Positions 1-64,000 of a DNA stretch of 64,000 nucleotides are shown here, one piece after another (position 1 is the stretch's first letter; each line of letters starts with the position of its first letter). Source of the DNA: Bacteroidota bacterium (GTDB lineage Bacteria; Bacteroidota; Bacteroidia; SXHM01); the NCBI GenBank assembly GCA_947478465.1, contig CANJWH010000010.1, positions 991-64,990 of the forward strand. Direction: 5' to 3'. The notes below the pieces were generated by a model. The model was not told where the DNA came from. It made no database searches and saw only the letters and a program-made list of their open reading frames with translations. The position numbers and the translations under genes are program-made.

Positions 1-875
1 GGAATTTGTTGCGAGTTTACTTCGTTGGTGTAGTAACCAATCATCTCGTAATTGGCAACGCCTTCAATTACCTCCCAACTTGGAATTTGACTTTGTGTAT
101 AAACCAGACTGCCGTAAGTGCCCGCTACACCAACGCTTTCCTCAAAATCAAAACCGATGAACTTAATAGTTTTTTCAAAATTATAAGGAGCTAAAACCCG
201 CAAAGCTTGTAAGAAGCCAACTACACCTGAGCCATTGTCGTCTGCACCGGGTGCATCGCTCACTGTATCAAAATGTGCATCCACTATAAAGGTATTAGCC
301 TCACTTCCTAATCCTGCTTTTTTTCCGATGATGTTTTGTCCGGTATAACCTGCGCGTTGAAAATCCTGTCGGTAAACATTTAGTCCTGCATCTTGAAACC
401 TTTGTTCAATGGTGTCTTTCACTGCTTCCAGATGTGTTGGGTTAGCAGAATAATGACGTATACCCGAAGCAACAAATTCTAAATCGTTACGCAAAAGCAC
501 ACTGTCTACCTGGTCAACAATGTCCTGTATATTTGGAACTTGTCGGTCATCAGCGATTAGTCGGATAGAATAATTAGTCACGTTGCTGATGGTATCGTAA
601 TTCCAGATAATGTGTTTTCCTGTTCCGGGAACAATTGGAAAACCAACATCGCCAGTTACTGTTCCGCTTGAAACAACATAGTTTTCACCGTCAGCAGAAA
701 ATGCAATTTTGATGTCAACGTTATCATTTTCGTTATCAGCAACATCGTAGTCAATCAATACTTGCCCTGTGTTCCAGGGCGCAACAACCGAAACGTTTGA
801 AATAACCGGAACCTGATTTTGAGCAAGTGCAGCAGCAGAATAACAAATGAGAACGAGAGTAGAGTTTAATTTCAT
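1..875 (-). CDS. M28 family peptidase (aminopeptidase-like), N-terminal part; gene runs off left edge
   Basis: Reverse-strand frame open from the left edge to the ATG (complement) at 873-875. N-terminus MKLNSTLVLICYSAAALAQ is a signal peptide. Motif HFDTVSDAPGADDNGSGV is typical of M28 Zn-peptidases. The protein is truncated at the edge. Confidence 0.6.
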   Translation of the reverse strand, partial: MKLNSTLVLICYSAAALAQNQVPVISNVSVVAPWNTGQVLIDYDVADNENDNVDIKIAFSADGENYVVSSGTVTGDVGFPIVPGTGKHIIWNYDTISNVTNYSIRLIADDRQVPNIQDIVDQVDSVLLRNDLEFVASGIRHYSANPTHLEAVKDTIEQRFQDAGLNVYRQDFQRAGYTGQNIIGKKAGLGSEANTFIVDAHFDTVSDAPGADDNGSGVVGFLQALRVLAPYNFEKTIKFIGFDFEESVGVAGTYGSLVYTQSQIPSWEVIEGVANYEMIGYYTNEVNSQQI

Positions 876-973
876 ACTTAAATATATTGGTAAAACTGAA
901 AGGTAAATGTATAGAAACAAATCAAAATCATAAACTCTACCCATTCAGTAGATTTTATATTTTTGCAGCCCCG

Positions 974-1540
974 ATGAAATACATCAGTAAAAGAGAACGC
1001 AATAAATTAAAAGGCCACAAAGGACTTGCCGTGTGGCTTACCGGACTTTCGGGTGCCGGAAAATCAACTATTGCCGTTGAGCTGGAGCAACAACTTTTTG
1101 CAAAAAATATTCACACCTATACATTAGACGGAGATATTTTAAGAACCGGTTTGAATAAAGATTTATCCTTTACCGAAGAAGCCCGCAAAGAAAATATCCG
1201 CAGAACAGGTGAGGTTGCCAAACTGTTTGTTGATTCGGGAGCAGTTGTTATAGCTGCTTTTATTTCTCCTTTTGCAAGTGACAGAAACATTGTGCGCGAA
1301 TTGCTGGGCGAAGAATTTGTGGAGGTATTTGTAAATTGTCCTTTAGAAGTTTGCGAAGAACGTGATGTAAAAGGCTTGTATAAAAAAGCGCGCAAAGGCG
1401 AACTAAAAAATTTCACGGGAATTGACTCGCCTTACGAAACACCTGTTAATCCTGAATTAACATTGAATACACATTTACAGAGTTTAGAAATCTGTGTAAA
1501 TGAAATTCTTGAACACATTTTGCCAAAGATTGAATTATAG
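974..1540 (+). CDS. cysC: adenylyl-sulfate (APS) kinase
   Basis: LAVWLTGLSGAGKST P-loop and overall APS-kinase similarity. The ORF-track ATG at 887 is an upstream extension; the internal ATG at 974 (MKYISKRERNKL...) matches the usual CysC N-terminus. Confidence 0.85.
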   Translation: MKYISKRERNKLKGHKGLAVWLTGLSGAGKSTIAVELEQQLFAKNIHTYTLDGDILRTGLNKDLSFTEEARKENIRRTGEVAKLFVDSGAVVIAAFISPFASDRNIVRELLGEEFVEVFVNCPLEVCEERDVKGLYKKARKGELKNFTGIDSPYETPVNPELTLNTHLQSLEICVNEILEHILPKIEL

Positions 1541-1542
1541 AA

Positions 1543-2448
1543 ATGAATTCGTATAAACTTTCACACTTAAAAGAATTAGAATCCGAATCCATTTTTGTGA
1601 TTCGTGAAGTGGCTGCACAGTTTGAAAAACCGGCACTGCTTTTTTCGGGAGGCAAGGACAGTATTGTTTGCTTTCATCTGGCACGCAAAGCATTTTTTCC
1701 AGCTAACATTCCGTTTCCTTTAGTACATGTTGATACCGGACACAACTTTGAGGAGACACTTATTTACCGTGACAATCTTGCAAAAAAATACGGAGCACAA
1801 TTGCTCATTGGTTCGGTTCAGGAAAGTATTGACAGCGGAAGAGTGACAGAAGAAAAAGGCTACAATGCAAGTCGCAATGTTTTGCAAACGGTTACGCTGC
1901 TCGACACAATTGAAAAATATAAATTCGATGCCTGCATAGGCGGAGCGCGCAGAGACGAAGAAAAAGCAAGAGCCAAAGAGCGTTTCTTTTCACACCGCGA
2001 TGAGTTCGGTCAGTGGGACCCGAAAAATCAAAGACCGGAACTCTGGAATATTTTCAACGGAAGAAAAAATGTTGGCGAACACTTTCGTGTATTTCCAATC
2101 AGCAACTGGACTGAGATGGATGTGTGGCAATACATTCTGCACGAAAATATTGAAATGCCTTCCTTGTATTTCACACACGAACGGGAATGTTTTGTTAGAG
2201 ACGGAGTAATTTATGCGCATGCAAATGTTATTCCGTTAAAGCCAACAGAAAAAGTAGAAAAAATGCAGGTGCGTTTTCGCACCATTGGTGATATCAGTTG
2301 CACAGGTGCAGTGTTATCCACCGCAAATTCAGTAGAAGAGATTGTTGCTGAAGTTGCTGCAACCAGAGTAACAGAAAGAGGCAGCAGAATAGATGACAGA
2401 CGAAGTGAAGCAGCAATGGAAGACCGCAAAAAATCAGGATATTTTTAA
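1543..2448 (+). CDS. cysD: sulfate adenylyltransferase subunit 2
   Basis: PAPS-reductase-like ATP pyrophosphatase fold, LLFSGGKDS motif, about 300 aa. Immediately follows cysC. Confidence 0.9.
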   Translation: MNSYKLSHLKELESESIFVIREVAAQFEKPALLFSGGKDSIVCFHLARKAFFPANIPFPLVHVDTGHNFEETLIYRDNLAKKYGAQLLIGSVQESIDSGRVTEEKGYNASRNVLQTVTLLDTIEKYKFDACIGGARRDEEKARAKERFFSHRDEFGQWDPKNQRPELWNIFNGRKNVGEHFRVFPISNWTEMDVWQYILHENIEMPSLYFTHERECFVRDGVIYAHANVIPLKPTEKVEKMQVRFRTIGDISCTGAVLSTANSVEEIVAEVAATRVTERGSRIDDRRSEAAMEDRKKSGYF

Positions 2449-2449
2449 A

Positions 2450-3715
2450 ATGGATACACAGGGATATTTGGATATGGAGTTGTTGCGTTTTACAACCGCA
2501 GGTTCAGTTGATGATGGCAAAAGCACACTCATCGGAAGATTATTATATGATTCGAAATCAATTTTTGAAGACCAGTTAGATGCTGTAAAAGCAAGCAGCG
2601 AAAAAAAAGGATTGCAGCATGTTGATCTTTCACTTTTAACAGATGGCTTGCGAGCCGAGCGTGAACAGGGAATAACTATAGATGTTGCGTATCGCTACTT
2701 TGCAACACCTAAACGCAAATTCATTATTGCCGATACGCCCGGACATATTCAGTACACGCGCAATATGATTACAGGCGCATCAACTGCCAACCTTGCGCTG
2801 ATTTTAATTGATGCACGGAAAGGTGTGATTGAGCAAACCTGTCGCCATTCATTCATAGCATCGTTGCTAAAAATTCCACATTTGATTGTATGTGTAAACA
2901 AAATGGATTTAGTGGATTATAGTGAAGAAGTTTACAACCGCATTGTTGATGAATACAAAAAATTTGCTGCGCATCTCGATGTTAAGGATATTGAGTTTGT
3001 ACCAATCTCTGCGTTGCATGGCGATAATGTAGTTGACCGTTCCACTAACATGGATTGGTTCAAAGGTTCACCACTTTTAAATACGCTGGAAAATGTACAT
3101 ATCGGCAGTGACTGGAATCATGAAGATGCGCGGTTTCCGGTTCAATATGTTATTCGACCCCATACAGATGCGTTCCATGATTACCGCGGCTATGCCGGAA
3201 GAATTGCCGGAGGAGTTTTTAAACCGGGTGATGAAGTTGTTGCACTTCCTTCGGGCTTTACATCAAAAATAAAATCCATTGCAACGTTGGATGGAGATTT
3301 GTATGAGGCTTTCGCACCGATGTCAGTTTCTATTACGTTGGAAGATGAGATAGACATTAGTCGCGGTGATATGCTTGTAAAAAAAGGAAATCAACCTGAA
3401 AACACACAAGACGTGGATGCAATGTTATGCTGGCTCAATAATAAGTCGCCACAACCCGGTGCAAAATATTTTTTGAAACACACCAGCAATGATGCTCGTG
3501 CTGTTATCAAAGAAATAAATTACAAGGTTGACATCAACACACTTAATAAACAGGAAGAAGACAAGAGTGTGAAAATGAATGATATTTTCCATGCACGTTT
3601 ACGCACCACCAAGCCCTTATTCACAGACAGCTACAACCTTAACCGTATTACCGGAAGCCTTATTCTTATTGACGAAGGCACCAACGAAACAGTGGCCGCG
3701 GGAATGATTCAGTAA
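2450..3715 (+). CDS. cysN: sulfate adenylyltransferase subunit 1 (GTPase)
   Basis: LLRFTTAGSVDDGKSTLIGRLL G1 motif, DTPGH and NKMD GTPase motifs. ATG at 2450 lies 2 nt after the cysD stop; the ORF-track start at 2393 is an in-frame upstream alternative. Confidence 0.9.
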   Translation: MDTQGYLDMELLRFTTAGSVDDGKSTLIGRLLYDSKSIFEDQLDAVKASSEKKGLQHVDLSLLTDGLRAEREQGITIDVAYRYFATPKRKFIIADTPGHIQYTRNMITGASTANLALILIDARKGVIEQTCRHSFIASLLKIPHLIVCVNKMDLVDYSEEVYNRIVDEYKKFAAHLDVKDIEFVPISALHGDNVVDRSTNMDWFKGSPLLNTLENVHIGSDWNHEDARFPVQYVIRPHTDAFHDYRGYAGRIAGGVFKPGDEVVALPSGFTSKIKSIATLDGDLYEAFAPMSVSITLEDEIDISRGDMLVKKGNQPENTQDVDAMLCWLNNKSPQPGAKYFLKHTSNDARAVIKEINYKVDINTLNKQEEDKSVKMNDIFHARLRTTKPLFTDSYNLNRITGSLILIDEGTNETVAAGMIQ

Positions 3716-4771
3716 TTACAGAGCAGGAGCTTTTTTGTATTCAGCAGGAACATCTCCTGTCAGCGATTTTAAAAATGCTTCAACCGAATTTATTTCTTCG
3801 GGGCTCATGCGATAAGCTAATTGAGCAACAGCCATAATCTGAATTGCTTTTTTAAGATCAACAACGCTGCCATCATGAAAATATGGATGGGTTTTTTCTA
3901 TGTTGCGAAGTGAAGGAACTTTGAACATATACTTATCATCTTGCTGTTTTGTAACTGCGGCCCTTCCTTCATCAATTTTTTTGCTTTCAGTCAGCGTCCA
4001 GTATTCACGGTGAACACCAAATTTCTGCATCATGCTTCCACCTAAAGTTACACCATTGTGACAGGTTGTACAACCTATTTTTATAAAATTATTTAGTCCT
4101 TTTTTTTCGTCCAGCGTTAGCGCAGTATTATCACCTGCAAGGTATTTATCAAAACGTGAAGGCGTTATCAACTTGCGCTCAAAAGCAGCAATTGCTTTAC
4201 GCATGTTTTCATAAGTAATTCCTTTTCCCGGAAAAGCTTCGTTGAATAGTTGCTTGTATTCAGGAACTGTGGAAAGACGTTTTACTAAAAATGTCTCATC
4301 AGGAATTTCCATTTCAACGGGATTTAATATAGGCATCCCTGCTTGTTCTTCGACATCTTTTGCACGGCTGTCCCAGAATTGTGTCGTATGCAATGCAGCA
4401 TTCAAAACAGTAGGTGAATTACGGTCGCCATTTTTTCCTGCATCACCCGGTGAGGTGGGTAAATTATCCACTCCAAAAGTTTCCAGATTGTGGCAGGAGT
4501 TGCAACTGATTTTTCCTTCTTTTGATAAACGCGTATCAAAATATAAAGCATGACCAAGCTTTACTTTTGCATCCGTAATCGGATTGTCAGGGTTTTCTGC
4601 AACTGCCGTTAATGCTGCAAAAGCAGATAATCTTGGTTTTATTTCCGCATCTATTTTTGCTTCTTCATTTTCTGTGCTTACTTCCTGTTTTTGTTCTGGT
4701 TGCGAAGAACAACTGTTTAGAAAAAGAGCGACAGAAATTGCTGCTGTAAAGTAAAGATTGAATTTGTTCAT
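3716..4771 (-). CDS. di-heme cytochrome c peroxidase
   Basis: Two CXXCH motifs (CNSCH, CTTCH). Lipoprotein-type signal (LFLNSC). Length and overall similarity match the bacterial CCP/MauG family. Confidence 0.85.
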   Translation of the reverse strand: MNKFNLYFTAAISVALFLNSCSSQPEQKQEVSTENEEAKIDAEIKPRLSAFAALTAVAENPDNPITDAKVKLGHALYFDTRLSKEGKISCNSCHNLETFGVDNLPTSPGDAGKNGDRNSPTVLNAALHTTQFWDSRAKDVEEQAGMPILNPVEMEIPDETFLVKRLSTVPEYKQLFNEAFPGKGITYENMRKAIAAFERKLITPSRFDKYLAGDNTALTLDEKKGLNNFIKIGCTTCHNGVTLGGSMMQKFGVHREYWTLTESKKIDEGRAAVTKQQDDKYMFKVPSLRNIEKTHPYFHDGSVVDLKKAIQIMAVAQLAYRMSPEEINSVEAFLKSLTGDVPAEYKKAPAL

Positions 4772-4894
4772 TGTTATAGGTTTTAAAATTTCAAAAATAG
4801 TATACGTATTGGTTAAACTGTGTAACCGATGTTACAAAAACAACTAAAATAAATCTTTGTTCAAATTATCGGATATTTGGAACTTCTTTACAGC

Positions 4895-5995
4895 ATGAAA
4901 AATTTACACGTTTTTCTACTATTGTTTATTGCATCTGGCAATTTGTTTGCGCAGGAAAATCTGCTTTCCAACTCAGATTTTGAAAAACACAAAGCTTTGC
5001 CTACTGATATAGGGCAAGGAAAAAATTGTCTGTCAGATTGGATAAACCAGGTATTGGAGGGTGGTGGTGATTATTATCATGCCGATTCAAAGGGTACAAA
5101 ATCTAATACAAGCAGGAATTATTTTGGCAAACAAGAACCTCATTCGGGCAAAGCTTATGCAGGTATTTGTATCACCAGAAATTACCGCGAATACCTTCAA
5201 ACTCAATTAAGAAAACCGCTCGAAAAAGGGAAAAAATATAAAGTGGAATTGTACATCAGTCGTGGTGATGCAAAGTGGTTGGGTTCAATGAAAGGTTTCT
5301 GTATCATTTTTTCTTCTGATACTTTCAGACTTGAGAAATACGGACCTCTAATCTCAAAACCGTCTATGGTTTTCAGAAATGAAGCCGGATACAATAACTC
5401 AGAAGAATGGGTGCAGTTAAGTCAGATTTATGAGGCAGATGGTACAGAAAGGTATCTTACATTCGGTTGCTTTGTTTATCGCGAAAAAACAGAATTCGCA
5501 ATTATGAATTACAATGTTGAAATTCCCGGAAAAAGAAATTACGCCCACTATTTTATTGATGATTTTACTTTAATTCCTTTGGATGAAAAAATAATTCCGG
5601 TTGAAGTTGTTGAACAAAAACCTTCTGAAATTGAAGCACAGAAAATGTATGAAACAGGCAAAGCCCACATTTTTAAAAATATTGTTTTTGAATCGGGGAA
5701 AGCAGATTTGCTGCCTTCATCGTTTAATGAGTTAAACGAACTTGCAGATTATCTAATTAACAATCCAGCTGTGAGAGCAAATATTATTGGACATACCGAT
5801 AATATTGGGAAGAAAGAAGATAACCTTGCGCTTTCAAAAAACCGGGCCCAAACAGTTATAAATTTTCTTAAAGAAAAAAACATCAGCGCATCAAGGCTTT
5901 CTTTTGACGGGAAGGGTGACATGGAGCCAATTTCTAAAAACGAGACTGAAGAAGGCAGACAAATTAACAGAAGGGTTGAAGTAGTGTTTCAATAA
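4895..5995 (+). CDS. OmpA-family protein (unknown N-terminal domain + C-terminal OmpA/peptidoglycan-binding domain)
   Basis: C-terminal OmpA-like domain (TDNIGKKEDNLALSKNRA...NRRVEVV). Signal peptide MKNLHVFLLLFIASGNLFAQ. ORF-track ATG at 4877 is an alternative start. Confidence 0.7.
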   Translation: MKNLHVFLLLFIASGNLFAQENLLSNSDFEKHKALPTDIGQGKNCLSDWINQVLEGGGDYYHADSKGTKSNTSRNYFGKQEPHSGKAYAGICITRNYREYLQTQLRKPLEKGKKYKVELYISRGDAKWLGSMKGFCIIFSSDTFRLEKYGPLISKPSMVFRNEAGYNNSEEWVQLSQIYEADGTERYLTFGCFVYREKTEFAIMNYNVEIPGKRNYAHYFIDDFTLIPLDEKIIPVEVVEQKPSEIEAQKMYETGKAHIFKNIVFESGKADLLPSSFNELNELADYLINNPAVRANIIGHTDNIGKKEDNLALSKNRAQTVINFLKEKNISASRLSFDGKGDMEPISKNETEEGRQINRRVEVVFQ

Positions 5996-6045
5996 GTTAG
6001 TCCTGCTATTCATTTAATTTCTAATTTCGCGCAAAATATAAACAC

Positions 6046-6918
6046 ATGAAACAGACTCTTCGAATCCTAACCATTCTGATTCTTACTGCAAGCGTAACTT
6101 CCTGCGTAAGCAAAAAGAAATTCCTTGAATTACAATCTAAAAAAGAAAGTGAACTTAAAAACGCCAACGAATTATTAATGAAGTGCGAAGATGAACGCAA
6201 CCGTTATTCAACTGACCTTATTGAAGCTCGCACTTCGCTTAAATATTTGACTGAACAACTTACAGATTGTAAACAACAACGAGACAAACAAGTTACACAG
6301 GTTGGTGATTTAACTGTTCTCTCACAGGCAGCAAATCAGAACATTAATAAAACGCTGGAACAGCTGGAGAAAAAAGATAAATACATTCAACTCTTGCAGG
6401 CTGCAAAAACAAAAGCCGATTCAATTAATCTTGCTTTAGCTGTTAACCTGAAAGGAGTTTTGAAAGAAGGTTTGGATGACAACGATGTTGAAATAAAAGT
6501 GGACAAAACAGTTGTTTTCATTAATCTTTCAGATAAAATGCTTTATCAAAGCGGAAGCGCAAATCTTACTTCGCGTGCAAAAGAAGTGCTTGGTAAAATA
6601 GCGGCTATAGTTAGTTCAAGAACCGAAATGGAGGTGATGGTAGAAGGTTATACTGACAGTGTGCCAATTAAAAACGATTGTACTGCCGACAATTGGGATT
6701 TAAGCGTAAAACGCGCAACAGCAGTAGTTCGTGTATTGCAAAACGATTATAAAATTGATCCGAATCGTCTTATTGCAGCCGGTCGCGGGCAGTTCAATGC
6801 ACTTGCAGCTAATGATACTGAAGAAGGACGTGCTACCAATCGCAGAACACGCATCATCATTTTACCGAAACTTGATCAGTTTTATGATTTGCTGAACCCT
6901 GCAAAAGCAGCGGAATAA
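6046..6918 (+). CDS. OmpA/MotB-family lipoprotein with coiled-coil region
   Basis: Lipoprotein signal (LTASVTSC). Central coiled-coil-like region. C-terminal OmpA domain (NRRTRIIIL). Confidence 0.7.
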   Translation: MKQTLRILTILILTASVTSCVSKKKFLELQSKKESELKNANELLMKCEDERNRYSTDLIEARTSLKYLTEQLTDCKQQRDKQVTQVGDLTVLSQAANQNINKTLEQLEKKDKYIQLLQAAKTKADSINLALAVNLKGVLKEGLDDNDVEIKVDKTVVFINLSDKMLYQSGSANLTSRAKEVLGKIAAIVSSRTEMEVMVEGYTDSVPIKNDCTADNWDLSVKRATAVVRVLQNDYKIDPNRLIAAGRGQFNALAANDTEEGRATNRRTRIIILPKLDQFYDLLNPAKAAE

Positions 6919-7012
6919 AAGAACTCAGGTGCTTTGGGCAGGAGTTCAAAAATAATTCCCGCCCAAACACCATTTTTTTATCTTTGCCGCCAACCAACGG
7001 AATTCTAACCAG

Positions 7013-8308
7013 ATGAATATAATGGCAGCCACCACCACCCGCGAATTAATCGTATCCGAAGTAGCAGAGAACCTAATTGCCAGCGAGATTATAAAAATCG
7101 CCAACGAGGTAAACGAGAAGATTAAGAACGGTGAGAAAATATATAACCTCACTATCGGAGATTTTAACTCCAATATTTTCCCAATCCCTGATGGATTGAA
7201 AGCTGAAATAATAAAAGCTTACGAAAATAATCAGACCAATTATCCGGCAGCCAATGGAATTCCTGAACTGCGCAAATCGGTTTCAAAATATCTGAAACGC
7301 AAAGGGCATTTGGATTATTCTGAAAATCAAATTCTGATTTCTGCTGGAGCTCGTCCATTGATTTATGCGACTTTCACAGCTCTTTTAGACCCGGGTGATA
7401 CAGTAATTTATCCTGTTCCAAGTTGGAATAATAACCACTACACACATCTTTCTTCTTGCAAAAAAGTAGAGATAGAAACCACTGCCGAAAACAAATTCAT
7501 GCCTTCAGCCGCAGATTTAAAACCTCATTTAGCTGATGCCACAGTAGTTGCTCTTTGCTCACCGCTAAACCCAACTGGAACCATGTTCAGCAAAGAAGGG
7601 TTGGAACAAATCTGTGATTTAATTCTGGAAGAAAATGCAAAGCGTGAAGAAGGCAGAAAACCACTTTATCTCATGTATGACCAGATATACTGGGCATTAA
7701 CCATGACCGGTAATAAGCATTATGATCCGGTTAGTTTGCGCCCTGAGATGCGTAACTACACCATTTACATTGATGGAATTTCAAAAGCATTTGCATCAAC
7801 AGGTGTTCGCGTGGGTTGGGCGTTTGGGCCGCAAAAAATAATTGACAAAATGCGCGCATTGCTTTCACACGTTGGTGCCTGGTCGCCAAAAGCAGAACAG
7901 GTTGCAACCTCAGTTTTTCTGGAAAAAGAAAACGAAGTAGATGAATACCTGACCTGGATAAATAAAAATGTTTCTGAACGTTTAGCCGGTTTTTACAACG
8001 GTTTTCAGACATTGAAGAACGAAGGATTTGCAGTAGATTCAATTGCTCCGCAGGGCGCCATGTATCTTACTGTTCAGTTTGCGTTGCATGGCTACAGAAC
8101 TGAAACAGGAAAAACACTTGCTACTACACAAGATATCACCAGCTATTTATTAGATGAGGCTAAAACAGCATTAGTGCCTTTCTATGCTTTTGGCACTTCA
8201 TCAGAATCAAATTGGTATCGCCTTTCCATAGGCACTGTAAAAACCGAGGATATTGAAAAAGTAATTGCACAAATGCGCACTGCGCTTTCTAAATTGAAAA
8301 AAGGGTAA
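7013..8308 (+). CDS. PLP-dependent aminotransferase, class I/II
   Basis: Fold-type I aminotransferase. Lys motif SKAFASTGVRVGW. About 430 aa. Confidence 0.8.
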   Translation: MNIMAATTTRELIVSEVAENLIASEIIKIANEVNEKIKNGEKIYNLTIGDFNSNIFPIPDGLKAEIIKAYENNQTNYPAANGIPELRKSVSKYLKRKGHLDYSENQILISAGARPLIYATFTALLDPGDTVIYPVPSWNNNHYTHLSSCKKVEIETTAENKFMPSAADLKPHLADATVVALCSPLNPTGTMFSKEGLEQICDLILEENAKREEGRKPLYLMYDQIYWALTMTGNKHYDPVSLRPEMRNYTIYIDGISKAFASTGVRVGWAFGPQKIIDKMRALLSHVGAWSPKAEQVATSVFLEKENEVDEYLTWINKNVSERLAGFYNGFQTLKNEGFAVDSIAPQGAMYLTVQFALHGYRTETGKTLATTQDITSYLLDEAKTALVPFYAFGTSSESNWYRLSIGTVKTEDIEKVIAQMRTALSKLKKG

Positions 8309-8344
8309 ACAGTGTAGAGACCGGACGCGAACGTCTTTACAAGA

Positions 8345-9439
8345 ATGGGAATGAAAAATAATTACGTTGTAATAATGGCAGGCGGGGTAGGAACAAGGTT
8401 CTGGCCTATGAGCCGCACTCCGCACCCAAAGCAATTTCTGGATGTGTTGGGAACAGGTAAAACACTAATACAACAGACCTACGATCGTTTTCAAAAAGTT
8501 TGTCCGCCAGAAAATATTTTTGTGGTAACCAATGAAAGTTACCGTGAACTGGTAAAGGAGCAACTACCTGCTCTTACCAGCGAACAAATCATTTGCGAAC
8601 CAAGTCGCAAGAATACTGCTCCCTGTGTAGCTTATGCTGCTTTTCGCCTCAGCTCTATAAACCCTGATGCGAATATGGTGGTGGCCCCTTCAGACCATCT
8701 TATTCTTAATACCGAAGGTTTTGTGAGTGTTATCAATAAAGCACTGGAAACAACGGCAAAGTATAATGTGTTATGTACGCTTGGAATAAAACCTTCGCGC
8801 CCTGATACCGGTTACGGATACATTCAGTTTAACGAACAGGAATTTTTAAACGGAAGTGGCGAGGTAAGAAAAGTAAAAACTTTTACCGAAAAGCCTGACC
8901 TTGATATGGCAAAGCAATTTCTTGCCAGCGGTGATTTTTTATGGAATTCAGGAATTTTTATCTGGTCTGCAAAAAGTATTCTTAGCGCTTTCCGTGACCA
9001 TTCCAGTGAGATGTTTCAGGTTTTTGGCGAAGGAAAAACACTTTACGGAACACCTGGCGAAGAAGCATTTATTAAAAAAGCATATACCGTTTGCAAAAAT
9101 ATTTCCATTGACTATGCCGTAATGGAAAAAGCAAAAAACGTTTACGTTCTGTCTGCAGACATCGGCTGGAGCGACCTCGGGACATGGGGTTCACTCTATG
9201 AATATGCTGATAAAAATTCAGACGGAAATACCATCATCGGAAAAAATGTGGTGGTTTACGATACCAAAAACTGTATTGTTAATGTTCCTAAAGAAAAGTT
9301 AGTTGTATTAGAAGGACTGGAAGACTATATAGTAGTTGAGTCTGACGGAATACTATTGATTTGCCGTAAAACAGAAGAGCAGAAAATCAAGTTGATTGTA
9401 AATGATGTTACAATCTCTAAAGGCGAAAAGTTCGTTTAA
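8345..9439 (+). CDS. mannose-1-phosphate guanylyltransferase
   Basis: MAGGVGTRFWPMSRTPHPKQFL nucleotidyltransferase motif. 364 aa without an isomerase domain, i.e. ManC-type. Confidence 0.85.
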   Translation: MGMKNNYVVIMAGGVGTRFWPMSRTPHPKQFLDVLGTGKTLIQQTYDRFQKVCPPENIFVVTNESYRELVKEQLPALTSEQIICEPSRKNTAPCVAYAAFRLSSINPDANMVVAPSDHLILNTEGFVSVINKALETTAKYNVLCTLGIKPSRPDTGYGYIQFNEQEFLNGSGEVRKVKTFTEKPDLDMAKQFLASGDFLWNSGIFIWSAKSILSAFRDHSSEMFQVFGEGKTLYGTPGEEAFIKKAYTVCKNISIDYAVMEKAKNVYVLSADIGWSDLGTWGSLYEYADKNSDGNTIIGKNVVVYDTKNCIVNVPKEKLVVLEGLEDYIVVESDGILLICRKTEEQKIKLIVNDVTISKGEKFV

Positions 9440-9444
9440 TTTCT

Positions 9445-9504
9445 CGTTACCCTGAACTTGCTTCAGGGCCTATTCTGAGATGCTGAAACAAGTTCAGCAT
9501 GACG
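9445..9504. repeat. palindromic intergenic repeat element, copy 1 (family CGTCAcccTGAACTTGTTTCAG-spacer-CTGAAACAAGTTCAGCATGACG)
   Basis: Sequence cgttaccctgaacttgcttcagggcc...gatgctgaaacaagttcagcatgacg sits between two convergent genes. The two arms are inverted copies, and each arm can also fold as its own hairpin. Confidence 0.8.
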
Positions 9505-9509
9505 TAATG

Positions 9510-10259
9510 TTAGTTTGTAAACTTCTTATACTGATCATCCACCGCCTTATCTACAGGCAGCAAAATTTTCCCGAACATAATTATTGCTTTTGCTGAGTCG
9601 GCATAGCTTTGGTCTTTTAACAGGTTTGAATAATTTACAAACGCATCAGAAAGTGACGCTTCAATAAGTTTTGGGGCTCTGTAAGTTCCTTCCTGTGCGC
9701 TTTTTTCTAGCTGAGGCATTGCATCGTTCAGGCTTTTGTAGGCTTCGCTGCCGTTGCGCATAAGTGCATCACACACACCTTTTACAAACAAAAGCTCAAA
9801 ATTATCGGGGTCAAGTTTTACCAATGGTTTGTAGTAATAAGATGATGCTTTGCTGTAGTCTTTTTTATCAACCAATGCTTTTGCTTCTTCCAGACAAGTC
9901 TGGCGAAGTTTGTCTAAGTACTCGCTGTTGTCTTTGTAGAAATTTAATTCTTTGTCATAGGTTTTCATTTTCACTGCATACTTCAGTGCATCTTTTAAAG
10001 CTGATTTGTAATACTCTTTTATTTTGGCGTCTTCAGAGAAATGGAACTCATAATAACACATGCTGATGTAGAGATAAGGCTCGGGATTTTTTGCATATTT
10101 CTCGCTTTCAGTATAGGTCTCGGCTTTATAGGCGCAGTCTTCAAACTTTCCTTTATCATAAAGTTCTTCAAGTTTAATCAATTCCCCACCGATTACTTGT
10201 GCTGATAATTTAGAAGTAATAAGTATGATGCAGGATGCAATTGTAAAAATGTATTTCAT
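9510..10259 (-). CDS. hypothetical secreted protein
   Basis: Signal peptide, Lys/Tyr-rich, helical-repeat-like. No recognisable catalytic motif. Confidence 0.55.
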   Translation of the reverse strand: MKYIFTIASCIILITSKLSAQVIGGELIKLEELYDKGKFEDCAYKAETYTESEKYAKNPEPYLYISMCYYEFHFSEDAKIKEYYKSALKDALKYAVKMKTYDKELNFYKDNSEYLDKLRQTCLEEAKALVDKKDYSKASSYYYKPLVKLDPDNFELLFVKGVCDALMRNGSEAYKSLNDAMPQLEKSAQEGTYRAPKLIEASLSDAFVNYSNLLKDQSYADSAKAIIMFGKILLPVDKAVDDQYKKFTN

Positions 10260-10309
10260 TATTTATTTTTTGTGAAGCGCAAAAATAGTTTTTTACTTTT
10301 ATCGCACCG

Positions 10310-11038
10310 ATGCGAACGATAGAAATAACCACCACACAGAATGTAACCATTGAATATGAACTCGCTTCGTTTCGCGATCGCTTCTTTGCATTCTTCCTTG
10401 ATTTCTGGATTCTGAATTTTTCTATACTGCTTCTTTATCTTTTCTGGATGTGGGTTTTTGGCTTAGACAGCATCAACTATTTTCTGTATCTGGTTATACT
10501 TCCTATCTATCTTTTCTATTCGCCTGCAAGTGAAATTTGGATGAACGGACAATCATTGGGTAAAAAAGCAATTGGTATAAAAGTGGCGAAGCTAAATGGC
10601 AAACAACCCGTGATAAGTGATTATTTGATTCGCTGGGCTTTCAGGCTTGTTGACATTTGGTTTTCCTCAGGCACAATTGCTGCGGTGTTAGTAAACTCTA
10701 CTGTTCGTGGTCAAAGACTGGGTGATATGCTGGCACATACAACAGTTATTAAAACGCGTTCATCATTAAGCATTGAAATTGCAGACGTATTGAGAATAAA
10801 TACCCGCGAAAATTATGAGCCCAAATATCCCCAGGTTCGTGGGTTGAGTGAGAGCGATATGCTGCTGATAAAATCATTAATTGAACGCACCAAAAAATAT
10901 AACAATACGGCACACAAAGAAGCATTGGATATGTTAGTACAAAAACTGCGGGATGTTCTTAACATTGACGAAAAACCAAAAGATAAAGTTGCTTTTTTAA
11001 AAACGTTGCTGAATGATTATATAGTTCTCACCAGATGA
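10310..11038 (+). CDS. RDD-family membrane protein
   Basis: RDRFFAFFLD motif of the RDD domain plus transmembrane segments. Confidence 0.7.
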   Translation: MRTIEITTTQNVTIEYELASFRDRFFAFFLDFWILNFSILLLYLFWMWVFGLDSINYFLYLVILPIYLFYSPASEIWMNGQSLGKKAIGIKVAKLNGKQPVISDYLIRWAFRLVDIWFSSGTIAAVLVNSTVRGQRLGDMLAHTTVIKTRSSLSIEIADVLRINTRENYEPKYPQVRGLSESDMLLIKSLIERTKKYNNTAHKEALDMLVQKLRDVLNIDEKPKDKVAFLKTLLNDYIVLTR

Positions 11039-11799
11039 AACTGCTTTTCAAAATCATACAACCTGTTTATTCCATTTGGAGTTACCTGATTTTTTTTCTC
11101 TTCGTGGCAGTGAGCATTTTTATTACTCCGCTAATAATTATAGCAGGAGGTAAAAATTATATTCGCCCGCTGATGAGGTATTACCGCTTTTGGAGTGATG
11201 TATGGTTTGCGCTCAGTTTTATGAAACAGGATTTTACGGGCTATGAGAATATTGACCCCAACCTCGCTTATGTAGTTTCGGGTACACACTCTTCAACGCT
11301 GGATTTGTTTGCCTGTGGTTCGTCCATAAAAATGGCGTACAAAACTTTGGCTAAAGTGGAGACCGGAAAAATTCCTGTAGTAGGTTATCTATTTCGTGTT
11401 GCCTGTTTGTTTGTTGACCGCAGCAGCCCCGAAAGCCGCAAGGCAAGCATTGATAATATGATAAAGGAATTGCGCCAGGGAACTTCCATTCTTATTATGC
11501 CCGAAGGCACACGCAACCGCTCGGGCAAGCCGTTGAAAGAATTTCATGATGGAGCTTTCCGTATTGCAATAGAAACACAAACACCATTGCTGCCCATGGT
11601 GGTTTTAAACTGCCGCACGCTGATGCCGATGGATACGTTATTGGTTACACCCGGAACGGTGGGTGTGCGTTTTCTTAAACCGATTGAAACTACCGGCATG
11701 ACCGAAAAAGATATTCCAGCACTAAAGGACAAGGTTTACAAATTACAGGAAGAGGTGATTTTGAAGGAGGATTCTTTCTTTGAGTTAAGTAGGAATTAG
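11035..11799 (+). CDS. 1-acyl-sn-glycerol-3-phosphate acyltransferase-like (lysophospholipid acyltransferase)
   Basis: N-terminal TM segment, acyltransferase motifs (H-x4-D region; PEGTRNRSG), 4-nt overlap with the upstream gene. Confidence 0.78.
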   Translation: MKLLFKIIQPVYSIWSYLIFFLFVAVSIFITPLIIIAGGKNYIRPLMRYYRFWSDVWFALSFMKQDFTGYENIDPNLAYVVSGTHSSTLDLFACGSSIKMAYKTLAKVETGKIPVVGYLFRVACLFVDRSSPESRKASIDNMIKELRQGTSILIMPEGTRNRSGKPLKEFHDGAFRIAIETQTPLLPMVVLNCRTLMPMDTLLVTPGTVGVRFLKPIETTGMTEKDIPALKDKVYKLQEEVILKEDSFFELSRN

Positions 11800-11896
11800 G
11801 CAAGTAGCTAAATCCTATTTGGCTACTTGCCTATATGGCTTACCTTTGCGGCTAACCTCTATTTGGCTACTTGCCTAACTTCTACTTGGCTTAAAA

Positions 11897-12367
11897 ATGA
11901 TTACAATCTACACCGATGGCAGTGCACTTGGAAACCCCGGACCGGGTGGCTACGGTATTGTGCTTTTAAAAGATCATCACCGCAAAGAAGTTTCGCAGGG
12001 CTACCGATTGACTACAAACAACCGTATGGAACTGCTCAGCGTTATTGTTGCTTTGGAAATGATTAAAGTACCCAATAGTCAAATTACCATTTTTTCCGAT
12101 TCTAAATATGTAGTTGACTCGGTTGACAAGGGTTGGGTTTTTGGTTGGGTAAAAAAAGGCTTTAAAGACAAAAAAAATGTTGACCTCTGGAAACGCTTCC
12201 TTTTAATTTACCCCCAACACCATATAAAATTCAAGTGGGTAAAAGGTCATGCTGCCAACCCCTTAAATGAACGCTGCGACCAACTTGCAGTAGCTGCTTC
12301 CAACAGCAGAAATTTATTGGTAGATGAAGGGTATGAGGCTATCCGTAAAGCGGAAGGTTTGTTTTAG
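11897..12367 (+). CDS. rnhA: ribonuclease HI
   Basis: IYTDGSALGNPGPGGYG and MELLSVIVALE motifs; about 155 aa. Confidence 0.9.
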   Translation: MITIYTDGSALGNPGPGGYGIVLLKDHHRKEVSQGYRLTTNNRMELLSVIVALEMIKVPNSQITIFSDSKYVVDSVDKGWVFGWVKKGFKDKKNVDLWKRFLLIYPQHHIKFKWVKGHAANPLNERCDQLAVAASNSRNLLVDEGYEAIRKAEGLF

Positions 12368-12713
12368 CCACAGATTAGCACAGATTTTCTTCTATTTCCT
12401 ATGCATTTCAACCTCCATCCGCTATATAAAACCTCCTATCATGTAGTGATAATCTATGATTTTTTATAAAAAATTGAACATTAGTACATTTTGGGATGCT
12501 TCCAAATATTCATTTTTAAACTTATTATTGTTCTAAATTTAAGTTTATCATAATAAATTAAACATTAGTATATACTAAAATATAGTTTAATATAAAATAA
12601 TTAATAAAAGAATATAGTGTAATTTACTTTATTGTAAAAATATATATATTAGCATCCTTGTATTTAGTATTTTGTATTCAAAACTCAATTTTTAGCCCCT
12701 AAAACATAAAATA

Positions 12714-13649
12714 ATGTCAGCCGAGGCAAAGTTCTACCCTAAATCAAATCAAGGCCGCCTACAAGCGCTAATGATGGCGTTTATGCAAAACGCTAATGCA
12801 ACGGGCAATAATCCGCTAACACAACGTACAAAAGACCGTCTGAATGCTATATACCCAGAGTATAATAGCAAGATGCTGGCAATGCGTTCAAAAAAAGCAG
12901 AGTCAGCCGGCCTTATGGCTGAAAAAGAAAAGCTGCGTGAAAAAGTAGCCATGTATTGTTCTCATTTTATTCAGGTATTTAATATGTGTATAAGAAGGGG
13001 TGAGTATCCTGCAGGCGACCGCGCTTTTTACCAGTTGGCAGTTGAAAACGAAAAACTGCCCCCCCTTCAGTTAGAGCGTCAGGTTGCCAGAGTTGCCCAA
13101 AATATAATAAAGGGAGAGCAAATACGTGTAACACAAGGTGGTTCACCAATGAGCCGTCCTTCAGCCGATGAGATTGAGGATATTTTCATCATTTATAAAA
13201 ACCTGATATCCACCGGCAGCAATGCCAAAGATGCACTTGACAATGCACAGGAAGATTTGCAGCGCCTTAACAAAGAGGCCAATGGGGTGATAAAAAAAGT
13301 ATGGCATGAGGCAGAGGTTTTTTATAATGAACAGTCCCGTCCTTCTATGCGCGAACATGCCCGCAGATGGGGAGTAGAATATGCCCGCAAAGGCTACAAG
13401 AAAAAAATATACGGGACCGTTACCGATCACGAGACCGGTATGCCGCTTGAGCGTGTGCAAGTCAAATTATCCTCAGGTCGCAAAAAAATCATCACCTCTA
13501 TTGATGGCAAATTTGTACTTCCCACCTCGCTTATGGATGAACAAAAACTAACCGCAACACTTGCCGGCTACAAACATCTTGAAACAGAAATTACCCTTTA
13601 TGAAAATCGGGATACTGTCTGTAATATCAGGATTGTGAAAGTTGAGTAA
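12714..13649 (+). CDS. hypothetical protein with C-terminal carboxypeptidase-regulatory-like beta-sandwich
   Basis: No signal peptide. C-terminus GTVTDHETGMPLERVQVKL..IDGKFVL resembles a CarbopepD_reg-like domain. Preceded by a 350-bp very AT-rich region. Confidence 0.5.
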   Translation: MSAEAKFYPKSNQGRLQALMMAFMQNANATGNNPLTQRTKDRLNAIYPEYNSKMLAMRSKKAESAGLMAEKEKLREKVAMYCSHFIQVFNMCIRRGEYPAGDRAFYQLAVENEKLPPLQLERQVARVAQNIIKGEQIRVTQGGSPMSRPSADEIEDIFIIYKNLISTGSNAKDALDNAQEDLQRLNKEANGVIKKVWHEAEVFYNEQSRPSMREHARRWGVEYARKGYKKKIYGTVTDHETGMPLERVQVKLSSGRKKIITSIDGKFVLPTSLMDEQKLTATLAGYKHLETEITLYENRDTVCNIRIVKVE

Positions 13650-13690
13650 CCTCAAAAAACCTGCTACCCTTTGAGGGTTTTTTGAGGGTC
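13650..13690 (+). terminator. rho-independent terminator-like hairpin
   Basis: cctcaaaaaacc...gggttttttgaggg forms a 12-bp stem and is followed by a T-run. Confidence 0.6.
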
Positions 13691-13815
13691 AGACATTTTT
13701 GTGCCGGCTCTTTTGTGCCAATTTGTTGACTAAAATCACATTCTTTTCTGACTGCCATCATTGTCCGCAAAATGCGCTCTATACATCTTTGTGCTAAACC
13801 AAAAATATAATTATC

Positions 13816-14487
13816 ATGAAAAAAATCTTTTCAATTGCGCTCACAGCAGTGTTGCTTACCTCACTAAATTCCTGTAAAAAGGACTCGCCCGAAGGTCCCA
13901 ACGATTTAGGAGGCGAAACTAATATTGAGCTTACACAGGTAGGCAATGTTTCGTCAGCCTATATGAAGTTTGGTAGTATGAATTTACCCTCTGGAGAAAT
14001 GACGGTTACCAGCAATGACAATGGAATAGTTACTTACCATATGTTTGTTGACCTTACCGGCTCGCCCGACTCTGCAATGTTGGCAGGCGTTATACCCGAT
14101 TCGTATAAAGATGCCGATGGAAATGTGTCAACAGAATTTACGTTCAAAATTACTTCAGAAGGTGTTCAGGATATATTTAAACGCGACCGTCCTTGGACGA
14201 TTGTAAAATATGATGATGAAGTAGGTACAACCTACCCATTCACTACTGATAACGGAACCGAATTGGTGCGTACCATTACCGAAAAAACCGGGCAGGACGA
14301 TTGGCCAATGGGTTTTATGTACATCAAAACCTCTAAGGTTGAACAACTTTTGCCGCCAACAGACAAGACTGCTGAAAAAATAACCTTCCGCGCTAACCAC
14401 AAATTTGGTCTTGTTTACATCGAACTTCAGTTGAAAAATGGAGGAGGCACAGCCAGTATAGATATTGTTCCCTGGTTTCTGCTTTAA
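13816..14487 (+). CDS. hypothetical lipoprotein
   Basis: Lipobox LTSLNSC after an N-terminal signal. No known catalytic motif. Confidence 0.55.
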   Translation: MKKIFSIALTAVLLTSLNSCKKDSPEGPNDLGGETNIELTQVGNVSSAYMKFGSMNLPSGEMTVTSNDNGIVTYHMFVDLTGSPDSAMLAGVIPDSYKDADGNVSTEFTFKITSEGVQDIFKRDRPWTIVKYDDEVGTTYPFTTDNGTELVRTITEKTGQDDWPMGFMYIKTSKVEQLLPPTDKTAEKITFRANHKFGLVYIELQLKNGGGTASIDIVPWFLL

Positions 14488-14558
14488 TTCATAGTTTTAA
14501 AAATAAAAAGAGCAGTCCCGCCAAAGGTGGAACGGCTCTTTTTATTTTTAACAGTTAT

Positions 14559-14906
14559 TTACTGTTTTGTTGCAGTTTTCCCTAAAAACAACAACTCATT
14601 TACCACAATCTCGGTGATGTATTTTTTCTCACCTTCTTTAGATGTGTAGTTGCGTGAAGTCAGTTTACCTTCAATAGCTACCTCGCTGCCTTTGGTCAGA
14701 TATTTTTGCGCAAGCTCTGCGGTTTTTCCCCAGGCAACCAGATTGTGCCAGCAGGTTTCGGTTACTTTTTCGCCTTTTGCGTTGGTAAAAGTTTCGTTGG
14801 TGGCAAGCGCAATACGTGCTACTTTTTTACCTTTCTCAAATTCTTTCACTTCAGGAGTTGCTCCCAGATTTCCGATTAAGCGTACGCTGTTTCTTAATGT
14901 GTTCAT
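14559..14906 (-). CDS. ssb: single-stranded DNA-binding protein (short form, no acidic tail)
   Basis: OB-fold SSB similarity (RLIGNLGATPEV...WHNLVAWGKTAE). Only 115 aa and ends without a DDDIPF-type tail. Confidence 0.82.
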   Translation of the reverse strand: MNTLRNSVRLIGNLGATPEVKEFEKGKKVARIALATNETFTNAKGEKVTETCWHNLVAWGKTAELAQKYLTKGSEVAIEGKLTSRNYTSKEGEKKYITEIVVNELLFLGKTATKQ

Positions 14907-15072
14907 GATGTTTTTGTTTTTTAGTTAAACGTGAATTTTGTTTTGTCATTGTTGACGGCACAAAGGAACATCCACCCCAAACCGAAAGGCGGAAAGTATC
15001 CGTTTACTTCTGAAAATAAACGTGTATAGCCGTTTGTAAACGGATAAATAGTTATACATTTACACAAATAAG

Positions 15073-15453
15073 TTGCTGAAAATGAAAGAAGAGAAACAAT
15101 GTCTTGAATGTGGCGAACATTTAAAAGGCCGTGCCGACAAAAAATTCTGTGACGACCAGTGTCGCAGTAATTACAACAACAAAGCCAACAGCGATACCAC
15201 TGCAGAAATGCGCAACGTAAACAACATTTTGCGCAAAAACCGCAGAATACTCAGCACCATCGTTTCGCCCGATGGCAAAGGAAAAATCAGCAAAGCAAAA
15301 CTAACCGACAAAGGATTTAATTTCAAATACCACACCCATACTCACACGACTTTAAAAGGAAGCACTTACAAACTGTGCTACGATTATGGATATTTGCCCA
15401 TTGAAAATGATTTCATCATGGTTGTAAAATGGGACGCGGGGTTTAAGCAATGA
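15073..15453 (+). CDS. hypothetical protein with N-terminal zinc-ribbon-like CxxC...CxxC
   Basis: CLECGEH...CDDQCRS four-Cys motif, basic middle region. Unknown function. Confidence 0.45.
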   Translation: MLKMKEEKQCLECGEHLKGRADKKFCDDQCRSNYNNKANSDTTAEMRNVNNILRKNRRILSTIVSPDGKGKISKAKLTDKGFNFKYHTHTHTTLKGSTYKLCYDYGYLPIENDFIMVVKWDAGFKQ

Positions 15454-17303
15454 AAATAACGTTTAATCTAGGTTCCGCTTTCACTATTATCTTCATTTTA
15501 TTTCTTGCAGTTTTCACTTTCCCCGAATTTGATCCTGTCATCGGACTTGGCTTAGATCAGGGCTATGTTTTTTGCTTCAACTATTTTTTCAATCAGGGAA
15601 TTTCACATGGCACTGATGCTATTTTCAGTTACGGTCCTTTAGGTTTTATACGCTTTCCGCTGCTGATAGGAAATAATTATCTGCTTACGTTTTGTTTCAC
15701 GTTTGCTTTTCAACTGCTTTTTTTGTGGCTTATTTTTCAGGCTGCACGACACGTAAACGAAAAAAATATTTGGCTTGCCTTCATTGCTGCTTTATTGCTA
15801 AGCGCCAACCTGCGCATTGACGAAAAAATGATGGGTTGTGTGGCGTTTGCGTTGGTGCTGCATTCCACTTCGCGCAAAAATTATTTTCTGATAATTGCGG
15901 CTGTTGTTACCGCACTTTCGTTTTTTGTAAAGCTGAACATTGCAGCAGCTGCTGTAATGATGGCGTCATCGTATCTGGTTCTTGATTTTATCCGGAATAA
16001 AAAATTCAAGAATCTTTTAATCACTCTTGGAGTTGGTTTTAGTATTTATTTTTTCTTGTGGTTTGCCATCAATCATAATTTATATGGCAGCTTGCTACAC
16101 CTTCGCAACTGGTTTTTCATCAGCAACGGAAACCTTGGTGCTACTTCAGTAAATGCACCTAACGATAAAACTCTACTCTCGTTGATGCTCATTTTTCTTG
16201 CCGGATATTGGCACTTGTTCCGCAGCAAAAATGTAAATACTGTGTACGTGATTTTTGCGTTTGCATTGTGGGCAGTATTTCGGTATTCCATTGCCCGTGA
16301 AGAGAATCATCATGCAATGGCATTTTTTAATTTCCTGATTTTATTTGGTGGAACTTTGTTTCTTGCTGATGAAAAGATCGGTGGTCTGCGGATTGCTATT
16401 CTTATTGCTATTCCTTATTTATATTATCAAAATATAAAACAGACCGGGCATTTTCACATGGAATGGAAAATCAAACATGGAGGAATTGCCAATTTCAAAA
16501 GAGCGATAAATATTTTTCGCGATGGGGAAGAGGAGTTCAACAAACAATCGCAACAAAATCTTGCTGCTGTTGTGTTAGCCGACAGCGCCCGAAAAATTAT
16601 TAGTAATAATACCGTTGATATTTTCCCTTGGGAAACAAGTTATGTTGCTGCCAATAAACTGAACTACAGAAACCGTCCGCTCTTTCAATTGGGTTGTGTA
16701 AACAGTGCTGTTCTGGATAAAGTAAATGCAGATTTTCTGCAATCAGAAAAAGCGCCCCTCTATTACATCTGGACCAAACAAAACTGGTGGGGACAGGAAA
16801 TGAGCAGCATAGATTTCCGCTACATTTTAAGCGATGATGGCCAGGTAAATTTTGCAATCATGAATAATTACTCACAGATATATGAAGATGAAAAAGTGCG
16901 CATTCTTAAACGCACAGAGAAAGAAAAATTAGCAGTTGAAAAATTCAATCACACAAATACTATCAATTGGAACGAGTGGACTCTACTTCCTGAATTAGCA
17001 AACGGAATTGCCTTGCGCATGAAGTTCAACATTGACAGAACATTCGTGGGAAAACTCAAGCATTCATTTTATAAAGAGCCTGAATATTATATGCTCTATC
17101 AATTACAAAACGACAGCATTAAAAAACATCGGCTAATAGTACAAAACACTGAAAGCGGAATTTGGGCTGCACCTTATTTAACGCAATACAGCGATAGCCT
17201 GAAAGGTGAAAAAGTAAAAGCAATTAAGTTTGTTTATACCGACCGCGAGTTTATTTACAAGCCGCAGTTCAGTGTGGAATGGGAGCAGATAAAAGTAAAA
17301 TAA
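15450..17303 (+). CDS. polytopic membrane protein of unknown function
   Basis: About 12 predicted hydrophobic helices in the N-terminal 330 aa and a soluble C-terminal domain. 4-nt overlap with the upstream gene. Confidence 0.6.
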   Translation: MKITFNLGSAFTIIFILFLAVFTFPEFDPVIGLGLDQGYVFCFNYFFNQGISHGTDAIFSYGPLGFIRFPLLIGNNYLLTFCFTFAFQLLFLWLIFQAARHVNEKNIWLAFIAALLLSANLRIDEKMMGCVAFALVLHSTSRKNYFLIIAAVVTALSFFVKLNIAAAAVMMASSYLVLDFIRNKKFKNLLITLGVGFSIYFFLWFAINHNLYGSLLHLRNWFFISNGNLGATSVNAPNDKTLLSLMLIFLAGYWHLFRSKNVNTVYVIFAFALWAVFRYSIAREENHHAMAFFNFLILFGGTLFLADEKIGGLRIAILIAIPYLYYQNIKQTGHFHMEWKIKHGGIANFKRAINIFRDGEEEFNKQSQQNLAAVVLADSARKIISNNTVDIFPWETSYVAANKLNYRNRPLFQLGCVNSAVLDKVNADFLQSEKAPLYYIWTKQNWWGQEMSSIDFRYILSDDGQVNFAIMNNYSQIYEDEKVRILKRTEKEKLAVEKFNHTNTINWNEWTLLPELANGIALRMKFNIDRTFVGKLKHSFYKEPEYYMLYQLQNDSIKKHRLIVQNTESGIWAAPYLTQYSDSLKGEKVKAIKFVYTDREFIYKPQFSVEWEQIKVK

Positions 17304-17336
17304 AAGAGCCCCGCAATCTGCGGGGCTCTTTTATTT
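17303..17336. terminator. bidirectional rho-independent terminator
   Basis: aaaagagccccgcaatctgcggggctctttt is a perfect 11-bp GC-rich stem flanked by A-run and T-run, between convergent genes. Confidence 0.85.
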
Positions 17337-17350
17337 TTATGTATTACAAC

Positions 17351-17953
17351 TTACGCCTTTTTCAAATTCGCAGCTACTTCATCCCAGTTAATTACATTCC
17401 AGAAAGCGCCAATGTAATCAGGTCTGCGGTTTTGGTAGTGTAGGTAATACGCATGTTCCCATACATCAAGACCAAGAATAGGAGTTCCTTTTACTTCAGC
17501 AATATCCATCAAAGGATTATCCTGATTAGGTGAAGAGGTAACAACTAATTTACCGTCATGCACCAATAGCCAAGCCCATCCCGAGCCAAAGCGTGTTGCA
17601 CCTGCATTGTTAAATTGTTCTTTAAATGTATCAAACGATCCGAAGTCGCGGTTGATAGCAGCAGCTAAATCTCCTGTTGGCAATCCACCACCTCCGGGTT
17701 TCATCACTTTCCAGAACAGACTGTGGTTATAGTGCCCGCCACCGTTGTTGCGCACAGCAGCTGATACTTTTGAAATGTTTTTCAAAATCTCTTCAATGCT
17801 TTGCGAAGCCAGCGGAGTTCCTTCAATAGCTTTGTTCAGGTTAGTAACATATGCGTTGTGATGTTTGCTGTGATGGATTTCCATTGTGCGTGCATCAATA
17901 TGCGGCTCCAACGCAGCATATTCATAAGGAAGTTTTGGTAATTCAAATGCCAT
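17351..17953 (-). CDS. sodA: Fe/Mn superoxide dismutase
   Basis: HHSKHH and DVWEHAYYL motifs; 200 aa. Confidence 0.92.
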
Positions 17954-18069
17954 GATATTTTAGTTTTTAAGGGTTAGTAATTTTTAAGAGGCTTCAAAGA
18001 TAGAACTCTGTGAAAACAAATTCAAACTTAATGAAATGATAACACCTCAAGCCTGAAAAAGTTTTATTT

Positions 18070-18243
18070 CTAACCTTTAGCAGTGCTTATCTTCTTGTTC
18101 ATTTCTCTTCCGTTGCTGAACAAACCACCGGCATAATAAAAGTCGGCATCAGCTAAGACTAAGAATCTTGCTTCCAGTTTTTCTATTTGTGCTAACAGAC
18201 GCTGTTTAACTGCAAGTTGAGTCGTTTTAGTAGTTTTACTCAT
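18070..18243 (-). CDS. small hypothetical protein (57 aa), speculative
   Basis: ORF only, starting MSKTTKTTQ. No similarity recognised. Lies in a 490-bp gap between sodA and the next gene. Confidence 0.25.
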   Translation of the reverse strand: MSKTTKTTQLAVKQRLLAQIEKLEARFLVLADADFYYAGGLFSNGREMNKKISTAKG

Positions 18244-18442
18244 GTTATTATTTGTTTTTAAGTTGTATTCGTGAGACTTCGTGTTCATTGTTTTATGTTT
18301 TAATGAATTATCAGACTGCAAAGATGTATTGTCTTTAAAGCAATAGTGTTGCACAATTCCTTAATAGACTTGTATCATTCACACATTCTTCTGCTATTAG
18401 TATTACTGAATACTTATTTTTGGCTGCACTAAAAACACAATC

Positions 18443-19792
18443 ATGGCAGACTTTATACTTGAATACGGACACAAACCCGGATGGAAATCAATTTTCAATT
18501 TGCTTGGAATTACAGTTCCTCCGCGACTGAAACGTTTAAAAGGCAGTTGGAAAAAACAAATCCTTGCCGGTAAAAAAGTAGTGACTTCAACAGGTGGGAT
18601 TAATTCTTTCGTTATCAGAAATATCTATGATGAACTAGGCGGCCATGCTTTAATAAATTCTCTTCCTGCCGAAGACCGCGCAGATGTTTTGTTGTTTGAT
18701 GCAACAGGAATCGAATCCGTTGCCCAACTGAAATTACTCTATGGTTTTTTTCATGCTAATGCAGGGAAGCTGGCTAATAATTCACGCGTTGTTATAATCA
18801 GTCTTAACCCCACAGGAAGTGCAGAACATGTTTCTGCACAACAAGCGATAGAAGGTTTTTCGCGTTCAGTTGCAAAAGAAGTTGGCAGAAAAGGAGCTAC
18901 AGTAAATCTTGTGCGTTTGGAAAATAAAAACGCAACAGAGCAACAACTTTTACCTGTTTTGAATTTTCTTTTTTCAGAAGCATCTGCATTTGTAACGGCA
19001 CAGGTTTTCAGAATCAATTCAACAGGAAATGTTCCGCAAATTATTCCTTTGGAAAATTCGCTTACAGGAAAAATTGCATTGGTAACAGGCGCTGCACGCG
19101 GCATTGGCGAAGCCACTGCACGCAAACTTGCTGCTGAAGGCGCAACCGTTATTGTGCTCGACAGACCGGAAGATTCAGAGGCAGGAAAAAAAGTTGCCGA
19201 CTCCATTAACGGAAAATTTCTTGCTGCTGATATGAGTAAAGAAGAGTCTGCAACAATCATAAATGATTACCTTAAAAAAGAATTTAATGGTGTTGATATT
19301 GTAATTCACAATGCAGGAATTACACGCGATAAAACCATTGCAAAAATGGATGAAAAATATTGGGATATGGTGTTGAATGTAAATCTGCAAGCGCTCATCA
19401 GAACCAATAATCTGTTGCTGAAATCAGGAACCATCCGCAACAACGGACGAATTGTTTGTCTTTCTTCCATCTCTGGTTTTTCAGGCAATTTCGGACAGAC
19501 AAATTATTCTGCAACTAAAGCAGGAATCATTGGTTATGTAAAAGCATTAGCTGAAGAACAAGCGGCAAACAACATTACTTCAAACGCAGTTGCTCCAGGT
19601 TTTATTGAAACCAAAATGACAGCAAAAATGCCTTTGTTCACCAAAATGGGCGGACGCAGATTGAGCAACTTAAACCAAGGCGGTTTAGCTGAAGATGTGG
19701 CTGATATGATTACTTTCCTCTCCTCACCGGGTGCGGCAGGTATTAATGGACAAACCCTGCGGGTTTGCGGAGGAAGTTATATCGGAGCGTAA
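18443..19792 (+). CDS. high-molecular-weight 3-oxoacyl-ACP reductase-like SDR (FabG4-like two-domain protein)
   Basis: C-terminal classical SDR (TGAARGIGEA, NAGITRD, YSATKAG). A further N-terminal 200-aa Rossmann-like domain gives a two-domain architecture of about 450 aa, as in the HMW FabG family. Confidence 0.75.
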   Translation: MADFILEYGHKPGWKSIFNLLGITVPPRLKRLKGSWKKQILAGKKVVTSTGGINSFVIRNIYDELGGHALINSLPAEDRADVLLFDATGIESVAQLKLLYGFFHANAGKLANNSRVVIISLNPTGSAEHVSAQQAIEGFSRSVAKEVGRKGATVNLVRLENKNATEQQLLPVLNFLFSEASAFVTAQVFRINSTGNVPQIIPLENSLTGKIALVTGAARGIGEATARKLAAEGATVIVLDRPEDSEAGKKVADSINGKFLAADMSKEESATIINDYLKKEFNGVDIVIHNAGITRDKTIAKMDEKYWDMVLNVNLQALIRTNNLLLKSGTIRNNGRIVCLSSISGFSGNFGQTNYSATKAGIIGYVKALAEEQAANNITSNAVAPGFIETKMTAKMPLFTKMGGRRLSNLNQGGLAEDVADMITFLSSPGAAGINGQTLRVCGGSYIGA

Positions 19793-19796
19793 AGTT

Positions 19797-21182
19797 TTAC
19801 ACCATTTTCTTTGGGTCAACCCAAAGATCAAATTGCTCGTTGGTAACTAAGCCCAATTCAATTGCAACCTGACGAAGTGTTTTGTGTTCTTTGTGCGCTT
19901 TCTTCGCAATTTTTGCCGCGTTCTCGTAACCGATATGCGGATTTAATGCAGTAACAAGCATCAGACTTTTCTCCAAATGTTCTTTTATCAGTTCGAGATT
20001 TGGCTCCAGTCCGATTGCACATTTATCATTAAATGAAACACATGCATCACCAATCAATCGGGCTGATTGCAAAACATTGGCAGCAATCACAGGTTTAAAA
20101 ACATTTAGTTCAAAATGTCCTGTTGCACCACCAATTGAAACGGCAACATCATTTCCTATCACTTGTGCGCAAACCATTGTCAATGCTTCAGGTTGTGTAG
20201 GATTAACTTTGCCGGGCATAATAGAAGAACCAGGTTCGTTGTCGGGAATAATTATTTCACCAATTCCTGAGCGAGGACCTGAACTCAACATGCGGATATC
20301 GTTAGCAATTTTCATCAACGAAACTGCTGAGCGTTTCAATGCACCTGATAGCTCAACCATTGCATCATGTGCTGCCAGTGCTTCAAATTTATTAGGTGCA
20401 GTTATAAAAGGAAGCCCTGTTAATTCAGCAATTTTTTTCGCAACCAACACATCATAACCTTTTGGAGCATTCAATCCTGTGCCAACTGCTGTGCCGCCAA
20501 GAGCAAGCTCTTTCACTGCTTCTAACGCATTGTTTAAAGCGCGAATGCTATTATCAATCTGTTGCACGTATCCGGAAATTTCCTGGCCGAGTGTAAGGGG
20601 AGTTGCATCCATAAAATGCGTGCGACCAACTTTTACAATGTCTTTGAAATCCTTTGATTTTGCTGCGAGTGTGTCGCGGAGTTTTTTCATTCCCGGAATA
20701 GTAATTTCTACCACCTGTTTGTATGCCGCAATATGCATGGCAGTTGGGAATGTATCGTTTGAAGATTGTGATTTATTTACATCATCATTCGGATGCAGAA
20801 CTTTTTTCTCGTCTGTTAATTTTCCTCCGCTAAGAACATGAGCGCGATATGCAACTACTTCGTTCACGTTCATGTTGCTTTGTGTTCCGCTTCCTGTTTG
20901 CCAGATTACCAGAGGAAATTCATGGTCAAGTTTCCCTGCAAGAATTTCATCACACACGTTTGCAATCAAATCTTTTTTGTCGGCAGTCAAAACGCCCAAT
21001 TCTGTGTTTGCCATTGCAGCAGCCTTTTTCAGGTAAGCAAAAGCATAAATAATTTCGCGGGGCATGCTTGCCTCAGGACCTATTTTAAAATTGTTGCGTG
21101 AGCGTTCAGTTTGTGCGCCCCAATATTTTTCGGCAGGCACTTTCACCTCGCCCATTGTATCTTTTTCTATTCTGTAGTCCAT
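19797..21182 (-). CDS. fumC: class II fumarate hydratase
   Basis: [13 protein letters not shown] signature. N-terminus ...[19 protein letters not shown] is fumarase-type rather than aspartase-type. Confidence 0.9.
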
Positions 21183-21292
21183 ATTTTATTTTGTTTTTTG
21201 CGGTGACAAAAGTATCAACTATTCTAATTCATTTTCAACGAATAAAAATTTACTTTTACCCGCTTAAAATCAAAACCTTCTCAGCAAAACAC

Positions 21293-22246
21293 ATGATTGT
21301 TTTGAATAAAAATATTCTATTCCTTGATACTGTTCACATTGCCCTGCGCGATGAATTAAGGAAGCTCGGTTGCCACTGTGAACTGGATGATAAGAGCAGC
21401 AAAGAAGAAATTGAGAAAAAGATTGGAGATTATGATGGTATTGTTGTCCGCAGCCGGATAAAAATTGATGCTGCGCTAATTGACAAAGCAACAAAGCTGA
21501 AATTTATTGCGCGTGCCGGAGCAGGAATGGAAAATATTGACTCGGAATACGCGAAAAAGAAAAAAATAAAATGTATCAATGCACCCGAAGGCAATCGTGA
21601 TGCAGTAGGAGAACATGCTTTGGGTATGTTGCTTTCTTTGATGAATAATCTAAATAAAGCAGATAGGGAAGTGCGTCAGGGAAAATGGCTTCGCGAAGAA
21701 AACCGCGGAACAGAACTGATGTTTAAAACAGTTGGAGTTATTGGCTACGGAAATATGGGAACTGCTTTTGCGCGCAGGCTTCAGAGTTTTAGTGTAATGG
21801 CATTAGCTTTCGATAAATACAAAGAAAACTTTGGCGATGATTTTATTATTGAAACTAACATGGACACCATTTTTGAAGAAGCTGAAGTTGTAAGTCTCCA
21901 TGTTCCGCTTACAGAGGAAACGGAATATTTAGTGGATGATAAATTTCTAAGTCGCTTTAAAAATCCGATTTACCTCATCAATACTTCACGGGGAAAAGTA
22001 GTGAATACACAAGATTTAGTAAAGCACATTAAATCAGGAAAAGTATTAGGAGCTTGCTTAGATGTGTTGGAGTACGAATCTTCATCACTTGAAAAATTAG
22101 AGCCCAAAGATTTGCCACCTGCATTGAAATATCTTTATGAAAGCGATAAGGTAATCCTTTCGCCACATATTGCAGGCTGGACATTTGAAAGCAATCAGCG
22201 TATTTCTTTGGTGCTGGCTGAAAAGATTGCGAAGATTTTGAAATAA
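21293..22246 (+). CDS. D-isomer-specific 2-hydroxyacid dehydrogenase (SerA-like/hydroxypyruvate reductase-like, no ACT domain)
   Basis: NAD-binding GxGxxG (GYGNMGTAFARR) and a catalytic domain with the conserved His region (PHIAGWT). The ORF-track start at 21098 overlaps the fumC start; the internal ATG at 21293 is used. Confidence 0.78.
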   Translation: MIVLNKNILFLDTVHIALRDELRKLGCHCELDDKSSKEEIEKKIGDYDGIVVRSRIKIDAALIDKATKLKFIARAGAGMENIDSEYAKKKKIKCINAPEGNRDAVGEHALGMLLSLMNNLNKADREVRQGKWLREENRGTELMFKTVGVIGYGNMGTAFARRLQSFSVMALAFDKYKENFGDDFIIETNMDTIFEEAEVVSLHVPLTEETEYLVDDKFLSRFKNPIYLINTSRGKVVNTQDLVKHIKSGKVLGACLDVLEYESSSLEKLEPKDLPPALKYLYESDKVILSPHIAGWTFESNQRISLVLAEKIAKILK

Positions 22247-22247
22247 C

Positions 22248-22311
22248 CCGTCACCCTGAACTTGTTTCAGGGTCTCACAAATCAAGATGCTGAAACAAGT
22301 TCAGCATGACG
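22248..22311. repeat. palindromic intergenic repeat element, copy 2
   Basis: ccgtcaccctgaacttgtttcagggtctcacaaatcaagatgctgaaacaagttcagcatgacg. Its right arm supplies the spurious ATG at 22306. Confidence 0.85.
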
Positions 22312-22323
22312 AAACAAATAAAT

Positions 22324-23403
22324 ATGGACAAATTACTCTTTACCCCCGGACCTTTAACCACCAGCAAAACAGTTAAAGAAGCCATGCTTCACGATTATGG
22401 TTCGCGCGATTCAAAATTTGTAAACATGGTTCGCGAAGTGCGTGACAAACTTTTGACTCTTGCAGGAGTTTCAAAAGAAAAAGGATATGAAACAGTTATT
22501 GTACAAGGCTCCGGAACATTTGGAATTGAGGCAACTATTTCTTCCTCTGTTCCGCGAGATGGACATTTGCTGATTGTTATCAATGGCGCCTACGGCCATC
22601 GTATGGCTAAAATTTGCAGCGTGCATGGAATAAAACACACTTCACTTGTTTTTGCAGAAAATGAAATTCCAACTATTGAGAAAACAGAAGCTGCCCTGAA
22701 AGACGACAGCAGCATAACACATCTCGCTATTGTTCACAGCGAAACCACCACAGGGATTTTTAACCCGATAAATGAGTTTGGTGCACTTGCCGCAAAGTAT
22801 AGCAAGACTTATATTGTTGATGCCATGAGCAGTTTTGGTGCTGTTCCTGTAAATGTTGCTGAGTTTAATATTGACTTTCTGGTTTCTTCTTCCAACAAGT
22901 GCATTGAAGGAGTTCCCGGTTTTTCTTTCATCATTTCCAAACGTGAAAAATTGATGCAGTGTAAAGGACAAGCAAGAAGTCTTGTGCTTGATATTTTTGC
23001 TCAATGGGAAGGCTTGGAAAATGACGGGCAGTTCCGTTTTACACCACCTACTCATAGCCTTGCAGCTTTTCACAAAGCGCTTGAAGAATTAGAAGTGGAG
23101 GGAGGGGTTTCTGCCCGCTCTGTCCGTTACAAAGAAAATTATCAAACGCTTATTTCAGGAATGCGCAAACTGGGCTTTAAAGAATACCTTGAACCCGAAA
23201 AACAAGGCTATATCATTACATCTTTCTTATATCCGTCAGCAGGTTTTAACTTTAAAGAGTTCTATAATTCACTAAACGAAAAAGGTTTTGTCATTTATCC
23301 GGGCAAACTAACTCAGGCTGATGCATTCCGAATTGGGAATATTGGTCAGCTGTACAAAAAAGATATGGAGGCTTTATTACAAGCGATAGAATCGCTCTTA
23401 TAA
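22324..23403 (+). CDS. class V aminotransferase (AGXT/PhnW-like; serine-pyruvate or 2-aminoethylphosphonate-pyruvate transaminase family)
   Basis: N-terminus LLFTPGPLTTS is typical of the AGXT/PhnW family; about 360 aa. Start moved from 22306 to 22324 because 22306 lies inside the repeat element. Confidence 0.78.
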   Translation: MDKLLFTPGPLTTSKTVKEAMLHDYGSRDSKFVNMVREVRDKLLTLAGVSKEKGYETVIVQGSGTFGIEATISSSVPRDGHLLIVINGAYGHRMAKICSVHGIKHTSLVFAENEIPTIEKTEAALKDDSSITHLAIVHSETTTGIFNPINEFGALAAKYSKTYIVDAMSSFGAVPVNVAEFNIDFLVSSSNKCIEGVPGFSFIISKREKLMQCKGQARSLVLDIFAQWEGLENDGQFRFTPPTHSLAAFHKALEELEVEGGVSARSVRYKENYQTLISGMRKLGFKEYLEPEKQGYIITSFLYPSAGFNFKEFYNSLNEKGFVIYPGKLTQADAFRIGNIGQLYKKDMEALLQAIESLL

Positions 23404-23544
23404 TTATTAAGTCTTCTTGTCGTTTATACCCGATTCTCGTCATTTAAACGATTAACACCCTAATTGTTAGCAAATTTTAACACCCCCCTTGAACTTTCGG
23501 GCAGGATTATTGTTAATGTTACAACATCATTTAAAAATTACATT

Positions 23545-23691
23545 ATGACTAAGCCGAAAAGAAAAATTAGCAAAACGCCACAAAAGAGGATTAAAGTTCA
23601 GTTGGACTACAAAACCATCATCACTATTAACAGGATGGAATCATTGAAATTGTGGCTCGAAAGATACCCGGAAGCAAAGGTTCTTGCTTAA
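23545..23691 (+). CDS. small basic hypothetical protein (48 aa), speculative
   Basis: ORF only (MTKPKRKISKTPQKRIK...); Lys/Arg-rich. Confidence 0.25.
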   Translation: MTKPKRKISKTPQKRIKVQLDYKTIITINRMESLKLWLERYPEAKVLA

Positions 23692-23824
23692 CAACAAAAA
23701 ATTTATCTGACAGGAAAGCAATTTTGTCATGCTTGACATGCTTCCCAATCTATAATCAGTTCTTGATATAGGTTTCTAAAAATATTTCTTGTTGCTTAAA
23801 GAACTCAGCACAAGATTCTACAGT

Positions 23825-24706
23825 TTAACGTTTTATCAATAACTTACCAGTTGTAATGGTGGTTTCGTTACGGTCAAAAATTCTGTAAAAATAAGTCCCG
23901 TTAATAAGGTTAGTAACGTTTACATCTTGCTTAACTTCGTTAACCTGATAGGTTTCTACCTTTCTTCCAGTTACATCAAAGATTGTAAGGGTTGCTTCCG
24001 TTTTTAAGTTAATAATATGGATAGTATTTTCGGCTGGGTTAGGGCCAAGACCAACTTTTACTTTATTAATGTGATCTTCAATGCCTGTATTATCAAAGTC
24101 AAAGGCTAAATCATCTAAAAATAAAGTTGAACCTTCAAAACCATTAGCGCCTGCACTGGAGATTAACACTAAAACAGCAGTATCGGGATTTTCGGTTGAA
24201 ATGTATTCTATTGAGTCAACAAATTCTTCGTAGCTTGAATTGGTTTGTGTAAATTCAATAATTGTATGTCCTATTGTTTCACGTTGTGTTCCATTCCATT
24301 TACTAAGGGTAACTTCAACAGAGGCTGTATCACCGTTAACCGGGGTATACATAAACCATCCAGACAGAGAGATGGGTCGCTGATTATATGCTATGCCTCC
24401 GCTAATAGTTCCATCAGTATTAATTGTACCTGTTGCGCAAATTCCTGGGGCAACATATTGTGAAATATTTTTAGTTAATAATTTCAGAGCAGTTAATCCA
24501 CCATGTACTTCATTTGAGTTAGTGGTTTTTATTGCTGTGCCGTTCGGTAATATAGATGCTACTAATGAGTTTATTGTTCCCCACCCATTTGGGTCGTCAT
24601 AACCTGGTCCCGCTGTCCAATCTTCAAACCCGGGATTGGGAATAGATTGTGATTTTGTATCAATTGAAAACAAGGCTAATAAAATTACTGGTACTAATTT
24701 TTTCAT
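23825..24706 (-). CDS. secreted hypothetical protein with T9SS type-A C-terminal sorting domain
   Basis: Signal peptide. C-terminal about 80 aa ends ...NGTYFYRIFDRNETTITTGKLLIKR, typical of a Por/T9SS CTD. Confidence 0.7.
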   Translation of the reverse strand: MKKLVPVILLALFSIDTKSQSIPNPGFEDWTAGPGYDDPNGWGTINSLVASILPNGTAIKTTNSNEVHGGLTALKLLTKNISQYVAPGICATGTINTDGTISGGIAYNQRPISLSGWFMYTPVNGDTASVEVTLSKWNGTQRETIGHTIIEFTQTNSSYEEFVDSIEYISTENPDTAVLVLISSAGANGFEGSTLFLDDLAFDFDNTGIEDHINKVKVGLGPNPAENTIHIINLKTEATLTIFDVTGRKVETYQVNEVKQDVNVTNLINGTYFYRIFDRNETTITTGKLLIKR

Positions 24707-24743
24707 GTTCTTTTTTGTTTGGTATTAAAATTACAGGGATGTT

Positions 24744-26387
24744 TTATTTAATAACTATTCGTTGTACAGATTGATAATTCCCGGCTGAGATTGCGACCAA
24801 GTAGATACCTGCTGCATATTTTTCAGGGAACTCAATTTCATCTAAATAATTTCCTGCGGGTTTATTTTTTTGACTCATCAGAAGTGATTTTTCGCCCAAA
24901 ATGTTAATGAGTTCAACTTTAAGATCTGAAGTAGTTGGTAAAATATAATTCATCGAAATCATATCTGATGCAGGATTTGGGAAGACGCTAACTTTAAGAG
25001 GGTTATTATCAGGATTATCAATACCCGATAACAAGTCTCCATAAATATATTGAAAGCCCATTACCATCATTTCCTCTTCAGAAGTAATGCCCCAGAAAAT
25101 AGTATCAGACGTATAATTTTTATAACGAGCACGGTGAATGAAGCCTAAACGGGGATCTACCTGAAGCAGGTTGTTATCATCAAAAAATTCTAAAGTTCCG
25201 TCAACTCCAAAACGGTGATAACCTACATTAAAACCTTGCTCATAACTATACCAGCTTTCGTATTCCTGAGTACCCATAGTGCCGTCAGGGTTGCGCAGGA
25301 AAATATCGTAATCTGTTCCGTATTTATGAGTATGTCCGTATAGCTGCCATATTTTCCAGTATCTGGTTTCGTTGGTATCGTTTGCTATTTCAATAAATTC
25401 ATGCTCCACATTATCGGGTGGTATTGCAATAGTGAAAACAGGATAATTTCTGATGAGCATAAAATCGGTAGCAGTACCTGTTGGTTGAGTATAGATATTC
25501 ATATACAGGTCGCAAGCCAAAACAGTGTCAGGGTTGGGATTTCTAATATGAAGGTTAAGGTCAAGAATAGAATTTTGTGCCCAGAAATAAGCAGTTGTAG
25601 GTGGTAAATCATATGTCCATACATTGGCACCGGTTCCAATTCCATCCGATACATCAGCATGTGAACTTAGTGCTTCAGGTCTTAAGCCATCATTATAGTT
25701 AGCTGCACCTCCCGGAAAGAATTTATACATTACAAAATGGTGCGTGCTTGGTGGTAACATTGTTTTCACTTTCGGAATTTCAAGATTCGATGTTAAGCGC
25801 AAATCATGTTTGATATAGTAGTAGTCTTCGGTAGCCGGTGGCACCAGAATTTTACCTACATAAATCTGAAATCCGCTGTCGGCCGGAGGAGGCTCATGAG
25901 CAGGATAGGTATCATCTTTTCCGGCACCACTGTAATAAAGATCAATTACAGCATTATCCACAACGTCTCCTGTTTGGGGCGCTCCATGCAATATCCATTG
26001 GCGCACCAGTTCAATATCCTCCTTCGCTAAGGCAGGAAGTCCGCTGGGCATATTATTTCCCTCTGTTCCAGCCAGAGCCATGTGAATATTGTTTTCATTT
26101 AATCCATGTACGATTTTGCGTAAAAGAAAACTGCGGTCAACATATCCGGGTGTTATCAGTTTATCACCTTTTGCTGCTGCTGTTGGATTAACCGGAGTAG
26201 CATTTACCAGGGCAGAATAAAATGCAGATTCAGAAAGTGTAACATTGAACGTTGGTGTTACTCCGCTATGACAACTTGCACCCGCACAGTTAGTTTGCAG
26301 GAGTTGATGAATTTGTGTAAAAGTGCTTTGTGATTTTACACTGATTGAGGTAAAAGCGAAGAAAATTAAGGGTATAAGTTTTCTCAT
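24744..26387 (-). CDS. secreted T9SS-CTD protein, paralogue 1: N-terminal Cys-x4-Cys-His domain + PHM/DBH-like putative copper monooxygenase core
   Basis: Signal peptide. CAGASCH motif. His pattern HH216-217, H280, H351-x-H353 and EEMMVM around 440, with PHM-like spacing. T9SS CTD at the C-terminus (GIYLVAISAGNYQSVQRIVIK). Confidence 0.72.
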   Translation of the reverse strand: MRKLIPLIFFAFTSISVKSQSTFTQIHQLLQTNCAGASCHSGVTPTFNVTLSESAFYSALVNATPVNPTAAAKGDKLITPGYVDRSFLLRKIVHGLNENNIHMALAGTEGNNMPSGLPALAKEDIELVRQWILHGAPQTGDVVDNAVIDLYYSGAGKDDTYPAHEPPPADSGFQIYVGKILVPPATEDYYYIKHDLRLTSNLEIPKVKTMLPPSTHHFVMYKFFPGGAANYNDGLRPEALSSHADVSDGIGTGANVWTYDLPPTTAYFWAQNSILDLNLHIRNPNPDTVLACDLYMNIYTQPTGTATDFMLIRNYPVFTIAIPPDNVEHEFIEIANDTNETRYWKIWQLYGHTHKYGTDYDIFLRNPDGTMGTQEYESWYSYEQGFNVGYHRFGVDGTLEFFDDNNLLQVDPRLGFIHRARYKNYTSDTIFWGITSEEEMMVMGFQYIYGDLLSGIDNPDNNPLKVSVFPNPASDMISMNYILPTTSDLKVELINILGEKSLLMSQKNKPAGNYLDEIEFPEKYAAGIYLVAISAGNYQSVQRIVIK

Positions 26388-26490
26388 TTAAATGCTGCTA
26401 TTTTGTTGGTTATTATTTTTTTAACAAGGCGAATATACAATTATCTTAATACCTGATACAAATTTGTAACATTTTTAATACCAGTAAAAT

Positions 26491-26525
26491 AAAAAAGCCC
26501 CTCGCTTATAACGAAGGGCTTTTTG
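26491..26525. terminator. terminator-like hairpin
   Basis: aaaaaagcccctcgcttataacgaagggcttttt lies downstream of the 26541-28196 gene on the minus strand. Confidence 0.55.
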
Positions 26526-26540
26526 TATCAAATAAAAGTA

Positions 26541-28196
26541 TTACTCAAAAACAATCTTCGCAGTCTCAACTCCTGCACCTGTTGAAACCGATAAGGTGTA
26601 AAAGCCTGCAGTAAGGTTCAAAGCACTTTTGCTCAGTTGCAGTTTTTGTTTACCCTGTGTAATGTAAACAGATTTGGAATAAACCTCTCTGCCCAGATTA
26701 TCAAACAGGCGGATAAAACCCTGTTCAGGTTTTTCGCTGTTGAACGATAAGTTAACCACATCGCCCGAAGGATTAGGATACACATTAAAATAATTGAAAG
26801 GGCTGTTTTCTTCTTTCACACCAATAGTAACAGGTTCGGTGGTGTATTGCATATAGGTTACATACATTTCATCGGTAGTTCTTAATCCAAAACCAATGGT
26901 GTCGGGTCCGGGATTATTAAAAACTGCCTCATGGATAAGTCCGTTGGTAAAATCAACTGGCTGCAAAGGGTCAAAGGTTCTGAAAGGCGGGTGCGACCAA
27001 TCATAATACCCCTGATTAAAGGTGTATTCAACATTGTAATTTCCGTCATAAATATGCTCGCCTTTTGTTCCGTCTGAGTTTCGCATCCATACATCAAACT
27101 GTTTTCCGCGCGCATGGGTATGAGCCATTATAGACCAGATGTAATGTGTGTAGGCGGTGTCAACTTCAAACTGGTTAATCACTAACGTGGTGTCAGTTGC
27201 TGTTGGTAAAAGGTGGAGGTTAAGCGGGTCGCTGCCACCATAATAAACCGGATTCGAAAGCATTTCGGTCTGAGCGGTTCCCATGGTTTGGGTATATACG
27301 TTCATATATATTTCGGCTGGCAAAATAGAGTCGGCATTGTAGTTGGGGATGTGATAGTTAATATCCAGAACGGTGCTGTCCTGCCAGGTAAAAGCAGTGC
27401 CTTCGGGAAGTACCAAATCCTGACTGTTGGGCCACTGACCCAAAATACTGCTGGCATAATAAACACCGGCAGCATCTAAAATAGAATTCACAGGTCTAAG
27501 TCCCGGATTGAAAAATGATTCAAGCCCGTCATTGTATTTATATAAAGCCGTGTGGTGCGAGTATTCGTTGATTTCGGTTCTAACACGATACACTTCTTTT
27601 CCTTCAATCATTTTGGTCTCGTATTTATAAAATACTTCTTGCTCGGTTGAAGGCAATACAAAGAATGGTCCGTAGTGTATCTGGTAACCTTCAGATGGGT
27701 CTGGTGCGGCAAGTGGTGTAATTCTTGGCATCCCCTGTCCGCCATAGAAATCAGCTAATGTTTGTGTATTTACATAATGATTGGTGTCACCTGCTCCCCA
27801 AAGTATCCATTGGCGAATCAATTCTATTTGATCATCAGGTAACTGATTTAAGTTGCTTGGCATTGGATTTCCCATTTGGTTGGTAAGGTAATTAACCCCG
27901 GGATCAATGTCGTGTGCTACTTTTCTGAATAGAAAACTTCTGTCAGGATAACCCGGATCAACTAATTTATAACCTTCGGTGATTGCAGCAGGGTTTATAG
28001 GGTTAACATTTATAAGACGCTGGTAAACCTCAGCAGTTGTGCCAGATAAATTCAGCTGCCCTGAAGGACTGCCTCCGCTGTGACAGCCAGTAGCGCATTT
28101 AAGCTGAAAAATAGCATGCACTTCGTCAAAAGTAGATTGAGCAAAAAGTGAAAAAGGCAAAACAAAAGAAGCAAAAAGTAAAGATTTAAATTTCAT
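26541..28196 (-). CDS. secreted T9SS-CTD protein, paralogue 2 (same architecture as 24744-26387)
   Basis: Signal peptide. CATGCH motif. HH214-215, H282, H359-x-H361, DEMYVTYM. T9SS CTD at the C-terminus. Clear paralogy with the neighbouring gene. Confidence 0.72.
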   Translation of the reverse strand: MKFKSLLFASFVLPFSLFAQSTFDEVHAIFQLKCATGCHSGGSPSGQLNLSGTTAEVYQRLINVNPINPAAITEGYKLVDPGYPDRSFLFRKVAHDIDPGVNYLTNQMGNPMPSNLNQLPDDQIELIRQWILWGAGDTNHYVNTQTLADFYGGQGMPRITPLAAPDPSEGYQIHYGPFFVLPSTEQEVFYKYETKMIEGKEVYRVRTEINEYSHHTALYKYNDGLESFFNPGLRPVNSILDAAGVYYASSILGQWPNSQDLVLPEGTAFTWQDSTVLDINYHIPNYNADSILPAEIYMNVYTQTMGTAQTEMLSNPVYYGGSDPLNLHLLPTATDTTLVINQFEVDTAYTHYIWSIMAHTHARGKQFDVWMRNSDGTKGEHIYDGNYNVEYTFNQGYYDWSHPPFRTFDPLQPVDFTNGLIHEAVFNNPGPDTIGFGLRTTDEMYVTYMQYTTEPVTIGVKEENSPFNYFNVYPNPSGDVVNLSFNSEKPEQGFIRLFDNLGREVYSKSVYITQGKQKLQLSKSALNLTAGFYTLSVSTGAGVETAKIVFE

Positions 28197-28327
28197 TTAA
28201 TTTAGGGTGTTAGAACGAACCAAAAGTATGAATTTATAACTATGGTAACGTTTTACAGCAATAAAAAACCAAAATTCAGAAACTTGTTTACATTTGCCAG
28301 CACATTAACCACAAAAAACAAAAAATA

Positions 28328-29194
28328 ATGATTAAAAAATTACTCTCAATTACATCAATCGCTTTGGTTTCTGTTTTTACAGTAACAGCTCAAACAACTA
28401 TTCCAAACGCAAATTTTGAAACATGGTCTGGCAGCAATGCTACCAGCTGGAACAACCTTAATGGTGTTGCTCCGGGTTCTTGCACAAAAGCAACCGCACC
28501 TGCCGATATTCACGGAGGTTCTGCTGCAATTATCCTTAAAACATTATCGGTATTCGGAAACACAGCTCCCGGAACAGCAGCTACAGGTACTATTAACCTT
28601 TTAGCACAAACTGTTACTGGTGGAACACCATTTACTGCCCGCCCTGATTCATTAACAGGCTGGTATAAATATGTTCCTCAAGGCAATGATGCCGGAAACA
28701 TTGTTGGTATTCTTTTAACTGCTGACCCTGCAAGAGATACCATTGCAACTGCTGTTTTCTTTCCTTCCGGGACAGTAAGCACATATACCTATTTTAAAGC
28801 GGCATTTGAATACCGTTTGCCGGATGTACCAACTCAGGCTCTTTTCATTATGGCATCTAGTGGTGCAAGCGGTGGAGTAGTAAACACCCTTATGTATGTT
28901 GACGATTTAGGTGTTGTATATAACCCATCTGTAGGTGTTGATGAAGCTACTGCAACAAAAGATATTTCAGTTTACCCTAACCCGGTTTCTGATAATCTGA
29001 ATGTTAACATGGCGGGTATTCAAGGTGCAAGCGTTTCAATTTTTGACATCACCGGCAAAAAAGTTGCTCAGCAAATCCTGACCGAAAAACTAAACAGTGT
29101 TAACGTTGCTTCATTGGCAAACGGAATGTACGTTTACCAGGTAAACAGCAACACAAACGGTACTTTGAAAACAGGTAAGTTTATTGTGAAATAA
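28328..29194 (+). CDS. secreted hypothetical protein with T9SS type-A CTD
   Basis: Signal peptide. N-terminal region (PNANFETWSG...) is similar to the 23825-24706 product. C-terminal CTD ...NGMYVYQVNSNTNGTLKTGKFIVK. Confidence 0.7.
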   Translation: MIKKLLSITSIALVSVFTVTAQTTIPNANFETWSGSNATSWNNLNGVAPGSCTKATAPADIHGGSAAIILKTLSVFGNTAPGTAATGTINLLAQTVTGGTPFTARPDSLTGWYKYVPQGNDAGNIVGILLTADPARDTIATAVFFPSGTVSTYTYFKAAFEYRLPDVPTQALFIMASSGASGGVVNTLMYVDDLGVVYNPSVGVDEATATKDISVYPNPVSDNLNVNMAGIQGASVSIFDITGKKVAQQILTEKLNSVNVASLANGMYVYQVNSNTNGTLKTGKFIVK

Positions 29195-29197
29195 ATT

Positions 29198-29285
29198 CCG
29201 TCATTCCGAACTTGTTTCGGAATCTCAGATGTTAAACGAAAACAAAAAGGGAGCCGAATTTCGGTTCCCTTTTTGTTTTGTCATA
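29198..29285. repeat. degenerate half-copy of the palindromic element plus a second long hairpin
   Basis: ccgtcattccgaacttgtttcggaatctcagatg is the left arm and spacer only. It is followed by caaaaagggagccgaaatttcggttccctttttg, a 16-bp stem with one mismatch. Confidence 0.6.
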
Positions 29286-29352
29286 ATCCATATCTTTGCA
29301 ACAAAATAACCCTGTAGTTGTTATACTGTTATAAATTTTAAACCAAAATAAA

Positions 29353-29766
29353 ATGTATCCCGAAGAAATTGTAATACCAATGAAAAAAGACCTGACCAGT
29401 GCAGGTTTTACCGAACTAACAAATCCCGATGCAGTTGATGCAGCTATAAAAGCAGAAGGCACTACTCTGGTTGTGGTTAATTCTGTTTGCGGATGTGCAG
29501 CAGGAGCTGCCCGTCCGGGAGCTAAACTTGCCATTCAGAATTCAGGCAAACGTCCTGACAGGATCACAACTGTTTTTGCTGGTTTTGATACCGAAGCAGT
29601 TGCACGTGCCCGCCAGTACTTTGCACCATATCCTCCATCTTCACCTGCAATGGCTTTATTTAAAGATGGCAAACTGGTTCACTTCATCGAGCGTCACCAT
29701 ATTGAAGGTCGCTCTGCCGAAATGATTGCACAGAACCTGATGGGTGCTTTCGAAGAGTATTGCTAA
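29353..29766 (+). CDS. BrxA/BrxB (YphP/YqiW, DUF1094) family bacilliredoxin-like thiol-disulfide oxidoreductase
   Basis: Thioredoxin-like fold with the CGC active-site motif (VVNSVCGCAAG); about 135 aa. Confidence 0.72.
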   Translation: MYPEEIVIPMKKDLTSAGFTELTNPDAVDAAIKAEGTTLVVVNSVCGCAAGAARPGAKLAIQNSGKRPDRITTVFAGFDTEAVARARQYFAPYPPSSPAMALFKDGKLVHFIERHHIEGRSAEMIAQNLMGAFEEYC

Positions 29767-29789
29767 AGAATAATATCTTCTTTTTAAAA

Positions 29790-29827
29790 AGTAATACAGC
29801 AGGACATTAATCCTGCTGTATTACTTT
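29790..29827 (+). terminator. rho-independent terminator hairpin
   Basis: agtaatacagcaggacattaatcctgctgtattact is a perfect 15-bp stem followed by TTTTAT. It sits immediately upstream of the next ATG. Confidence 0.75.
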
Positions 29828-29828
29828 T

Positions 29829-31142
29829 ATGCCGCTTTCAATTATGGTAACAGCAGTTATAATCACTTTTATTATCGGTTACGTTTGTATAGCGTTTGAG
29901 CATCCGCTTAAAATAAACAAAACCGCCAGTGCTTTACTTACAGGTGTTATTTGTTGGACAATTTATGCGCTTTCGGCAGTGTTGGGTGGTGTGAATGATT
30001 CGCATGAGATAGTTGAACAACTTTCTCATCATCTTGCTCCTATTGCTGAAATTCTGATTTTTCTGATGGGAGCAATGACCATTGTTGAACTGGTTGATAC
30101 GCATCAGGGTTTTAGAATTATTACAGATAGAATAACAACAAAAAGTGCAGTTGTATTAATGTGGATCATCTGCTTTGTTACGTTCTTTCTTTCATCTGTT
30201 TTAGATAATCTTACCACTACTATTGTAATGGTTTCGTTGCTCAGAAAATTGGTGCAAAATCAGCAGCAGCGTTTGATGTATGTGGGCATGGTGGTAATAG
30301 CTGCCAATGCAGGTGGTGCTTGGAGCCCTATTGGTGATGTAACCACTACCATGCTGTGGATAGGTGGACAGGTATCTGCTGCAAATATTATGAAGACACT
30401 TTTTATTCCAAGTCTGGTTTGTATGCTTGTTCCGTTGTTTATTATTTCGTTCAGCATGAAAGGTGATATTCAACCTGATGAAACAGCAAAGAACCCGGAA
30501 ACGGAGACAATAAAAGGAAGTACACTTATGTTTTTTGCAGGTATAGGAGGGTTGTTATTTGTGCCGGCATTTAAAACCATAACTCACCTGCCTCCTTATA
30601 TGGGTATATTGCTGTCACTTGGTTTTATCTGGGTGGTTTCTGAAATTATACATTATGATAAAGAGCCGGAACACAAAAGTCAATATTCACCTGCAAATGC
30701 TTTACAAAAGATTGATATGCCAAGTGTATTGTTTTTCCTCGGAATTCTTCTCGCAATCAGCTCACTTGAAAGTCTTCATATATTAAAAAATCTGGCTGTT
30801 TTTCTCGATACCAGCATTGGAAATCAGGATATCATTGTTTCGGTAATCGGAGTATTATCGGCAGTTATTGATAACGTTCCGCTGGTAGCTGCTTCAATGG
30901 GTATGTATCCTTTAACAGAGTTTCCGATGGACCACAAACTGTGGGAGTTTATGGCCTATGCAGCGGGAACAGGTGGTTCAATGCTTATTATTGGTTCGGC
31001 CGCTGGAGTTGCTGCTATGGGAATGGAGAAAATTGATTTTATCTGGTACCTGAAAAAAATATCATGGCTGGCTGCAATTGGTTATTTTGCCGGTATTGCT
31101 GTGTATCTTTTGATTTACCCGATATTTGCTGTGCCTCATTAA
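29829..31142 (+). CDS. ArsB/NhaD-superfamily ion transporter (NhaD-like Na+/H+ antiporter)
   Basis: About 11-12 TM helices with a duplicated-repeat topology; 437 aa. Family assignment is by resemblance, not by a diagnostic motif. Confidence 0.62.
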   Translation: MPLSIMVTAVIITFIIGYVCIAFEHPLKINKTASALLTGVICWTIYALSAVLGGVNDSHEIVEQLSHHLAPIAEILIFLMGAMTIVELVDTHQGFRIITDRITTKSAVVLMWIICFVTFFLSSVLDNLTTTIVMVSLLRKLVQNQQQRLMYVGMVVIAANAGGAWSPIGDVTTTMLWIGGQVSAANIMKTLFIPSLVCMLVPLFIISFSMKGDIQPDETAKNPETETIKGSTLMFFAGIGGLLFVPAFKTITHLPPYMGILLSLGFIWVVSEIIHYDKEPEHKSQYSPANALQKIDMPSVLFFLGILLAISSLESLHILKNLAVFLDTSIGNQDIIVSVIGVLSAVIDNVPLVAASMGMYPLTEFPMDHKLWEFMAYAAGTGGSMLIIGSAAGVAAMGMEKIDFIWYLKKISWLAAIGYFAGIAVYLLIYPIFAVPH

Positions 31143-31145
31143 TGG

Positions 31146-31904
31146 ATGGAATATTTAATTGAATTTTTTGCAAACGTTGATTTTGAAACAGGGCTTTTTG
31201 TTGTCCTGAATCTGATTATTCTGGAGTGTTTGCTTTCTATTGACAATGCCGCTGTGCTTGCCACTATGGTATTGGATTTACCCGAAAAGCAAAGAGGCAA
31301 AGCATTAAAATATGGAATTATTGGAGCCTATATTTTTCGTGGAGTTTGCCTCATATTTGCTTCTTACCTTATTCAGTTTATGTGGCTCAAAGCGGTGGGC
31401 GGCATTTTCCTGATCTGGTTGTGTGCCGATTATTTTATCACCAAAAAAACACCCGAAACAGAAGACGATTTACTGAACAAAAAAGAAAACCGTTTTTTTA
31501 AATGGATAAATAAACATTTTGGCAAATTCTGGTCAACCGTGGCGTTGATTGAGGTAATGGACTTAGCCTTTTCAATGGACAATGTTTTTGTTGCAGTAGC
31601 TTTTTCTGATAATATTTACCTCATCTGGACTGGCGTTTTTATCGGCATACTGGCCATGCGTTTTGTGGCGCAGGGTTTTGTAAAGTTGCTGGAAAAATTC
31701 CCGGAGCTAACGGCAGTAGCTTTTATTGTTATTGGAATTCTAGGCGTGAAGCTGGTTGCTTCATTTGGTTGCGACTTTTATCCCGAATATGGTTTTTGCC
31801 AATTCCTGAACGGACACAATGCCGACATGATTATATCGGGCTTTACAGTAGTAATGTTTCTTGCGCCTGTAGTTTACAGACTGCTGGTTAAAAGGAATAA
31901 TTAA
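31146..31904 (+). CDS. TerC-family integral membrane protein
   Basis: LSIDNAAVLA and FSMDNVFVA motifs characteristic of TerC/Alx. Confidence 0.8.
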   Translation: MEYLIEFFANVDFETGLFVVLNLIILECLLSIDNAAVLATMVLDLPEKQRGKALKYGIIGAYIFRGVCLIFASYLIQFMWLKAVGGIFLIWLCADYFITKKTPETEDDLLNKKENRFFKWINKHFGKFWSTVALIEVMDLAFSMDNVFVAVAFSDNIYLIWTGVFIGILAMRFVAQGFVKLLEKFPELTAVAFIVIGILGVKLVASFGCDFYPEYGFCQFLNGHNADMIISGFTVVMFLAPVVYRLLVKRNN

Positions 31905-32593
31905 ACCCCAACAGCACTCAGCAATGAGCGGAAAATAAACTGTCCGTCTGTATTGCTCAGCAAAGGATCAGAAGCACGCTCAGGGTGCGGCATCATACCA
32001 AAAACGTTTCTGCCTTCATTACAAACACCTGCAATATTTTCAAACGAACCGTTCGGATTTGCTTCGTCTGTTAACTTTCCGTTCTCATCGCAGTAGCGGA
32101 AAAGAATTTGCTTGTTGGCATTCATCTTTTTCAGCGTGTCGGCATCGGCATAAAATCTTCCTTCTCCGTGCGCAATAGGTATTTTCAATGCTTTGGTTAA
32201 AGGAATTTCAGCGGTAATTAATGAGTCGTTTGTTTCAGCTTTTATAAAAACATTTTTGCAGATAAACTTATGACTGGTATTATGAAGCAATGCTCCCGGA
32301 ACCAAATGCGCCTCGCACAAAATCTGAAAACCGTTGCAAACGCCCAACAGGTAACCACCTGCATTGGCATGTTCAATCACCTTTTCCATAATAGGTGAAA
32401 AACGCGCAATAGCTCCCGAACGCAGATAATCACCGTAAGAAAAACCTCCGGGAAGCACAATAAAATCGCAGCCTTTCAGGTCTTTGTCTTTGTGCCACAG
32501 TTCTTCAACTTGCTGTCCCATACCGTTGCGCAGGGTATAAATCATATCCTGATCGCAATTAGAGCCTGGAAATATTACAACGCCAAATTTCAT
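31901..32593 (-). CDS. purQ: phosphoribosylformylglycinamidine synthase subunit PurQ (glutaminase)
   Basis: [23 protein letters not shown] (catalytic Cys) and MMPHPER motifs. The internal start at 32593 is used instead of 32644, which would add an atypical 17-aa extension. Confidence 0.85.
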
Positions 32594-32786
32594 TTTTCTG
32601 ATAATTTTAGTCCGCAAATTTATCGTTTTAAAAATAGTTGCCACAGATTACACCGTTTTTCACAAATTAATCTGTGCTAATCTCTGTAATTTGTGGCAAA
32701 ATACACTGTTTTCAACTATTCGTCTAAAGCAGGTAACTAAATAGATAATCATCAGTAAAACGTCTTTGATAAAATTGAATCGCCAA

Positions 32787-33713
32787 ATGAAGTTTTTCCA
32801 CGCCATCGTTTTTTTACTGTTCAGTATCACTGCATTTTCACAGACTTCCGAAACCTACAAAGGCAAAAAAGTAAACGAAAAAGATGCTGCAGGACAAAAG
32901 CAGGGGCATTGGGTTATCCTCAATATCGGAGGAAAATTTCCTGGTTTTGCTGAAGGAGAGCTTACCGAAGAAGGCGATTACCTCGACAACAAAAAAATTG
33001 GCATCTGGACAAAATACTACCCCGGAGGAGTTAAAAAACACGAACTTACATTTACCAATAACCAGCCAAACGGATATGCAAAATTTTATTACAAAGATGG
33101 TCTGTTGCAGGAAGAAGGTATGTGGAAAGACAACAAATGGGTGGGTGAGTACCGTTACTATCACGAGAACGGAAATCTCTTCTACAATTGGGTTTACAAT
33201 GCATCAGGCAAACGCGAAGGCGTTCAGCAATATTTCCACGAAAACGGAAATCTTATGATTGAGGGTAATTGGAAAGAAGGTTCTGAAAGCGGTTTGCTGA
33301 AAGAATATTATGAAAACGGTTCAGTAAAAGCAGAGAAAAATTTTACAACCGGAAAAATTGAAGCAGCTACTGTTAAAAACTACGAGTTGAACAAGGAGTT
33401 TGATGATGCTGCACCCAAAGCAAAAAAATTAGCAGAAAGCATCAGACAGCAACATCAGACAAAAGGTGTAAGCACATCAGCAGAAAAAAATAGTTCAGTT
33501 GTTAAAGAAGAAAAAGCTGCAAACGTTGGTATGATTGGTGACGGACAAAAAACAACCTACAACAAATTTGGCAAGCCATTACTTTCTGGTGTTTTCCGCA
33601 ACAGTATGCTTATTGACGGTAAAGAAAATGTGTATGCCGATGACGGCACTTACCTTAAAACCTACATTGTTAAAGAGGGAAAACGTGTAAGTGAAGAGGT
33701 GAACAAACCCTAG
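32787..33713 (+). CDS. MORN-repeat (YwqK-like) secreted protein
   Basis: Signal peptide MKFFHAIVFLLFSITAFSQ. Repeated YYxNGxLxxEGxWKdGkxxG units. Confidence 0.6.
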   Translation: MKFFHAIVFLLFSITAFSQTSETYKGKKVNEKDAAGQKQGHWVILNIGGKFPGFAEGELTEEGDYLDNKKIGIWTKYYPGGVKKHELTFTNNQPNGYAKFYYKDGLLQEEGMWKDNKWVGEYRYYHENGNLFYNWVYNASGKREGVQQYFHENGNLMIEGNWKEGSESGLLKEYYENGSVKAEKNFTTGKIEAATVKNYELNKEFDDAAPKAKKLAESIRQQHQTKGVSTSAEKNSSVVKEEKAANVGMIGDGQKTTYNKFGKPLLSGVFRNSMLIDGKENVYADDGTYLKTYIVKEGKRVSEEVNKP

Positions 33714-33725
33714 AAATAATTAGCC

Positions 33726-33787
33726 CCGTCACCCTGAACTTGTTTCAGGGTCTCATGATAAGATGCTGAAACGAGTTCAGCATGACG
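33726..33787. repeat. palindromic intergenic repeat element, copy 3
   Basis: ccgtcaccctgaacttgtttcagggtctcatgataagatgctgaaacgagttcagcatgacg, followed by a hairpin gaggtcctttattaaaggactttttt. Confidence 0.85.
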
Positions 33788-33837
33788 AAAAAATTCCGTT
33801 CCTTTGAGGTCCTTTATTAAAGGACTTTTTTATTGTT

Positions 33838-35307
33838 ATGACAGAGCAGAAACTTGTAATTTACAACACCCTCACCCGCCAGAAAGAAGATTTCAAACCC
33901 ATCAACCCGCCATTTGTTGGCTTGTATGTATGCGGTCCTACGGTTTACAGCGATGTGCATCTGGGCAATGCCCGCACCTTTGTTTCATTTGATATGATTT
34001 ACCGTTACCTGGTGCATCTTAAATACAAGGTGCGCTATGTGCGCAACATCACGGATGCGGGACATTTAGAGGGAGACCGTGATGAAGGCGATGATAAATT
34101 TGCCAAAAAAGCAAAGCTCGAACAATTGGAGCCAATGGAAATTGTTCAGAAATATACCAACGGCTTTCATGACGTAATGCGCGAGTTAAATACACTTCCG
34201 CCAAGTATTGAACCTACTGCTACAGGCCACATCTGCGAGCAGATTGAAATGGTAAAAAAAATTCTTGCAAAAGGCTATGCCTACGAAACGAGCGGCACAG
34301 TTTACTTTGATGTGGAAAAATATAACAAAGAGTTCCCTTATGGTCAGTTAACCAATCGCAAATTGGAAGAATTGCTGGAAGGCACACGCGAGTTAAGCGG
34401 ACAAGACGAGAAAAAAGGCCGACTTGATTTTGCACTATGGATAAAAGCAAAACCCGAAACATTGATGCAGTGGCCTTCGCCCTGGGGTTGGGGATTTCCC
34501 GGCTGGCACATCGAGTGCTCGGCAATGAGCAGCAAATACCTGGGCGATACTTTTGACATTCACGGGGGCGGAATGGACTTACAGGCAACCCACCATACCA
34601 ACGAAATTGCACAATCGCAGGCATGTAATCACAGTGCGCCTGTAAACTACTGGATGCATACTAACATGCTTACCGTAAACGGTGTGCGCATGTCAAAAAC
34701 TGCCGGCAACGGTTTTCTTCCCGGTGAATTATTTACCGGAAATCATCCACTGCTGGATAAAGGTTATGCACCCATGGCAGTCCGCTTTTTCATGATGCAA
34801 ACGCATTATGGCAGCACACTCGATTTCTCTAACGAAGCCTTGCAGGCATCAGAAAAAGGCTATGCCAAATTAATGAATGCAATGAAAACAGTAGACAGTC
34901 TCAAAGCATCTGCAACCTCAACTTCAAACATCGCTGAGCTTAGAAAAAACTGCTACGATGCCATGAACGATGATTTCAATGCACCAATTCTGGTTGCCAA
35001 TTTATTTGAAGGTGTGCGCATCATCAATTCGGTAAATGATGGAAAAGAAACCATCACAGCCGATGACCTTGCTTTGCTCAAAACTACCATGCAGGATTTT
35101 GTGTACGATGTGTTGGGTTTAAAATCCGAAAACTCCAACACCGCTAATGACAAAGCATTGCAGGGTGTTATGGAAATGATACTTACCATCCGCAAAGACG
35201 CAAAGCAAAATAAAGACTTCGCCACTTCCGATAAAATCCGCAAAGAACTCGAAGCAATCGGCATTCAGATAAAAGATTCAAAAGAAAAAACAGAATGGAG
35301 TTTTTAA
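33838..35307 (+). CDS. cysS: cysteine--tRNA ligase
   Basis: HLGNARTF (HIGH-class motif), RMSKTAGN (KMSKS) and four Zn-binding Cys; 489 aa. Confidence 0.92.
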
Positions 35308-36371
35308 GAAAGTTAGAGGTTAGAAGTTGGATGTTAGAAGGTGGAACCCGGAAAGTAGTTTCCTTTTTTAGGTATTTGAATAAATCTAACATCCCACTTC
35401 TAACATCCATCCTCGTTCTTCTCTTCGCTTCCTGCCAAAACGACCCCGACAAACCCAAGGTTGACGTTCCCACTCCTCCTGCAAAAGTTGTCCCCACTCC
35501 CGATTTCAACCAGGATTCAGCTTTCCTGTTTGTAAAAAAACAAGTTGACTTCGGCCCCCGCGTTCCCAACTCTGCTGCTCATGCAAAATGTGCCGATTAC
35601 CTCACCGCAAAATTCAAGGAATATAAGGCTGATGTAATCGTTCAGCAGGCCGAAGCAAAAGCTTTTGACGGAAAAGTGCTGAAGATGAAAAACATCATTG
35701 CACAATGGCAGCCCGAAAAGCAAAACCGCATCCTGCTATGCGCCCATTGGGATACACGCCCATTTGCCGACCAGGATAAAACAGATTTAAACAAACCCAT
35801 TGACGGTGCCAACGATGGAGGCAGTGGAGTAGGAGTGCTACTCGAAATAGGTCGCCAGTTTGCCGTTTTACAACCTACTATCGGTGTGGATATCATCCTG
35901 TTCGATGCCGAAGACTATGGCCAGCCCGATGGCGGAATGCAGCAGGAACAGCAGAACTCCTATTGCCTTGGTTCACAATACTGGGCTACAAACAAACACA
36001 AACAGGATTATTTCCCCCGTTTTGCCATTCTCTTGGACATGGTGGGTGCTAAAAATGCAACGTTCACCATGGAAGGTGGCTCTATGCACTATGCTCCCAC
36101 AGTAGTAAAAAAGGTATGGGACACCGCTCTCCGTCTGGGCTATTCCTCTTACTTTGTTTATGATCAGACCAATCCCATTACTGACGACCATTATTACATC
36201 AATACCCTGGCCGACATTCCTTCCATAGACATCATTCAGTACGATCCCGCCACCAAATATCACTTTGCTCCCGTGTGGCACACTCACAACGACAAACTGG
36301 AAAACATTGACCCCAAAACCCTGAAAGCGGTGGGGCAAACCTTGTTGGAAGTAGTATATTCTTCTCACTGA
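35295..36371 (+). CDS. M28-family metallopeptidase / glutaminyl-cyclase-like lipoprotein
   Basis: HWDTRPFADQD...DGANDGGSGVGVLLE...DIILFDAEDYG Zn-ligand pattern. In-frame TTG at 35376 would give M-NKSNIPLLTSILVLLFASC, a lipoprotein signal, and may be the true start. The ATG at 35295 overlaps the cysS end and a repeat motif. Confidence 0.72.
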   Translation: MEFLRKLEVRSWMLEGGTRKVVSFFRYLNKSNIPLLTSILVLLFASCQNDPDKPKVDVPTPPAKVVPTPDFNQDSAFLFVKKQVDFGPRVPNSAAHAKCADYLTAKFKEYKADVIVQQAEAKAFDGKVLKMKNIIAQWQPEKQNRILLCAHWDTRPFADQDKTDLNKPIDGANDGGSGVGVLLEIGRQFAVLQPTIGVDIILFDAEDYGQPDGGMQQEQQNSYCLGSQYWATNKHKQDYFPRFAILLDMVGAKNATFTMEGGSMHYAPTVVKKVWDTALRLGYSSYFVYDQTNPITDDHYYINTLADIPSIDIIQYDPATKYHFAPVWHTHNDKLENIDPKTLKAVGQTLLEVVYSSH

Positions 36372-36451
36372 AATTTCTTTGCTTCAAAGTGTTGCAGAGT
36401 AAGGGATTTCCTTACATTTGCCCTCCCTTTTAAAAAATCAGCATTAATATT

Positions 36452-38839
36452 ATGAATAAAGTCATCACCTCCCTGCTTGTAATCCTTATCGCAGGCCTCT
36501 CTGTTTCTAACGCTCAAAACCTTATCACCATTGACAGTAAAGAATACCAGACTTTAAAGGTAGAAGGCAAAATTCCCATGATTCCCCTGGAACAGTTTGC
36601 TAAATACGTTCCCGAGAAAATCCTGAATGCCGAAGACTTTGCTCCTCGCTCTGTTGAAGGCGGAGGCCCTAATGTAAACTGTGGTTGCATCCAAACCCTT
36701 GATGGCACCTACACCCTTGCAATGGCTCCTAATGATGATGGTTCAACCGGCCTCATTTCCCTTCCTTTCAACTTCTGCTTCTATGGAACCAGCCAAACCA
36801 ATATGTATATCAATAACAATGGTAACATCTCTTTTGGTGCCTCTTACGGAACATTCTCTTCCAATCCTTTCCCCGATGCTACCTATGTAATGGTTGCTCC
36901 TTTTTGGGCCGATGTGGATACCCGCGGAACTGGCGAAGTATGGTACAAAGTAACTCCCTCTTATGCCATCATCCGTTGGCACAACGTAGGTTATTTCAGC
37001 TCACAAACCGATAAAATAAACGACTTCCAGCTCATCATCACCGATGGTAACGACCCTATCATTCCCGGTGGAAACAACATTGCTTTCTGCTATGGCGATA
37101 TGCAATGGACTACCGGTTCTGCTTCAAGCGGTGTAGGAGGTTTTGGTGGTACACCTGCAACAGTGGGTGCCAACTATGGTGATGGAACAGCCTTCGCACA
37201 GTTTGGCCGTTTTGACCATGCCGGTAATGATTACGATGGCCCCTTCAATAACTCAGACGGAATCAGCTGGCTCGATAACCAGAGTTTCGTATTCAACGGC
37301 TGCGTAAACAATGCTAACCTTTCACCTATTGCCGACAATGCCCTTGCTATCTGCGATACCATCCAGATTTGTGTGGGCGACACTTTCCCTTTTGAAGTGT
37401 CTTTCCTTTCTCCCGAGCAGGGTCAAATAACCACTACCACCATCGATACTTCGGGCATTTCAGGCTTTGAACTCATCAGCAATACCAGCGGAAACATCTC
37501 GTCAGTATCTGCTGTATTTTATGCTACCGAAGCCAACGCAGGATACAATACCTTTACCCTTAACGCAACCGATAACGGAACACCGGCTCAAACCAACGTG
37601 TTCACAGTAAACATTTTTGTCAGCCGTATTGTGGACCCTCAGGTATTAGGAGACTTTACCTATTGCGCTCCCGGAAGTGTTAGTATAACCCTCGACTCAG
37701 CCTTTGCTTATACAAGCTACATCTGGTCAACCGGAGATGCAAACCCCGATTCAGTCTTAGACCCTTTGTTGGAAGGAAACTATTCTGTTACCTGCTACAA
37801 CGAGTATGGTTGCAACCGCACACTTGATTTCCAGATTGTGGAATTAGGAAACCTGCAAATGACAAATACAGTGAGCAATATCGTTTGTAATGGTGATGCC
37901 AACGGAAGCGTTATTTCTCAGTCAAATGTTCCTGCGCAGCTTAACTTCTTCTGGGAAAACTCTTCAGGCGATACCATTCACGTAGGCTTCATCACTCAGG
38001 GAACCGATCAGGTAAGCGGTCTTGAGCCGGGAACATATTACGTTAGCGCTTACGATACTTTGGGCTGTTTCACCTACCTCGATTCAGTAGTTATTAGCGA
38101 ACCTGCACCATACGTTACTGATAACATGTCTACTCCGGAAACCTGCGAAGATGCAAATGGTGTAGCAATGGTTACAACTGTTACAGGAAACACTTCACCA
38201 TATGCATATGTATGGTCACCCGCAGGCGGAACAGATGACATGGCAGACAGTCTTGCAGCCGGAACCTATACCGTTACCATTACCGATATTAATGGTTGCG
38301 TAAAAGTAGATACAGTAGTTGTTGGCGGAATTTCTTCACCAACAGCAAATTTCAGTAACAACCCTACAGCAGCCCTGTTAGATGTGCCTGTTACCTTCAC
38401 CGATAGCTCACTTGCAAATGGCGATACCATCGTTTCATGGTTCTGGGATTTTGCTGACGGAACAACCGACACGCTTCAAAACCCTGTTCATGCTTTTGCT
38501 GATACCGGAACCTATCCTGTAATGTTAGTTGTTACCAACACAGAAGGTTGCACCGATACCATCATCATCGAAATGTTAGTGATTACTGAAATAGTAGTTC
38601 CTAACGTTTTCACACCAAACGGAGATGGTTTCAATGACACATTTGTTATCCAGTATTTACCACAGCTTTATCCTGGTAGTAAACTCTACATTTACAACCG
38701 TTGGGGTAAACGTGTTTACAAAAGCGATAACTACCAGAACGATTGGGATGGTGATAAGCACAGCGAAGGAACCTATTTCTATGTGCTCGAAGTTTCTGAC
38801 GGAACCAAACAAAAAGGTACCGTTACCATCATGAAGTAA
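36452..38839 (+). CDS. secreted surface protein with SprB-like repeats, a PKD-like domain and a type-B T9SS C-terminal domain (gliding-motility-associated CTD)
   Basis: Signal peptide. CNGDANGS-type SprB repeats and a PKD-like segment ([11 protein letters not shown]). The C-terminal about 90 aa ([16 protein letters not shown]...GTYFYVLEV...) matches the CHU_C/type-B CTD. Confidence 0.8.
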
Positions 38840-38883
38840 AAAATGCTATTGGCTATGTGGCTACTTGGCTAAGAACTCCTTCT

Positions 38884-39837
38884 ATGAAAGTAACCGAACA
38901 TTTCCGCAGAGCAAAGTCAACGCTTTTCTCTATTGAGATTCTTCCGCCACTTAAAGGCGCAAGTATTCAATCCATTTTTGATGGCATTGATCCGTTGGTG
39001 GAATTCAATCCCTCTTTCATTGATGTTACCTATCACCGCGAAGAATACATCCAGCGCAAAAACCGCAAAGGCGAACTGAAGAGAGTAAAGATTCGCAAGC
39101 GCCCCGGTACCGTTGGTATCAGCGCAGCAATACAAGCCCGCTATAAAATCGATACCGTTCCGCATATGATTTGCGGAGGTTTTAGCTTGGAAGAAACCGA
39201 AAACGCTTTATTGGATTTACATTTCCTCGGCATCAACAACGTACTCGCCCTGCAAGGCGATATGATTAAAGCAGACGGGAAATTTATTCCGCACCCCGAT
39301 GGTCACACCTACGCAAACGAACTCGTTGAGCAGATTGTGGACATGAATAAAGGAAAGTACCTCGACAGCGAACTACAGAACGTTGACAAAACAGATTACT
39401 GTATCGGTGTTGCCGGATATCCCGAAAAACATTTCGCTTGCGATGATTTGGATACCGATATGGAAAACCTGAAGCGCAAAGTTGATGCAGGTGCCGAATA
39501 CATTGTTACCCAAATGTTTTACGACAATCAGAAGTTCTTCAACTTTGCTATCCGTTGTCGTAAAGCAGGTATAAACGTTCCCATCATCCCTGGACTTAAA
39601 CCCATTGCAACTAAAAAACAACTCGAGGTATTGCCACGTATTTTCTATGTGGATATTCCTCAGGATTTACGCAAAGCTGTTGAAGCCTGCAAAGATGATG
39701 TTGCCGTAAAACAAGTAGGAGTGGAGTGGGCAATACAGCAAAGCAAAGAGTTAATTGACTTTGGCGCTTTGTGTCTGCACTTCTATACCATGGGCCGCTC
39801 GGAGCAAACACGTGCCATTGCAAAAGCTGTATTTTAA
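38884..39837 (+). CDS. metF: methylenetetrahydrofolate reductase
   Basis: LFSIEILPP...FIDVTYHREE N-terminal MetF motifs and a TIM-barrel-length protein. The internal ATG at 38884 is preferred over 38857. Confidence 0.82.
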   Translation: MKVTEHFRRAKSTLFSIEILPPLKGASIQSIFDGIDPLVEFNPSFIDVTYHREEYIQRKNRKGELKRVKIRKRPGTVGISAAIQARYKIDTVPHMICGGFSLEETENALLDLHFLGINNVLALQGDMIKADGKFIPHPDGHTYANELVEQIVDMNKGKYLDSELQNVDKTDYCIGVAGYPEKHFACDDLDTDMENLKRKVDAGAEYIVTQMFYDNQKFFNFAIRCRKAGINVPIIPGLKPIATKKQLEVLPRIFYVDIPQDLRKAVEACKDDVAVKQVGVEWAIQQSKELIDFGALCLHFYTMGRSEQTRAIAKAVF

Positions 39838-39842
39838 TCGTA

Positions 39843-39904
39843 CCGTCACACTGAACTTGTTTCAGGGTCTTTCTATTGAGATGTTGAAACAAGTTCAGCA
39901 TCAC
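39843..39904. repeat. palindromic intergenic repeat element, copy 4
   Basis: ccgtcacactgaacttgtttcagggtctttctattgagatgttgaaacaagttcagcatcac. Confidence 0.85.
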
Positions 39905-39962
39905 TTTATATCCACATTTTAATAATTCCACTTAATTTTACACTAAACTAAAACCTAAAACC

Positions 39963-40493
39963 ATGTTCAAAAAAATCATATTCATCCTGCTCGGAATTAT
40001 TCTCGCTCTTATTATTGGTTTTATTGCCATCGGTTTTATTAAACCAACATATGAGGGGGGACTAACTGTTACAGTTAACGCGCCCGTTTCAACAACGTTT
40101 GCATACTTTAACAACACCGACAACATGGCAAAATGGATGGATAAGTTTAAAAGTATTGAAAACATTAGCGGAGAAAAAAATCAGGTAGGTTCAAAATGGA
40201 AACTGGTTTATGACGAAAACGGTAGTGACCTTGTAATGACAGAAACGGTTACCGCCTTTGAACAAGACAAACTATTCGCTTTTGATATGGAAGATGAATA
40301 TTTTAAAATGCATATCGAAATCCGGTTTGAAGAAAAAGACGGTAAAACGATTATTACCCAGGTTGACAAGGGAGAAGGGAAAAATCTTCCTGCACGCAGT
40401 ATGGTTGCAATTATGGGCAGCTTAGGACTCATGCAAAAGCAGCAACAGGGAATGTATAACAAACTGAAAGACTTGGTTGAAAAAACACAGTAA
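39963..40493 (+). CDS. SRPBCC-superfamily protein with N-terminal TM/signal anchor
   Basis: N-terminal hydrophobic helix followed by a roughly 140-aa domain resembling the polyketide-cyclase/Bet v1-like SRPBCC fold. Confidence 0.6.
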   Translation: MFKKIIFILLGIILALIIGFIAIGFIKPTYEGGLTVTVNAPVSTTFAYFNNTDNMAKWMDKFKSIENISGEKNQVGSKWKLVYDENGSDLVMTETVTAFEQDKLFAFDMEDEYFKMHIEIRFEEKDGKTIITQVDKGEGKNLPARSMVAIMGSLGLMQKQQQGMYNKLKDLVEKTQ

Positions 40494-40513
40494 AGTTTTT
40501 TTAGTTTTCTGCT

Positions 40514-41281
40514 TTGTTACTTACCGATACACATACCCATCTTTATTCTGCCGAGTTTGACATCGACCGCAAACAGGTTGTTGAGCGTGCTATTGCATCC
40601 GGGGTAAAAAAGTTTTTTCTTCCTAACATTGATAGTTCTTCTGTGGAAGGAATGATTGCACTCTGCGGTCAGTTTCCCGAAAACTGCTTTTCCATGATAG
40701 GTTTGCATCCAACATCAGTAAAAGAAAATTACGAAGAAGAATTAGAAGGTGTAAAAGAGTGGCTTGGCAAACACAAGTTTTGCGCAATTGGTGAAATAGG
40801 CATTGACCTCTACTGGGACAAAACATTTTTCACGCAACAACAACTTGCTTTTGAAACTCAAATAAAATGGGCGCATGAATTTTCGTTGCCCATTGTTATT
40901 CACTCACGCAATTCATTTAACGAGATTGTAGAGGTGTTGCAGAAAAATAAAAACGAAAATCAGCGGGGAATCTTTCATTGCTTTTCAGGCAGTAAAGAAC
41001 AGGCAGAGAAAGCAATTTCTCTTGGTTTTAAATTAGGAATAGGTGGTGTGCTCACTTACAAAAATTCAGGACTTGGTCAGGCCATTGCAGGCATTGACCT
41101 GAAGCATCTGGTTCTTGAAACCGACTCGCCTTATTTAACTCCCGTTCCGCATCGAGGCAAACGAAATGAAAGCGGATATATTACTTTAGTGGCGCAAAAA
41201 CTTGCGGAAATAAAAAACATAAGCGTTGATGAAGTAGCTGAAATTACTACTGCAAACGCTAAAGAAGTTTTTGGAATTTAA
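40514..41281 (+). CDS. TatD-family metal-dependent hydrolase (DNase)
   Basis: DTHTHL N-terminal motif, GEIGIDLYW, IHSR; 255 aa. Confidence 0.88.
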   Translation: MLLTDTHTHLYSAEFDIDRKQVVERAIASGVKKFFLPNIDSSSVEGMIALCGQFPENCFSMIGLHPTSVKENYEEELEGVKEWLGKHKFCAIGEIGIDLYWDKTFFTQQQLAFETQIKWAHEFSLPIVIHSRNSFNEIVEVLQKNKNENQRGIFHCFSGSKEQAEKAISLGFKLGIGGVLTYKNSGLGQAIAGIDLKHLVLETDSPYLTPVPHRGKRNESGYITLVAQKLAEIKNISVDEVAEITTANAKEVFGI

Positions 41282-42313
41282 ATGAAAAAAGAAAAAGCTA
41301 AAGTTCTCTTAATCTACACAGGCGGCACCGTAGGTATGGTACAGGATGAAAAAACCGGTGTGCTCAAACCATTCAGCCTTGAAAGCATCATTGATTACAT
41401 TCCTGAGCTTTCAAGATTTGGCATTCGCATAGATGGATACAGCTTTAATCCGCCAATCGATTCTTCCAACATGAAACCCGAAATATGGATTCAGTTGGCA
41501 GACATCATTGGAAAGAACTACACTAAATACGATGGATTTGTGGTTCTGCACGGATCCGATACAATGGCTTACACCGCGTCTGCCTTGAGTTTTTTATTGG
41601 AAAATTTAGGGAAGCCCGTAATACTAACCGGCTCACAATTACCTGTAAACGTGCTGCGTTCCGATGCGCAGGAAAACATTATTGTCTCCATTGAAATTGC
41701 TGCTGCAAAAGAAAAAGGCAAAGCAAAAATTCCTGAGGTCTGCGTTTATTTTGAAAATCATCTTTATCGCGGAAACCGCACCTATAAACACAATGCTGAA
41801 AACTTTGACGCATTTAATTCTTCTAATTATCCTGAGTTGGCAACAGCAGGAGTTCACATCAAATACAATGACGGAGTTATTGCTAAACCGTCTGCAAAGA
41901 AATTAGTTGTTCATCAATCGCTGGATACAAATATTGCAATCGTAAAATTATTTCCCGGAACAAATCCAGCAGTGTTGGAAAGCATTTTCAATACAAAAGG
42001 ATTGAAAGCTGTTGTGCTGGAAACATACGGCACAGGAAATGCTCCAACCGACAAGGCATTTTTAAAACCGTTGGAAAAAGCAGCTAAAAAAGAAATTATA
42101 CTTTTAAATATAACACAGTGTCGTGCAGGCGCAGTTCAACAAGGCAGGTACGAAACAAGCACAGAGTTGAAGAAGATTGGAATAATAAGTGGTGCCGATA
42201 TGACTACCGAAACGGCAGTTGCCAAACTCATGTTCTTGTTGGGCGAGAATTATCCGGTTGTTTCAATTAAGAAATTGCTGCAACAATCGTTGCGCGGAGA
42301 ATTGACAATTTAA
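41282..42313 (+). CDS. ansA: type I L-asparaginase
   Basis: IYTGGTVGM and HGSDTMAYTASALS motifs; 343 aa. Start abuts the tatD stop. Confidence 0.88.
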   Translation: MKKEKAKVLLIYTGGTVGMVQDEKTGVLKPFSLESIIDYIPELSRFGIRIDGYSFNPPIDSSNMKPEIWIQLADIIGKNYTKYDGFVVLHGSDTMAYTASALSFLLENLGKPVILTGSQLPVNVLRSDAQENIIVSIEIAAAKEKGKAKIPEVCVYFENHLYRGNRTYKHNAENFDAFNSSNYPELATAGVHIKYNDGVIAKPSAKKLVVHQSLDTNIAIVKLFPGTNPAVLESIFNTKGLKAVVLETYGTGNAPTDKAFLKPLEKAAKKEIILLNITQCRAGAVQQGRYETSTELKKIGIISGADMTTETAVAKLMFLLGENYPVVSIKKLLQQSLRGELTI

Positions 42314-42323
42314 AAATTATCAG

Positions 42324-42408
42324 CGGAGAGAGAGGGATTCGAACCCTCGTTACCTTGCGGTAAACACGCTTTCCAAGCGTGCTCGATCGGCCACTCTGAC
42401 ATCTCTCC
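42324..42408 (-). tRNA. tRNA-Ser (anticodon GGA)
   Basis: Minus-strand cloverleaf GGAGAGATGTCAGAGTGGCCGA...CGAATCCCTCTCTCTCCG with a long variable arm. Anticodon loop TTGGAAA gives GGA. No encoded CCA. Confidence 0.85.
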
Positions 42409-42449
42409 GGTTAAAGGGGTTGCGAAAGTAATACTTTTCTCGCGCTTGC

Positions 42450-44249
42450 CTAATTGATATACTCTTTCTTCACTTCAAGAGTCAGGCGGTTGTCGCTCAA
42501 CAAACGCTCACAAAGTGCTGCAGATTTAGGAAGCTCATACAGGAAGAAATAATTCATCGCAGCCAATTTGCCTTGGTAGAAATTAAATTCTTCACCTGAG
42601 GCACCTGCTGTTAAAGCCTTTTGAGCTACCATTCCTTGCTTAAGCCATTGCCATGCAATGGAAACAATTCCTGCGTTTTCAAGAAACAATGTTGCATCAG
42701 CTAAGAAAATTTCAGGAGCCTGTGATTGTGCCAGGCCCATCAATTTCATAGTTACTTCTGTGAACTTCTGCATTGCTTTAGCAAGATTTTCAGCATGTGT
42801 TTTCAGGTTTTCAACGCCTGCTGCTTCTGCAATGGTTTGATTAATTTCTGCTGCATACAACATTAAACCTTGTCCCATTTTCATCGGAATTTTTCTTGCC
42901 AGTAAATCCATTGCTTGTATTCCGGTTGTTCCCTCGTAAATAGGATTGATGCGTGTGTCGCGGAAATATTGCTCTAATGGAAAATCATCGCAGTAGCCGG
43001 CACCGCCAAGTGTTTGAACTGCTGCGCTGGTGCTTAGTACGCTCATTTCAGATGGATATGCTTTTGCAATCGGAGTAAGCAAATTCAGGAGCAAATTGTA
43101 TTTTTCTTTTTCTGCGCCTTCTGTTATTTTTTCCATATCTGAATAATATGCGCACTGCGTTACAAAAGACAAGCATCCTTCTGTAACAGCTTTTTGGAAA
43201 AGCAACATCCGTTTCACATCTGCATAATCAATAATCAACGATTGCGGAACAAGCGGGTCTTTATTTGAAACAGGACGGCCTTGTGGACGCTCATTACAAT
43301 ATTCCAACGAAGCATGGTAAGCCGCGCTACAAAGCGCGGTTGACATCATTCCCACACTGATGCGCGCACCGTTCATCATTTTAAACATATACGAAAGTCC
43401 TTTGTGTGGTTCGCCCACCAGCCATCCTTTACAGTTGTCGGCCTCGCCCATGCTAAGGTGTAAAATAGGACAACCCTTCATTCCCATTTTCCCGAAAACT
43501 CCCGCAGAAATAACATCATTGTTTACTAGCGTTCCATTCTCAGGTCTGTATTTTGGAACTACAAAAAGTGAAATTCCTTTCACCCCAACCGGTCCGCCTT
43601 TTATTTTAGCAAGCATCAGGTGAACAACATTTTCAGCACTATGATAATCACCTGCTGAGATAAAAATCTTTTGCCCTTTTATTTTGTAAGAACCATCTTC
43701 AGATGGCTCAGCAGAGGTAGTAATATCACCTAAAGAACTTCCTGCGTCCGGTTCAGTCAAAGCCATAGTTCCCTGCCATTTTCCTGAATCCATGTGAGGC
43801 ACGTAAGTTTCATTCAACTCCTTACTTCCGAAGCTGCGGATCAAATCTGAAGAGCCCATGGTCAATCCGAAATACGAAGCGGCTGAAGTATTGGCCGCAT
43901 GAAAAACGAAATTGGATGCTGCATACAGAGTTCCCGGCATTTGTTGTCCGCCCTCTTCCAACGAAGCAGAGGCAGAAATCCAGCCACCTTCACCCATGGC
44001 ATCCATCATTTTGCGAACACCATCGTGTACTGTAACCACACCATTTTCAAGGTGAGGTTTTTTCTTGTCCATTTCTGTATAAATTGGGAAAAACAATTCA
44101 TCACCTAATTTTTTTGCGGTGTCAATTGTCATATCAATTACCTCTTTGGTGTAGTCAGCGAAGTAGGGGTTTTTTGAAAGATTTTCTGCTCCTAAAACTT
44201 CGTGAAGCACAAAGCGCAGATTGCGCATGTTTACATATTCTTTTGCCAT
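42450..44249 (-). CDS. long-form acyl-CoA dehydrogenase (about 600 aa, FadE-like)
   Basis: Acyl-CoA dehydrogenase N-, middle- and C-terminal domain similarity (e.g. PIYEGTTGIQ) with an additional C-terminal extension. Confidence 0.85.
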   Translation of the reverse strand: MAKEYVNMRNLRFVLHEVLGAENLSKNPYFADYTKEVIDMTIDTAKKLGDELFFPIYTEMDKKKPHLENGVVTVHDGVRKMMDAMGEGGWISASASLEEGGQQMPGTLYAASNFVFHAANTSAASYFGLTMGSSDLIRSFGSKELNETYVPHMDSGKWQGTMALTEPDAGSSLGDITTSAEPSEDGSYKIKGQKIFISAGDYHSAENVVHLMLAKIKGGPVGVKGISLFVVPKYRPENGTLVNNDVISAGVFGKMGMKGCPILHLSMGEADNCKGWLVGEPHKGLSYMFKMMNGARISVGMMSTALCSAAYHASLEYCNERPQGRPVSNKDPLVPQSLIIDYADVKRMLLFQKAVTEGCLSFVTQCAYYSDMEKITEGAEKEKYNLLLNLLTPIAKAYPSEMSVLSTSAAVQTLGGAGYCDDFPLEQYFRDTRINPIYEGTTGIQAMDLLARKIPMKMGQGLMLYAAEINQTIAEAAGVENLKTHAENLAKAMQKFTEVTMKLMGLAQSQAPEIFLADATLFLENAGIVSIAWQWLKQGMVAQKALTAGASGEEFNFYQGKLAAMNYFFLYELPKSAALCERLLSDNRLTLEVKKEYIN

Positions 44250-44306
44250 AAGTATTTTTTTAAGGGAAGGCGAAAATACAAAATGCTACTTTTGAGCACA
44301 CACAAA

Positions 44307-45179
44307 ATGGAAACTATTTTATCAAACAATTTTCTTCGCGTAAAAGCAAAGTCTAAAGGAGCTGAACTTAGCAGTATCATTGATTTGCGCGATAATTCTG
44401 AACATCTTTGGCAAGCCGACCCTGCTTTCTGGAACTGGCACGCGCCTGTTTTATTTCCAAAAATAGGTGAGTCGGTAAACGAACAAATTTCATTTTCTGG
44501 AACGAAATACAAAATGCCGAAACACGGTTTGGCAAGGCATCTTGATTTTACGGCAGACAAAAAATCAGAGACAGAAGTTGTGTTCATGCTTCGCAGTAAT
44601 GAAGAAACATTGAAGCAATATCCTTTTCGTTTTTGTTTTCAAATCAGTTATATGCTGGAAGAAAACAAGCTTAGAAATATTTACGCTGTGATTAACGAAT
44701 ATGAAAAACCAATGCCTTTCACCATTGGCGGGCATCCTGCTTTTGCAGTTCCATTTTTTGCCAATGAAATGTTGGAAGATTATTTTCTTGAATTTGAAAA
44801 TGAGGAATCAGTTTCACGACATTTAATTGATGATAATGGTTTGTTCAATGGAGTAACAGAATGTGTGTTGAATAACGAAAAGAGAATTCCGCTCACCAAA
44901 GAATTGTTCAACCGTGATGCGTTAATTTTTAAAGAACACGTTTCACGCAAAATTTCTATCGGCAGTAATAACCACAACAAAAGACTGACTGTTGAGTTTG
45001 CAGATTTTCCTTACCTCGGTATTTGGGCAAAACCCGGTGCGCCTTACGTGTGCATTGAGCCCTGGATTGGTTGTGCCGAAAATGCAGGGAAAGAAATTGA
45101 CTTTGCAGAAAAAGAACATTGCATCATCTTGCAGCCGGGAGAAAAATTCAGTTGTGAGTTTTCAGCAACTATCGGATAA
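44307..45179 (+). CDS. aldose 1-epimerase-family (galactose-mutarotase-like) protein
   Basis: WNWHAPVLFPKIG...MPKHGLAR motifs of the aldose-epimerase superfamily. The internal ATG at 44307 is used because the 44202 start overlaps the divergent acyl-CoA dehydrogenase start. Confidence 0.72.
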   Translation: METILSNNFLRVKAKSKGAELSSIIDLRDNSEHLWQADPAFWNWHAPVLFPKIGESVNEQISFSGTKYKMPKHGLARHLDFTADKKSETEVVFMLRSNEETLKQYPFRFCFQISYMLEENKLRNIYAVINEYEKPMPFTIGGHPAFAVPFFANEMLEDYFLEFENEESVSRHLIDDNGLFNGVTECVLNNEKRIPLTKELFNRDALIFKEHVSRKISIGSNNHNKRLTVEFADFPYLGIWAKPGAPYVCIEPWIGCAENAGKEIDFAEKEHCIILQPGEKFSCEFSATIG

Positions 45180-45218
45180 TAGCATCAGCAAAATCCCTAT
45201 TTTCGTGCCTCTTTTGAG

Positions 45219-48200
45219 ATGGACTTAGAGGCTGTAAAGAATAGATTTTCGCAACACCCGCGCATCGCTGAATTGGTTAACTCGCTTTCGGCAGGTAATT
45301 CTACGCGCATTCACATCAAAAATCTTGCTGGCTCGTCTTCAGCTTTTGCTGCGGCAACTGTTGTTTCCAAAATTCCGAAAACGCATGTTTTTATCTTGCC
45401 GGGCAAGGAAGAAGCTGCTTATTTTCTGAATGATATTGAAGTGATGCTGGGCAAAGAACAAGTTTTGTTTTTCCCGATGTCGTATCGCAGGCCTTATAGT
45501 GAAGAGGAGAAGACAGACAACAGCAATGTGGTTGAGCGGGCGGAAACGCTTAACAAACTCAATCAGAATTTTGCGCGAGCAGTTGTTACCTATCCTGAAG
45601 CTCTTTCTGAAAAAGTTATCACGAGAAAAGTTTTAGAAAAGAATACGCTGTTGTTGAAAACAGGCGACACTCACGGAATTGATTTTATCACTGATGTGTT
45701 GTATGAATATCATTTTGAGCAGGTGGATTATGTTTTCCTGCCGGGGCAGTTTGCAGTGCGTGGTGGCATTGTAGATATGTTTTCGTTTTCAGGAGAATAT
45801 CCTTTGCGTGTTGAGTTTTTCGGAAACACGATTGAGAGCATCCGCAGCTTTGATCCTTCAACACAATTGTCGGTTGCCAATCTTGTGCGGGCTACTATTC
45901 TTCCTAATGTACAACAAAGCCTGTTGCACGAAAGCCGTGTTTCCTTTTTAGAATTTATTCCTGCTGAAAGTCTGGTGTGGATCACAGATGTAAGAAGTGC
46001 GGTTGCAGTTTTAAATTCAGAACTGGAGGTGGCAAAAGCAGCTTTTGAGAATCTGAAAACTGAAATGAATTATTTACCGCCTGAGGAAAAATACATCAGC
46101 GGAAATTATTTTATAGACAAGTTTAAACAACACAGTATTGTAGAATTAGGACAGGCAGAATATTTTGATGATGTACAAACGATTGAGTTTAATACTTCGC
46201 CACAACCCGCATTCAATAAGAATTTTGAAATGCTGGGCGATCATCTTCGCAAAAATTCTTCGGCCGGTTATCAAAATCTTTTAGCTGCAGAAAATCCCAA
46301 ACAGGCTGAACGCTTGTATTCTATTTTTGAAGACATGCCTGTTAAAGCAGGAGAAAAGAAACCGGTGTTTACACCTTTAGTAGTTTCGATTTCTGAAGGA
46401 TTTACCGACCATGATTTAAAAATATCTTTCTACACCGACCACCAGATTTTTGAGCGTTACCACCGTTTCAAACTGCGTAACGGTTTTGTAAAATCACGTG
46501 AAGCGATTACGCTGAAAGAATTGCATGGATTAAATCCGGGCGACTTTGTTACCCATATAGATCATGGTATCGGGAGATTTGCAGGTCTGGAAAAAATTGA
46601 TGTGAATGGAAAGATGCAGGAGGCTGTGCGACTGGTTTATCGTGACAATGATATATTGTATGTCAGCATTCATTCGCTGCACCGCATTGCAAAATATTCG
46701 GGGAAAGATGGAAATGAGCCAAAGATAAATAAGTTGGGTTCTGGCGCATGGCAAGCGATGAAGTTGAAAACCAAATCAAAGGTTAAAGACATTGCTAAAG
46801 ATTTAATAAAACTGTATGCACAGCGCAGAGCGAAAAAAGGTTTTGAGTTTTCGCAGGATAATTATTTGCAAACTGAACTTGAAGCAAGTTTTATTTATGA
46901 AGATACGCCTGATCAGGTGAAATCAACTGCGGATGTGAAGAAGGACATGGAGCAAAATTTTCCGATGGATAGATTGATATGCGGTGATGTTGGTTTCGGG
47001 AAAACAGAGATTGCAATACGTGCTGCTTTCAAAGCGGTATGCGACAGCAAGCAGGTGGCAGTCCTGGTTCCTACTACAATTCTTGCATTGCAGCATTACA
47101 AAACTTTTAGTGAGCGATTGAAGAATTTTCCGTGTCGTGTTGATTACATCAATCGTTTTAAAACTGCGGGACAACAAAAAGAAACACTTAAAAAATTAGC
47201 TAATGGAGAGATTGATATCATTATTGGCACTCATCGGATTGTAAGTAAAGATGTAAAGTTTAAAGACCTTGGTTTGCTGATTGTAGATGAAGAACAAAAG
47301 TTTGGCGTAGGTGTGAAAGAGAAACTGAAAGCTTTTCGAGTGAATGTAGATACGCTAACGTTAACAGCAACACCAATCCCACGTACGCTGCAGTTTTCGC
47401 TTATGGGAGCGCGGGATTTATCTATAATTAATACAGCACCTCCAAATCGTTTTCCTGTAATTACCGAAGTGCATACGTTTAATGAAGAAGCTATCCGTGA
47501 TGCTATACGCTATGAAATTGACAGGGGTGGGCAAGTGTTTTTTGTAAATAACAGAATTGAAAATATTCGTGAGGTTGCAGGAATGATTTCACGACTTTGT
47601 CCGGATGTGCGGGTTGGTATAGGGCATGGACAATTAGAAGGACATCAACTCGAAGAAGTGATGATGAATTTTATTGAAGGCGCAACAGATGTGCTGGTTG
47701 CCACATCCATCATTGAATCCGGATTAGATATTTCTAATGCTAACACTATCATCATTAATAATGCGCAAAATTTCGGATTAAGTGATTTGCACCAGATGCG
47801 CGGCAGGGTGGGGCGTTCGAACAAAAAAGCATTTTGTTATTTATTGGCTCCGCCAAGCGAAATGCTGAGCACCGAAGCTAAAAAACGTTTACGGGCAATT
47901 GAAGAATTTTCAGAGCTCGGTAGCGGTTTCAATATTGCCATGCGCGATCTGGATATTCGCGGAGCAGGAAATTTATTGGGTGCTGAACAAAGCGGATTTA
48001 TTTCTGACATTGGGTTTGAGATGTATCACAAAATTCTGGACGAGGCGATACAGGAATTGAAATTGGAGTTGGATCAGGAAACTGACATTCAGCAGAAAGA
48101 AAGAAAACCTAATGCAGCAGCACATATTCAGCAACTTTCTTATGTCAGAGATTGTGTGATTGATACCGACTTGGAAATTCTTTTGCCGGATAATTATGTG

Positions 48201-48596
48201 AATAATATCACAGAGCGTCTAGGGCTTTACCGTGAGCTGGATGATATTGAAAACGAAACAAGCTTACAGCTATTCGAAAAAAATATGATTGACCGTTTTG
48301 GTCCGTTTCCAAAGCAGGCAGAAGAATTACTTAACACTATTCGCTTGCGTTGGATTGCGAAAGAAATTGGTTTTGAACGATTGATTTTAAAGAATAAAAA
48401 ACTTACGGGTTATTTTATTTCTTCACCTAACTCAGCGTATTTTCAAAGTGATATTTTTGGTAAGGTGTTGCAGTATGTCCAAACGCACGGCAAGGATTGC
48501 CGCATGACACAAAAAGGGGAGAAGCTGATGTTGAGTTTTGAAAATGTCAACCGAGTAGACGAAGCAATTCGTTGGTTGAAACAGATTCTTGCTTAA
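45219..48596 (+). CDS. mfd: transcription-repair coupling factor
   Basis: 1125 aa. UvrB-homology N-terminus, RecG-like SF2 helicase core (GDVGFGKTE Walker A, DEEQ) and TRCF C-terminal domain. Confidence 0.95.
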   Translation: MDLEAVKNRFSQHPRIAELVNSLSAGNSTRIHIKNLAGSSSAFAAATVVSKIPKTHVFILPGKEEAAYFLNDIEVMLGKEQVLFFPMSYRRPYSEEEKTDNSNVVERAETLNKLNQNFARAVVTYPEALSEKVITRKVLEKNTLLLKTGDTHGIDFITDVLYEYHFEQVDYVFLPGQFAVRGGIVDMFSFSGEYPLRVEFFGNTIESIRSFDPSTQLSVANLVRATILPNVQQSLLHESRVSFLEFIPAESLVWITDVRSAVAVLNSELEVAKAAFENLKTEMNYLPPEEKYISGNYFIDKFKQHSIVELGQAEYFDDVQTIEFNTSPQPAFNKNFEMLGDHLRKNSSAGYQNLLAAENPKQAERLYSIFEDMPVKAGEKKPVFTPLVVSISEGFTDHDLKISFYTDHQIFERYHRFKLRNGFVKSREAITLKELHGLNPGDFVTHIDHGIGRFAGLEKIDVNGKMQEAVRLVYRDNDILYVSIHSLHRIAKYSGKDGNEPKINKLGSGAWQAMKLKTKSKVKDIAKDLIKLYAQRRAKKGFEFSQDNYLQTELEASFIYEDTPDQVKSTADVKKDMEQNFPMDRLICGDVGFGKTEIAIRAAFKAVCDSKQVAVLVPTTILALQHYKTFSERLKNFPCRVDYINRFKTAGQQKETLKKLANGEIDIIIGTHRIVSKDVKFKDLGLLIVDEEQKFGVGVKEKLKAFRVNVDTLTLTATPIPRTLQFSLMGARDLSIINTAPPNRFPVITEVHTFNEEAIRDAIRYEIDRGGQVFFVNNRIENIREVAGMISRLCPDVRVGIGHGQLEGHQLEEVMMNFIEGATDVLVATSIIESGLDISNANTIIINNAQNFGLSDLHQMRGRVGRSNKKAFCYLLAPPSEMLSTEAKKRLRAIEEFSELGSGFNIAMRDLDIRGAGNLLGAEQSGFISDIGFEMYHKILDEAIQELKLELDQETDIQQKERKPNAAAHIQQLSYVRDCVIDTDLEILLPDNYVNNITERLGLYRELDDIENETSLQLFEKNMIDRFGPFPKQAEELLNTIRLRWIAKEIGFERLILKNKKLTGYFISSPNSAYFQSDIFGKVLQYVQTHGKDCRMTQKGEKLMLSFENVNRVDEAIRWLKQILA

Positions 48597-49756
48597 TCTT
48601 TTTTCGAATCAATTATCACAACTGCATCCGCAATCACCTTTGCCATTTTACTCATTGTATCATTGCTGAGGCATTCAATAGTATCTCGTCTGGTGTGGTA
48701 AGTTGGATGAAGCTTGTGCATTGGCAAACCTACTACTGAAACAGCGGGAATTCCATTTCGGGTGAAACTGGATGCATCAGTAGCGCCTATAGGAATCATT
48801 CCTGATTTTTTCTCCAACCCATTTGATTTAAAAGCTTTACCGAGGGTTTCAATCAGGTATTTATCGTGACGGGCAAAAAGGGATAATTCAAAATCAATAA
48901 TATGCATTTCATTTATGTCGAGCATTCCGTCAAGGTTAATAATATGTGTTGCCTTTATTAGTTCATCACGATGCTTTTGCTCATAGGCTTTTGAACCTTT
49001 GAGACCGGTTTCTTCCGAACCGAAAGAAATGATTTTTAAACGTGTATTTTTCAGAACTGATTTTCCATCTTTCAAAAGATTTTGTGCAGCAAAGAAGGCA
49101 ACAGCAACCCCGGAAAGGTTATCCTGTGCGCCATCTACAACTCGTTTTCCGTGAATAAAAAAGAAGCTTAATGAGAAAATGCTGCAAAATGCAAAGCAAT
49201 ACCAACCATAGCTGAGGAAAGGACTAAACCCAAAAACTAGAGATGATAAATAGAAAACAGGAAGTGTTACAAATGCAACTCCGCTAACCAGCATCATACG
49301 GATACCCCAATCGCGAAAATAATACCACCAGATAAATTCGGGAGTACTATCCATGTGTCCTGAAATAATTACGGTTTGTTTCACTTCGCCAACAGGTTCT
49401 ATTGTGCCGATAACATTACGCGAAGTAAGTTTTGGATAAAAAATATCAAGCCAATCTTTATACATCAGAAAATGAAAAAAGAAAACCACAGAATTTACTG
49501 CACTTACTGCAATGGCAAAGTTTACAGACCAAAGCGGTAAGACCAATGAAATATAAAACAGAATGCAGAAAATTTTAAGAGAAGAAAACTTTGCAGTAAG
49601 AGCATCGGTAAATTCTTCGGTTTCTACGGTGTTGCAAATCGGTTTGAGTTGCTCTGAAAAATACTCTTGTGCATTTTTTTCAGCAATACTTCCAGCCCTT
49701 CGCGGACCAAATTTTTGGATAATAGTGGATACTAAATCTAGAGGAGTTTGCAGCAT
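48593..49756 (-). CDS. membrane-anchored M28-family Zn-peptidase
   Basis: Several TM helices plus an M28 catalytic pattern (HMDS, DNLSGVA, GSEETGLKGS). Convergent with mfd and overlaps its stop by 4 nt. Confidence 0.68.
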   Translation of the reverse strand: MLQTPLDLVSTIIQKFGPRRAGSIAEKNAQEYFSEQLKPICNTVETEEFTDALTAKFSSLKIFCILFYISLVLPLWSVNFAIAVSAVNSVVFFFHFLMYKDWLDIFYPKLTSRNVIGTIEPVGEVKQTVIISGHMDSTPEFIWWYYFRDWGIRMMLVSGVAFVTLPVFYLSSLVFGFSPFLSYGWYCFAFCSIFSLSFFFIHGKRVVDGAQDNLSGVAVAFFAAQNLLKDGKSVLKNTRLKIISFGSEETGLKGSKAYEQKHRDELIKATHIINLDGMLDINEMHIIDFELSLFARHDKYLIETLGKAFKSNGLEKKSGMIPIGATDASSFTRNGIPAVSVVGLPMHKLHPTYHTRRDTIECLSNDTMSKMAKVIADAVVIIDSKKD

Positions 49757-49911
49757 GAAATAATTTTATGATCGGTTTTGTTTCAAAAGTAAAATAAAAA
49801 AGACTCCGCACGCTTTGCGCTTTCACCTGAGATCTCAAAACTTTACGTCCCTTTGCGCAATCCCGCTCTTAACATTGGTTAATTTGCAATCAACCTTTCT
49901 GTCCCTATAAT

Positions 49912-50040
49912 TACCCTAACTCACCGTATTTTCAAAGTGATGCTTTTGGGAAGGTACTTAATTATGTGCAAACACACGGTAAAGATTGCCGCATGACCCA
50001 GAAAGGGGATAAGCTGATGCTGAGTTTTGAGAATGTGGTT
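49912..50040 (+). pseudogene. orphan, divergent duplicate of the mfd 3' end (gene fragment)
   Basis: About 85% nucleotide identity to 48432-48557. Keeps the reading frame (PNSPYFQSDAFGKVLNYVQTHGKDCRMTQKGDKLMLSFENV) but has no upstream gene body and a different tail. Confidence 0.75.
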
Positions 50041-50134
50041 ACGGTCGGGGGTGGGATTAAGTGGTTGGGTGGGATTTTGTCACCCTGAGCATAGTCGAAG
50101 GGCTTTATTATAAGCAAAGCCAACATCCCAACCT

Positions 50135-51817
50135 TCATTGCCTTGCAGTTTTAATACGAAAACAAGTCAAACACCAAGTATTACCATGCTTTATTGAAAC
50201 AGGTGTTGCCCACCATTGATGACCCTCTTTGCATTGCCATAAAAGTTTTGTACTGCTATTTTTATATTCTTTTGATAAGCATAGTCCTTGATTTCTTATG
50301 GCAAGGTGCTGCATTTCCTCTATCGTAAGTTTTTTCAATTTTGAACATTCAGGACACCAACATTTAGCATGAATAATTGATACTGGTGGTGATTGAAATT
50401 GATGGCCCTCTTTACATTCCCAAATAAGTTTAGTGCTAAGGTTTATATACTTTTCTGATAAACATTTCCCACCTCTCAATTTTGCAAGCTCCTGCATTTG
50501 CTCAATTGTCTTCTTTTCAGAACCACTACACTTTAAACACCAACTCTCATTATTTTTTACATTATTAGGAGATGCAAACCATCTGTGTCCTTTTTTGCAT
50601 TCCCATTCTAAATTTCCCTCACTCCCCTTATATTCATTTGAAATAAGCTTTCCTCCTCTTTGTTGAGCAATTCCATTTAACATTGTAATTGCTGAAAAAC
50701 TCTTCTTAAATTCATCAAACGAAATCTCTTCCGGCTTTCTTATAATTTGAACTTCTACTCTCTCCAGCTCTTTTACTATCCACCCGACTAAACCGTCTTT
50801 AATTTTATTAGCAAAGTCTGGAATAAGTATGATTTTAATTCCTTTCTCCCTGCATAATTTTTCTTTTAGACTATCGCGTTTTTGCGCTTCTGATAACGTA
50901 TATTTTTCCGAGTGAAAAAATTTTATCTCTTCAAAGTGCTGAGCACCATTGTACTCAAATGCTAAATTATATTCCTTTGAGTAACCATCTAATTCTAATC
51001 TATTTCCAAGAACTTGTCTTGTTTTTTTGAATTCTGTTTGTAACAAATATTCTAAAATGAATCTGCATTTTTCTTCTGTATAATACCATCTACATTGCGG
51101 ACACCATTGTCCACTGTTCATTATACTTGCTGAAATCATTTCAAATGTATGTCCGTCTGCACATTTCCATTCTAGTTTTGTTCGGCTGTTTACATACGCT
51201 GTTGATAGTAATTCCCCACCTCTCGATTTAGCAATCTCTTGTAACTCTTTAATTGTTGGCTTTGCCTTTCCAGAACATTTTGGACACCATACATTATTGC
51301 CTTTAATATCATGTGCAGTTGCTAAAAAATTATGCCCTTTTTCACATAGCCAAGATAGTTTTTCTTTATTGTGATTATATCTTTCAGATAAACATTGACC
51401 TCCTTTTGTCTTAGCATATTCTTTCATTTCCTCTATGGTCAGTTTTTTTGTTCCACCACATTCGTGACACCAATGTTTAGCATTAATTATTGAACTAGGT
51501 GTTGCAAACCATTCATGCCCTTTATCGCATTGCCAATGAAGAGTTGAATTAATATTCTTATAAGATATTGATAGACATTTCCCCCCTCTTGATTTTGCAA
51601 TTTCTTGCATTTTTTCAAGAGTATATTTTCTTTTTCCTGAGCAATCAGGACACCAATGCCCATATTTTATTGAGTGGTATAAAGCAGTCCATTTGTGCCC
51701 TTTTGCACATTGCCATTCAAGTTTATTATTGCTGTTTTTGAATTCTAATGACAAGCATTTTCCCTCTCGCAGCTTTGCAAGTTCTTGTGCCTTATTAATC
51801 GATAATTCAGATCGCAT
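50135..51817 (-). CDS. multi-zinc-ribbon repeat protein with central DUF559/Vsr-like (PD-(D/E)xK-type) nuclease-like domain
   Basis: Seven tandem roughly 50-aa modules, consensus T[IL]EEMQE[IL]AKxRGGKCLSxxYKNxxxKLxWxCxKGHxWxAxPxSIxxxxxWCPxCSG, four N-terminal and three C-terminal. They flank a core with ELDGYS...LAFEYNGAQH...KRD..L...GIKIILIP resembling DUF559 endonuclease-like domains. Confidence 0.6.
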   Translation of the reverse strand: MRSELSINKAQELAKLREGKCLSLEFKNSNNKLEWQCAKGHKWTALYHSIKYGHWCPDCSGKRKYTLEKMQEIAKSRGGKCLSISYKNINSTLHWQCDKGHEWFATPSSIINAKHWCHECGGTKKLTIEEMKEYAKTKGGQCLSERYNHNKEKLSWLCEKGHNFLATAHDIKGNNVWCPKCSGKAKPTIKELQEIAKSRGGELLSTAYVNSRTKLEWKCADGHTFEMISASIMNSGQWCPQCRWYYTEEKCRFILEYLLQTEFKKTRQVLGNRLELDGYSKEYNLAFEYNGAQHFEEIKFFHSEKYTLSEAQKRDSLKEKLCREKGIKIILIPDFANKIKDGLVGWIVKELERVEVQIIRKPEEISFDEFKKSFSAITMLNGIAQQRGGKLISNEYKGSEGNLEWECKKGHRWFASPNNVKNNESWCLKCSGSEKKTIEQMQELAKLRGGKCLSEKYINLSTKLIWECKEGHQFQSPPVSIIHAKCWCPECSKLKKLTIEEMQHLAIRNQGLCLSKEYKNSSTKLLWQCKEGHQWWATPVSIKHGNTWCLTCFRIKTARQ

Positions 51818-51949
51818 TTTTTTGTTTGATAAAACAAACCTAAAAACTTTCCCGCATCTTCACTAAACGCAATTTCCAATTGCGCTTAGAACACAAGATA
51901 ATTTGCAACTAAGCGAAGCGATCTCACCGAAGGTAATTATCTTTTCAAC

Positions 51950-52400
51950 GTATGTCCATTCCATTTCCAAAACTCCTGCCTTCCTCTGTGCCTCCTCATT
52001 CTAACTCTGTGTAACTTCTCCTCTCCGGTTAAAAAATCCATTTCACATCCCCATTTTCCCTGTCATCCGTGTCCCATTTCCCTTCCCCACACATAAAACA
52101 CCCCATTTCACGCAAAGAAACTGCCATTTAATGCTAAACAATTAACATTTTATGTGTATCAATTAACAGTAACTTCTAATCAATTAACGCTTAATTCGTA
52201 AAAATTAATAGTAAATGTGTATCAATTAATAGTAACTTCTAATTTAATAATACTAAATTCTAATCAATTACCACTTCATTCTAATATATTAACAATAAAT
52301 GTGAACAAATTACCACTAACTTCTAATCAATTACCAATTAATGTGTATTAATTAACTATAATTGCTCCTCAATTAACACTTCAAGCTCCGAAATTGAGAG
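51950..52400. repeat. iteron-like direct-repeat arrays in a divergent intergenic region
   Basis: Five CCATTTC(A/C)C repeats at 51955-52110. A further 8-10 AATCAATTA(A/C)C / AACTTCTAAT repeats, including three roughly 40-bp copies of aatgtgtatcaattaacagtaacttctaatcaattaac, lie at 52130-52380. Confidence 0.7.
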
Positions 52401-52478
52401 CGCAGGTAAAATAAATCCCAGCGCAAGTCAAAAAATCCAGCCTCTAACCTCCAACTTCTAACCTCTAACTTCCAAAAA

Positions 52479-52850
52479 ATGGCAAACCGCTCCTACACAT
52501 CCAACCTCTTCTTAAACATAGAACATGTCTGCGCAGTAAGAAACATTGACCGGCCTTTCACCTTCCTGCGCAAGCACGGTTTTACCCACAACACCGCCTC
52601 ACAGCTTGTCAACAATGAAGTAAAAGAAATCAACCTCGCCTACATCGAGAAGCTCTGCCTCATTTTCAATTGCACCCCCAACGATTTATTTGATTACTCC
52701 CCTTCTAAAGACGCTGCACAAACAAACAACAACCCGCTCATTGCAATTATAAAAACCCGGAAGCCCGTAAACTTCAACGAGCTTCTCCGCGACATGCCCC
52801 TCGATCAGCTCAAAGAAATAGAAGAAGAAATTCGTAAGCGGAAAGCCTGA
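52479..52850 (+). CDS. XRE-family helix-turn-helix transcriptional regulator
   Basis: HTH_XRE-like segment FLRKHGFTHNTASQLVNNEVKEINLAYIEKLCLIFNCTPNDLFDY. Confidence 0.62.
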   Translation: MANRSYTSNLFLNIEHVCAVRNIDRPFTFLRKHGFTHNTASQLVNNEVKEINLAYIEKLCLIFNCTPNDLFDYSPSKDAAQTNNNPLIAIIKTRKPVNFNELLRDMPLDQLKEIEEEIRKRKA

Positions 52851-52890
52851 AAATATAATTTGTAAATTTGCTTCACTAAAACACAAATGC

Positions 52891-53133
52891 ATGAATATTC
52901 AGGTAAGAAAATTAAACTTTATTGAGGAGCTTTTAAGAGTAAGTGATGAGAAAATAATTTCAAAATTAGAAGCGTATCTTAAAGAGGAAAAAAAGAAAAG
53001 TTATGAGAAGGAATTAAAGCCAATGGCTCATAAAGATTTTTATGCAATGATTGACCAGTCGTTAAAAGACAGTAAAGAAGGAAGAGTAACTTCCAATACT
53101 GATTTGAAGAAGAAAATAAAAACGTGGAAATAA
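52891..53133 (+). CDS. putative antitoxin of a type II toxin-antitoxin pair
   Basis: 80-aa charged protein overlapping the downstream toxin gene by 10 nt. Assigned from position and size only. Confidence 0.45.
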   Translation: MNIQVRKLNFIEELLRVSDEKIISKLEAYLKEEKKKSYEKELKPMAHKDFYAMIDQSLKDSKEGRVTSNTDLKKKIKTWK

Positions 53134-53438
53134 AAATATTCTGGTCTGCACTTGCAGAGGATCAATTAAAAAACATTTTTGATTATTATAAAGAAGTTGC
53201 AGGAGAACGAATAGCTAAACGGATAATAAATCAAATTGCGGAACGGGTTACTATCCTTGAAAAAAATCCCAGAGCTGGGCAAAAAGAAGAATTACTGAAA
53301 GAATACTCGGAAGAATTTCGCTACCTCGTAGAATCAAATTACAAAATCATTTACTGGATCAACAGCAATATCATTACTATTTCATCTGTATTTGATTGCC
53401 AGCAAAATCCGGAAAAAATGAAGGAGTTGAAAAAATAG
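53124..53438 (+). CDS. RelE/ParE-family type II toxin
   Basis: 104 aa with an IFWSALAEDQL...YYKE N-terminus and a FRYLVESNYKIIYWINSNIITISSVFDCQQNP C-terminal pattern typical of ParE/RelE toxins. Confidence 0.68.
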   Translation: MEIKIFWSALAEDQLKNIFDYYKEVAGERIAKRIINQIAERVTILEKNPRAGQKEELLKEYSEEFRYLVESNYKIIYWINSNIITISSVFDCQQNPEKMKELKK

Positions 53439-53474
53439 AGCAGGAAGGAATGCTGCTTATCATGAATTAACAAA

Positions 53475-53508
53475 CAAAAAAGTCCCGCATTGCTACAGGA
53501 CTTTTTTT
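53475..53508. terminator. weak bidirectional terminator-like hairpin
   Basis: aaaaaagtcccgcattgctacaggacttttttt sits between convergent genes. Confidence 0.45.
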
Positions 53509-53550
53509 GTGTCTGCCTTCTCGCAAAAAACAGACGCGGGATTGAAAATC

Positions 53551-56500
53551 TTATTGCAGAACCGTTACATTTCCTGTATTGCTAAATCTTCCGTCTTCGT
53601 GTTCCATGCCTTCCCATTGTGTTCCATCCATAAAGGTTGCATCTGCTTTCCAGATATAAGCACCCTGTGGAACAACCACACCATTGTATCTTCCATCCCA
53701 GCTTTCAACAGGTTTGCCATCAATTAACTTACTCGATTCCCAGAGCAGGTTACCCCATTTATCAAATATCATACAGTGGTAAGTTGCTACACCAATACCT
53801 TTTGGCAGGAAGTATCCGAAGTCGCCATCACCACCAACAATCAATGCATTAGGCATAAACAATCCTTTGAAAAGTTCCACTTCAACAGTTTGAGTAATGG
53901 TATCTGAACATCCTGCACCGCTGTAAGCAATCAGTGTTACATCAAACTCACCGTTGTCTGAATAATTGTTTATCGGATCTGTAAGTGTTGATGTTTGTCC
54001 GTCACCAAAATCCCAATCGTACGTTGTTGCACCTGTTGAAAGGTTGGTGAACTGAATTTGTCCGTCAGGGTCAACTACATTGAAATAATCGGAAGTGAAA
54101 TCTGCTACCGGGGTTTGCAACACTGTTACAGCAGAAGTGAGTTCGAGTGTATCGTTACAGATGCCGCCTCCACTTACTACCAATGTTACATCGTATGTTC
54201 CGGGAATTTCATAAGTGTGTGAAGGGTTGCTGAGCATTGAAGTATCACCATCACCAAAGCTCCAGTAGTAGGTAACACCGTCAACTGAATTGTTTGTGAA
54301 GGTCACCGTGTAAGGAGCACAACCTGAGTTTCCGCTCAACGCGAACGATGCAGTAGGTGCAGGATAAACATTGTAAACGTAATCCGAAGTATCTATGCAA
54401 CCACTTGCAGAAGTTGCAGTCAACACAACTGTATAAGTTCCGGTAGTATCAAAACTTGCTTGTCCGTTAGTAGTTGTTGCATTAGTTCCGTTTCCGAAGT
54501 TCCATGAATATGAAACAGCATTTGTTGAAGTATTAGTAAAATCAACTGTTACCGGATAAGTGCAGGAGTAAGTATTTGTAGAAGGCACTGTGAATGCAGC
54601 TACCGGAGGTGCGCTGATTGTTACGGTTACACTGTCCTGAGTTCCTACACAACCAAGTCCATCAGTTACAGTTACTACATACGTTGTAGGTACCGAAGGC
54701 AATACGATGTGCGAAGCTCCGTTTCCAAGACCATTGTTCCAGCTGTAAGTGTACACACCATTACCGCCTGTTGCGGTTGCAGAAATAGTAATACTGTCCC
54801 CTGCACAAACTACGTTTCCGATGCTGTTTATGTCAGCAACCAATTGTGCCGGCTGACCTATTGTAATTGTTTGCGAAGCAGCGCATCCATTTGCATCTGT
54901 AGCTATCACTATGTAAATTCCTGCAGAAAGACCTGTTGCTGTTGAAGTTGTATTATTACTTGGTGTCCAGTCGTAAGAGTAAGGAGTTGTTCCGCCAGTT
55001 ACAAGAACAGTTGCTGTTCCGTTTACTCCACCAAAGCAGGTAGGTTGTGAACTTCCTATTAAAGAAATTGCCATGTTACCCGGAGCAGAGATGGTAACGG
55101 TTGTGCTGTCTGAACATCCTGCGGCATCAGTTACAATAACTGTATGGCTTCCTGAAGTAAGGTTGGTAGCAGTAGCAGTTGTTTGTCCGTTATCCCAAGC
55201 GTAGTGGTAAGTTGGTGTTCCACCCACAACAGCAACAGTTGCAATACCAGTTGCAGAACCACCGCATGCAGGCTGTACAATGTTTGAAATAGTTAAATCA
55301 AGTGCAGCAGGTTCGCTCACAGTAAATGAAAGTTGAAGTGCGCAACCAGTAGAGTCGGTAATATTTACTGAATAGTCACCTGCCAGAAGATTTGTTGCTG
55401 GAACTGTAGTTTGTCCGTTACTCCAAGCATAAGTATATGGAGTATTTCCACCGGCAATGTTAAAGCTGATGCTTCCATTGTTTTCACCATTGCAGGTTAC
55501 ATTGTTTACATCCACATCTCCGGCTGAAAGAACTGCATTTTCGGTAATTACAAAGTTTACAATGGTGATACATTGATTGGCATCACGGATAGTGACAGAG
55601 TGCAATCCGGCCGGCAAATCTGAAACAGTTTGAGTTGTTTGACCATTATCCCAAACGTAGGTATAGCCCGGAATACCACCTGAAACGTTTATAGAAGCCG
55701 ATCCTGTAGCGCCACCTGCACAACCAACATTTACCTGGTTTTCAATAAACGCAGACATTGGTGAAGGCTGTGTGATGACTAAACTTAAAGAAGTATCGCA
55801 ACCACTTGCATCAGTAATCTGAACAGAGTATTCACCTGCGCCAACACCATTCAAATCATGAGTGGTTGCACCGTTAGACCATAAGAAAGTATATGGAGCA
55901 GTTCCGCCAATTACATTAATGAAGCCAGCGCCATTGCTTCCTCCGTTGCAAGTTACATTTAGTATATCAAGAATTGTTGCAGTTAAACTTGGTGGCTCTG
56001 TAATGTCAGCAAAAACAGTTTGTGAGCAACCATTTGCATCAACAACTGTTACCTGATGAATTCCAAATGCAAGACCTGTTGCAGTTTGTGTTGTTTGCCC
56101 GTTGGCCCATGAATAAGTGTAAGGAGCTACTCCACCGGTTACGTTTACTGTTGCAGATCCGTTGGCAACTCCTGCGCAGCTTACAGAAGAAGTATTCTCG
56201 ATAACTGCAGTTAATTGCGTAGGATTAACAACCTGAATAGTGTCAGTTGAAGAACAGCCATTAGCATCTGCTGCAGTTACAATATAAGTTCCTGCGAAAA
56301 GATTAGAAGCAACCGAGCCGGTTTGTCCGTTGCTCCAAAGGTAAGTGTAAGGAGCTGTTCCTCCTGAAGGAGTTGCTGTAGCAACACCGTTTCCGGCACC
56401 AAAGCAACTAACATCTTCACTATTGAAATCAGAAGTTACATCAGCACTTACTGTGAGAGTAATAGGGTTAACAATTCCAGCTTGAGTAGTTGTTGTGCAG

Positions 56501-59500
56501 TTGTTAGCATCTGTAACTGTTACATCATAAATACCCTCGGCAAGATTAGTTGCAGTTGCATTTGTTTGTCCGTTCACCCACAAATAAGTGTAAGGAGCAG
56601 TTCCGCCAGTAACAGAAACTGTAGCACTTCCATTGTTATTTCCATTGCATGAAGGCTGAGTAGTTGATGAAATTGTAGCAACCAGTTGCTCTGGCTCATT
56701 CACCACAATGTTTATAGTAGTATCACAACCCAGAGAATCAGCTAATGTGATTGAATATGTTCCTGCAATTAATCCGGAAATATCTTCTGTTGTAGAACCG
56801 TTACTCCAGGAGTATGAGTAAGGAGCAGTTCCACCGGAAGGTGTGATGTCAATAGCTCCGTCATTTCCTCCATTGCAACTTACATCGCTTACAGCAATAT
56901 TATTAGAAGGAATTGCAAGAGGTTGAGGTTCGCCAACTATAACAGTTAAGATTACATTGCATCCGTTGGTATCTGAAACTGTAACGGTATAAGTTCCGGC
57001 AGCAAGACCTGTTGCTGTAGAACCTGTTTGTGTATTTGACCAAAAGTAGAAATATCCCGGAGTTCCACCAGCGGCCTGAACTGTTGCGCTTCCGTTTGCA
57101 ACACCGTTGCATGAAGGTGTAACAATTGAAACAACATCTGCAGTTAAAACCATAGGATCAACTAGTGTTACAGAAACGGTGGTGTCGCAACCGTTAGCAT
57201 CTGTAGAAGTTACAAAGTATGTTCCGGCAGCTAAGTCGGTTGCAAAATAATCTGTTGAACCGTTAGACCATTGGTAAGTGTATCCGGGGGTTCCGCCATT
57301 TACTAAAACTTCTGCCATACCATCAGCATCGCCTGCGCATGATATGTCCGTTCCGTTATAGTCTGAAGTAACTGTAGCGTATGCAATAAGTGGATTAGGT
57401 TCACCAATAAGTACGTTTGTTGATGCAATGCATCCGTTGTTATCGGTTACACTTACAAAGTAAACACCTGCACTTAGGTTTGTAGCAGTAGATGAAGTTT
57501 GTCCATCACTCCACAAATATTGGTATCCGCTTGCACCTCCGGTAGCGTCAACTGTTGCATAACCATCTGCTAAACCACTGCAGCTTACATTATGTTGGTC
57601 TATTAGATTTACTTCCAACAATTCAGGTTCTGTTAAAGTAATGCTGTCATTAATTGAGCATCCGTTTATATCAGTAATGGTTACATAATATGTTCCTGCA
57701 AAAACAAATACCAGATTTTCGTCAGTTGAAGTAAAACCGTTTGGTCCTGTCCATGCATAATTGTAATCAGCACAATCTGCACCACCACTTAAAGCAAGAT
57801 TGATGCTGCCATTATTAGTATTTGCGCAGTTTATGTTCCAGCCTCCTGCATTTACTGGGCTTGTCAGACTATCAACTGTAAGCGGTGTTGGTTCTGTTAA
57901 TGTAATTGAAGTTGTTGCAGTATTTCCAAGCCCATCTGTAACGGTTACGGAATATGTAGTTGCAGAAAGACCGGTAGCAACTTGTGAAGTTTGTCCGTTG
58001 CTCCATAAGTAAGAATAAGGCATGCATCCACCGGCAGGCAATGCGGTTGCAGTTCCATTATTTCCTCCCGGACAAGTAATATTAAATCCACAGCTAAATG
58101 TATCAGCAACTGCAGAAACTAACAAAGGATTTGCAAGAACAGTTATGTCAAATGAACAGGTTGTTGTATTTCCTGAAGCATCAATTGCTGTGTATGTTAC
58201 AGTTGTTGTTCCAACAGGGAAGCTGTTTCCTGACTGGAAGTTACTGGTCAATGAGGTAACCGCACAGTTGTCAGTAGCAATTGGCGTATTCCATGTAGCA
58301 TAAGGATTGCAATTTGAACTGTCAGGTTGAATTACAATATCAGCAGGACACAAGGTAAATTCAGGTGCAATGTTATCCACTACCGTTATAGTTGAGAAAC
58401 AATTGTCTGAATTTCCATTCACATCCGTAACAGTAAGTGTTACCAGATTTTCGCCAACATTTCCGCAGTTGAAAGATGAAACAGAAATTATCATTGTATC
58501 AATTCCGCATGCATCAGTTGAGCCGTTATCAATTTGTGCAGCGGTGATTGAAATTACTCCATTAGAGTCAAGAGCAACAGTAATATTTTGACAAATTGCA
58601 TTAGGATTGGTTGCATCGACAACTGTAACAGTTGAAGAGCAGGTAGCAACATTTCCGTTGAGGTCAGTAACAGTTAAAGTAACAGTATTAGAGCCAACAT
58701 TTGAGCAGTCAAATGTATTTGGAGAAACTGTCATTGAAGCAATTCCGCATGCGTCTGAAGAACCGTTATCAACCTGTGAAGAAACGATTGAAATATTTCC
58801 TGTTCCGTCTAAATCAATTGTAATATCGCGGCAGATTGCAATTGGATCAACATTATCCTGCACTGTTACAGTTGATATACAGGTTGAAACATTTCCATTA
58901 ACATCAGTCACAGTTAATGTTACAGAATTAGTTCCTATACCAGCGCAAGTAAAGGTGTTAGGGTTCACAGTCATTGTTGCAATTCCGCAGTTGTCAGATG
59001 AACCATTATTTACCTGTGAAGAATCGATTGTTACCTGTCCGTTTGCATCCAACTGAACCGTGATGTCTTGACAAATTGCAATCGGATCTATCTCGTCATT
59101 AATAGTAACTGTTGCTGTGCAAGAAGAAGAGTTTCCGAAAGCGTCTGTAACAGTTAAAGTCACAGTATTTGCACCAACGTTTGAGCAATCAAAATTGGTT
59201 TCACTTACGCTGTATGTTAAGCCATTGTTAGGAGTTGAGCAGTTGTCGAACGAACCATTGTCAACCTCAACAGCAGTAATAACAGCGTTTCCGTTTGCAT
59301 CTAACTGTACTGTTATGTTTTGACAAATAACAGTTGGTGAAACAGTATCGGTAATTGTAACAACAGCATCGCATGAAGAAGAATTTCCGTTAGCATCAGT
59401 TACGGTTAATGTTACTGTGTTGGCTCCGATGTTTGAGCAATCAAAATTAGTTTGACTTGCAGTGTAAATTAAGCCTGAACCTGAATTAGAGCAGTTGTCA

Positions 59501-62500
59501 GTAGTTCCGTTATCTAAGTCAATACCAGTTATAACAACGTTTCCGTTTGCATCCAAAGCAACCGTAATATTCTGACAAACGATAGTTGGATTAATGGTAT
59601 CCTGAACAGTTACAACAGCTGTGCAGGTTGAAATATTTCCGGAGTTATCGGTAGCAGTTAATGTTACAGTATTAGTTCCAACATTTGAACAATCAAATGC
59701 AGAAGGCGAAACAGTAAGTGAAGCAATTCCGCAGGCAGCGTTTGTTCCGCCATCAACTTGTGCAGCTGTAATAATTACGTTTCCGGTTGCATCTAATTGA
59801 ACCGTGATGTCCTGGCAAACTGCAGCAGGCGCAACATTATTCTCAACTGTAACAATGGCTGTGCAGGTTGAAGAATTTCCGTATGCATCTGTAACAGTTA
59901 AGATAACTGTATTAATACCTTCATCTGTGCAATCAAATGTTGTTTGACTTGCTGTGAATGTTAATCCTGAATTGATGTCCGAACAATTATCTGTTGAACC
60001 ACCATCAATATCAATTGCACTGATTGTAACGTTTCCATTTGCATCTAACTGAACGGTAATATTCTGACAGATTGCAACAGGAGAAACAGTATCAGAAACC
60101 GTAACTATTGCATCGCATGAAGATGAATTTCCATAAGCATCAGTTACTGTTAAAGTAATTGTATTTGCACCGATGTTTGAACAATCAAATGAAGTTTGAC
60201 TTGCGCTGAATGTTAATCCTGAGCCCGAAGTTGAGCAGTTATCACTTGAACCGTTGTCAATGTCAGTAGCAACAGTTACTACATTTCCGTTTGCATCTAA
60301 CTGAACTATGATGTTCTGACAGATTACTGTTGGGTTTGTGTCATCCTGAATTGTTACTGTTGCACTGCACGTAGAAGAATTTCCATTGTTATCAGTTACA
60401 GTTAATGTTACCGTGTTTGCACCAATATTTGAGCAATCAAATGCTGAAGGAGAAACTGTCATTGAAGCAATTCCGCATGCATCAGAAGAATTGTTGTTTA
60501 CCTGAGCAGCAGTGATAACAGCATTTCCATTTGCATCTAAGTTTACAGTTATGTTCTGACAAATTGCAATTGGAGCCGTGTTATCCTGAACAGTAACGAT
60601 TGCTGTGCAGGTAGAAATATTTCCATGATTATCGGTTACAGTTAAAGTAACAGTGTTAGTTCCAACATTTGAACACGTGAATGATGAAGGAGAAACTGAA
60701 AGCGAAGCAATTCCGCATGCATCTGAAGAACCATTGTCAATTTGTGCTGCTGTGATAGAAGCAATACCCGCAGCGTTCAGTTGAACAGTGATATTCTGAC
60801 ATTGAGCAATCGGAGCAACATGATCCTGAATAGTAACAATAGCTGAGCAGGTTGCTGTGTTTCCGCTTTGGTCAGTAACAGTTAAGGTTACAGTATTTGC
60901 TCCTATGTTAGAGCAATTAAATGAAGAAGGATTAACACTTAATGTAACTGGTCCGCACTGGTCGCCTGAACCGTTATCAACCTGTGCCGCAGTAATGGTT
61001 GCATTCCCGTTTGCATCCAGTTGAACAGTAATGTTACGACAAAGTGCAATAGGAGGGTTGTTGTCTAAAACAGTAACAGTTGCTGTGCATGTGCTTTGAT
61101 TTCCGTTGTTATCAATTACTGTTAATGTTACTGTATTTGCACCAACATTCGCACAAGTAAATGTTGAAGGCGAAACACTCATTGCAGCAATCCCACAGTT
61201 GTCAAAAGAACCTCCATCCACATCAACAGGAAGAATGGAAATATTTCCGGTTGCATCTAACTGAACAGTTATGTTCTGACAGATTGCAGTTGGAGGTGTG
61301 CTTGCATTATCCTGTACTGTTATTGTTGCTGTGCAGGTAGAAACATTTCCGTTTACATCAGTAACAGTAAGTGTTACTGTATTTGCGCCAACATTTAAAC
61401 AGTTGAAAGTAATTTGCGGCTGTCCGTTAATAGCGATGGAAGCAATTCCGCAATTATCATTTGAACCATTATTGATTTGCGCAGCTGTTACAATTACAGA
61501 ACCTGTTTGGTCTAACTGAACAGTTATGTTCTGACAGATTGCAATAGGATCTACATTATCCTCAACCGTAACCGTAGCAGTGCATGAAGAAACATTTCCG
61601 TTTACATCTGTAACTGTTAATGTAACTGTATTTACTCCAACGTTTGCACAGCTGAAAGCAACCTGTTTTTGACCATTAATGGTTGATGAACCAATTCCGC
61701 ATGCATCGCTGGAAGCACCGGTAACCTGCGAATCTGTAACAATAACAATTCCATTTGAATCAAGTTCAACAATTATATTCTGACAAATGACTACAGGTGC
61801 AATTGTATCTTCAACAGTAACATTTGCAAGGCATGTAGAACTGTTTCCGCTAAGGTCGGTAACAGTTAAAGTAACCGTGTTAAGTCCAACATTTGAACAA
61901 TTAAATGTATTAGGAGAAACCGAAAGAGATGCAATTCCGCAATTATCAAAAGAACCGCCATCAACATCTGCAGCAACAATAGAAGCATTTCCTGTAGCAT
62001 CAAGCTGCACAGTTATATTCTGACAGATAGCTGTAGGTGGTGTGCTTGTATTATCAACAACTGTAATAGTTGCATTGCAGGTAGAAGTATTTCCATTCAC
62101 ATCAGTAACAGTAAGTGTTACTGTATTTGCACCAACATTTAAACAGTTGAAAGTAATTTGCGGTTGTCCGTTAATAGCGATGGAAGCAATTCCGCAATTA
62201 TCATTTGAACCATTATTGATTTGCGCAGCTGTTACAATTACAGAACCTGTTTGGTCTAACTGAACAGTTATGTTCTGACATATTGCATTCGGGTTAATAT
62301 TGTCTTGAACAGTTACAGTAGCATTACAAGTAGAAACATTTCCGTTTATATCTGTTACAGTAAGTGTTACCGTATTAGCTCCAACATTTGCACAGGTAAA
62401 CGTGTTTGGCGAAACGGATATGGATGCAATACCGCACGCATCTGAGCTTCCGTTGTTAACCTGTGCTGCTGCTACTGAAGCATTACCACCTGCGTTTAAC

Positions 62501-64000
62501 TGAACTGTTACGTTATGACAAAGTGCAACCGGTGGAGTAACATCAACAACAGTTACTGTTGCATTACATGAAGATGAATTTCCATTATTGTCAGTAACAG
62601 TTAGAGTTACTGAATTTGCACCAACATTCACACATGTAAATGAAGAAGGTGTAACAGACATTGAAGCAATACCACATGCATCAGAGCTTCCGTTGTTTAT
62701 TTGTGAGGCAGTAATTGTTGCTGTTCCTGCAGCATTCAAATTAATGCTGATGTTTTGACAAATGGCAACAGGATTTGTATTGTCAACGACAGTTACAGTA
62801 GCAGTGCATACAGAAGTATTTCCATTAACATCAGTAACTGTAAGTGTAACGGTGTTTGCTCCAACATTTGCGCACGTAAACGAAGAAGGTGAAACAGATA
62901 TTGAAGCAATACCACAGGCATCACTGCTGTTGTTATTTATCTGTGAAGCAGTAATTGAGGCTTTACCTGCAGCACTTAAATTAACAGTAATATTCTGGCA
63001 ATTTGCTACAGGAGCAACAATGTCCTGGACAGTAACGGTAGCATTACAGGTTGAAACATTTCCATGAATATCTGTTACGGTAAGCGTAACTGTATTAGCT
63101 CCTACATTTGCACAATTGAATGAACTTGGTGAAACATTTACTGATGCAATACCGCATGCATCCGAACTTCCGTTATTTATTTGTGATGCTGTGATGGATA
63201 CATTTCCTAAAGAGTTTAACTGAACTGTAATATTCTGACAAATCGCAGTTGGAGGTGTAACATCTGCAACTGTAACAACAGCATTGCAGGTTGAAGAATT
63301 TCCATGTATATCAGTTACAGTTAAGGTTACAGTATTAGCGCCAATATTTGCACATGTGAATGTTGACGGAGAAACTGAAAGGGATGCAATACCGCAAGCA
63401 TCAGTGGAGCCGTTATTTATTTGTGCTGCTGTAATCGAAACAGTTCCTGCTGAATTGAGATTAACACTTATATTTTGACAAACAGCAACAGGATTTGTGT
63501 TGTCAACAACGGTAACAGTAGCATTGCAGGTTGAAGAATTTCCGTTTACATCAGTAACTGTAAGTGTAACGGTGTTTGCTCCGACATTAGCACAAGTAAA
63601 AGAAGAAGGAGAAACAGAAATAGAAGCAATACCGCAAGCATCAGATGAGCCGTTGTTTACCTGTGAAGCATTAATGGAAATATTTCCTGTAGCATCAAGG
63701 TCAACAGTAATGTTCTGACAAACTGCAACAGGATTAATGTTATCTACTACAGTAACAGTAGCAGAGCAGGTAGAAACATTTCCGTTCACATCTGTAACAG
63801 TTAATGTTACAGGATTAGGTCCAACACCGGCACATGTAAACGAAGATGGGTTAACGGTCATGGATGCAATTCCGCATGCATCAGAACTACCGTTATTAAT
63901 CTGTGCTGCTGTTATAGTAACATTTCCTGCTGCATTTAACTGAGCTGTAATATTCTGGCAAAGAGCAGTTGGAGGAGTAATATCAGCAATGGTAACAGTA
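53551..64000 (-). CDS. giant SprB-like cell-surface adhesin, partial (5' end beyond window): HYR-like repeats + SprB repeats + PKD-like domains + type-B T9SS CTD
   Basis: One continuous minus-strand frame longer than 10.4 kb that stays open to the window edge. More than 25 repeats of about 80 aa (PVAICQNITVQLDANGN...SSDACGIAS...FTCANVGANTVTLTVTDVNGNSSTC), one canonical HYR (CPADIVIQPD...ATDNCAV...TCSFDITV), about 13 SprB-type repeats and PKD-like segments. The C-terminus (...KWGNLLWES...GAYIWKADA...) is a gliding-motility-type CTD. Confidence 0.85.
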   Translation of the reverse strand, partial: TVTIADITPPTALCQNITAQLNAAGNVTITAAQINNGSSDACGIASMTVNPSSFTCAGVGPNPVTLTVTDVNGNVSTCSATVTVVDNINPVAVCQNITVDLDATGNISINASQVNNGSSDACGIASISVSPSSFTCANVGANTVTLTVTDVNGNSSTCNATVTVVDNTNPVAVCQNISVNLNSAGTVSITAAQINNGSTDACGIASLSVSPSTFTCANIGANTVTLTVTDIHGNSSTCNAVVTVADVTPPTAICQNITVQLNSLGNVSITASQINNGSSDACGIASVNVSPSSFNCANVGANTVTLTVTDIHGNVSTCNATVTVQDIVAPVANCQNITVNLSAAGKASITASQINNNSSDACGIASISVSPSSFTCANVGANTVTLTVTDVNGNTSVCTATVTVVDNTNPVAICQNISINLNAAGTATITASQINNGSSDACGIASMSVTPSSFTCVNVGANSVTLTVTDNNGNSSSCNATVTVVDVTPPVALCHNVTVQLNAGGNASVAAAQVNNGSSDACGIASISVSPNTFTCANVGANTVTLTVTDINGNVSTCNATVTVQDNINPNAICQNITVQLDQTGSVIVTAAQINNGSNDNCGIASIAINGQPQITFNCLNVGANTVTLTVTDVNGNTSTCNATITVVDNTSTPPTAICQNITVQLDATGNASIVAADVDGGSFDNCGIASLSVSPNTFNCSNVGLNTVTLTVTDLSGNSSTCLANVTVEDTIAPVVICQNIIVELDSNGIVIVTDSQVTGASSDACGIGSSTINGQKQVAFSCANVGVNTVTLTVTDVNGNVSSCTATVTVEDNVDPIAICQNITVQLDQTGSVIVTAAQINNGSNDNCGIASIAINGQPQITFNCLNVGANTVTLTVTDVNGNVSTCTATITVQDNASTPPTAICQNITVQLDATGNISILPVDVDGGSFDNCGIAAMSVSPSTFTCANVGANTVTLTVIDNNGNQSTCTATVTVLDNNPPIALCRNITVQLDANGNATITAAQVDNGSGDQCGPVTLSVNPSSFNCSNIGANTVTLTVTDQSGNTATCSAIVTIQDHVAPIAQCQNITVQLNAAGIASITAAQIDNGSSDACGIASLSVSPSSFTCSNVGTNTVTLTVTDNHGNISTCTAIVTVQDNTAPIAICQNITVNLDANGNAVITAAQVNNNSSDACGIASMTVSPSAFDCSNIGANTVTLTVTDNNGNSSTCSATVTIQDDTNPTVICQNIIVQLDANGNVVTVATDIDNGSSDNCSTSGSGLTFSASQTSFDCSNIGANTITLTVTDAYGNSSSCDAIVTVSDTVSPVAICQNITVQLDANGNVTISAIDIDGGSTDNCSDINSGLTFTASQTTFDCTDEGINTVILTVTDAYGNSSTCTAIVTVENNVAPAAVCQDITVQLDATGNVIITAAQVDGGTNAACGIASLTVSPSAFDCSNVGTNTVTLTATDNSGNISTCTAVVTVQDTINPTIVCQNITVALDANGNVVITGIDLDNGTTDNCSNSGSGLIYTASQTNFDCSNIGANTVTLTVTDANGNSSSCDAVVTITDTVSPTVICQNITVQLDANGNAVITAVEVDNGSFDNCSTPNNGLTYSVSETNFDCSNVGANTVTLTVTDAFGNSSSCTATVTINDEIDPIAICQDITVQLDANGQVTIDSSQVNNGSSDNCGIATMTVNPNTFTCAGIGTNSVTLTVTDVNGNVSTCISTVTVQDNVDPIAICRDITIDLDGTGNISIVSSQVDNGSSDACGIASMTVSPNTFDCSNVGSNTVTLTVTDLNGNVATCSSTVTVVDATNPNAICQNITVALDSNGVISITAAQIDNGSTDACGIDTMIISVSSFNCGNVGENLVTLTVTDVNGNSDNCFSTITVVDNIAPEFTLCPADIVIQPDSSNCNPYATWNTPIATDNCAVTSLTSNFQSGNSFPVGTTTVTYTAIDASGNTTTCSFDITVLANPLLVSAVADTFSCGFNITCPGGNNGTATALPAGGCMPYSYLWSNGQTSQVATGLSATTYSVTVTDGLGNTATTSITLTEPTPLTVDSLTSPVNAGGWNINCANTNNGSINLALSGGADCADYNYAWTGPNGFTSTDENLVFVFAGTYYVTITDINGCSINDSITLTEPELLEVNLIDQHNVSCSGLADGYATVDATGGASGYQYLWSDGQTSSTATNLSAGVYFVSVTDNNGCIASTNVLIGEPNPLIAYATVTSDYNGTDISCAGDADGMAEVLVNGGTPGYTYQWSNGSTDYFATDLAAGTYFVTSTDANGCDTTVSVTLVDPMVLTADVVSIVTPSCNGVANGSATVQAAGGTPGYFYFWSNTQTGSTATGLAAGTYTVTVSDTNGCNVILTVIVGEPQPLAIPSNNIAVSDVSCNGGNDGAIDITPSGGTAPYSYSWSNGSTTEDISGLIAGTYSITLADSLGCDTTINIVVNEPEQLVATISSTTQPSCNGNNNGSATVSVTGGTAPYTYLWVNGQTNATATNLAEGIYDVTVTDANNCTTTTQAGIVNPITLTVSADVTSDFNSEDVSCFGAGNGVATATPSGGTAPYTYLWSNGQTGSVASNLFAGTYIVTAADANGCSSTDTIQVVNPTQLTAVIENTSSVSCAGVANGSATVNVTGGVAPYTYSWANGQTTQTATGLAFGIHQVTVVDANGCSQTVFADITEPPSLTATILDILNVTCNGGSNGAGFINVIGGTAPYTFLWSNGATTHDLNGVGAGEYSVQITDASGCDTSLSLVITQPSPMSAFIENQVNVGCAGGATGSASINVSGGIPGYTYVWDNGQTTQTVSDLPAGLHSVTIRDANQCITIVNFVITENAVLSAGDVDVNNVTCNGENNGSISFNIAGGNTPYTYAWSNGQTTVPATNLLAGDYSVNITDSTGCALQLSFTVSEPAALDLTISNIVQPACGGSATGIATVAVVGGTPTYHYAWDNGQTTATATNLTSGSHTVIVTDAAGCSDSTTVTISAPGNMAISLIGSSQPTCFGGVNGTATVLVTGGTTPYSYDWTPSNNTTSTATGLSAGIYIVIATDANGCAASQTITIGQPAQLVADINSIGNVVCAGDSITISATATGGNGVYTYSWNNGLGNGASHIVLPSVPTTYVVTVTDGLGCVGTQDSVTVTISAPPVAAFTVPSTNTYSCTYPVTVDFTNTSTNAVSYSWNFGNGTNATTTNGQASFDTTGTYTVVLTATSASGCIDTSDYVYNVYPAPTASFALSGNSGCAPYTVTFTNNSVDGVTYYWSFGDGDTSMLSNPSHTYEIPGTYDVTLVVSGGGICNDTLELTSAVTVLQTPVADFTSDYFNVVDPDGQIQFTNLSTGATTYDWDFGDGQTSTLTDPINNYSDNGEFDVTLIAYSGAGCSDTITQTVEVELFKGLFMPNALIVGGDGDFGYFLPKGIGVATYHCMIFDKWGNLLWESSKLIDGKPVESWDGRYNGVVVPQGAYIWKADATFMDGTQWEGMEHEDGRFSNTGNVTVLQ

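Follow-up and report, generated by a model that had tools for sequence, protein, structure and literature searches.

CGTC-tagged REP units downstream of genes in a Bacteroidota genome: anatomy, host distribution and variable occupancy of orthologous sites

Repeat units and neighbouring genes in the window

The 64-kb stretch of Bacteroidota DNA analysed for the current report (the window, taken at its full length), which comes from an uncultured Bacteroidia lineage, carries nine copies of a short hairpin-forming repeat unit, which are arranged as four inverted pairs, or dimers, and one singlet. When a covariance model of the single unit was run over the whole window with filters off, the nine units scored 32-49 bits, and since the next match scored only 12.8 bits, the list of five sites drawn up in an earlier, sequence-only reading of this DNA, each of which was confirmed at the same coordinates, proved to be complete. 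The units have a clear polarity, because the opposite strand at the nine unit sites yielded only ~10 bits with the same model. When up to 2 mismatches are tolerated, the 15-mer CTGAACTTGTTTCAG from the arm is found 9 times where 0.27 occurrences would be expected, and none of 100 shuffles reached 9. The units and two separate hairpins that lie downstream of them are as follows.

9445..9472, + strand: left arm REP unit of dimer 1, 35.2 bits (model span 9443-9474); degenerate tag CGTT, stem ACCCTGAA, loop CTTGC, tail CTA
9477..9504, - strand: right arm REP unit of dimer 1, 48.9 bits (model span 9475-9506); tag CGTC, stem ATGCTGAA, loop CTTGT, tail CTC
22249..22276, + strand: left arm REP unit of dimer 2, 47.1 bits (model span 22247-22278); CGTC-ACCCTGAA-CTTGT-TTCAGGGT-CTC
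22284..22311, - strand: right arm REP unit of dimer 2, 47.1 bits (model span 22282-22313); CGTC-ATGCTGAA-CTTGT-TTCAGCAT-CTT
29199..29226, + strand: single REP unit, 46.2 bits (model span 29197-29228); CGTC-ATTCCGAA-CTTGT-TTCGGAAT-CTC
29243..29280, + strand: separate intrinsic-terminator-like hairpin aaaaagggagccgaatttcggttccctttttgtttt, read from the sequence, downstream of the singlet
33727..33754, + strand: left arm REP unit of dimer 3, ACCCT stem, 48.0 bits (model span 33725-33756)
33760..33787, - strand: right arm REP unit of dimer 3, ATGCT stem, loop CTCGT, 46.3 bits (model span 33758-33789)
33806..33832, + strand: separate intrinsic terminator, GAGGTCCTTTATTAAAGGACTTT plus T-run (hairpin 33806-33828), downstream of dimer 3
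39844..39871, + strand: left arm REP unit of dimer 4, stem ACACT with one mismatch, 41.4 bits (model span 39842-39873)
39878..39905, - strand: right arm REP unit of dimer 4, 32.2 bits (model span 39876-39907)

All five copies (the four dimers and the singlet) begin 1-13 nt past the stop codon of an upstream gene on the + strand, as had been proposed when they were described as lying immediately 3' of a gene, and the labels given to those five genes at the time also hold.

9445 dimer: ManC-like nucleotidyl transferase gene, stop at 9439
22248 dimer: 2-hydroxyacid dehydrogenase gene, identified via the related locus L122; dimer starts 2 nt past the stop (22246)
29199 singlet: gene for a Por_Secre_tail (type IX secretion signal) protein; singlet starts 4 nt past the stop (29194)
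33726 dimer: MORN-repeat protein gene; dimer starts 13 nt past the stop (33713)
39843 dimer: MTHFR gene (metF); dimer starts 6 nt past the stop (39837)

The 9445 dimer sits between convergent genes, namely the ManC-like gene (for whose product an exact-protein look-up returned no identical protein on record) and a minus-strand ORF that ends at 9510. The right arm of dimer 2 ends 12 nt ahead of the ATG (22324) of a class-V aminotransferase gene, and one window copy lies within a 77-nt gap separating two same-strand genes. The hairpin at 29243..29280 is conserved in the relative L209 and was not flagged by a simple terminator scan; the terminator at 33806..33832 is retained in relatives that do not carry dimer 3. 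Because terminators lie downstream of two copies and a third copy lies between same-strand genes, the units are located in 3' UTRs or intercistronic RNA. The idea that the elements serve as bidirectional terminators is weakened by the same arrangement. For two of the five copies, each with a separate canonical terminator of its own downstream, the element is ruled out as the terminator, and a further copy is the one in the 77-nt intergenic gap.

Anatomy and folding of the unit

The window unit is 28 nt long. Its unpaired tag CGTC is followed by an 8-bp stem with the 5-nt loop CTTGT, and the tail, also unpaired, reads CTC or CTT; in its broader form the unit has the tag YGTC, the 8-bp stem A-[T/C]-N-C-Y-G-A-A with the 3' half TTCRGN[AG]T, the loop CTTGT and the unpaired tail CTN. 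The tag is CGTC in seven of the nine window units, CGTT in one and AGTG in one, and the stems found are ATGCTGAA, ATTCCGAA and ACCCTGAA. The + arm of every dimer carries the stem ACCCTGAA, or in dimer 4 ACACTGAA, and the - arm carries ATGCTGAA; the tags point outward and the tails face each other (HH). The spacer between arms, which had been given as 15-20 nt, has that length when counted from the end of a shorter arm, and measures 4-7 nt from tail end to tail end. What had been taken for a degenerate half at 29198 is instead an intact single unit, with a third stem that is fully compensated (ATTCCGAA/TTCGGAAT), and not a decayed copy. Decay is seen in the right arm of dimer 4, where the tag has mutated to AGTG and the stem contains a mismatch; L211 has an intact orthologue of this copy.

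In the predicted minimum-energy fold a dimer forms a single long hairpin, which is interrupted by a small internal loop at the positions that differ between its stems. The energies of this hairpin as RNA are -24.5 to -35.6 kcal/mol, with z-scores of -4 to -9.7, and two separate hairpins per dimer would have -13.7 to -20.3 kcal/mol. The two alternative folds that had been proposed for these elements, one long hairpin or each arm on its own, are thus both possible by predicted energies, with the long hairpin as the minimum.

Membership in a known repeat family

The window elements almost certainly belong to the superfamily of CGTC-tagged REPs that was described by Di Nocera, De Gregorio and Rocco (BMC Genomics 2013; PMC3733652). 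According to that paper, CGTC REPs have a terminal unpaired tag, CGTC, often TGTC and also CCTC; a stem of 8 bp in families 1 and 2 and of 9 bp in families 3 and 4, which almost always starts with A-T; a loop of 4 nt in family 1 and of 5 nt in families 2-4, with few major sequence types; and an unpaired 3-nt tail that in most cases fits CCA. They occur mainly as HH dimers (tags outside), with TT dimers rare and HT dimers negligible, and heterodimers predominate in families CGTC-2 and CGTC-3. Most are located between unidirectional or convergent genes, near the upstream stop codon; some are intragenic and divergent locations are rare. The paper also reports no transposase gene flanked by CGTC units, proposes that the cognate "REPtron" of these repeats has been lost, and names hosts in the Bacteroidetes, Chlorobi, Spirochaetes and Alphaproteobacteria, with five phyla in all (Gramella forsetii, two Chlorobi, Turneriella, Novosphingobium aromaticivorans and Sphingopyxis alaskensis are among the hosts named). 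Later surveys of Y1 transposases include the CGTC paper in their reference lists only and assign no enzyme to CGTC repeats.

Because of their 8-bp stem and 5-nt loop, the window elements key out as family CGTC-2, an assignment made by the stem and loop rule stated in PMC3733652 and not by comparison of consensus sequences. The strain in which that paper describes CGTC-2 is N. aromaticivorans DSM 12444, and on plasmid pNL2 of this strain an HH dimer with both of the window stems closely follows a stop codon: CGTC-ACCCTGAA-CCTGT-TTCAGGGT-CCA ... CGTC-ATGCTGAA-CATGT-TTCAGCAT-CCA. The identification with a known family rests on this sharing of both stems with the reference strain and on the match in tag, stem, loop, dimer type and position. 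In comparison with CGTC-2 as published, the tag, the 8-bp stem with its A-T start, the 5-nt loop, the 3-nt length of the tail and the HH heterodimers are the same, as are the positions past stop codons, the occasional intragenic copies and the lack of a flanked transposase gene, and the host genera overlap (Novosphingobium, Sphingopyxis, Gramella/Christiangramia, Treponema-type spirochaetes and relatives of the Chlorobi). There are also differences. The tail is CTN in the window and in most non-proteobacterial hosts, whereas the published consensus is CCA; only homodimers of CGTC-2 are described for N. aromaticivorans in the paper, whereas the pNL2 copy is a stem heterodimer; and the five phyla reported fall far short of the host range found here. 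The sequence-only reading, which did not recall this family as having been described, was wrong on that point. Correspondence to a known repeat family, which it had itself named as the outcome that would count against it, was found, and the claim of novelty therefore falls. Its structural view of the elements as REP- or BIME-like was right, in that the arms are self-standing hairpins and the copies lie 3' of genes.

REPINs, the doublets of GTAG-tagged REPs that are mobilised by RAYT transposases (Bertels and Rainey 2011; Nunvar et al. 2010), resemble the window dimers in being inverted hairpin doublets with a short spacer that fold into a long hairpin, in having the doublet as the unit of gain and loss, in occurring as singlets too, and in their intergenic positions 3' of genes. 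Membership in such a REPIN/RAYT system was considered and failed, the window tag being CGTC and not GTAG and no flanked RAYT being known or found (window plus at least 120 loci); in addition, a GTAG REP family is typically restricted to one genus or species, whereas the CGTC unit is near-identical across phyla. The BIMEs of E. coli, with their Y and Z REP (PU) units, share with CGTC-2 the use of two alternating inverted unit types and, at loci L022 and L073 of our distribution scan, the formation of arrays with conserved linkers; their sequences, however, are unrelated, and the window contains simple dimers and one singlet instead of arrays. An origin as DDE-derived MITEs was rejected, since no direct repeats flank the dimers at the sites where filled and empty versions could be compared, no parent IS was found, and the arms are self-folding instead of simple terminal inverted repeats. 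Rfam gave no match at the elements at the gathering threshold, its only match in the window being one tRNA; the permissive Rfam matches (tp2, AaHKsRNA41 and plant miRNA precursors) were set aside as generic long hairpins far below the cut-off, and a literature search with sequence strings found unrelated primer matches only.

Distribution across phyla, plasmids and viruses

A scan with the pattern GTCANNCYGAACTTGTTTCRGNNTCT, using one genome per species, provided at least 120 loci. Among the matches listed are members of the Bacteroidota, Ignavibacteria, Rhodothermales, Spirochaetes (Treponema), Melainabacteria, Elusimicrobia, several Patescibacteria/CPR groups, Nitrospirota/Thermodesulfovibrionia, Nitrospinota, Dadabacteria and Alphaproteobacteria (Sphingomonadales and Rhodospirillales), together with one Nanoarchaeota bin. 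The 28-nt unit was also found on plasmids of Sphingobium, Novosphingobium, Sphingomonas and Treponema, and on 79 viral contigs.

The tags of 214 units from the listed loci include TGTC in 104 cases and CGTC in 81. The tails at these loci, which are partly forced by the search pattern, are CTC (71), CTA (56), CTG (36), CTT (33) and CCA (5); CCA is seen in Novosphingobium, Treponema and pNL2 copies. Adjacent pairs across the listed loci are HH in 46 cases, TT in 14 and HT in 5 (HH versus TT, p = 4e-5), and 39 of the 46 HH pairs are heterodimers; homodimers of the unit occur in Novosphingobium and Sphingopyxis MAGs. Tandem arrays of the BIME type, in which two unit types alternate with conserved linkers, were seen at L022, with an 82-bp period, and at L073, with 11 units. 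The contexts of the listed loci are unidirectional in 64 cases, convergent in 22 and divergent in 8, so that divergent contexts are depleted relative to their 24% share of intergenic length (p = 1e-4). In other phyla some units are intragenic, as in the inter-domain linker of GltB and in an HsdM gene.

Covariation of the stem

The stem covaries under clear structural selection. In an alignment of 92 distinct units from the listed loci and the window, 96.9% of the stem cells are in standard pairs, and 87 stem cells have changed on both sides against 22.8 in shuffles, with none of 500 shuffles reaching 87; when the 3' partners are shifted along the alignment by one to three columns, the pairing drops to 21-56%. 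The first stem pair is A-U in 86 of the 92 units, the second is U-A in 67, C-G in 13 and A-U in 7, and the third is C-G in 38, G-C in 27 and U-A in 15. The near-invariant parts are the tag, the G-A-A/U-U-C top of the stem and the loop, several positions of which were fixed by the search pattern. For that reason, 62 partner hairpins near the seeds were collected without any sequence constraint. Tags of YGTC or AGTC are found in 43 of these 62, a stem start of AT or AC in 48 and CTN tails in 37, and their loops include TTTAT, CTTGA, CTCGT and CTGGT.

Filled and empty orthologous sites

Presence or absence was compared between orthologous sites of relatives for four of the window sites (the singlet and three of the dimers). 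The elements of the window recur in near-identical MAG contigs, and the empty sites come from relatives more distant than these. The MAG GCA_022072225.1 contains none of the units in 21 kb of orthologous sequence. The occupancy of the four sites is as follows, with relatives given by our locus handles.

22248 dimer: present in the window and L122; absent from L129 (93% aa identity in the neighbouring aminotransferase), L130 and L131/L134
33726 dimer: present in the window, L121-L125 and L211 (92% CysS identity); absent from L209/L210 (96% CysS identity), L212 and L214/L215
39843 dimer: present in the window, L121, L123-L125 and L211; absent from L209
29199 singlet: present in the window, L121 and L122; absent from L209

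The earlier suggestion that the elements are mobile gains support from this comparison, because each of the four lacks its element in some close relatives. The 33726 site has conserved flanks on either side, and the difference there amounts to the entire dimer; whole units or dimers are therefore what is gained or lost. For the 22248 site, the upstream gene has a conserved end among relatives, and a gap of only 2 nt separates the two genes in L130. In the dimers common to the window and L211 the arms are conserved and the spacer has diverged.

Presence of the elements does not track divergence, since L211 has dimers that are missing from L209, which is closer to the window in CysS identity. 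This pattern of a filled L211 and an empty L209 fits loss at least as well as gain, and on that account the polymorphism could represent deletion of palindromes, for example by replication slippage or by SbcCD, instead of insertion. The comparison of filled and empty sites gave no clean target-site signature at the junctions, where it is unreadable because the flanks have diverged. In two relatives the sequence of the empty MORN-cysS site is YGTCTG|AAAAAATTCC, a hint of GTC at the junction that we treat as a lead only, the other three empty sites being without GTC. As a separate observation, L209 has a different tagged palindrome inserted beside a terminator, together with an 18-bp duplication.

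Search for a mobilising enzyme

A rough phmmer screen with approximate seeds, which covered ORFs of 60 aa or longer from the window and from the 8-kb blocks (~1 Mb) of at least 120 loci, detected no Y1/RAYT-like ORF. Nor did the neighbours of the units contain a unit-specific gene family, the largest cluster, which is not annotated, being represented at 11 of the at least 120 loci. The genes bracketed by two units encode a substrate-binding protein (L059) and a small unknown ORF (L062), neither of which is a transposase. No recombinase or integrated element was seen beside the nine window units, and none recurred among the at least 120 listed loci.

Possible origins of the elements

The reading that we prefer, with about as much confidence as doubt, is that the units represent a non-autonomous hairpin element which is mobilised in trans and lands in 3' UTRs. 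A dimer or a single unit would be a small insertion/deletion module that is gained or lost whole between close relatives and that comes to lie shortly after stop codons, whether in a 3' UTR or between the genes of an operon, where it would mainly be tolerated. The tag, the loop and the stem top are conserved and the stem middle covaries, a pattern which suggests that a protein recognises the folded strand. This candidate protein would act in trans on folded single-stranded DNA, with specificity for both sequence and structure, and might most plausibly be an HUH/Y1-type or other single-strand DNA enzyme. An inserted element would be co-transcribed with the upstream gene and would form a very stable RNA hairpin, which could block 3'-5' exonucleases or slow read-through; this effect would be a by-product, which selection may tolerate or use. 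A further reading, which we regard as possible and rather doubtful, is that CGTC-2 is a single, currently active mobile hairpin, near-identical in more than 10 bacterial phyla (including Patescibacteria/CPR, Melainabacteria, Elusimicrobia, Ignavibacteria, Nitrospirota and Spirochaetes) and present on plasmids and viral contigs as well. If this were true, a widespread trans-acting enzyme, distinct from a flanked RAYT, would recognise the tag, loop and stem top and would insert whole heterodimers just past stop codons, and both the enzyme and its target rule would be directly testable at the polymorphic sites, for which the window and L211 provide filled examples and L209, L212 and L129 empty ones.

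In E. coli, roles of REPs as RNA stabilisers, as attenuators and in the regulation of translation have been shown, and the units described here might similarly be functional RNA elements under selection and not mobile, acting as 3'-UTR stabilisers, read-through attenuators or stop-proximal regulators of translation, with their patchy presence reflecting gain and loss of regulation. We consider this unlikely, in spite of its agreement with the starts 1-13 nt past stop codons, the depletion of divergent intergenic regions, the very stable RNA folds and the two copies that lie between a stop codon and a canonical terminator and are hence in the transcript. That many REPs are transcribed is also argued in PMC3733652. 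The wobble pairs, however, have no strand bias (13 G.T versus 10 A.C, so that G.U is not favoured over A.C on the sense strand) and singlets favour one orientation to their upstream gene only weakly (24 versus 13, p = 0.10), for which reasons we see no sign of selection at the level of RNA; moreover, the unit is found within coding regions in other phyla, close relatives lack the element at all four of the examined sites, and near-identity across phyla is hard to square with independent selection for a generic hairpin.

BIMEs of E. coli bind IHF and gyrase, and the dRS3 repeats of Neisseria are integration sites for prophages. By analogy, immobile units might serve as landing pads for other mobile DNA, such as IS110/IS1111-type recombinases or filamentous prophages, or as binding sites for nucleoid or topology proteins. 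The pattern of conserved tag, loop and stem top with a covarying stem middle, which indicates recognition by protein, would suit this explanation, as would the alternating arrays at L022 and L073 and the different tagged palindrome of L209 with its duplication. We give it little credence, considering that no recombinase or integrated element was seen next to the nine window units or, in recurrent form, at the listed loci, as noted above, and that a pure binding role leaves both the presence or absence of whole dimers and the intragenic copies unexplained. It is less improbable than this, and still quite unlikely in our judgment, that the units are decaying relics of an ancient and extinct mobile family in which all of the present variation is due to loss. 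The lack of any transposase associated with the units, the degenerate state of the 39843 copy and of the left arm at 9445, and the retention by the more distant L211 of dimers that are absent from the closer L209 would all be expected of relics. Most of the window arms are nevertheless near-consensus (46-49 bits), and the arms of orthologous dimers are conserved between the window and L211 where the spacers diverge. Continuing spread fits better than ancient relics with the near-identical units on plasmids, on viral contigs and in many phyla.

Significance of the findings

The repeat family has been known since 2013, and the window is one more host of it and an ordinary one. What is new here is the wider host range, the formal evidence of covariation and the set of filled and empty orthologous sites. 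These three results sharpen the question left by the 2013 authors, namely what makes or moves CGTC REPs, and the filled and empty orthologous pairs are concrete material for experiments or population genomics. The occurrence of a near-identical 28-nt unit in very distant phyla is a second puzzle beside that of mobility.

The units also have consequences for genome annotation, in that they mark 3' UTRs and create spurious small ORFs and false start codons; an example of the latter is the ATG at 22306, which falls within a repeat arm.

Apparent turnover of small hairpins at the 3' ends of genes

In some relatives, intergenic positions that lack a dimer or singlet of CGTC-2 (the 28-nt REP hairpin) carry an unrelated, short G+C-rich hairpin, and the same sites 3' of genes seem to undergo a turnover of small hairpins of differing kinds. 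At the singlet site of L209, a relative with 96% CysS identity, the CGTC-2 unit is missing and a different tagged palindromic dimer, also of the HH arrangement (tags outward), is found there instead. Its sequence reads CGCC-ATTGCGAGGGTTTTTCACCCGAAGCAAT-CTC ... GAG-ATTGCTTCGCTTTGCTCGCAAT-GATG, and flanking it is a direct duplication, 18 bp long, of the terminator's 3' half (cggttcccttttttgttt). This CGCC-tagged dimer may represent a second CGTC-like family, inserted with target duplication.

Hairpins at sites without CGTC-2 units
L131 and L134, orthologous to window 22247-22323 (dimer absent): G+C-rich hairpin CCCTCCCCacagaGGAGGG
L209 ~3225-3260 (singlet absent): G+C-rich hairpin ctctCCaaagaGGaggg
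L209 3200-3527, orthologous to window ~29195-29300: tagged HH dimer

Downstream of dimer 3, the copy that follows the MORN gene, the loop of the intrinsic terminator is interrupted by a 47-bp insert in two of the near-identical MAG contigs, L124 and L125. The insert contains a perfect palindrome (GAGCGTTGTAAAAAATCAGTTTTGATTTTTTACAACGCTC), and its sequence is not related to that of the CGTC units; it occurs in these two contigs as strain variants and is absent from the window and from L121-L123.

Insert in the terminator beyond dimer 3
L124/L125 about 2470-2520, orthologous to window ~33815, in terminator 33806-33828: 47-bp terminator-loop insert

CGTC-2 units and reading frames

The longest ORF for the class-V aminotransferase begins at an ATG (22306) placed inside the dimer's right REP arm (gcATGacg; window 22306-22326). 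The gene calls of relatives and the alignment of orthologues back the ATG at 22324 as the start of this gene. REP arms can generate false start codons.

In other phyla, single CGTC-2 units are found in frame within long ORFs. One lies in a GltB of Treponema, in the linker joining its Glu_synthase domain to its GXGXG domain; another is in an HsdM of Lacinutrix, within its N6_Mtase domain region, and a third sits where the asparagine synthase and F420-ligase parts of an apparent fusion ORF meet.

In-frame CGTC-2 units
L039 5123-5150
L048 3750-3777
L054 5052-5079

Gene content of the window and of L209

The block shared with L209 is otherwise syntenic, but between the TerC and GATase genes L209 (7462-8092) carries additional genes, namely a YHYH/Por_Secre_tail gene and a nucleotidyltransferase/HepT-like pair of the MNT-HEPN toxin-antitoxin type, all of which the window lacks (compared region ~31900-32700). 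The final 10 kb of the window are filled by a single very long ORF.

Long ORF
Window 53551-63861, - strand: very long ORF, 3436 aa

Follow-up and report, generated by a model that had tools for sequence, protein, structure and literature searches.

Two paralogous, predicted secreted Bacteroidota proteins combining a cytochrome c-type domain with a predicted PHM/DBH-like two-copper core

Organization of the locus

The 64-kb window analyzed here is derived from an uncultured freshwater Bacteroidota bacterium. Two open reading frames, A and B, are located on its minus strand at the positions assigned by the first-pass annotation (Table 1). They had been taken for paralogs; this holds, as their products are 33% identical over the full length (BLASTP, E 1e-88). 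The two PCMD proteins that flank them are also paralogous to each other (30% identity, E 5e-43). The possibility that A and B form a fixed two-subunit pair was rejected, because tandem pairs in other genomes are of independent origin, with pair identities of 36–70%. Other flanking genes are of the housekeeping type and encode an aminotransferase, a 2-hydroxyacid dehydrogenase, a bacilliredoxin-like protein, an NhaD-type transporter, and TerC. A functional link to these genes was also rejected, since their co-occurrence is limited to the closest relatives.

Table 1. Positions of the genes, domains, and candidate ligands in the window
Feature	Position	Strand	Basis or remark
PCMD (PF13201) + T9SS CTD protein, 293 aa	23825..24706	-	37 bp downstream of A
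ORF A, 547 aa	24744..26387	-	diverged paralog of B, architecture as in B
A T9SS type A C-terminal sorting domain	24747..24986	-	PF18962 E 5e-9; TIGR04183 E 2e-10
A Met440, candidate CuM ligand	25068..25070	-	motif position and alignment
A His352-Thr-His354, candidate CuM ligands	25326..25334	-	motif position and alignment
A His280, candidate CuH ligand	25548..25550	-	motif position and alignment
A His216-His217, candidate CuH ligands	25737..25742	-	motif position and alignment
A Met113 (MP motif)	26049..26051	-	motif position and alignment
A candidate haem c attachment motif CAGASCH (C34, C39, H40)	26268..26288	-	motif position and alignment
Terminator-like hairpin, intrinsic, 15 pairs + T run	26492..26524	-	directly past B stop codon
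ORF B, 551 aa	26541..28196	-	signal peptide, then a cytochrome c-like domain, a predicted two-copper core of PHM/DBH type, and a T9SS type A CTD
B T9SS type A C-terminal sorting domain	26544..26783	-	PF18962 E 4.4e-10; TIGR04183 E 2.1e-11
B predicted catalytic core, PHM/DBH-like, residues 160-460	26817..27719	-	Foldseek vs DBH 4zel E 1.8e-12; PHM TMt about 0.6; hhalign E 2e-5
B Met444 in DEM, candidate CuM ligand (PHM M314)	26865..26867	-	alignment and profile comparison
B His359-Thr-His361, candidate CuM ligands (PHM H242/H244)	27114..27122	-	alignment and profile comparison
B His282, candidate third CuH ligand (PHM H172 region, register +2)	27351..27353	-	alignment and profile comparison
B His214-His215, candidate CuH ligands (PHM H107/H108)	27552..27557	-	alignment and profile comparison
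B predicted PSCyt1-type cytochrome c domain, residues 20-150	27747..28139	-	profile and Pfam comparisons
B Met112 of invariant MP, candidate distal haem ligand	27861..27863	-	aligned to the region of the axial Met in cytochrome c6 and FoxE
B candidate haem c attachment motif CATGCH (C34, C38, H39)	28080..28097	-	C, C, H invariant
B signal peptide, residues 1-19, then Gln20	28140..28196	-	Gln20 at least 90% conserved; probable cleavage site
PCMD + T9SS CTD protein, 288 aa	28328..29194	+	divergent from B

Family and gene neighborhood

The family that includes A and B comprises at least 944 cluster representatives (clusters at 50% identity). All genome loci recovered for it are from Bacteroidota MAGs. 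Several copies per genome are common, and the carriers are abundant lake and wastewater Bacteroidota. A search of the literature on bacterial PHM/DBH homologues and on PCMD found nothing on this family; as far as we could find, the combination of a haem c domain with a PHM/DBH-type copper core has not been described previously.

A gene for a PCMD protein with a T9SS sorting domain is the divergent upstream neighbor in 20 of 72 related loci, which is the arrangement observed at B. In addition, 10 of 79 loci, of two different types, have a gene for a copper-chaperone-like lipoprotein with an HMA domain (MxCxxC; PF00403, E 1e-13) no more than two genes upstream. This neighbor links the family to copper at the genomic level. 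Six loci have, immediately downstream, a gene for a second CxxCH protein that combines a choice-of-anchor V domain with a T9SS CTD.

Export signals

Both A and B have a signal peptide of 19 residues followed by Gln, and a T9SS CTD, in agreement with the first-pass annotation. The curated cut-offs are exceeded by both proteins: A and B score 36.8 and 40.1 bits with PF18962 (Por_Secre_tail; cut-off 27), and 40.5 and 43.6 bits with TIGR04183 (cut-off 23). The solved CTDs 8GLK and 8GLJ were matched by the family profile. The window contains several other CTD-bearing genes, including one for a giant protein with SprB repeats, and none of the T9SS core genes. In longer relatives, Ig, PKD, or SprB spacer domains are inserted ahead of the CTD. 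These extra domains were rejected as a clue to the substrate: they are spacers only, and CBM is absent.

Conservation of the motif residues

The motif residues of A are C34-x4-C39-H40, M113, H216/H217, H280, H352-T-H354, and E438-E-M440; those of B are C34-x3-C38-H39, M112, H214/H215, H282, H359-T-H361, and D442-E-M444. Most of the spacings proposed earlier were reproduced or nearly so. The distance from HH to the next His is 63 residues in A and 67 in B, exactly the range of 63–67 that was claimed. From this His to HxH, the upper value of the claimed range of 71–77 is right (77 in B), but the lower value is 72 (A). The (D/E)EM motif follows after 84 residues in A and 81 in B, compared with the "about 85" of the claim. 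The segment given as LIRQWIL(H/W)GA is not accurate for A, which reads ELVRQWILHGA.

In an alignment of 42 sequences, with members down to 32–38% identity to B, the two Cys and the following His, the Met of MP, HH, the single His, HxH, and the last Met are all invariant. Regular expressions applied to 239 full-length relatives found HH in all 239, HxH in 238, and [DEGH]EM in 231. The motif pattern of A and B is therefore not due to chance.

Copper core

The AlphaFold (AF2) model of B has a pLDDT of 88.4 and a pTM of 0.75, and its core adopts the PHM/DBH fold. The top 30 matches of this model in a Foldseek search of the PDB were all DBH or PHM (E 1.8e-12 to 3e-8), human dopamine beta-hydroxylase (DBH) and rat PHM being the best. 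These alignments comprise approximately 310–325 columns and span both sub-domains, with a TM score of about 0.6 on the PHM length. The model is thus consistent with the proposed PHM beta-sandwich.

Profile comparison by hhalign gave an E value of 5.4e-4 for the core against rat PHM, and a probability of 77% (E 2e-5) against a profile of 27 PHM family sequences. In both alignments, HxH and Met fall exactly on H242/H244 and M314 of PHM, and the LPxG motif is also aligned. HH falls exactly on H107/H108 in one of the two, that with rat PHM. By profile alignment, then, five of the six candidate copper ligands occupy the exact positions of PHM. The sixth, the invariant His282, lies two residues past the H172 column in both runs; it is on the same face of the strand, and the column confidence is low (about 0.5–0.6).

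The Pfam models gave a divided result. Cu2_monoox_C (PF03712) matches 32 of the 42 family members at E values up to 1 (best 1.5e-7), but B scores 15.6 bits, below the gathering score of 23, and A has no match; Cu2_monooxygen (PF01082), the model of the N-terminal sub-domain, matches none of the 42. The conserved disulfides of PHM are absent: the Cys residues of B are C34 and C38 alone, and A adds one, C292. Searches of the PDB by phmmer and with profiles (full-length B, family, and core-only) returned T9SS CTDs or noise, never PHM, so that the homology to PHM is seen only by fold and profile–profile comparison.

PHM and PNGase F belong to one double jelly-roll superfamily, and PNGase F is of Bacteroidota origin. 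The core might accordingly be a PNGase F-like or other non-metal jelly-roll, a glycan-binding or hydrolytic surface module in which the His pattern is a relic; the putative carbohydrate metabolism domain of the adjoining genes would suit such a role. This seems very improbable. PNGase F is missing from the 50 best fold matches in the PDB, which led us to reject a PNGase F-like identity, and relic ligands would not remain invariant among proteins that are 32–40% identical. The copper-chaperone-like neighbors also argue against it. The histidine pattern of PHM/DBH type that was noticed at first is confirmed, and the interpretation then given to A and B is supported by the fold, by the ligand alignments, and by the comparisons of the N-domain described below.

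N-terminal domain

The N-terminal domain had been considered reminiscent of planctomycete-type cytochrome c, and its profile does reach dihaem lipoproteins and PSCyt1 or Cytochrome_CBB3 proteins (E 1e-5 to 1e-9). The CX4CH domain of these dihaem lipoproteins scores 41.8 bits on PSCyt1 (cut-off 22). Eight of the nine sub-threshold profile matches in the PDB come from cytochromes c6 or from FoxE, with alignment at both CXnCH and MP...WI, and the MP motif aligns with their NAMP or NRMP segment. Of the 42 members, four match PSCyt1 and five Cytochrome_CBB3 in Pfam; the gathering score of one or the other is exceeded by two family fragments from the N-terminal end (P0267 and P0271). Sequence comparison points to a cytochrome c domain of PSCyt1 type at the N-terminus, which would bind haem with Met112 (B) or Met113 (A) as a ligand.

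The Cys spacing, described earlier as non-canonical, is so in A and B but varies inside the family. Among 239 relatives, CX2CH occurs in 50, CX3CH in 122, and CX4CH in 60, while CX5CH and CX6CH are rare. Haem c attachment through CX3CH and CX4CH has been documented (PMC11492766).

The predominance of non-canonical spacings might instead mean that the core is of the PHM/DBH type and the N-domain is haem-free. The Cys pair would then be joined in a disulfide or make up a metal site, the domain would have a structural or substrate-binding role, and a small-molecule reductant would act as ascorbate does for PHM. The Pfam and NCBIfam cytochrome matches of B itself are far below threshold, those of A are likewise sub-threshold, and the N-domain model gave no significant cytochrome c match in Foldseek (best, the haem c domain of hydrazine synthase; E 0.69, TMq 0.42). 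However, the canonical CXXCH is found at the same position in the 50 relatives mentioned above, and neither the His that follows the second Cys nor the Met of MP varies. The homologous CX4CH domains and the two fragments pass the cytochrome cut-offs, and the common variant spacings are known from haem c proteins. A haem-free domain is thus considered unlikely.

The fusion of the cytochrome domain to the copper core is obligate. In nearly all of the best 150 representatives, the core begins at about residue 160. Most of 13 shorter entries start within the N-domain or the core and are truncated gene calls. The single clear cytochrome-less variant found (P0211) would fit the haem-free reading. 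A gene for a dihaem cytochrome c peroxidase is also present in the window, which indicates that the host makes c-type cytochromes.

Proposed mechanism

The best explanation, to which we assign a probability of roughly 0.6, is that A and B are surface or extracellular two-copper C–H hydroxylases supplied with electrons by their own haem c domain. The Sec signal peptide would take them to the periplasm, where haem c would be covalently attached to CXnCH and axially coordinated by His and by the Met of MP, and two copper ions would be loaded. The proteins would then pass through the type IX secretion system across the outer membrane, and be released or surface-anchored. The catalytic core would operate like PHM or DBH. 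The CuH copper, on three His (HH and H), would store and transfer electrons; the CuM copper, on two His and Met (HxH and M), would bind O2 and hydroxylate a substrate C–H bond. Instead of free ascorbate, the fused cytochrome c domain would be the single-electron route to CuH. A point against this model is that no electron donor for the haem is evident beyond the outer membrane.

The carboxylate-binding Arg240 of PHM is not conserved in the family; therefore, peptidyl-glycine is an unlikely substrate. The recurrent PCMD-domain neighbor weakly suggests that the substrate is a glycan or polymer. A more tentative proposal is that A and B are self-sufficient surface monooxygenases, in which haem c might gather single electrons, either environmental or supplied by partner cytochromes at the surface, and feed the CuH/CuM pair, so as to hydroxylate an extracellular polymer or a dissolved organic molecule.

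The lack of a conserved Arg240 would also be compatible with a haem-copper electron-transfer protein or oxidase that uses an external reductant (Fe(II), reduced humics, or phenolics). Electrons would enter or leave via the haem, and O2 would be reduced at the copper sites to H2O2 or water, with no hydroxylation of an organic substrate. Surface display is indicated, a second CxxCH protein is encoded directly downstream in six loci, and the nearest solved relatives of the N-domain by profile include FoxE, an iron-oxidizing dihaem cytochrome, but the FoxE match is sub-threshold (E 0.27). Moreover, all ligands of the His3/His2Met set known from the hydroxylases are invariant, among them the Met, which is peculiar to the CuM site that activates O2, and no similarity to cupredoxins or multicopper oxidases was found by Pfam or by Foldseek of the B model. 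We therefore regard this role as improbable.

Implications

PHM, DBH, and related enzymes are known from textbooks for their role in animals, which use them to make noradrenaline and amidated peptide hormones, and their electron uptake from ascorbate is still debated. If the hydroxylase model is correct, a bacterial PHM/DBH with a built-in haem donor would be a natural single-chain model, in which intramolecular electron transfer from haem to CuH to CuM could be followed by optical spectroscopy. It would also mean that the T9SS can export one protein with both haem c and copper. If the proteins are self-sufficient, they would constitute an ascorbate-independent prokaryotic branch of PHM/DBH and would give freshwater Bacteroidota a new means of oxidation beside LPMOs, with the PCMD neighbor as a substrate-binding partner. 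The number of clusters, the multicopy genomes, and the export by abundant lake and wastewater Bacteroidota point to an unrecognized copper-dependent oxidation of extracellular organic matter.

Comparison with known systems

PHM was compared as the catalytic core of rat PAM (residues 45–356; PDB 1PHM, 1OPM, and 4E4Z). The model of B shares with it the two-sub-domain beta-sandwich (Foldseek E about 1e-11, TM about 0.6), and the HH...H and HxH...M pattern occurs at similar spacing, with LPxG and (D/E)EM aligned. The identity is only about 16%, however, and the disulfides, Arg240, and the register of the third CuH His differ as described above. Unlike PHM, A and B are bacterial, carry the fused cytochrome c domain and the T9SS CTD, and have no PAL partner domain. 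Human DBH (PDB 4ZEL), compared together with the MOXD/tyramine beta-monooxygenase group, is the best structural match. It is likewise multidomain, with an N-terminal accessory domain ahead of the copper core, but this domain is a DOMON beta-sandwich instead of haem c; DBH also has a C-terminal dimerization domain and uses ascorbate.

The N-domain shares the CXnCH...MP...(L/I)xxWIxxGA signature with PSCyt1 (PF07635) and class I cytochrome c; the comparison set included dihaem lipoproteins of Saprospirales-type Bacteroidota (P0289 and P0293) and FoxE (PDB 5MAB). CX4CH variants also occur in domains that pass PSCyt1. Unlike the dihaem proteins, A and B have a single such domain, fused to an enzyme core; it is mostly CX3CH in the family, and that of B is below the Pfam thresholds.

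A functional analogy may be drawn with LPMO systems, to which A and B have neither sequence nor fold relation. The secreted c-type cytochrome domain of Cellvibrio Cbp2D reduces an extracellular copper monooxygenase, an LPMO (PMC8981238). As with this protein or the cytochrome domain of cellobiose dehydrogenase, a secreted haem would give single electrons to a secreted copper oxygenase. The LPMO is a mononuclear histidine-brace enzyme on a separate polypeptide, whereas in A and B the predicted two-copper PHM-type core is on the same chain as the cytochrome domain.

Architecture and conservation of the two proteins

The T9SS cargo proteins A and B are full-length paralogues (33% identity, E 1e-88). 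Each opens with a signal peptide of 19 residues, after which comes Gln, and is closed by a type A T9SS sorting domain (CTD; Por_Secre_tail / TIGR04183), the score of which exceeds the curated cut-offs; both export signals had been proposed in the first-pass annotation. In longer relatives, Ig, PKD or SprB spacer domains are inserted ahead of the CTD, as is typical for surface-displayed T9SS cargo. The motifs, checked by script including nucleotide coordinates, are C34-x4-C39-H40, M113, H216/H217, H280, H352-x-H354, and EEM438-440 in A, and C34-x3-C38-H39, M112, H214/H215, H282, H359-x-H361, and DEM442-444 in B. The positions annotated earlier deviate by a few residues at most, and the sole textual slip is in A, which reads ELVRQWILHGA.

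A word-indexed search gave 344 relatives. An exhaustive HMM search with a profile of the copper core only gave 944 representatives at 50% identity (E up to 1e-3), including 241 with E up to 1e-30. In an alignment of 42 sequences, with members down to 32–38% identity to B, both Cys residues, the next His, the Met of MP, HH, the single His, HxH, and the E-M of (D/E)EM are invariant. By regular expression, HH was found in all 239 full-length relatives, HxH in 238, and [DEGH]EM in 231. This conservation across diverged relatives means that the motif set is not due to chance. Species-representative genomes were scanned, and the 79 loci retained all belong to Bacteroidota MAGs (Chitinophagales, Flavobacteriales, Saprospiraceae, and "Bacteroidia"), chiefly from lakes and treatment plants; several of these genomes have more than one locus. 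The window sequence matches MAG GCA_947479515.1. No source searched gives a functional name for proteins of this type; automated Pfam Cu2_monoox_C matches are already on record for some members. Within an incomplete coverage of the literature, no paper was found on bacterial members of the class of peptidylglycine alpha-hydroxylating monooxygenase (PHM) and dopamine beta-hydroxylase (DBH), or on the cytochrome-copper-core architecture.

Features of the window (window positions)
Feature	Position	Strand	Length	Remarks
Dihaem cytochrome c peroxidase gene	3716-4771	minus		CCP_MauG E 1e-57; two CXXCH; ~20 kb from the pair
PCMD (PF13201) + CTD gene	23825-24706	minus		flanks the pair on the A side
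ORF A	24744-26387	minus	547 aa	
Terminator-like hairpin	26492-26524	minus		15-bp stem + T run; directly past B stop codon, between B and A
ORF B	26541-28196	minus	551 aa	
PCMD (PF13201) + CTD gene	28328-29194	plus		flanks the pair on the B side
Bacilliredoxin-like Disulph_isomer protein	29353-29766	plus		CGC motif; PF06491, E 1e-63
NIDO + PKD protein	36452-38839	plus		type B (CHU_C) T9SS signal
DUF4379 treble-clef zinc finger + CapR homology domain protein	50135-51817	minus		
SprB / HYR / PKD repeat surface protein	53551-63861	minus	3436 aa	T9SS cargo

Comparison of the copper core with PHM and DBH

An AlphaFold2 model of B, built from the family alignment, had a mean pLDDT of 88.4 and a pTM of 0.75. 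The 30 best Foldseek matches of this model in the PDB were all human DBH or rat PHM (E 1.8e-12 to 3e-8). The alignments extended over 310–325 columns with a TM of ~0.6 on the PHM length, so that both sub-domains are covered. The next matches were unrelated beta-sandwich proteins with much lower TM; beside this ranking, the alternative that the core is a non-metal PNGase F-like module seems highly improbable. Pfam Cu2_monoox_C matches 32 of the 42 aligned members (best E 1.5e-7); B itself stays below the cut-off of 23 bits with a score of 15.6 (E 0.012), and A gave no match. As judged from model and profiles, the core is PHM/DBH-like, and the earlier reading of the histidine pattern is supported.

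The core profile matched the PHM sequence, which was checked against PDB 4E4Z (100% identical, residues 45–356), with E 5.4e-4 over 252 columns, and a 27-sequence PHM family profile with a probability of 77% and E 2e-5. In both profile alignments the LPxG motifs are matched to each other, H359/H361 fall on PHM H242/H244, and M444 falls on M314. H214/H215 fall on H107/H108 in the alignment to the single PHM sequence. The invariant H282 lies two residues past the column of PHM H172, at a column confidence of ~0.5–0.6; in the H172 column itself, the family residue is a conserved Asn. These two positions are on the same strand face, and a manual register of H282 on H172 would set N280 on PHM Q170.

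The N-terminal domain

The Cys spacing of the N-domain is CX3CH in 33, CX4CH in 6, and CX2CH in 3 of the 42 aligned sequences; in the 239 relatives the numbers are 122, 60, and 50 (the canonical CX2CH), and CX5CH and CX6CH are single cases. CX3CH has been documented as a haem c motif, and so has CX4CH (PMC11492766). Against the PDB, all matches of the N-domain profile were sub-threshold, eight of the nine being cytochromes c6 or FoxE, a dihaem protein that oxidises iron. These alignments cover the CXnCH site and the G-x-MP...L...I..WI..GA segment, which holds the distal Met in c6. The profile also reached stand-alone dihaem lipoproteins (E 1e-5 to 1e-9) having CX4CH in domain 1 and CXXCH in domain 2. 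Their CX4CH domain passes the Pfam PSCyt1 gathering score, e.g., 41.8 bits versus 22, in keeping with the PSCyt-type likeness noted in the first-pass annotation. Furthermore, the cut-off of PSCyt1 or that of Cytochrome_CBB3 is exceeded by two N-terminal fragments of family members. The N-domain is modelled with confidence (pLDDT 87.9) as a helical structure; the best match in structure, the haem c part of hydrazine synthase, is weak (E 0.69). With this weak structural match on one side and the invariant Cys and His residues on the other, a haem-free N-domain is considered unlikely; by its sequence relationships, the N-domain is a putative cytochrome c domain of the PSCyt1 type.

The fusion of the N-domain to the core is near-obligate: with few exceptions, the best 150 of the 944 representatives have a core beginning at about residue 160. 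Of the 13 shorter entries that were read, most start within the N-domain or core and look like truncated gene calls. In P0211, a 375-aa protein from the representative search, the signal peptide is directly joined to the copper core and the cytochrome c domain is absent.

Genomic context

The strong terminator-like hairpin after B indicates that B is probably monocistronic. The gap between A and the downstream PCMD gene is 37 bp, and these two are probably co-transcribed. The two PCMD + CTD proteins are themselves paralogous (30% identity, E 5e-43), and the other genes flanking the block are housekeeping ones. The unit of A and its PCMD gene is absent from the closest relatives (L001, L004, and L009) and present in L002 and L082; A seems to have been gained recently. 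The Disulph_isomer gene is syntenic with the pair in the closest relatives only. The peroxidase gene shows that the host organism matures c-type cytochromes; its linkage to family genes was seen in none of the other related loci. The 50–54 kb stretch around the DUF4379 protein gene has a GC of 0.35–0.37 and a strongly negative GC skew, and could represent a defence or mobile island.

ORFs were called and clustered over the 79 related loci. A copper-chaperone-like lipoprotein that has an HMA domain and the motif MxCxxC (PF00403, E 1e-13) is encoded upstream in 10 of them, in two different layouts. These loci are L030, L031, L033, L034, L047, L048, and L054, where it precedes tandem family pairs, and L073, L078, and L079. 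It is accompanied in seven loci by a 124-aa protein with little beyond a T9SS CTD. From the genomic side, this association lends copper independent support. Besides the window, 10 of the 79 loci carry family genes as tandem pairs, and the pair identities of 36–70% show that duplication was repeated independently.

In 20 of the 72 loci having an upstream ORF, the gene next to the family gene on that side, divergently oriented, encodes a PCMD + CTD protein. The pairing spans clades only ~40% identical, and the neighbours range from 287 to 820 aa; as to the substrate, they hint weakly at a glycan or polymer. In six loci (L018, L019, L028, L041, L045, and L077) a choice-of-anchor V + CTD protein (~285 aa; NF041895, E 1.4e-17) with a conserved CxxCH is encoded immediately downstream of the family gene, and is a candidate for another secreted haem protein. 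In a single case, L083 in a complete 4.2-Mb genome, a FAD_binding_6 / NAD_binding_1 reductase gene (7281-7991) lies on the same strand as the family gene, its end 10 bp ahead of it.

Putative mechanism and comparison with known systems

The best-supported reading is that A and B are T9SS-exported two-copper C-H hydroxylases receiving electrons via their own haem c domain; the first-pass interpretation is supported in all computable respects. At the putative cell-surface location, the N-domain would bind haem, the conserved His and Met residues would bind copper, and electrons would pass from the former to the latter for hydroxylation. Alternatively, the proteins might act as oxidases or in electron transfer and hydroxylate nothing; this role would draw on the same haem and copper sites, and it seems rather improbable beside the invariant His and Met ligand set of the hydroxylases.

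The disulfides of PHM are absent, and B is without Cys beyond the haem motif. Nor does the family conserve Arg240, through which PHM binds the carboxylate of the peptide. In the proposed hydroxylase, the fused haem c domain would stand in for the free ascorbate of PHM and DBH. It is known that cytochrome domains reduce LPMOs outside the cell (PMC8981238). Feeding of the A/B copper core by haem c might follow a logic analogous to that of these cytochrome-to-LPMO systems.

Follow-up and report, generated by a model that had tools for sequence, protein, structure and literature searches.

An HTH gene with a phased 21-bp repeat array, a homing-endonuclease-like gene and a toxin-antitoxin cassette in a variable chromosomal slot of a Bacteroidota bacterium

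Does an array of iteron-like repeats beside an HTH regulator gene and an addiction module mark the remnant of a plasmid? The question is raised by a segment downstream of mfd in a window of 64,000 nt from a Bacteroidota bacterium (GCA_947478465.1), which a sequence-only reading had assigned to the maintenance region of a plasmid or ICE. Such a combination need not equal a plasmid remnant. The segment is ordinary flexible-genome content, and it is probably a flexible islet of the chromosome that occupies a variable slot and is composed of three independent units: an HTH module, an endonuclease gene accompanied by a fragment of mfd, and a toxin-antitoxin (TA) cassette.

The comparison with related genomes, all of which are MAGs or metagenome contigs, demonstrates that the islet is accessory and that the content of the slot differs among relatives. 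Synteny (blastn) with the loci L006, L007 and L008, whose Mfd proteins share 93–95% amino acid identity with the resident Mfd, breaks after nt 49802 and restarts at nt 53472. Together with the junction alignment, this delimits an islet of 3,680 bp at nt 49803–53482 (equivalently nt 49792–53471) that is absent from these three sister species; the islet expected from the sequence exists, but its borders had been placed at nt 49757–53510. Its location between mfd and the giant adhesin gene also holds, except that an M28 peptidase gene (nt 48593–49756, minus strand) separates mfd from the islet. The edges of the slot would be mfd on the left, with the M28 gene in this clade, and the bidirectional terminator of the giant T9SS adhesin gene on the right. 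In L006/7/8 the M28 gene abuts the adhesin terminator, giving the order M28, about 118 bp, adhesin gene. L011 carries other cargo in the order mfd, two ORFs (266 and 187 aa, with sub-threshold Pfam matches only), array and HTH gene, adhesin gene, and lacks the TA pair, the endonuclease gene and M28. In L010, mfd and the adhesin gene enclose an array remnant in inverted orientation, followed by a T9SS beta-propeller gene. In L004, the sequence is 100% L006-like to 47.62 kb and 100% window-like beyond 47.68 kb. This sole apparent inter-species transfer was downgraded as proof of such an event, since the switch falls within a 59-nt identical run and the hybrid mfd is confined to a single contig, possibly a chimera of the assembly.

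The left border (nt 49792–49802) reads AAATAAAAAAG and belongs to an imperfect direct repeat of 11 nt, AAA(T/C)AAAAAAG, of which it is one copy. The right border (nt 53472–53508) begins with AAACAAAAAAG (nt 53472–53482) and runs into the terminator hairpin at the 3′ end of the adhesin gene, GTCC..GGAC with T7, which is the same in L006/7/8 and L011. The empty site retains a single copy of the repeat. The islet borders share only this A-rich repeat, with no long direct or inverted repeats, and the difference between the empty and filled states would fit deletion across a microhomology as well as insertion at one. Flexible genomic islets and hot spots filled by homology-facilitated illegitimate recombination likewise have conserved flanks with cargo specific to each lineage, border microhomology (11 nt here) and a flanking-gene fragment that is displaced and stems from another allele; the mechanism here is deduced from such scars.

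The composition of the islet is atypical. Its GC content is 0.356 over nt 49803–53471 versus 0.398 for the whole window, and its genes depart from the background in GC and GC3 by 2–5 SD. The GC values are mixed, being 0.34 for the endonuclease gene, 0.284 for the antitoxin gene and 0.46 for the HTH gene (background 0.403 ± 0.024), and the GC3 of the HTH gene, 0.589, is about 4 SD over background. Atypical composition, a ParE TA pair and 21-bp direct repeats that fit iterons in size and spacing (about 14 units, iterons being tandem direct repeats of ~17–22 bp) would agree with a remnant of plasmid or ICE maintenance, left behind after integration as an addiction module and as iterons to which a replication or regulatory protein would bind. 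Repeat arrays beside the gene of a small DNA-binding protein occur in plasmid iterons, in parC/ParR of R1 and pSK41, and in the omega heptads of pSM19035, and the islet resembles them in having ~10–14 helix-phased direct repeats directly upstream of a DNA-binding-protein gene. However, the islet ORFs are those of the endonuclease, HTH_26, the antitoxin and ParE only. No Rep initiator lies beside the repeats, relaxase and conjugation genes are absent, neither an integrase or recombinase ORF nor att repeats are present apart from the 11-nt sequence shared by the borders, and a partner NTPase (ParA/ParM/TubZ) is found neither in the window nor in 42 homologous HTH loci. A blastn search of PLSDB gave three weak matches, all to zinc-ribbon genes, a DNA search of a phage collection with the islet gave none, and scans of viral contigs returned no match to either the HTH protein or the endonuclease. 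The HTH gene and its array reside on chromosomal contigs of 0.6–1.1 Mb and in dozens of contexts, and the TA pair is a separate indel. Unlike the plasmid arrays, the array here is chromosomal and stands alone among varying neighbours, its protein is of the HTH_26 type and not RHH or Rep, and its unit sequence diverges among homologues while the 21-bp period stays. The origin from a plasmid or ICE is largely refuted, and we regard it as very improbable.

The first unit would consist of the HTH_26 gene with its own upstream region. The gene (nt 52479–52850, plus strand) encodes a Cro/C1-type DNA-binding protein of 123 aa (Pfam 1.1e-11), in agreement with the XRE-type regulator that had been predicted, and the gap of 661 bp preceding it contains both of the predicted repeat families, 21-bp units and CCATT[TC]. 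The left arm of the module (nt 51863–51908) is composed of a palindrome (inverted repeat, nt 51863–51889) and a 32-nt element (nt 51877–51908), and has a 40-nt match to the paralogue loci L090/L092/L093. A C-rich, G-poor block (nt 51956–52135, plus strand) carries the CCATT[TC] family, with 7 copies in 186 nt versus 0.14 expected (Poisson 1.7e-10). The block is 88–92% identical in L011, L090 and L101, which exceeds the conservation of the HTH coding DNA. The phased array (nt 52098–52418, plus strand) comprises about 14 units of 21 bp with the core CAATTAAC. A 111-nt reference recurs in ten copies over these positions at successive offsets of 21 nt, TRF reports periods of 21/42/63, and the unit motif has 4 matches in the window where 0.28 would be expected, a count reached in 0 of 100 shuffles. 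Directly before the HTH start codon lies a heptamer leader, CCTCTAA / CTTCTAA (nt 52441–52472, plus strand; TRF periods 7 and 14), that is kept in the HTH paralogues.

The same arrangement recurs at other loci. Close HTH paralogues at non-orthologous loci all possess 12–14 units in 21-nt phase, at about −350 to −60, and the phased array is also found upstream of the majority of the distant HTH homologues. A metagenome scan identified 417 tblastn-confirmed HTH loci, and the 21-nt period persists to 28% protein identity. Among 66 metagenomic loci with HTH homologues at 28–88% identity, 89% have 21 nt as their strongest upstream period, versus 8.7% of 390 control windows (Mann-Whitney p = 3e-33). 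No conserved partner gene of the module was found at 42 HTH loci, where the neighbours vary. Judged by these comparisons, the "iterons" and the HTH gene are one self-contained module. The module is widespread in environmental DNA, and no description of an HTH_26 gene with a phased array was found in the literature.

Most likely, the array is a cooperative operator for the HTH protein, with sites spaced two helical turns apart along the same side of the helix. Binding of the protein to the array would autoregulate the HTH gene and could silence the divergent neighbour. Within each array 8–9 nt of core are kept and 12–13 nt vary, which is the usual pattern of protein-binding sites, and the invariable partner of the array is a DNA-binding protein. 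Alternatively, the array may be DNA with intrinsic curvature, a repetitive 5′ leader that is transcribed, or a succession of weak promoters. In favour of such functions, G is strongly depleted on the sense strand (4–7% G) and the array extends to the start codon at many loci. Moreover, the unit consensus differs widely among distant HTH homologues, with no universal core motif found across the arrays, while the 21-nt period stays; the arrays thus do not demonstrate a conserved protein-DNA code, and their period could have a different use. Against these alternatives, the array has no family match in Rfam and no excess structure in RNA folding (z = −0.66), on which grounds a structured RNA was dropped, and the kept core and the DNA-binding partner would suit an operator. 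We consider a function other than that of an operator unlikely. A heptad peptide encoded by the array was also rejected, as the open frame and strand are inconsistent between loci.

The operator function can be extended into a broader, tentative proposal. The HTH_26 gene and the 21-bp array would constitute an undescribed self-contained chromosomal element, probably Bacteroidota-wide although the taxonomy of most loci is unconfirmed, in which the HTH protein polymerises on the array and the resulting nucleoprotein filament acts as a silencer or boundary beside the genes of giant T9SS adhesins and variable cargo of other kinds. The modules would further mark recombination hot spots that gather selfish genes such as homing endonucleases, TA pairs and transposases. 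This combination of claims is possible, and we do not favour it. If the arrays are cooperative operators or boundary elements, they would represent a new kind of regulatory device that is readily tested and may be linked to the control of giant adhesin genes.

The TA pair would be another of the units, a type II cassette inserted downstream of the HTH stop codon, ahead of the terminator, and probably possessing its own promoter. The overlapping pair that had been proposed is present. The toxin gene (nt 53124–53438, plus strand) encodes a ParE/RelE-family protein of 104 aa that matches ParE_toxin (PF05016) at 1.4e-11, over the cut-off, and has 121 homologues at E ≤ 1e-8, of which the few with a source name are from Bacteroidota. 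The putative antitoxin gene upstream (nt 52891–53133, plus strand, 80 aa) overlaps it by 10 nt. A ParE-fold toxin following a small overlapping ORF is typical of ParDE/RelE type II systems, whereas the putative antitoxin here has no match to a curated family in Pfam or NCBIfam. TAnnTTTG is the −7 promoter consensus of Bacteroidota, and its sole plus-strand occurrence between nt 51818 and 52900 is TAAATTTG (nt 52863–52870), a candidate −7 box for the cassette.

The HTH gene could instead be the dedicated regulator of the downstream TA genes, with the array as operator, as in three-component systems of the PaaR2-PaaA2-ParE2 type. Such systems are documented (PMC8630535), and the islet shares with them the order and orientation of regulator, antitoxin and ParE, separated from the HTH gene by a gap of 40 nt with no terminator. 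However, the HTH gene is unlinked to TA genes in relatives. For instance, L011 has an HTH protein with 97.6% amino acid identity (its Mfd has 87%) together with the array, but the entire TA cassette (about nt 52851–53465, ~0.6 kb) is missing there. The downstream gene varies across 42 HTH loci, most of which are without TA, and the ParE pair of L095 lies 3 kb off on the opposite strand. The candidate −7 box, moreover, falls within the 40-nt gap. A PaaR2-type system is unlikely, and the ParE pair is, by these comparisons, a separate insertion.

The zinc-ribbon/nuclease gene that had been noticed is a 560-aa ORF on the minus strand (nt 50135–51817), preceded at 18–25 nt upstream of the ATG by a candidate −7 box of the form TAnnTTTG, TAGGTTTG (nt 51835–51842, minus strand). 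The protein matches DUF4379 (5.5e-27, in 5 stretches) and CapR (1e-11) in Pfam, and PHROG 559 (9e-75) and PHROG 9084, 'homing endonuclease' (1e-9). A single-sequence AF2 model is unusable (pLDDT 37.8) and a search of the PDB with the nuclease-domain sequence gave noise only; the Vsr and I-Bth0305I matches came solely from a model built on an alignment (pLDDT 90.4). This model contains seven CapR/DUF4379 treble-clef repeats, four before and three after a Vsr/EDxHD-type nuclease at about aa 245–345. Foldseek matches it to 1vsr (prob 0.99), 1cw0_A (0.98) and 3r3p_B (I-Bth0305I; 0.95, target-normalised TM-score 0.65), with E-values that are weak (0.03–0.28) because the query is multi-domain. E275, D277, H294 and D315, as well as E248, E288 and K318, are at least 90% conserved across 60 homologues, and the first four are presumably equivalent to the Vsr catalytic residues.

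A Vsr-type fold, conserved E/D/H/D residues, modular DNA-binding CapR/DUF4379 repeats of ~60 aa, and a free-standing gene with presence/absence polymorphism are shared with the EDxHD/Vsr-like homing endonucleases such as I-Bth0305I, for which a CapR-like outgroup was described in 2025 (PMC12350094) and whose architecture combines a nuclease with modular repeats (PMC12350094, PMC3239194). By its modelled fold and architecture, the protein is homing-endonuclease-like, and it would be capable of cleavage and homing. The nuclease is central here but lies at the C-terminus in theirs, and the host is a Bacteroidota chromosome and not a phage intron. With this gene, a homing-endonuclease group known only since 2025 gains a member on a Bacteroidota chromosome whose nuclease domain is central.

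The endonuclease family is very large (1,419 matches at E ≤ 1e-10, the nearest non-self homologue at 64%) and patchily distributed; this distribution and the foreign mfd fragment attached to the gene are indirect evidence of homing. The homologues occur in scattered chromosomal contexts without direct sign of homing, and the family may fulfil a role that is not selfish. In a rival reading, nuclease and TA pair would be anti-phage genes in a defence hot spot, and the nuclease would be no selfish homing enzyme: the cargo of the slot differs in each relative, one nuclease homologue adjoins a type I restriction HsdR gene, and TA systems are often linked to defence. Nevertheless, PADLOC gives no significant match for any islet protein (antitoxin-PDC-S59 at E = 0.002 only), the alternative cargo includes a gene unrelated to defence, that of a secreted beta-propeller protein, and the architecture of the nuclease fits the homing-endonuclease group (PMC12350094). 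A defence islet is judged improbable.

The homing-endonuclease-like gene would have come with 180 bp from the 3′ end of a foreign mfd allele. The duplicate of the mfd 3′ end that had been pointed out is present: nt 49915–50036 are 85% identical over 122 nt to the resident 3′ end (nt 48426–48547, plus strand), which lies outside the islet. By translated homology, the fragment mfd′ (nt 49911–50088, plus strand) is a pseudogene remnant of 56 codons plus stop. Its identity is 94–95% with the 3′ ends of mfd in L006/7/8 and 92.5% with that in L010, closer to the mfd of the sister species than to the resident gene (85%), which upholds the interpretation of the duplicated end as a recombination junction. 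These identities indicate that mfd′ marks the import of an allele by recombination and not the scar of an integrase. The endonuclease gene is joined to the foreign fragment, and was therefore presumably copied from a genome in which it lies directly downstream of mfd. The HTH module would have received the joint piece, mfd′ and endonuclease gene, in its left arm, duplicated parts of which bracket the insert. The displaced left-arm copy (nt 49858–49909) consists of the 32-nt element (nt 49858–49889), a direct repeat of nt 51877–51908 with 72% identity, and the 18-nt AACCTTTCTGTCCCTATA, which matches the left edge of the L011 module at 17 of 18 positions. The likely route would be recombination whose right side was anchored by homology and whose left side was joined illegitimately. 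Mutagenesis of the DGR type was rejected for the mfd copy: no reverse transcriptase was found, the G-rich end matches the normal mfd ends of L009/L010, and non-A positions differ too. The C-terminal peptide of mfd′ is likewise of the L009/L010 type.

The segment between the M28 peptidase gene and the giant adhesin gene (49803–53482) is a mosaic. It combines an HTH gene and its phased repeat array, a homing-endonuclease-like gene that bears the scar of a foreign mfd, and a ParE cassette. In itself the islet is ordinary; the HTH and array module is the part worth following up. On its left, mfd (45219–48596, plus strand) is overlapped by 4 nt at its stop codon by the M28 gene (48593–49756, minus strand; Pfam Peptidase_M28). 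The islet holds an mfd 3′-end fragment, here mfd' (about 49911–50088, plus strand), a 560-aa ORF (50135–51817, minus strand), a 661-bp intergenic gap (51818–52478), and three plus-strand ORFs, of 123 aa (52479–52850; Pfam HTH_26, 1.1e-11), 80 aa (52891–53133; a putative antitoxin) and 104 aa (53124–53438; Pfam ParE_toxin, 1.4e-11). The adhesin gene (53551 to beyond 63861, minus strand) runs past the window end. Its ORF, listed at 3,436 aa, is open in frame to the window edge with no stop codon (53551–64000), and the orthologue in the sister-species genome L006 has 6,217 aa.

An Mfd scan of species-representative genomes returned six close relatives. Mfd identity to the window is 93–95% in the sister species L006, L007 and L008, 91% in L010 and 87% in L011. 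In the three sister species, about 118 bp separate the M28 gene from the adhesin gene, and the DNA is collinear with the window up to 49802 and again from 53472. The junctions carry an 11-nt imperfect repeat, AAATAAAAAAG at 49792–49802 and AAACAAAAAAG at 53472–53482. The adhesin gene ends in a bidirectional terminator whose A-tract is the right-hand copy, and the empty sites keep a single copy. No long direct or inverted repeats were found flanking the islet. L011 has mfd, two ORFs (266 and 187 aa) without a significant family match, the repeats with the HTH gene, and then the adhesin gene; its slot is devoid of M28, the 560-aa gene and the toxin-antitoxin (TA) pair. L010 has mfd, an inverted truncated array copy that takes in the HTH gene's first 29 nt, a T9SS beta-propeller gene, and the adhesin gene. 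Since the content differs among these relatives, everything between the mfd stop codon and the adhesin terminator is, judged by gene order, a variable slot in this genus. The M28 gene itself is variable at the locus, following mfd in the window and the three sister species and being absent there from L010 and L011. The adhesin C-terminal 499 aa is 89–92% identical to L010 and L011 versus 76% to the sister species, a ranking opposite to that of Mfd; the two flanks are thus mosaic in ancestry.

Composition within the islet is heterogeneous, in agreement with accessory status. Against a background of GC 0.403 ± 0.024 and GC3 0.358 ± 0.056 (mean ± SD), the endonuclease gene has GC 0.340 and GC3 0.242, the HTH gene GC 0.460 and GC3 0.589, and the antitoxin and ParE genes GC 0.284 and 0.330. 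The HTH gene's GC3 lies about 4 SD above that of the window's genes. The sequence-only reading had listed an mfd duplicate, a zinc-ribbon gene, two repeat families, an HTH gene and a ParE pair, all of which are present. As gene order is not conserved in relatives and composition deviates from the background, its proposal of an accessory islet is borne out. Its further suggestion, a remnant of plasmid or ICE maintenance functions, gained no support: ORF listing and family searches revealed no Rep, partition ATPase, integrase, relaxase or transfer genes in the islet. A PLSDB search gave three weak matches (66–72% identity, covering 4–9% of the query), each to a zinc-ribbon gene on a Bacillus or Priestia plasmid; a DNA search of a phage collection gave zero matches, and viral-contig scans with the HTH protein and the endonuclease were empty.

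The 560-aa protein (Pfam DUF4379 in five stretches, 5.5e-27; CapR, 1e-11) consists of a central domain preceded by four treble-clef repeats of about 60 aa and followed by three others. It has strong matches to PHROG families that carry an endonuclease or homing-endonuclease annotation (phrog_559 at 9e-75), and residues 238–341 match phrog_9084 'homing endonuclease' at 1e-9; phrog_7140 'intron encoded nuclease' is matched as well. An AlphaFold model built from 60 homologues has a pLDDT of 90.4, and its high-probability Foldseek matches in the PDB are limited to E. coli Vsr (1vsr, probability 0.99; 1cw0_A, 0.98) and the catalytic domain of I-Bth0305I (3r3p_B, 0.95; target-normalised TM-score 0.65). 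Residues E275, D277, H294 and D315, conserved in the 60-homologue alignment, are in keeping with the EDxHD motif reported in I-Bth0305I (PMC3239194). The architecture is exactly that of a large, previously unrecognised homing-endonuclease outgroup, reported in 2025, which combines several CapR/DUF4379/DUF723-like domains with an EDxHD/Vsr-like nuclease (PMC12350094). The family is very large (1,419 matches at E≤1e-10), yet the closest non-self relative is only 64% identical, and relatives lie in unrelated genomic contexts. Such a patchy distribution is consistent with a selfish gene, with cleavage and homing as putative activities.

The mfd duplicate described from the sequence alone is real (85% identity over 122 nt to the resident mfd), but it is not a copy of that gene. 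The fragment shares 94–95% identity with the mfd 3′ ends of the sister species and 92.5% with that of L010, versus 85% with the window's own; in its last 16 codons it is of the L009/L010 type. A gap of 46 nt separates it from the endonuclease stop codon, and parts of the left arm of the HTH module flank the mfd'-endonuclease unit on both sides. A 32-nt repeat occurs at 49858–49889 and 51877–51908, and the 18-mer at 49892–49909 has its L011 counterpart about 13 nt left of the start of module homology (window 51956 onward). In L011 the left arm (AACCTTTCTGTCCTTATAGTCCC...) is uninterrupted. The simplest reading is that an mfd 3′ end and endonuclease gene were imported together from a genome with the endonuclease gene directly after mfd, and were joined into the left arm. 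At first sight, a single contig, L004, gives direct evidence of exchange between species: it matches L006 at 100% as far as 47.62 kb, and from 47.68 kb onward it matches the window at 100%, through M28 and mfd' into the endonuclease gene. It is either a genuine recombinant between species or a chimera made in assembly. The switch (47622–47680) lies inside a 59-nt run that the two species share without a difference, and the hybrid Mfd occurs on one contig only; we treat it as possibly chimeric. L004 carries four clustered substitutions in mfd' (50001, 50004, 50031 and 50064).

The intergenic repeats and the HTH gene form one module. Homology to paralogous loci covers about 52029–52844 plus a 40-nt element at 51871–51910. 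The array (52098–52418; core CAATTAAC) belongs to a 21-bp tandem family with ten copies of a 111-nt reference at 21-nt shifts, TRF periods of 21, 42 and 63, and four occurrences of the unit motif versus 0.28 expected. The CCATT[TC] family occurs seven times in 186 nt versus 0.14 expected (P = 1.7e-10). HTH paralogues, 70–76% identical, lie at other loci. One site (L086/L087) is flanked by adhesin genes on both sides, one of them the gene that borders M28 in the L006 genome, whose opposite end it occupies. Others adjoin a DDE transposase gene (L090/L091) or a T9SS protein gene with a ParE pair near (L095), and one is convergent with a CHU_C gene fragment (L101). Each has 12–14 units in strict 21-nt phase, about −350 to −60 from the start codon, on a G-poor strand, with a core motif that varies between paralogues. 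Upstream of the array, the C-rich block shows 88–92% identity among them, above the conservation of coding DNA. On its minus strand (52040–52100) are five G3–4 runs (GGGG..GGG..GGG..GGG..GGGG), possibly a G-quadruplex or i-motif element at the array head.

The association extends to distant homologues. A metagenome scan with the HTH alignment gave 417 confirmed loci. The best 80 (L104–L183) were retrieved, and the 66 of these with enough upstream DNA were compared with 390 control windows from the same loci. The strongest period was 21 nt upstream of 89% of the HTH genes versus 8.7% of controls, and a period-21 match score of at least 0.5 was reached by 76% versus 0.3%. A Mann-Whitney test gives p = 3e-33. 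The periodicity holds down to 28% HTH identity, and contigs as long as 1.1 Mb show it too; nearly always, genes of this HTH_26 subfamily have a 21-nt or 42-nt periodic array before them. Neither conserved neighbour genes of the HTH loci nor a unit consensus common to distant homologues was found, the array had zero Rfam matches and no excess RNA structure, and a literature search found no description of such a module. The mechanism we prefer, inferred with moderate confidence, is that the HTH protein binds the array cooperatively at same-face sites every two helical turns, which would lead to autoregulation and possibly to silencing of the divergent gene. Between L011 and the window the repeat and HTH region is 87% identical in nucleotides and the HTH protein 97.6% in amino acids, versus 87% for Mfd; this reflects either unusually strong conservation or recent exchange.

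In L011 the terminator lies within 20 nt downstream of the HTH stop codon. The window instead has a cassette of about 615 bp (about 52851–53465) inserted between the two. The 80-aa ORF had no match in Pfam or NCBIfam; the toxin is a member of a common ParE family, and its homologues with a source name, few in number, come from Bacteroidota. A candidate TAAATTTG box 21–28 nt upstream of the antitoxin start codon fits the Bacteroidota −7 consensus. The order regulator, antitoxin, ParE resembles that of PaaR2-PaaA2-ParE2 (PMC8630535), but the HTH gene is elsewhere not linked to a TA pair. Three independent metagenome contigs of the window's species (L002, L003 and L005) all end inside the HTH gene, at residues 66–83, which suggests either that strains differ downstream in whether they carry the TA pair or that paralogous HTH copies were collapsed. 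The array side of HTH modules repeatedly adjoins variable or selfish cargo: two ORFs of unknown family, one with a sub-threshold T5orf172 match, in L011 (13502–14890), another ParE/antitoxin pair in L095 (2121–2695), and a DDE_3 transposase gene in L090 (5841–7424).

Follow-up and report, generated by a model that had tools for sequence, protein, structure and literature searches.

[quoted passage not shown] 2017, PMC5361080); for rhs, the displacement of C-terminal regions via circular intermediates has also been put forward (Jackson et al. 2009, PMC2935791). Homology-facilitated illegitimate recombination itself was originally reported from bacteria capable of natural transformation (see the summary in PMC3240628). 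The locus considered here, at the 3' end of mfd, resembles the orphan tips of the rhs, CDI and T6SS systems in having a conserved body with a variable 3' end that moves together with the cargo behind it, an old end pushed downstream as a promoterless fragment together with a piece of the core, and no dedicated recombinase. On the other hand, mfd is a housekeeping DNA-repair gene and its tip, unlike the tips of those systems, is not a toxin domain but 16 weakly constrained codons for the last Mfd helix; there is no immunity gene, the next gene being a convergent one for a zinc-finger protein, the orphan is single instead of part of an array, and no sign of selected displacement was seen.

Homology-facilitated illegitimate recombination combines a homologous anchor on one side with an illegitimate joint on the other, and places foreign DNA beside retained resident DNA. 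The mfd locus is alike in these respects, with one flank homologous and collinear and a novel junction opposite to it, but here such a process is proposed from sequence, and the similarity found at the joint is no greater than chance. The third system to be compared is that of the islands inserted by integrases in the 3' ends of protein-coding and tRNA genes, in which, as here, the gene remains whole and its duplicated 3' end flanks the added DNA. Unlike the attL and attR sites of such islands, the repeats at mfd are accompanied by neither an integrase nor an identical att core, and the gene lying between them is probably an ancestral one.

The window, i.e. the whole 64-kb stretch of DNA that was analysed, was compared with relatives from uncultured freshwater Bacteroidia (designated by L numbers; L001-3 stands for L001, L002 and L003), whose background nucleotide identity to it is 82-90%. 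The features of the interval between mfd and the following adhesin gene are, in order:

45219-48596, plus strand: intact mfd, transcription-repair coupling factor of 1125 aa (Pfam TRCF, CarD_TRCF_RID, UvrB_inter, DEAD and Helicase_C).
48426-48548, plus strand: core A, the copy of the repeat inside mfd (codons 1070-1110), agreeing with 49915-50037 at 104 of 123 positions.
48549-48596, plus strand: A-type mfd terminus, NRVDEAIRWLKQILA and stop, the stop codon overlapping that of the M28 gene by 4 nt.
48593-49756, minus strand: gene of an M28-family membrane peptidase, convergent with mfd (Pfam Peptidase_M28, E=1e-25).
49757-49802, no strand: 46 nt upstream of the M28 gene, ending in AAAAAAG, 91% identical to L001-3, where the adhesin terminator follows directly.
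49803-49914, no strand: spacer R' of 112 nt, with a 22-nt motif at 49888-49909 and a sigma-70-like match at 49884-49911.
49915-50037, plus strand: orphan core (core B), encoding the clade-consensus peptide PNSPYFQSDAFGKVLNYVQTHGKDCRMTQKGDKLMLSFENV.
50038-50088, plus strand: B-type terminus of the orphan with its own stop, VTVGGGIKWLGGILSP, 87.5% identical to the mfd end of L126.
50079-50103, plus strand: short dispersed repeat GTCACCCTGAGCATAGTCGAAGGGC, within which the orphan stop codon falls.
50135-51817, minus strand: accessory gene of a multi-zinc-finger protein of 560 aa with DUF4379 repeats and a CapR domain (Pfam).
51956-52850, plus strand: array of 21-nt repeats and HTH_26 gene; T2 genomes (see below) typically have this module, which is 85-95% identical in L006 and 80% in L126.
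52891-53438, plus strand: antitoxin and ParE-type toxin pair (Pfam ParE_toxin), found in the window strain only.
53476-53550, no strand: adhesin terminator region, 82-88% identical to L001-3, L005, L006 and L126, where the collinearity with T1 and T2 relatives returns.

The earlier note on this DNA had paired a segment inside mfd, 48432-48557, with a copy at 49912-50037, at about 15% mismatches, and had taken the copy for the last 42 codons or so of the gene. Precise alignment reproduced the similarity far above chance and set it in another register: at an offset of 1489 the two cores pair without gaps (84.6% identity), against 53/123 for the runner-up ungapped match of the 123-mer on both strands of the whole window, and MAFFT and a repeat search (family D3) recovered the same pair independently. 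The copy coordinates and the peptide read from the copy were right, whereas the mfd coordinates were 9 nt off register; the offset of 1480 that they imply gives 27% identity, which is chance level, and was dropped. The extent had been set too short as well. The reading frame goes on for 16 codons past the core, up to a stop codon at 50086-50088, and since this tail is in frame and resembles the mfd ends of relatives, the orphan spans 49915-50088, that is the last 57 codons and the stop. It measures 174 bases, 123 nt of core and 51 nt of tip, and lies on the strand of mfd, 1.3 kb past the intact gene, with the two copies 1.5 kb apart. The tails, VTVGGGIKWLGGILSP in the orphan and NRVDEAIRWLKQILA in the resident gene, are only 42% identical, yet the hydrophobic pattern is kept.

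Upstream of 49915 the similarity drops sharply, to 19% over the preceding 83 nt; the 1069 codons 5' of the core are missing from the orphan, and an in-frame stop is present at 49870-49872. The helicase, RID and UvrB-homology modules are thus confined to the resident gene, which is a complete Mfd and scores 966 bits against the NCBIfam equivalog TIGR00580, whose cutoff is 800. The orphan itself is homologous to the C-terminal domain of Mfd (D7), with a core 94-95% identical to those of intact genes and a tail 87.5% identical to that of the intact L126 gene.

As the earlier note had supposed, several lines of evidence indicate that this fragment once formed the functional 3' terminus of mfd in a related allele and is not a locally duplicated piece in decay. 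By Nei-Gojobori counting, cores A and B differ by 12 synonymous and 7 non-synonymous substitutions (dS 0.85, dN 0.074, dN/dS 0.088, P=3e-5 against neutrality), and between the orphan core and the nearest intact mfd genes there are 6-7 synonymous differences against one non-synonymous (dN/dS ~0.03). The check proposed in the earlier note also came out as expected, the fragment matching the mfd of other strains better than that of its own chromosome: the core is 94-95% identical in nucleotides to the intact genes of L001-3, L005 and L082, and 84.6% to the resident copy. Its 41-residue peptide coincides exactly with the consensus of related Mfd proteins, and it is the resident core that carries three private-looking substitutions (I, Q and E). 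Moreover, the Gly-rich type of terminus found in the orphan closes intact mfd genes in L004, L005, L006, L082, L126 and L127; it reads …GIKWLGGILSP and stop in the orphan, …GIKWLGGLLSP and stop in the intact gene of L126, and is 71-75% identical in nucleotides to the ends of L004, L005 and L082 (75% in L005). Judging from this pattern of substitutions, the orphan is a sequence that evolved as a working gene end.

The position of the two copies, on the same strand and 1.5 kb from each other, is what would be expected of a tandem duplication of the mfd tail that diverged in place, and could also raise the suspicion of an assembly artefact. Neither origin is credible to any appreciable degree: a dS of 0.85 with a dN/dS of 0.088 cannot come from a dead copy, a local duplicate would not be nearer to the genes of other strains than to its own parent, and several samples yielded the structure in independent assemblies. 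A template and variable repeat pair of the DGR kind was considered and rejected, with only 4/19 core mismatches being A in the mfd copy and 4/19 being A in the orphan; this reading also fails for the absence of a reverse transcriptase from the mfd-adhesin interval.

The relatives fall into two haplotypes of the mfd-adhesin interval. In the first, T1, mfd has an A-type end and is followed by the convergent M28 gene overlapping its stop, 46 nt, and the adhesin terminator and gene, with one tail. This is the commonest arrangement and is found in L001-3, in 24+ contigs carrying the M28 allele P0241, and in the divergent L128 and L083. In the second, T2, represented by L004, L005, L006, L082, L126 and L127, mfd has the Gly-rich B-type end, the M28 gene is missing, and a variable islet, which often holds the array of 21-nt repeats and the HTH_26 gene, precedes the adhesin gene. 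Among the genomes examined the A-type end goes strictly with M28 and the B-type end strictly without it. The outgroups (Mfd identity of 66% at most) have no M28 gene near mfd, and in one more distant relative M28 is elsewhere in the genome. Within this clade the pairing of mfd with M28 is probably ancestral, because the most divergent members, L128 and L083, are T1 and the arrangement is the commonest.

The variability of the gene end is sharply localised. Over the last 16 codons the mean pairwise nucleotide identity is 58%, against 83-92% over the rest of mfd, and the A-type terminus of the window is 85% identical to the mfd ends of L001-3. The resident core is 80-91% identical to those of relatives, with L126 the nearest (91%), and so lies within the background of the locus. 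All four combinations of core and terminus occur among the mfd genes compared; L126, in particular, joins a resident-like core (91%) to an orphan-like end (87.5%). The core as such is conserved to an ordinary degree (86-91%, against 83-92% across mfd) and has no Rfam match, and the idea of a specially conserved DNA site, either att or RNA, was set aside. Across the whole gene only 7 differences between T1 and T2 are fixed, and at these the window strain has mixed states; the gene has been scrambled by recombination and does not separate donor from recipient. A T1-like character of mfd 48001-48425 was also considered and abandoned, the segment being in reality L001-like, and L002 and L003, which are T1 too, grouping there with T2.

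Two other peculiarities of the gene were observed. At 48066-48125 a hypervariable stretch rich in indels (mean pairwise identity 52% among close relatives) lies between well-conserved segments, and the length differences there give Mfd proteins of 1125-1139 aa. The short dispersed repeat, whose consensus is GTCACCCTGAGCrTAGTCGAArGGC, is found at 3574, 12993 and 15645 in L126, where one of the copies is at the mfd stop, at 14102 in L004 and at 13436 in L006; in the orphan as well as in the intact mfd of L126 the last two codons and the stop (…SP and stop) come from this repeat, and in the latter a repeat element has thus remodelled the end of a housekeeping protein.

The window strain belongs to neither haplotype but has both of them stacked, an arrangement that we call T3: mfd with its A-type end, M28, the 46 nt, spacer R', the orphan B-type tail, the short repeat, the zinc-finger gene, the HTH module, the toxin-antitoxin pair, the terminator and the adhesin gene. 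Collinearity is T1-like up to 49802 and T2-like from 49915 on, where the T2 part starts inside mfd, at codon 1070. The left flank is nearest to the T1 genome L002 (94-95%), the HTH module is 95% identical to that of L006, and over the adhesin segment 54501-55700 the identity is 76-82% with T2 genomes but 72% with T1. Two mfd tails are present in the T3 strain only, all other relatives examined having one. Of the earlier proposal that recombination had replaced or displaced the original gene end, the replacement has to be given up, as the resident end is still in place and two alleles of the locus are stacked. Likewise, of the two candidates named for newly acquired DNA, M28 falls away, belonging as it does to the commonest arrangement and to the most divergent members; the islet, on the contrary, goes with the orphan and is of the type of the alternative haplotype that lacks M28.

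The T3 structure is not an assembly artefact, because several assemblies span both copies: it is reproduced at 99.99-100% identity in contigs of at least three further assemblies (L130, L131 and L133), in addition to L129. T1 and T3 contigs were found together in one sample, ERZ27280172. Two mosaic contigs were treated with more caution. L081 agrees with L001 at ~100% as far as 47621 and with the window at 100% from 47681 on, and L129 has an L001-like tract of 1 kb that ends at the place of the L081 switch; both switches share one 59-nt stretch (47622-47680) over which the L001 and window strains do not differ, and a single project is the source of both contigs. A strain-chimeric metagenome assembly is at least as likely here as a real, very recent recombination within mfd, and for this reason L081 and L129 were not counted as evidence that an L001-like genome had received the whole block. 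As a side observation, the orphan of L081 (13577-13640 of that contig) differs from that of the window at 50001, 50004, 50031 and 50064, with the other ~2.9 kb identical; all four differences are purine-to-pyrimidine changes at third codon positions, all are non-synonymous, and errors of sequencing or assembly, or else a local cluster of mutations, could account for them.

How the two haplotypes came to be stacked can be judged from the structure of the locus. We consider it likely that the orphan at 49915-50088 represents a 3' end, now non-functional, that was displaced from a second, T2-type mfd allele; it would stand at the joint of the stacked haplotypes, left there by one-sided recombination. 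In such an event DNA would pass between co-occurring strains, and one end of the incoming DNA would recombine homologously, either on the adhesin/HTH side or in mfd, while the other end would join illegitimately at 49914/49915, by homology-facilitated illegitimate recombination. There would be a single novel joint, with a T1-type chromosome on its left and a T2-type segment, beginning inside mfd, on its right, whichever of the two was the donor; the outcome would be an intact mfd with the A-type end, the M28 gene kept, the zinc-finger gene added and a dead B-type tail left behind. The joint between R' and the core was seen in the T3 strain only. Similarity across 49914/49915 is patchy and not above chance (255-468 of 1000 shuffles do as well). 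The parents that this course of events predicts, a T2 strain with the zinc-finger gene directly after mfd and a T1 strain carrying the R' spacer, were not found, and exact-protein look-ups with the HTH, ParE, M28 and zinc-finger proteins returned the same T3 strain or plain T1 only.

Neither the relatives nor the rest of the window contain a match to the spacer R', with the exception of its 22-nt motif, AATCAACCTTTCTGTCCCTATA, which matches L006 at 14885-14906, 12 nt to the left of the HTH module of that genome, with a score reached by 0 of 1000 shuffles. This hints that R' may once have abutted an HTH module. A broader homology between R' and the region R (51818-51955), as boundary elements of cassettes, was discarded, as 87/1000 shuffles make it not significant and the 22-nt motif alone holds.

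The geometry of the locus is equally well described by the circular intermediate known from the rhs model, in which a circle made of the mfd core, the A-type end, M28, the 46 nt and R' would enter a T2-type mfd by a single homologous crossover in the 123-nt core, pushing the B-type end downstream. In fact, the structure is exactly that of a 1489-nt insertion between direct copies of the core, the L126 chimera (core 91%, end 87.5%) has the make-up predicted for the recipient, or for what a reverse deletion would yield, core and terminus occur in all four combinations, and the model is a published one (PMC2935791). Nevertheless, we rank it second and regard it as rather unlikely, because M28 is not a mobile cassette, its pairing with mfd being common and probably ancestral, and because the repeats are poor crossover substrates, with a longest perfect run of 17 nt at 85% overall identity. 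A circle would, besides, still require the unexplained illegitimate joint between R' and the core, and no circle or episomal copy was seen.

Direct repeats of a gene 3' end around inserted DNA are also the classic signature of an integrase island, and the mfd-adhesin interval is clearly a hotspot at which cassettes are swapped, so that the two tails could be read as attL and attR of an islet integrated site-specifically at the mfd end. We assign to this reading a very small probability, since no recombinase is present, identity between the repeats (84.6% overall) extends over 17 nt at most, the conservation of the core is ordinary and the gene between the repeats, M28 alone, is the ancestral neighbour. 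No integrase, transposase or recombinase was recognised in any ORF from mfd to the adhesin gene, nor at the end of the presumed element. A literature search for mfd as a known site of island integration gave nothing relevant. The islet has no phage or viral affinity either, and on the plasmid side only distant Zn-ribbon genes on Bacillus plasmids were retrieved.

The content of the islet deserves a brief description. The zinc-finger protein consists of DUF4379 treble-clef zinc fingers encoded by six 183-nt repeats, together with the CapR-homology domain; it has no close homologue beyond the strain of the window itself, the next best being 64% identical, and its family is scattered across phyla, with members on Bacillus plasmids, in archaea and in others. 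PADLOC gave no match to a defence system in the islet, this protein included. The HTH module, which is missing from T1 genomes and inverted beside mfd in L005, includes at 52098-52418 a 21-nt unit (consensus near TCTAATCAATTAACAGTAACT) repeated ~13-15 times in tandem, directly upstream of the Cro/C1-type HTH_26 gene (52479-52850); from its sequence the array looks like an iteron or operator array. The slot of the ParE pair is taken in L126 by a PIN_3 pair. More generally, the toxin-antitoxin pairs around mfd (ParE/RelE-type, PIN_3, Unstab_antitox) differ among relatives in type and in the intergenic slot that they occupy (52891-53438 in the window, 8102-8605 and 15718-16349 in L126, 2898-3401 in L127, 7884-8413 in L128), and such small cassettes seem to come and go throughout the mfd neighbourhood. 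The adhesin-like gene that closes the interval (53551-63861, minus strand) encodes a repetitive protein of 3436 aa, with SprB, HYR, PKD and CHU_C domains in the annotation of relatives; it diverges much faster than its flanks (72-86% nucleotide identity), and its length varies among relatives, some of which exceed 4800-6600 aa.

It may be asked whether the fragment has been kept because it does something, as a small Mfd-D7 peptide, as an antisense or regulatory RNA, or as a stored tip that recombination could re-attach. The frame is intact, the core shows no non-synonymous decay save one difference at its first codon, chimeric genes of the L126 type exist, and a sigma-70-like promoter match, TTGCAA-16-TATAAT (10/12), lies directly upstream at 49884-49911, over the conserved 22-nt motif, and points into the orphan. 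This last is a match to a consensus only, and the promoter consensus of Bacteroidota is normally a different one. On the other side, the orphan has no in-frame ATG, the sole in-frame start being a GTG that would give 40 aa, the public gene calls of the same strain show no gene there, there is no Rfam match, and the orphan occurs in one strain only; 171 nt are, moreover, too short for the absence of decay to mean much. A stored tip could not act as a switch, as deletion between direct repeats is irreversible. We infer that the fragment has no function, and hold the opposite to be very improbable. The orphan appears to be a harmless scar of the one-sided recombination that we favour.

A bolder reading of the locus would be that the last 16 codons of mfd are part of an exchangeable cassette, that the 3' core of the gene is the recurrent left homology anchor of a swapping hotspot that works with no recombinase, and that orphan tails are intermediates, which would be resolved by repeat-mediated deletion of M28 into chimeras like that of L126. 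We offer it as a speculation that is probably wrong; if true, a C-terminal displacement of the rhs kind would act on a core DNA-repair gene.

There is nothing mechanistically unprecedented in the event described, whose scar is of an ordinary and already familiar type, and what is known of Mfd function is unchanged by it. For annotation it calls for some caution, as the fragment might be mistaken for a small gene, and as the final residues of Mfd vary with the neighbour haplotype of the strain. In this freshwater Bacteroidia population the interval after mfd is a hotspot for the shuffling of modules that carry peptidase, zinc-finger, regulator and toxin-antitoxin genes. The orphan tail indicates that at least one event at this hotspot stacked two alleles instead of swapping them cleanly, and it stands as a dated footprint of the entry of accessory genes into a chromosome without the machinery of a mobile element.
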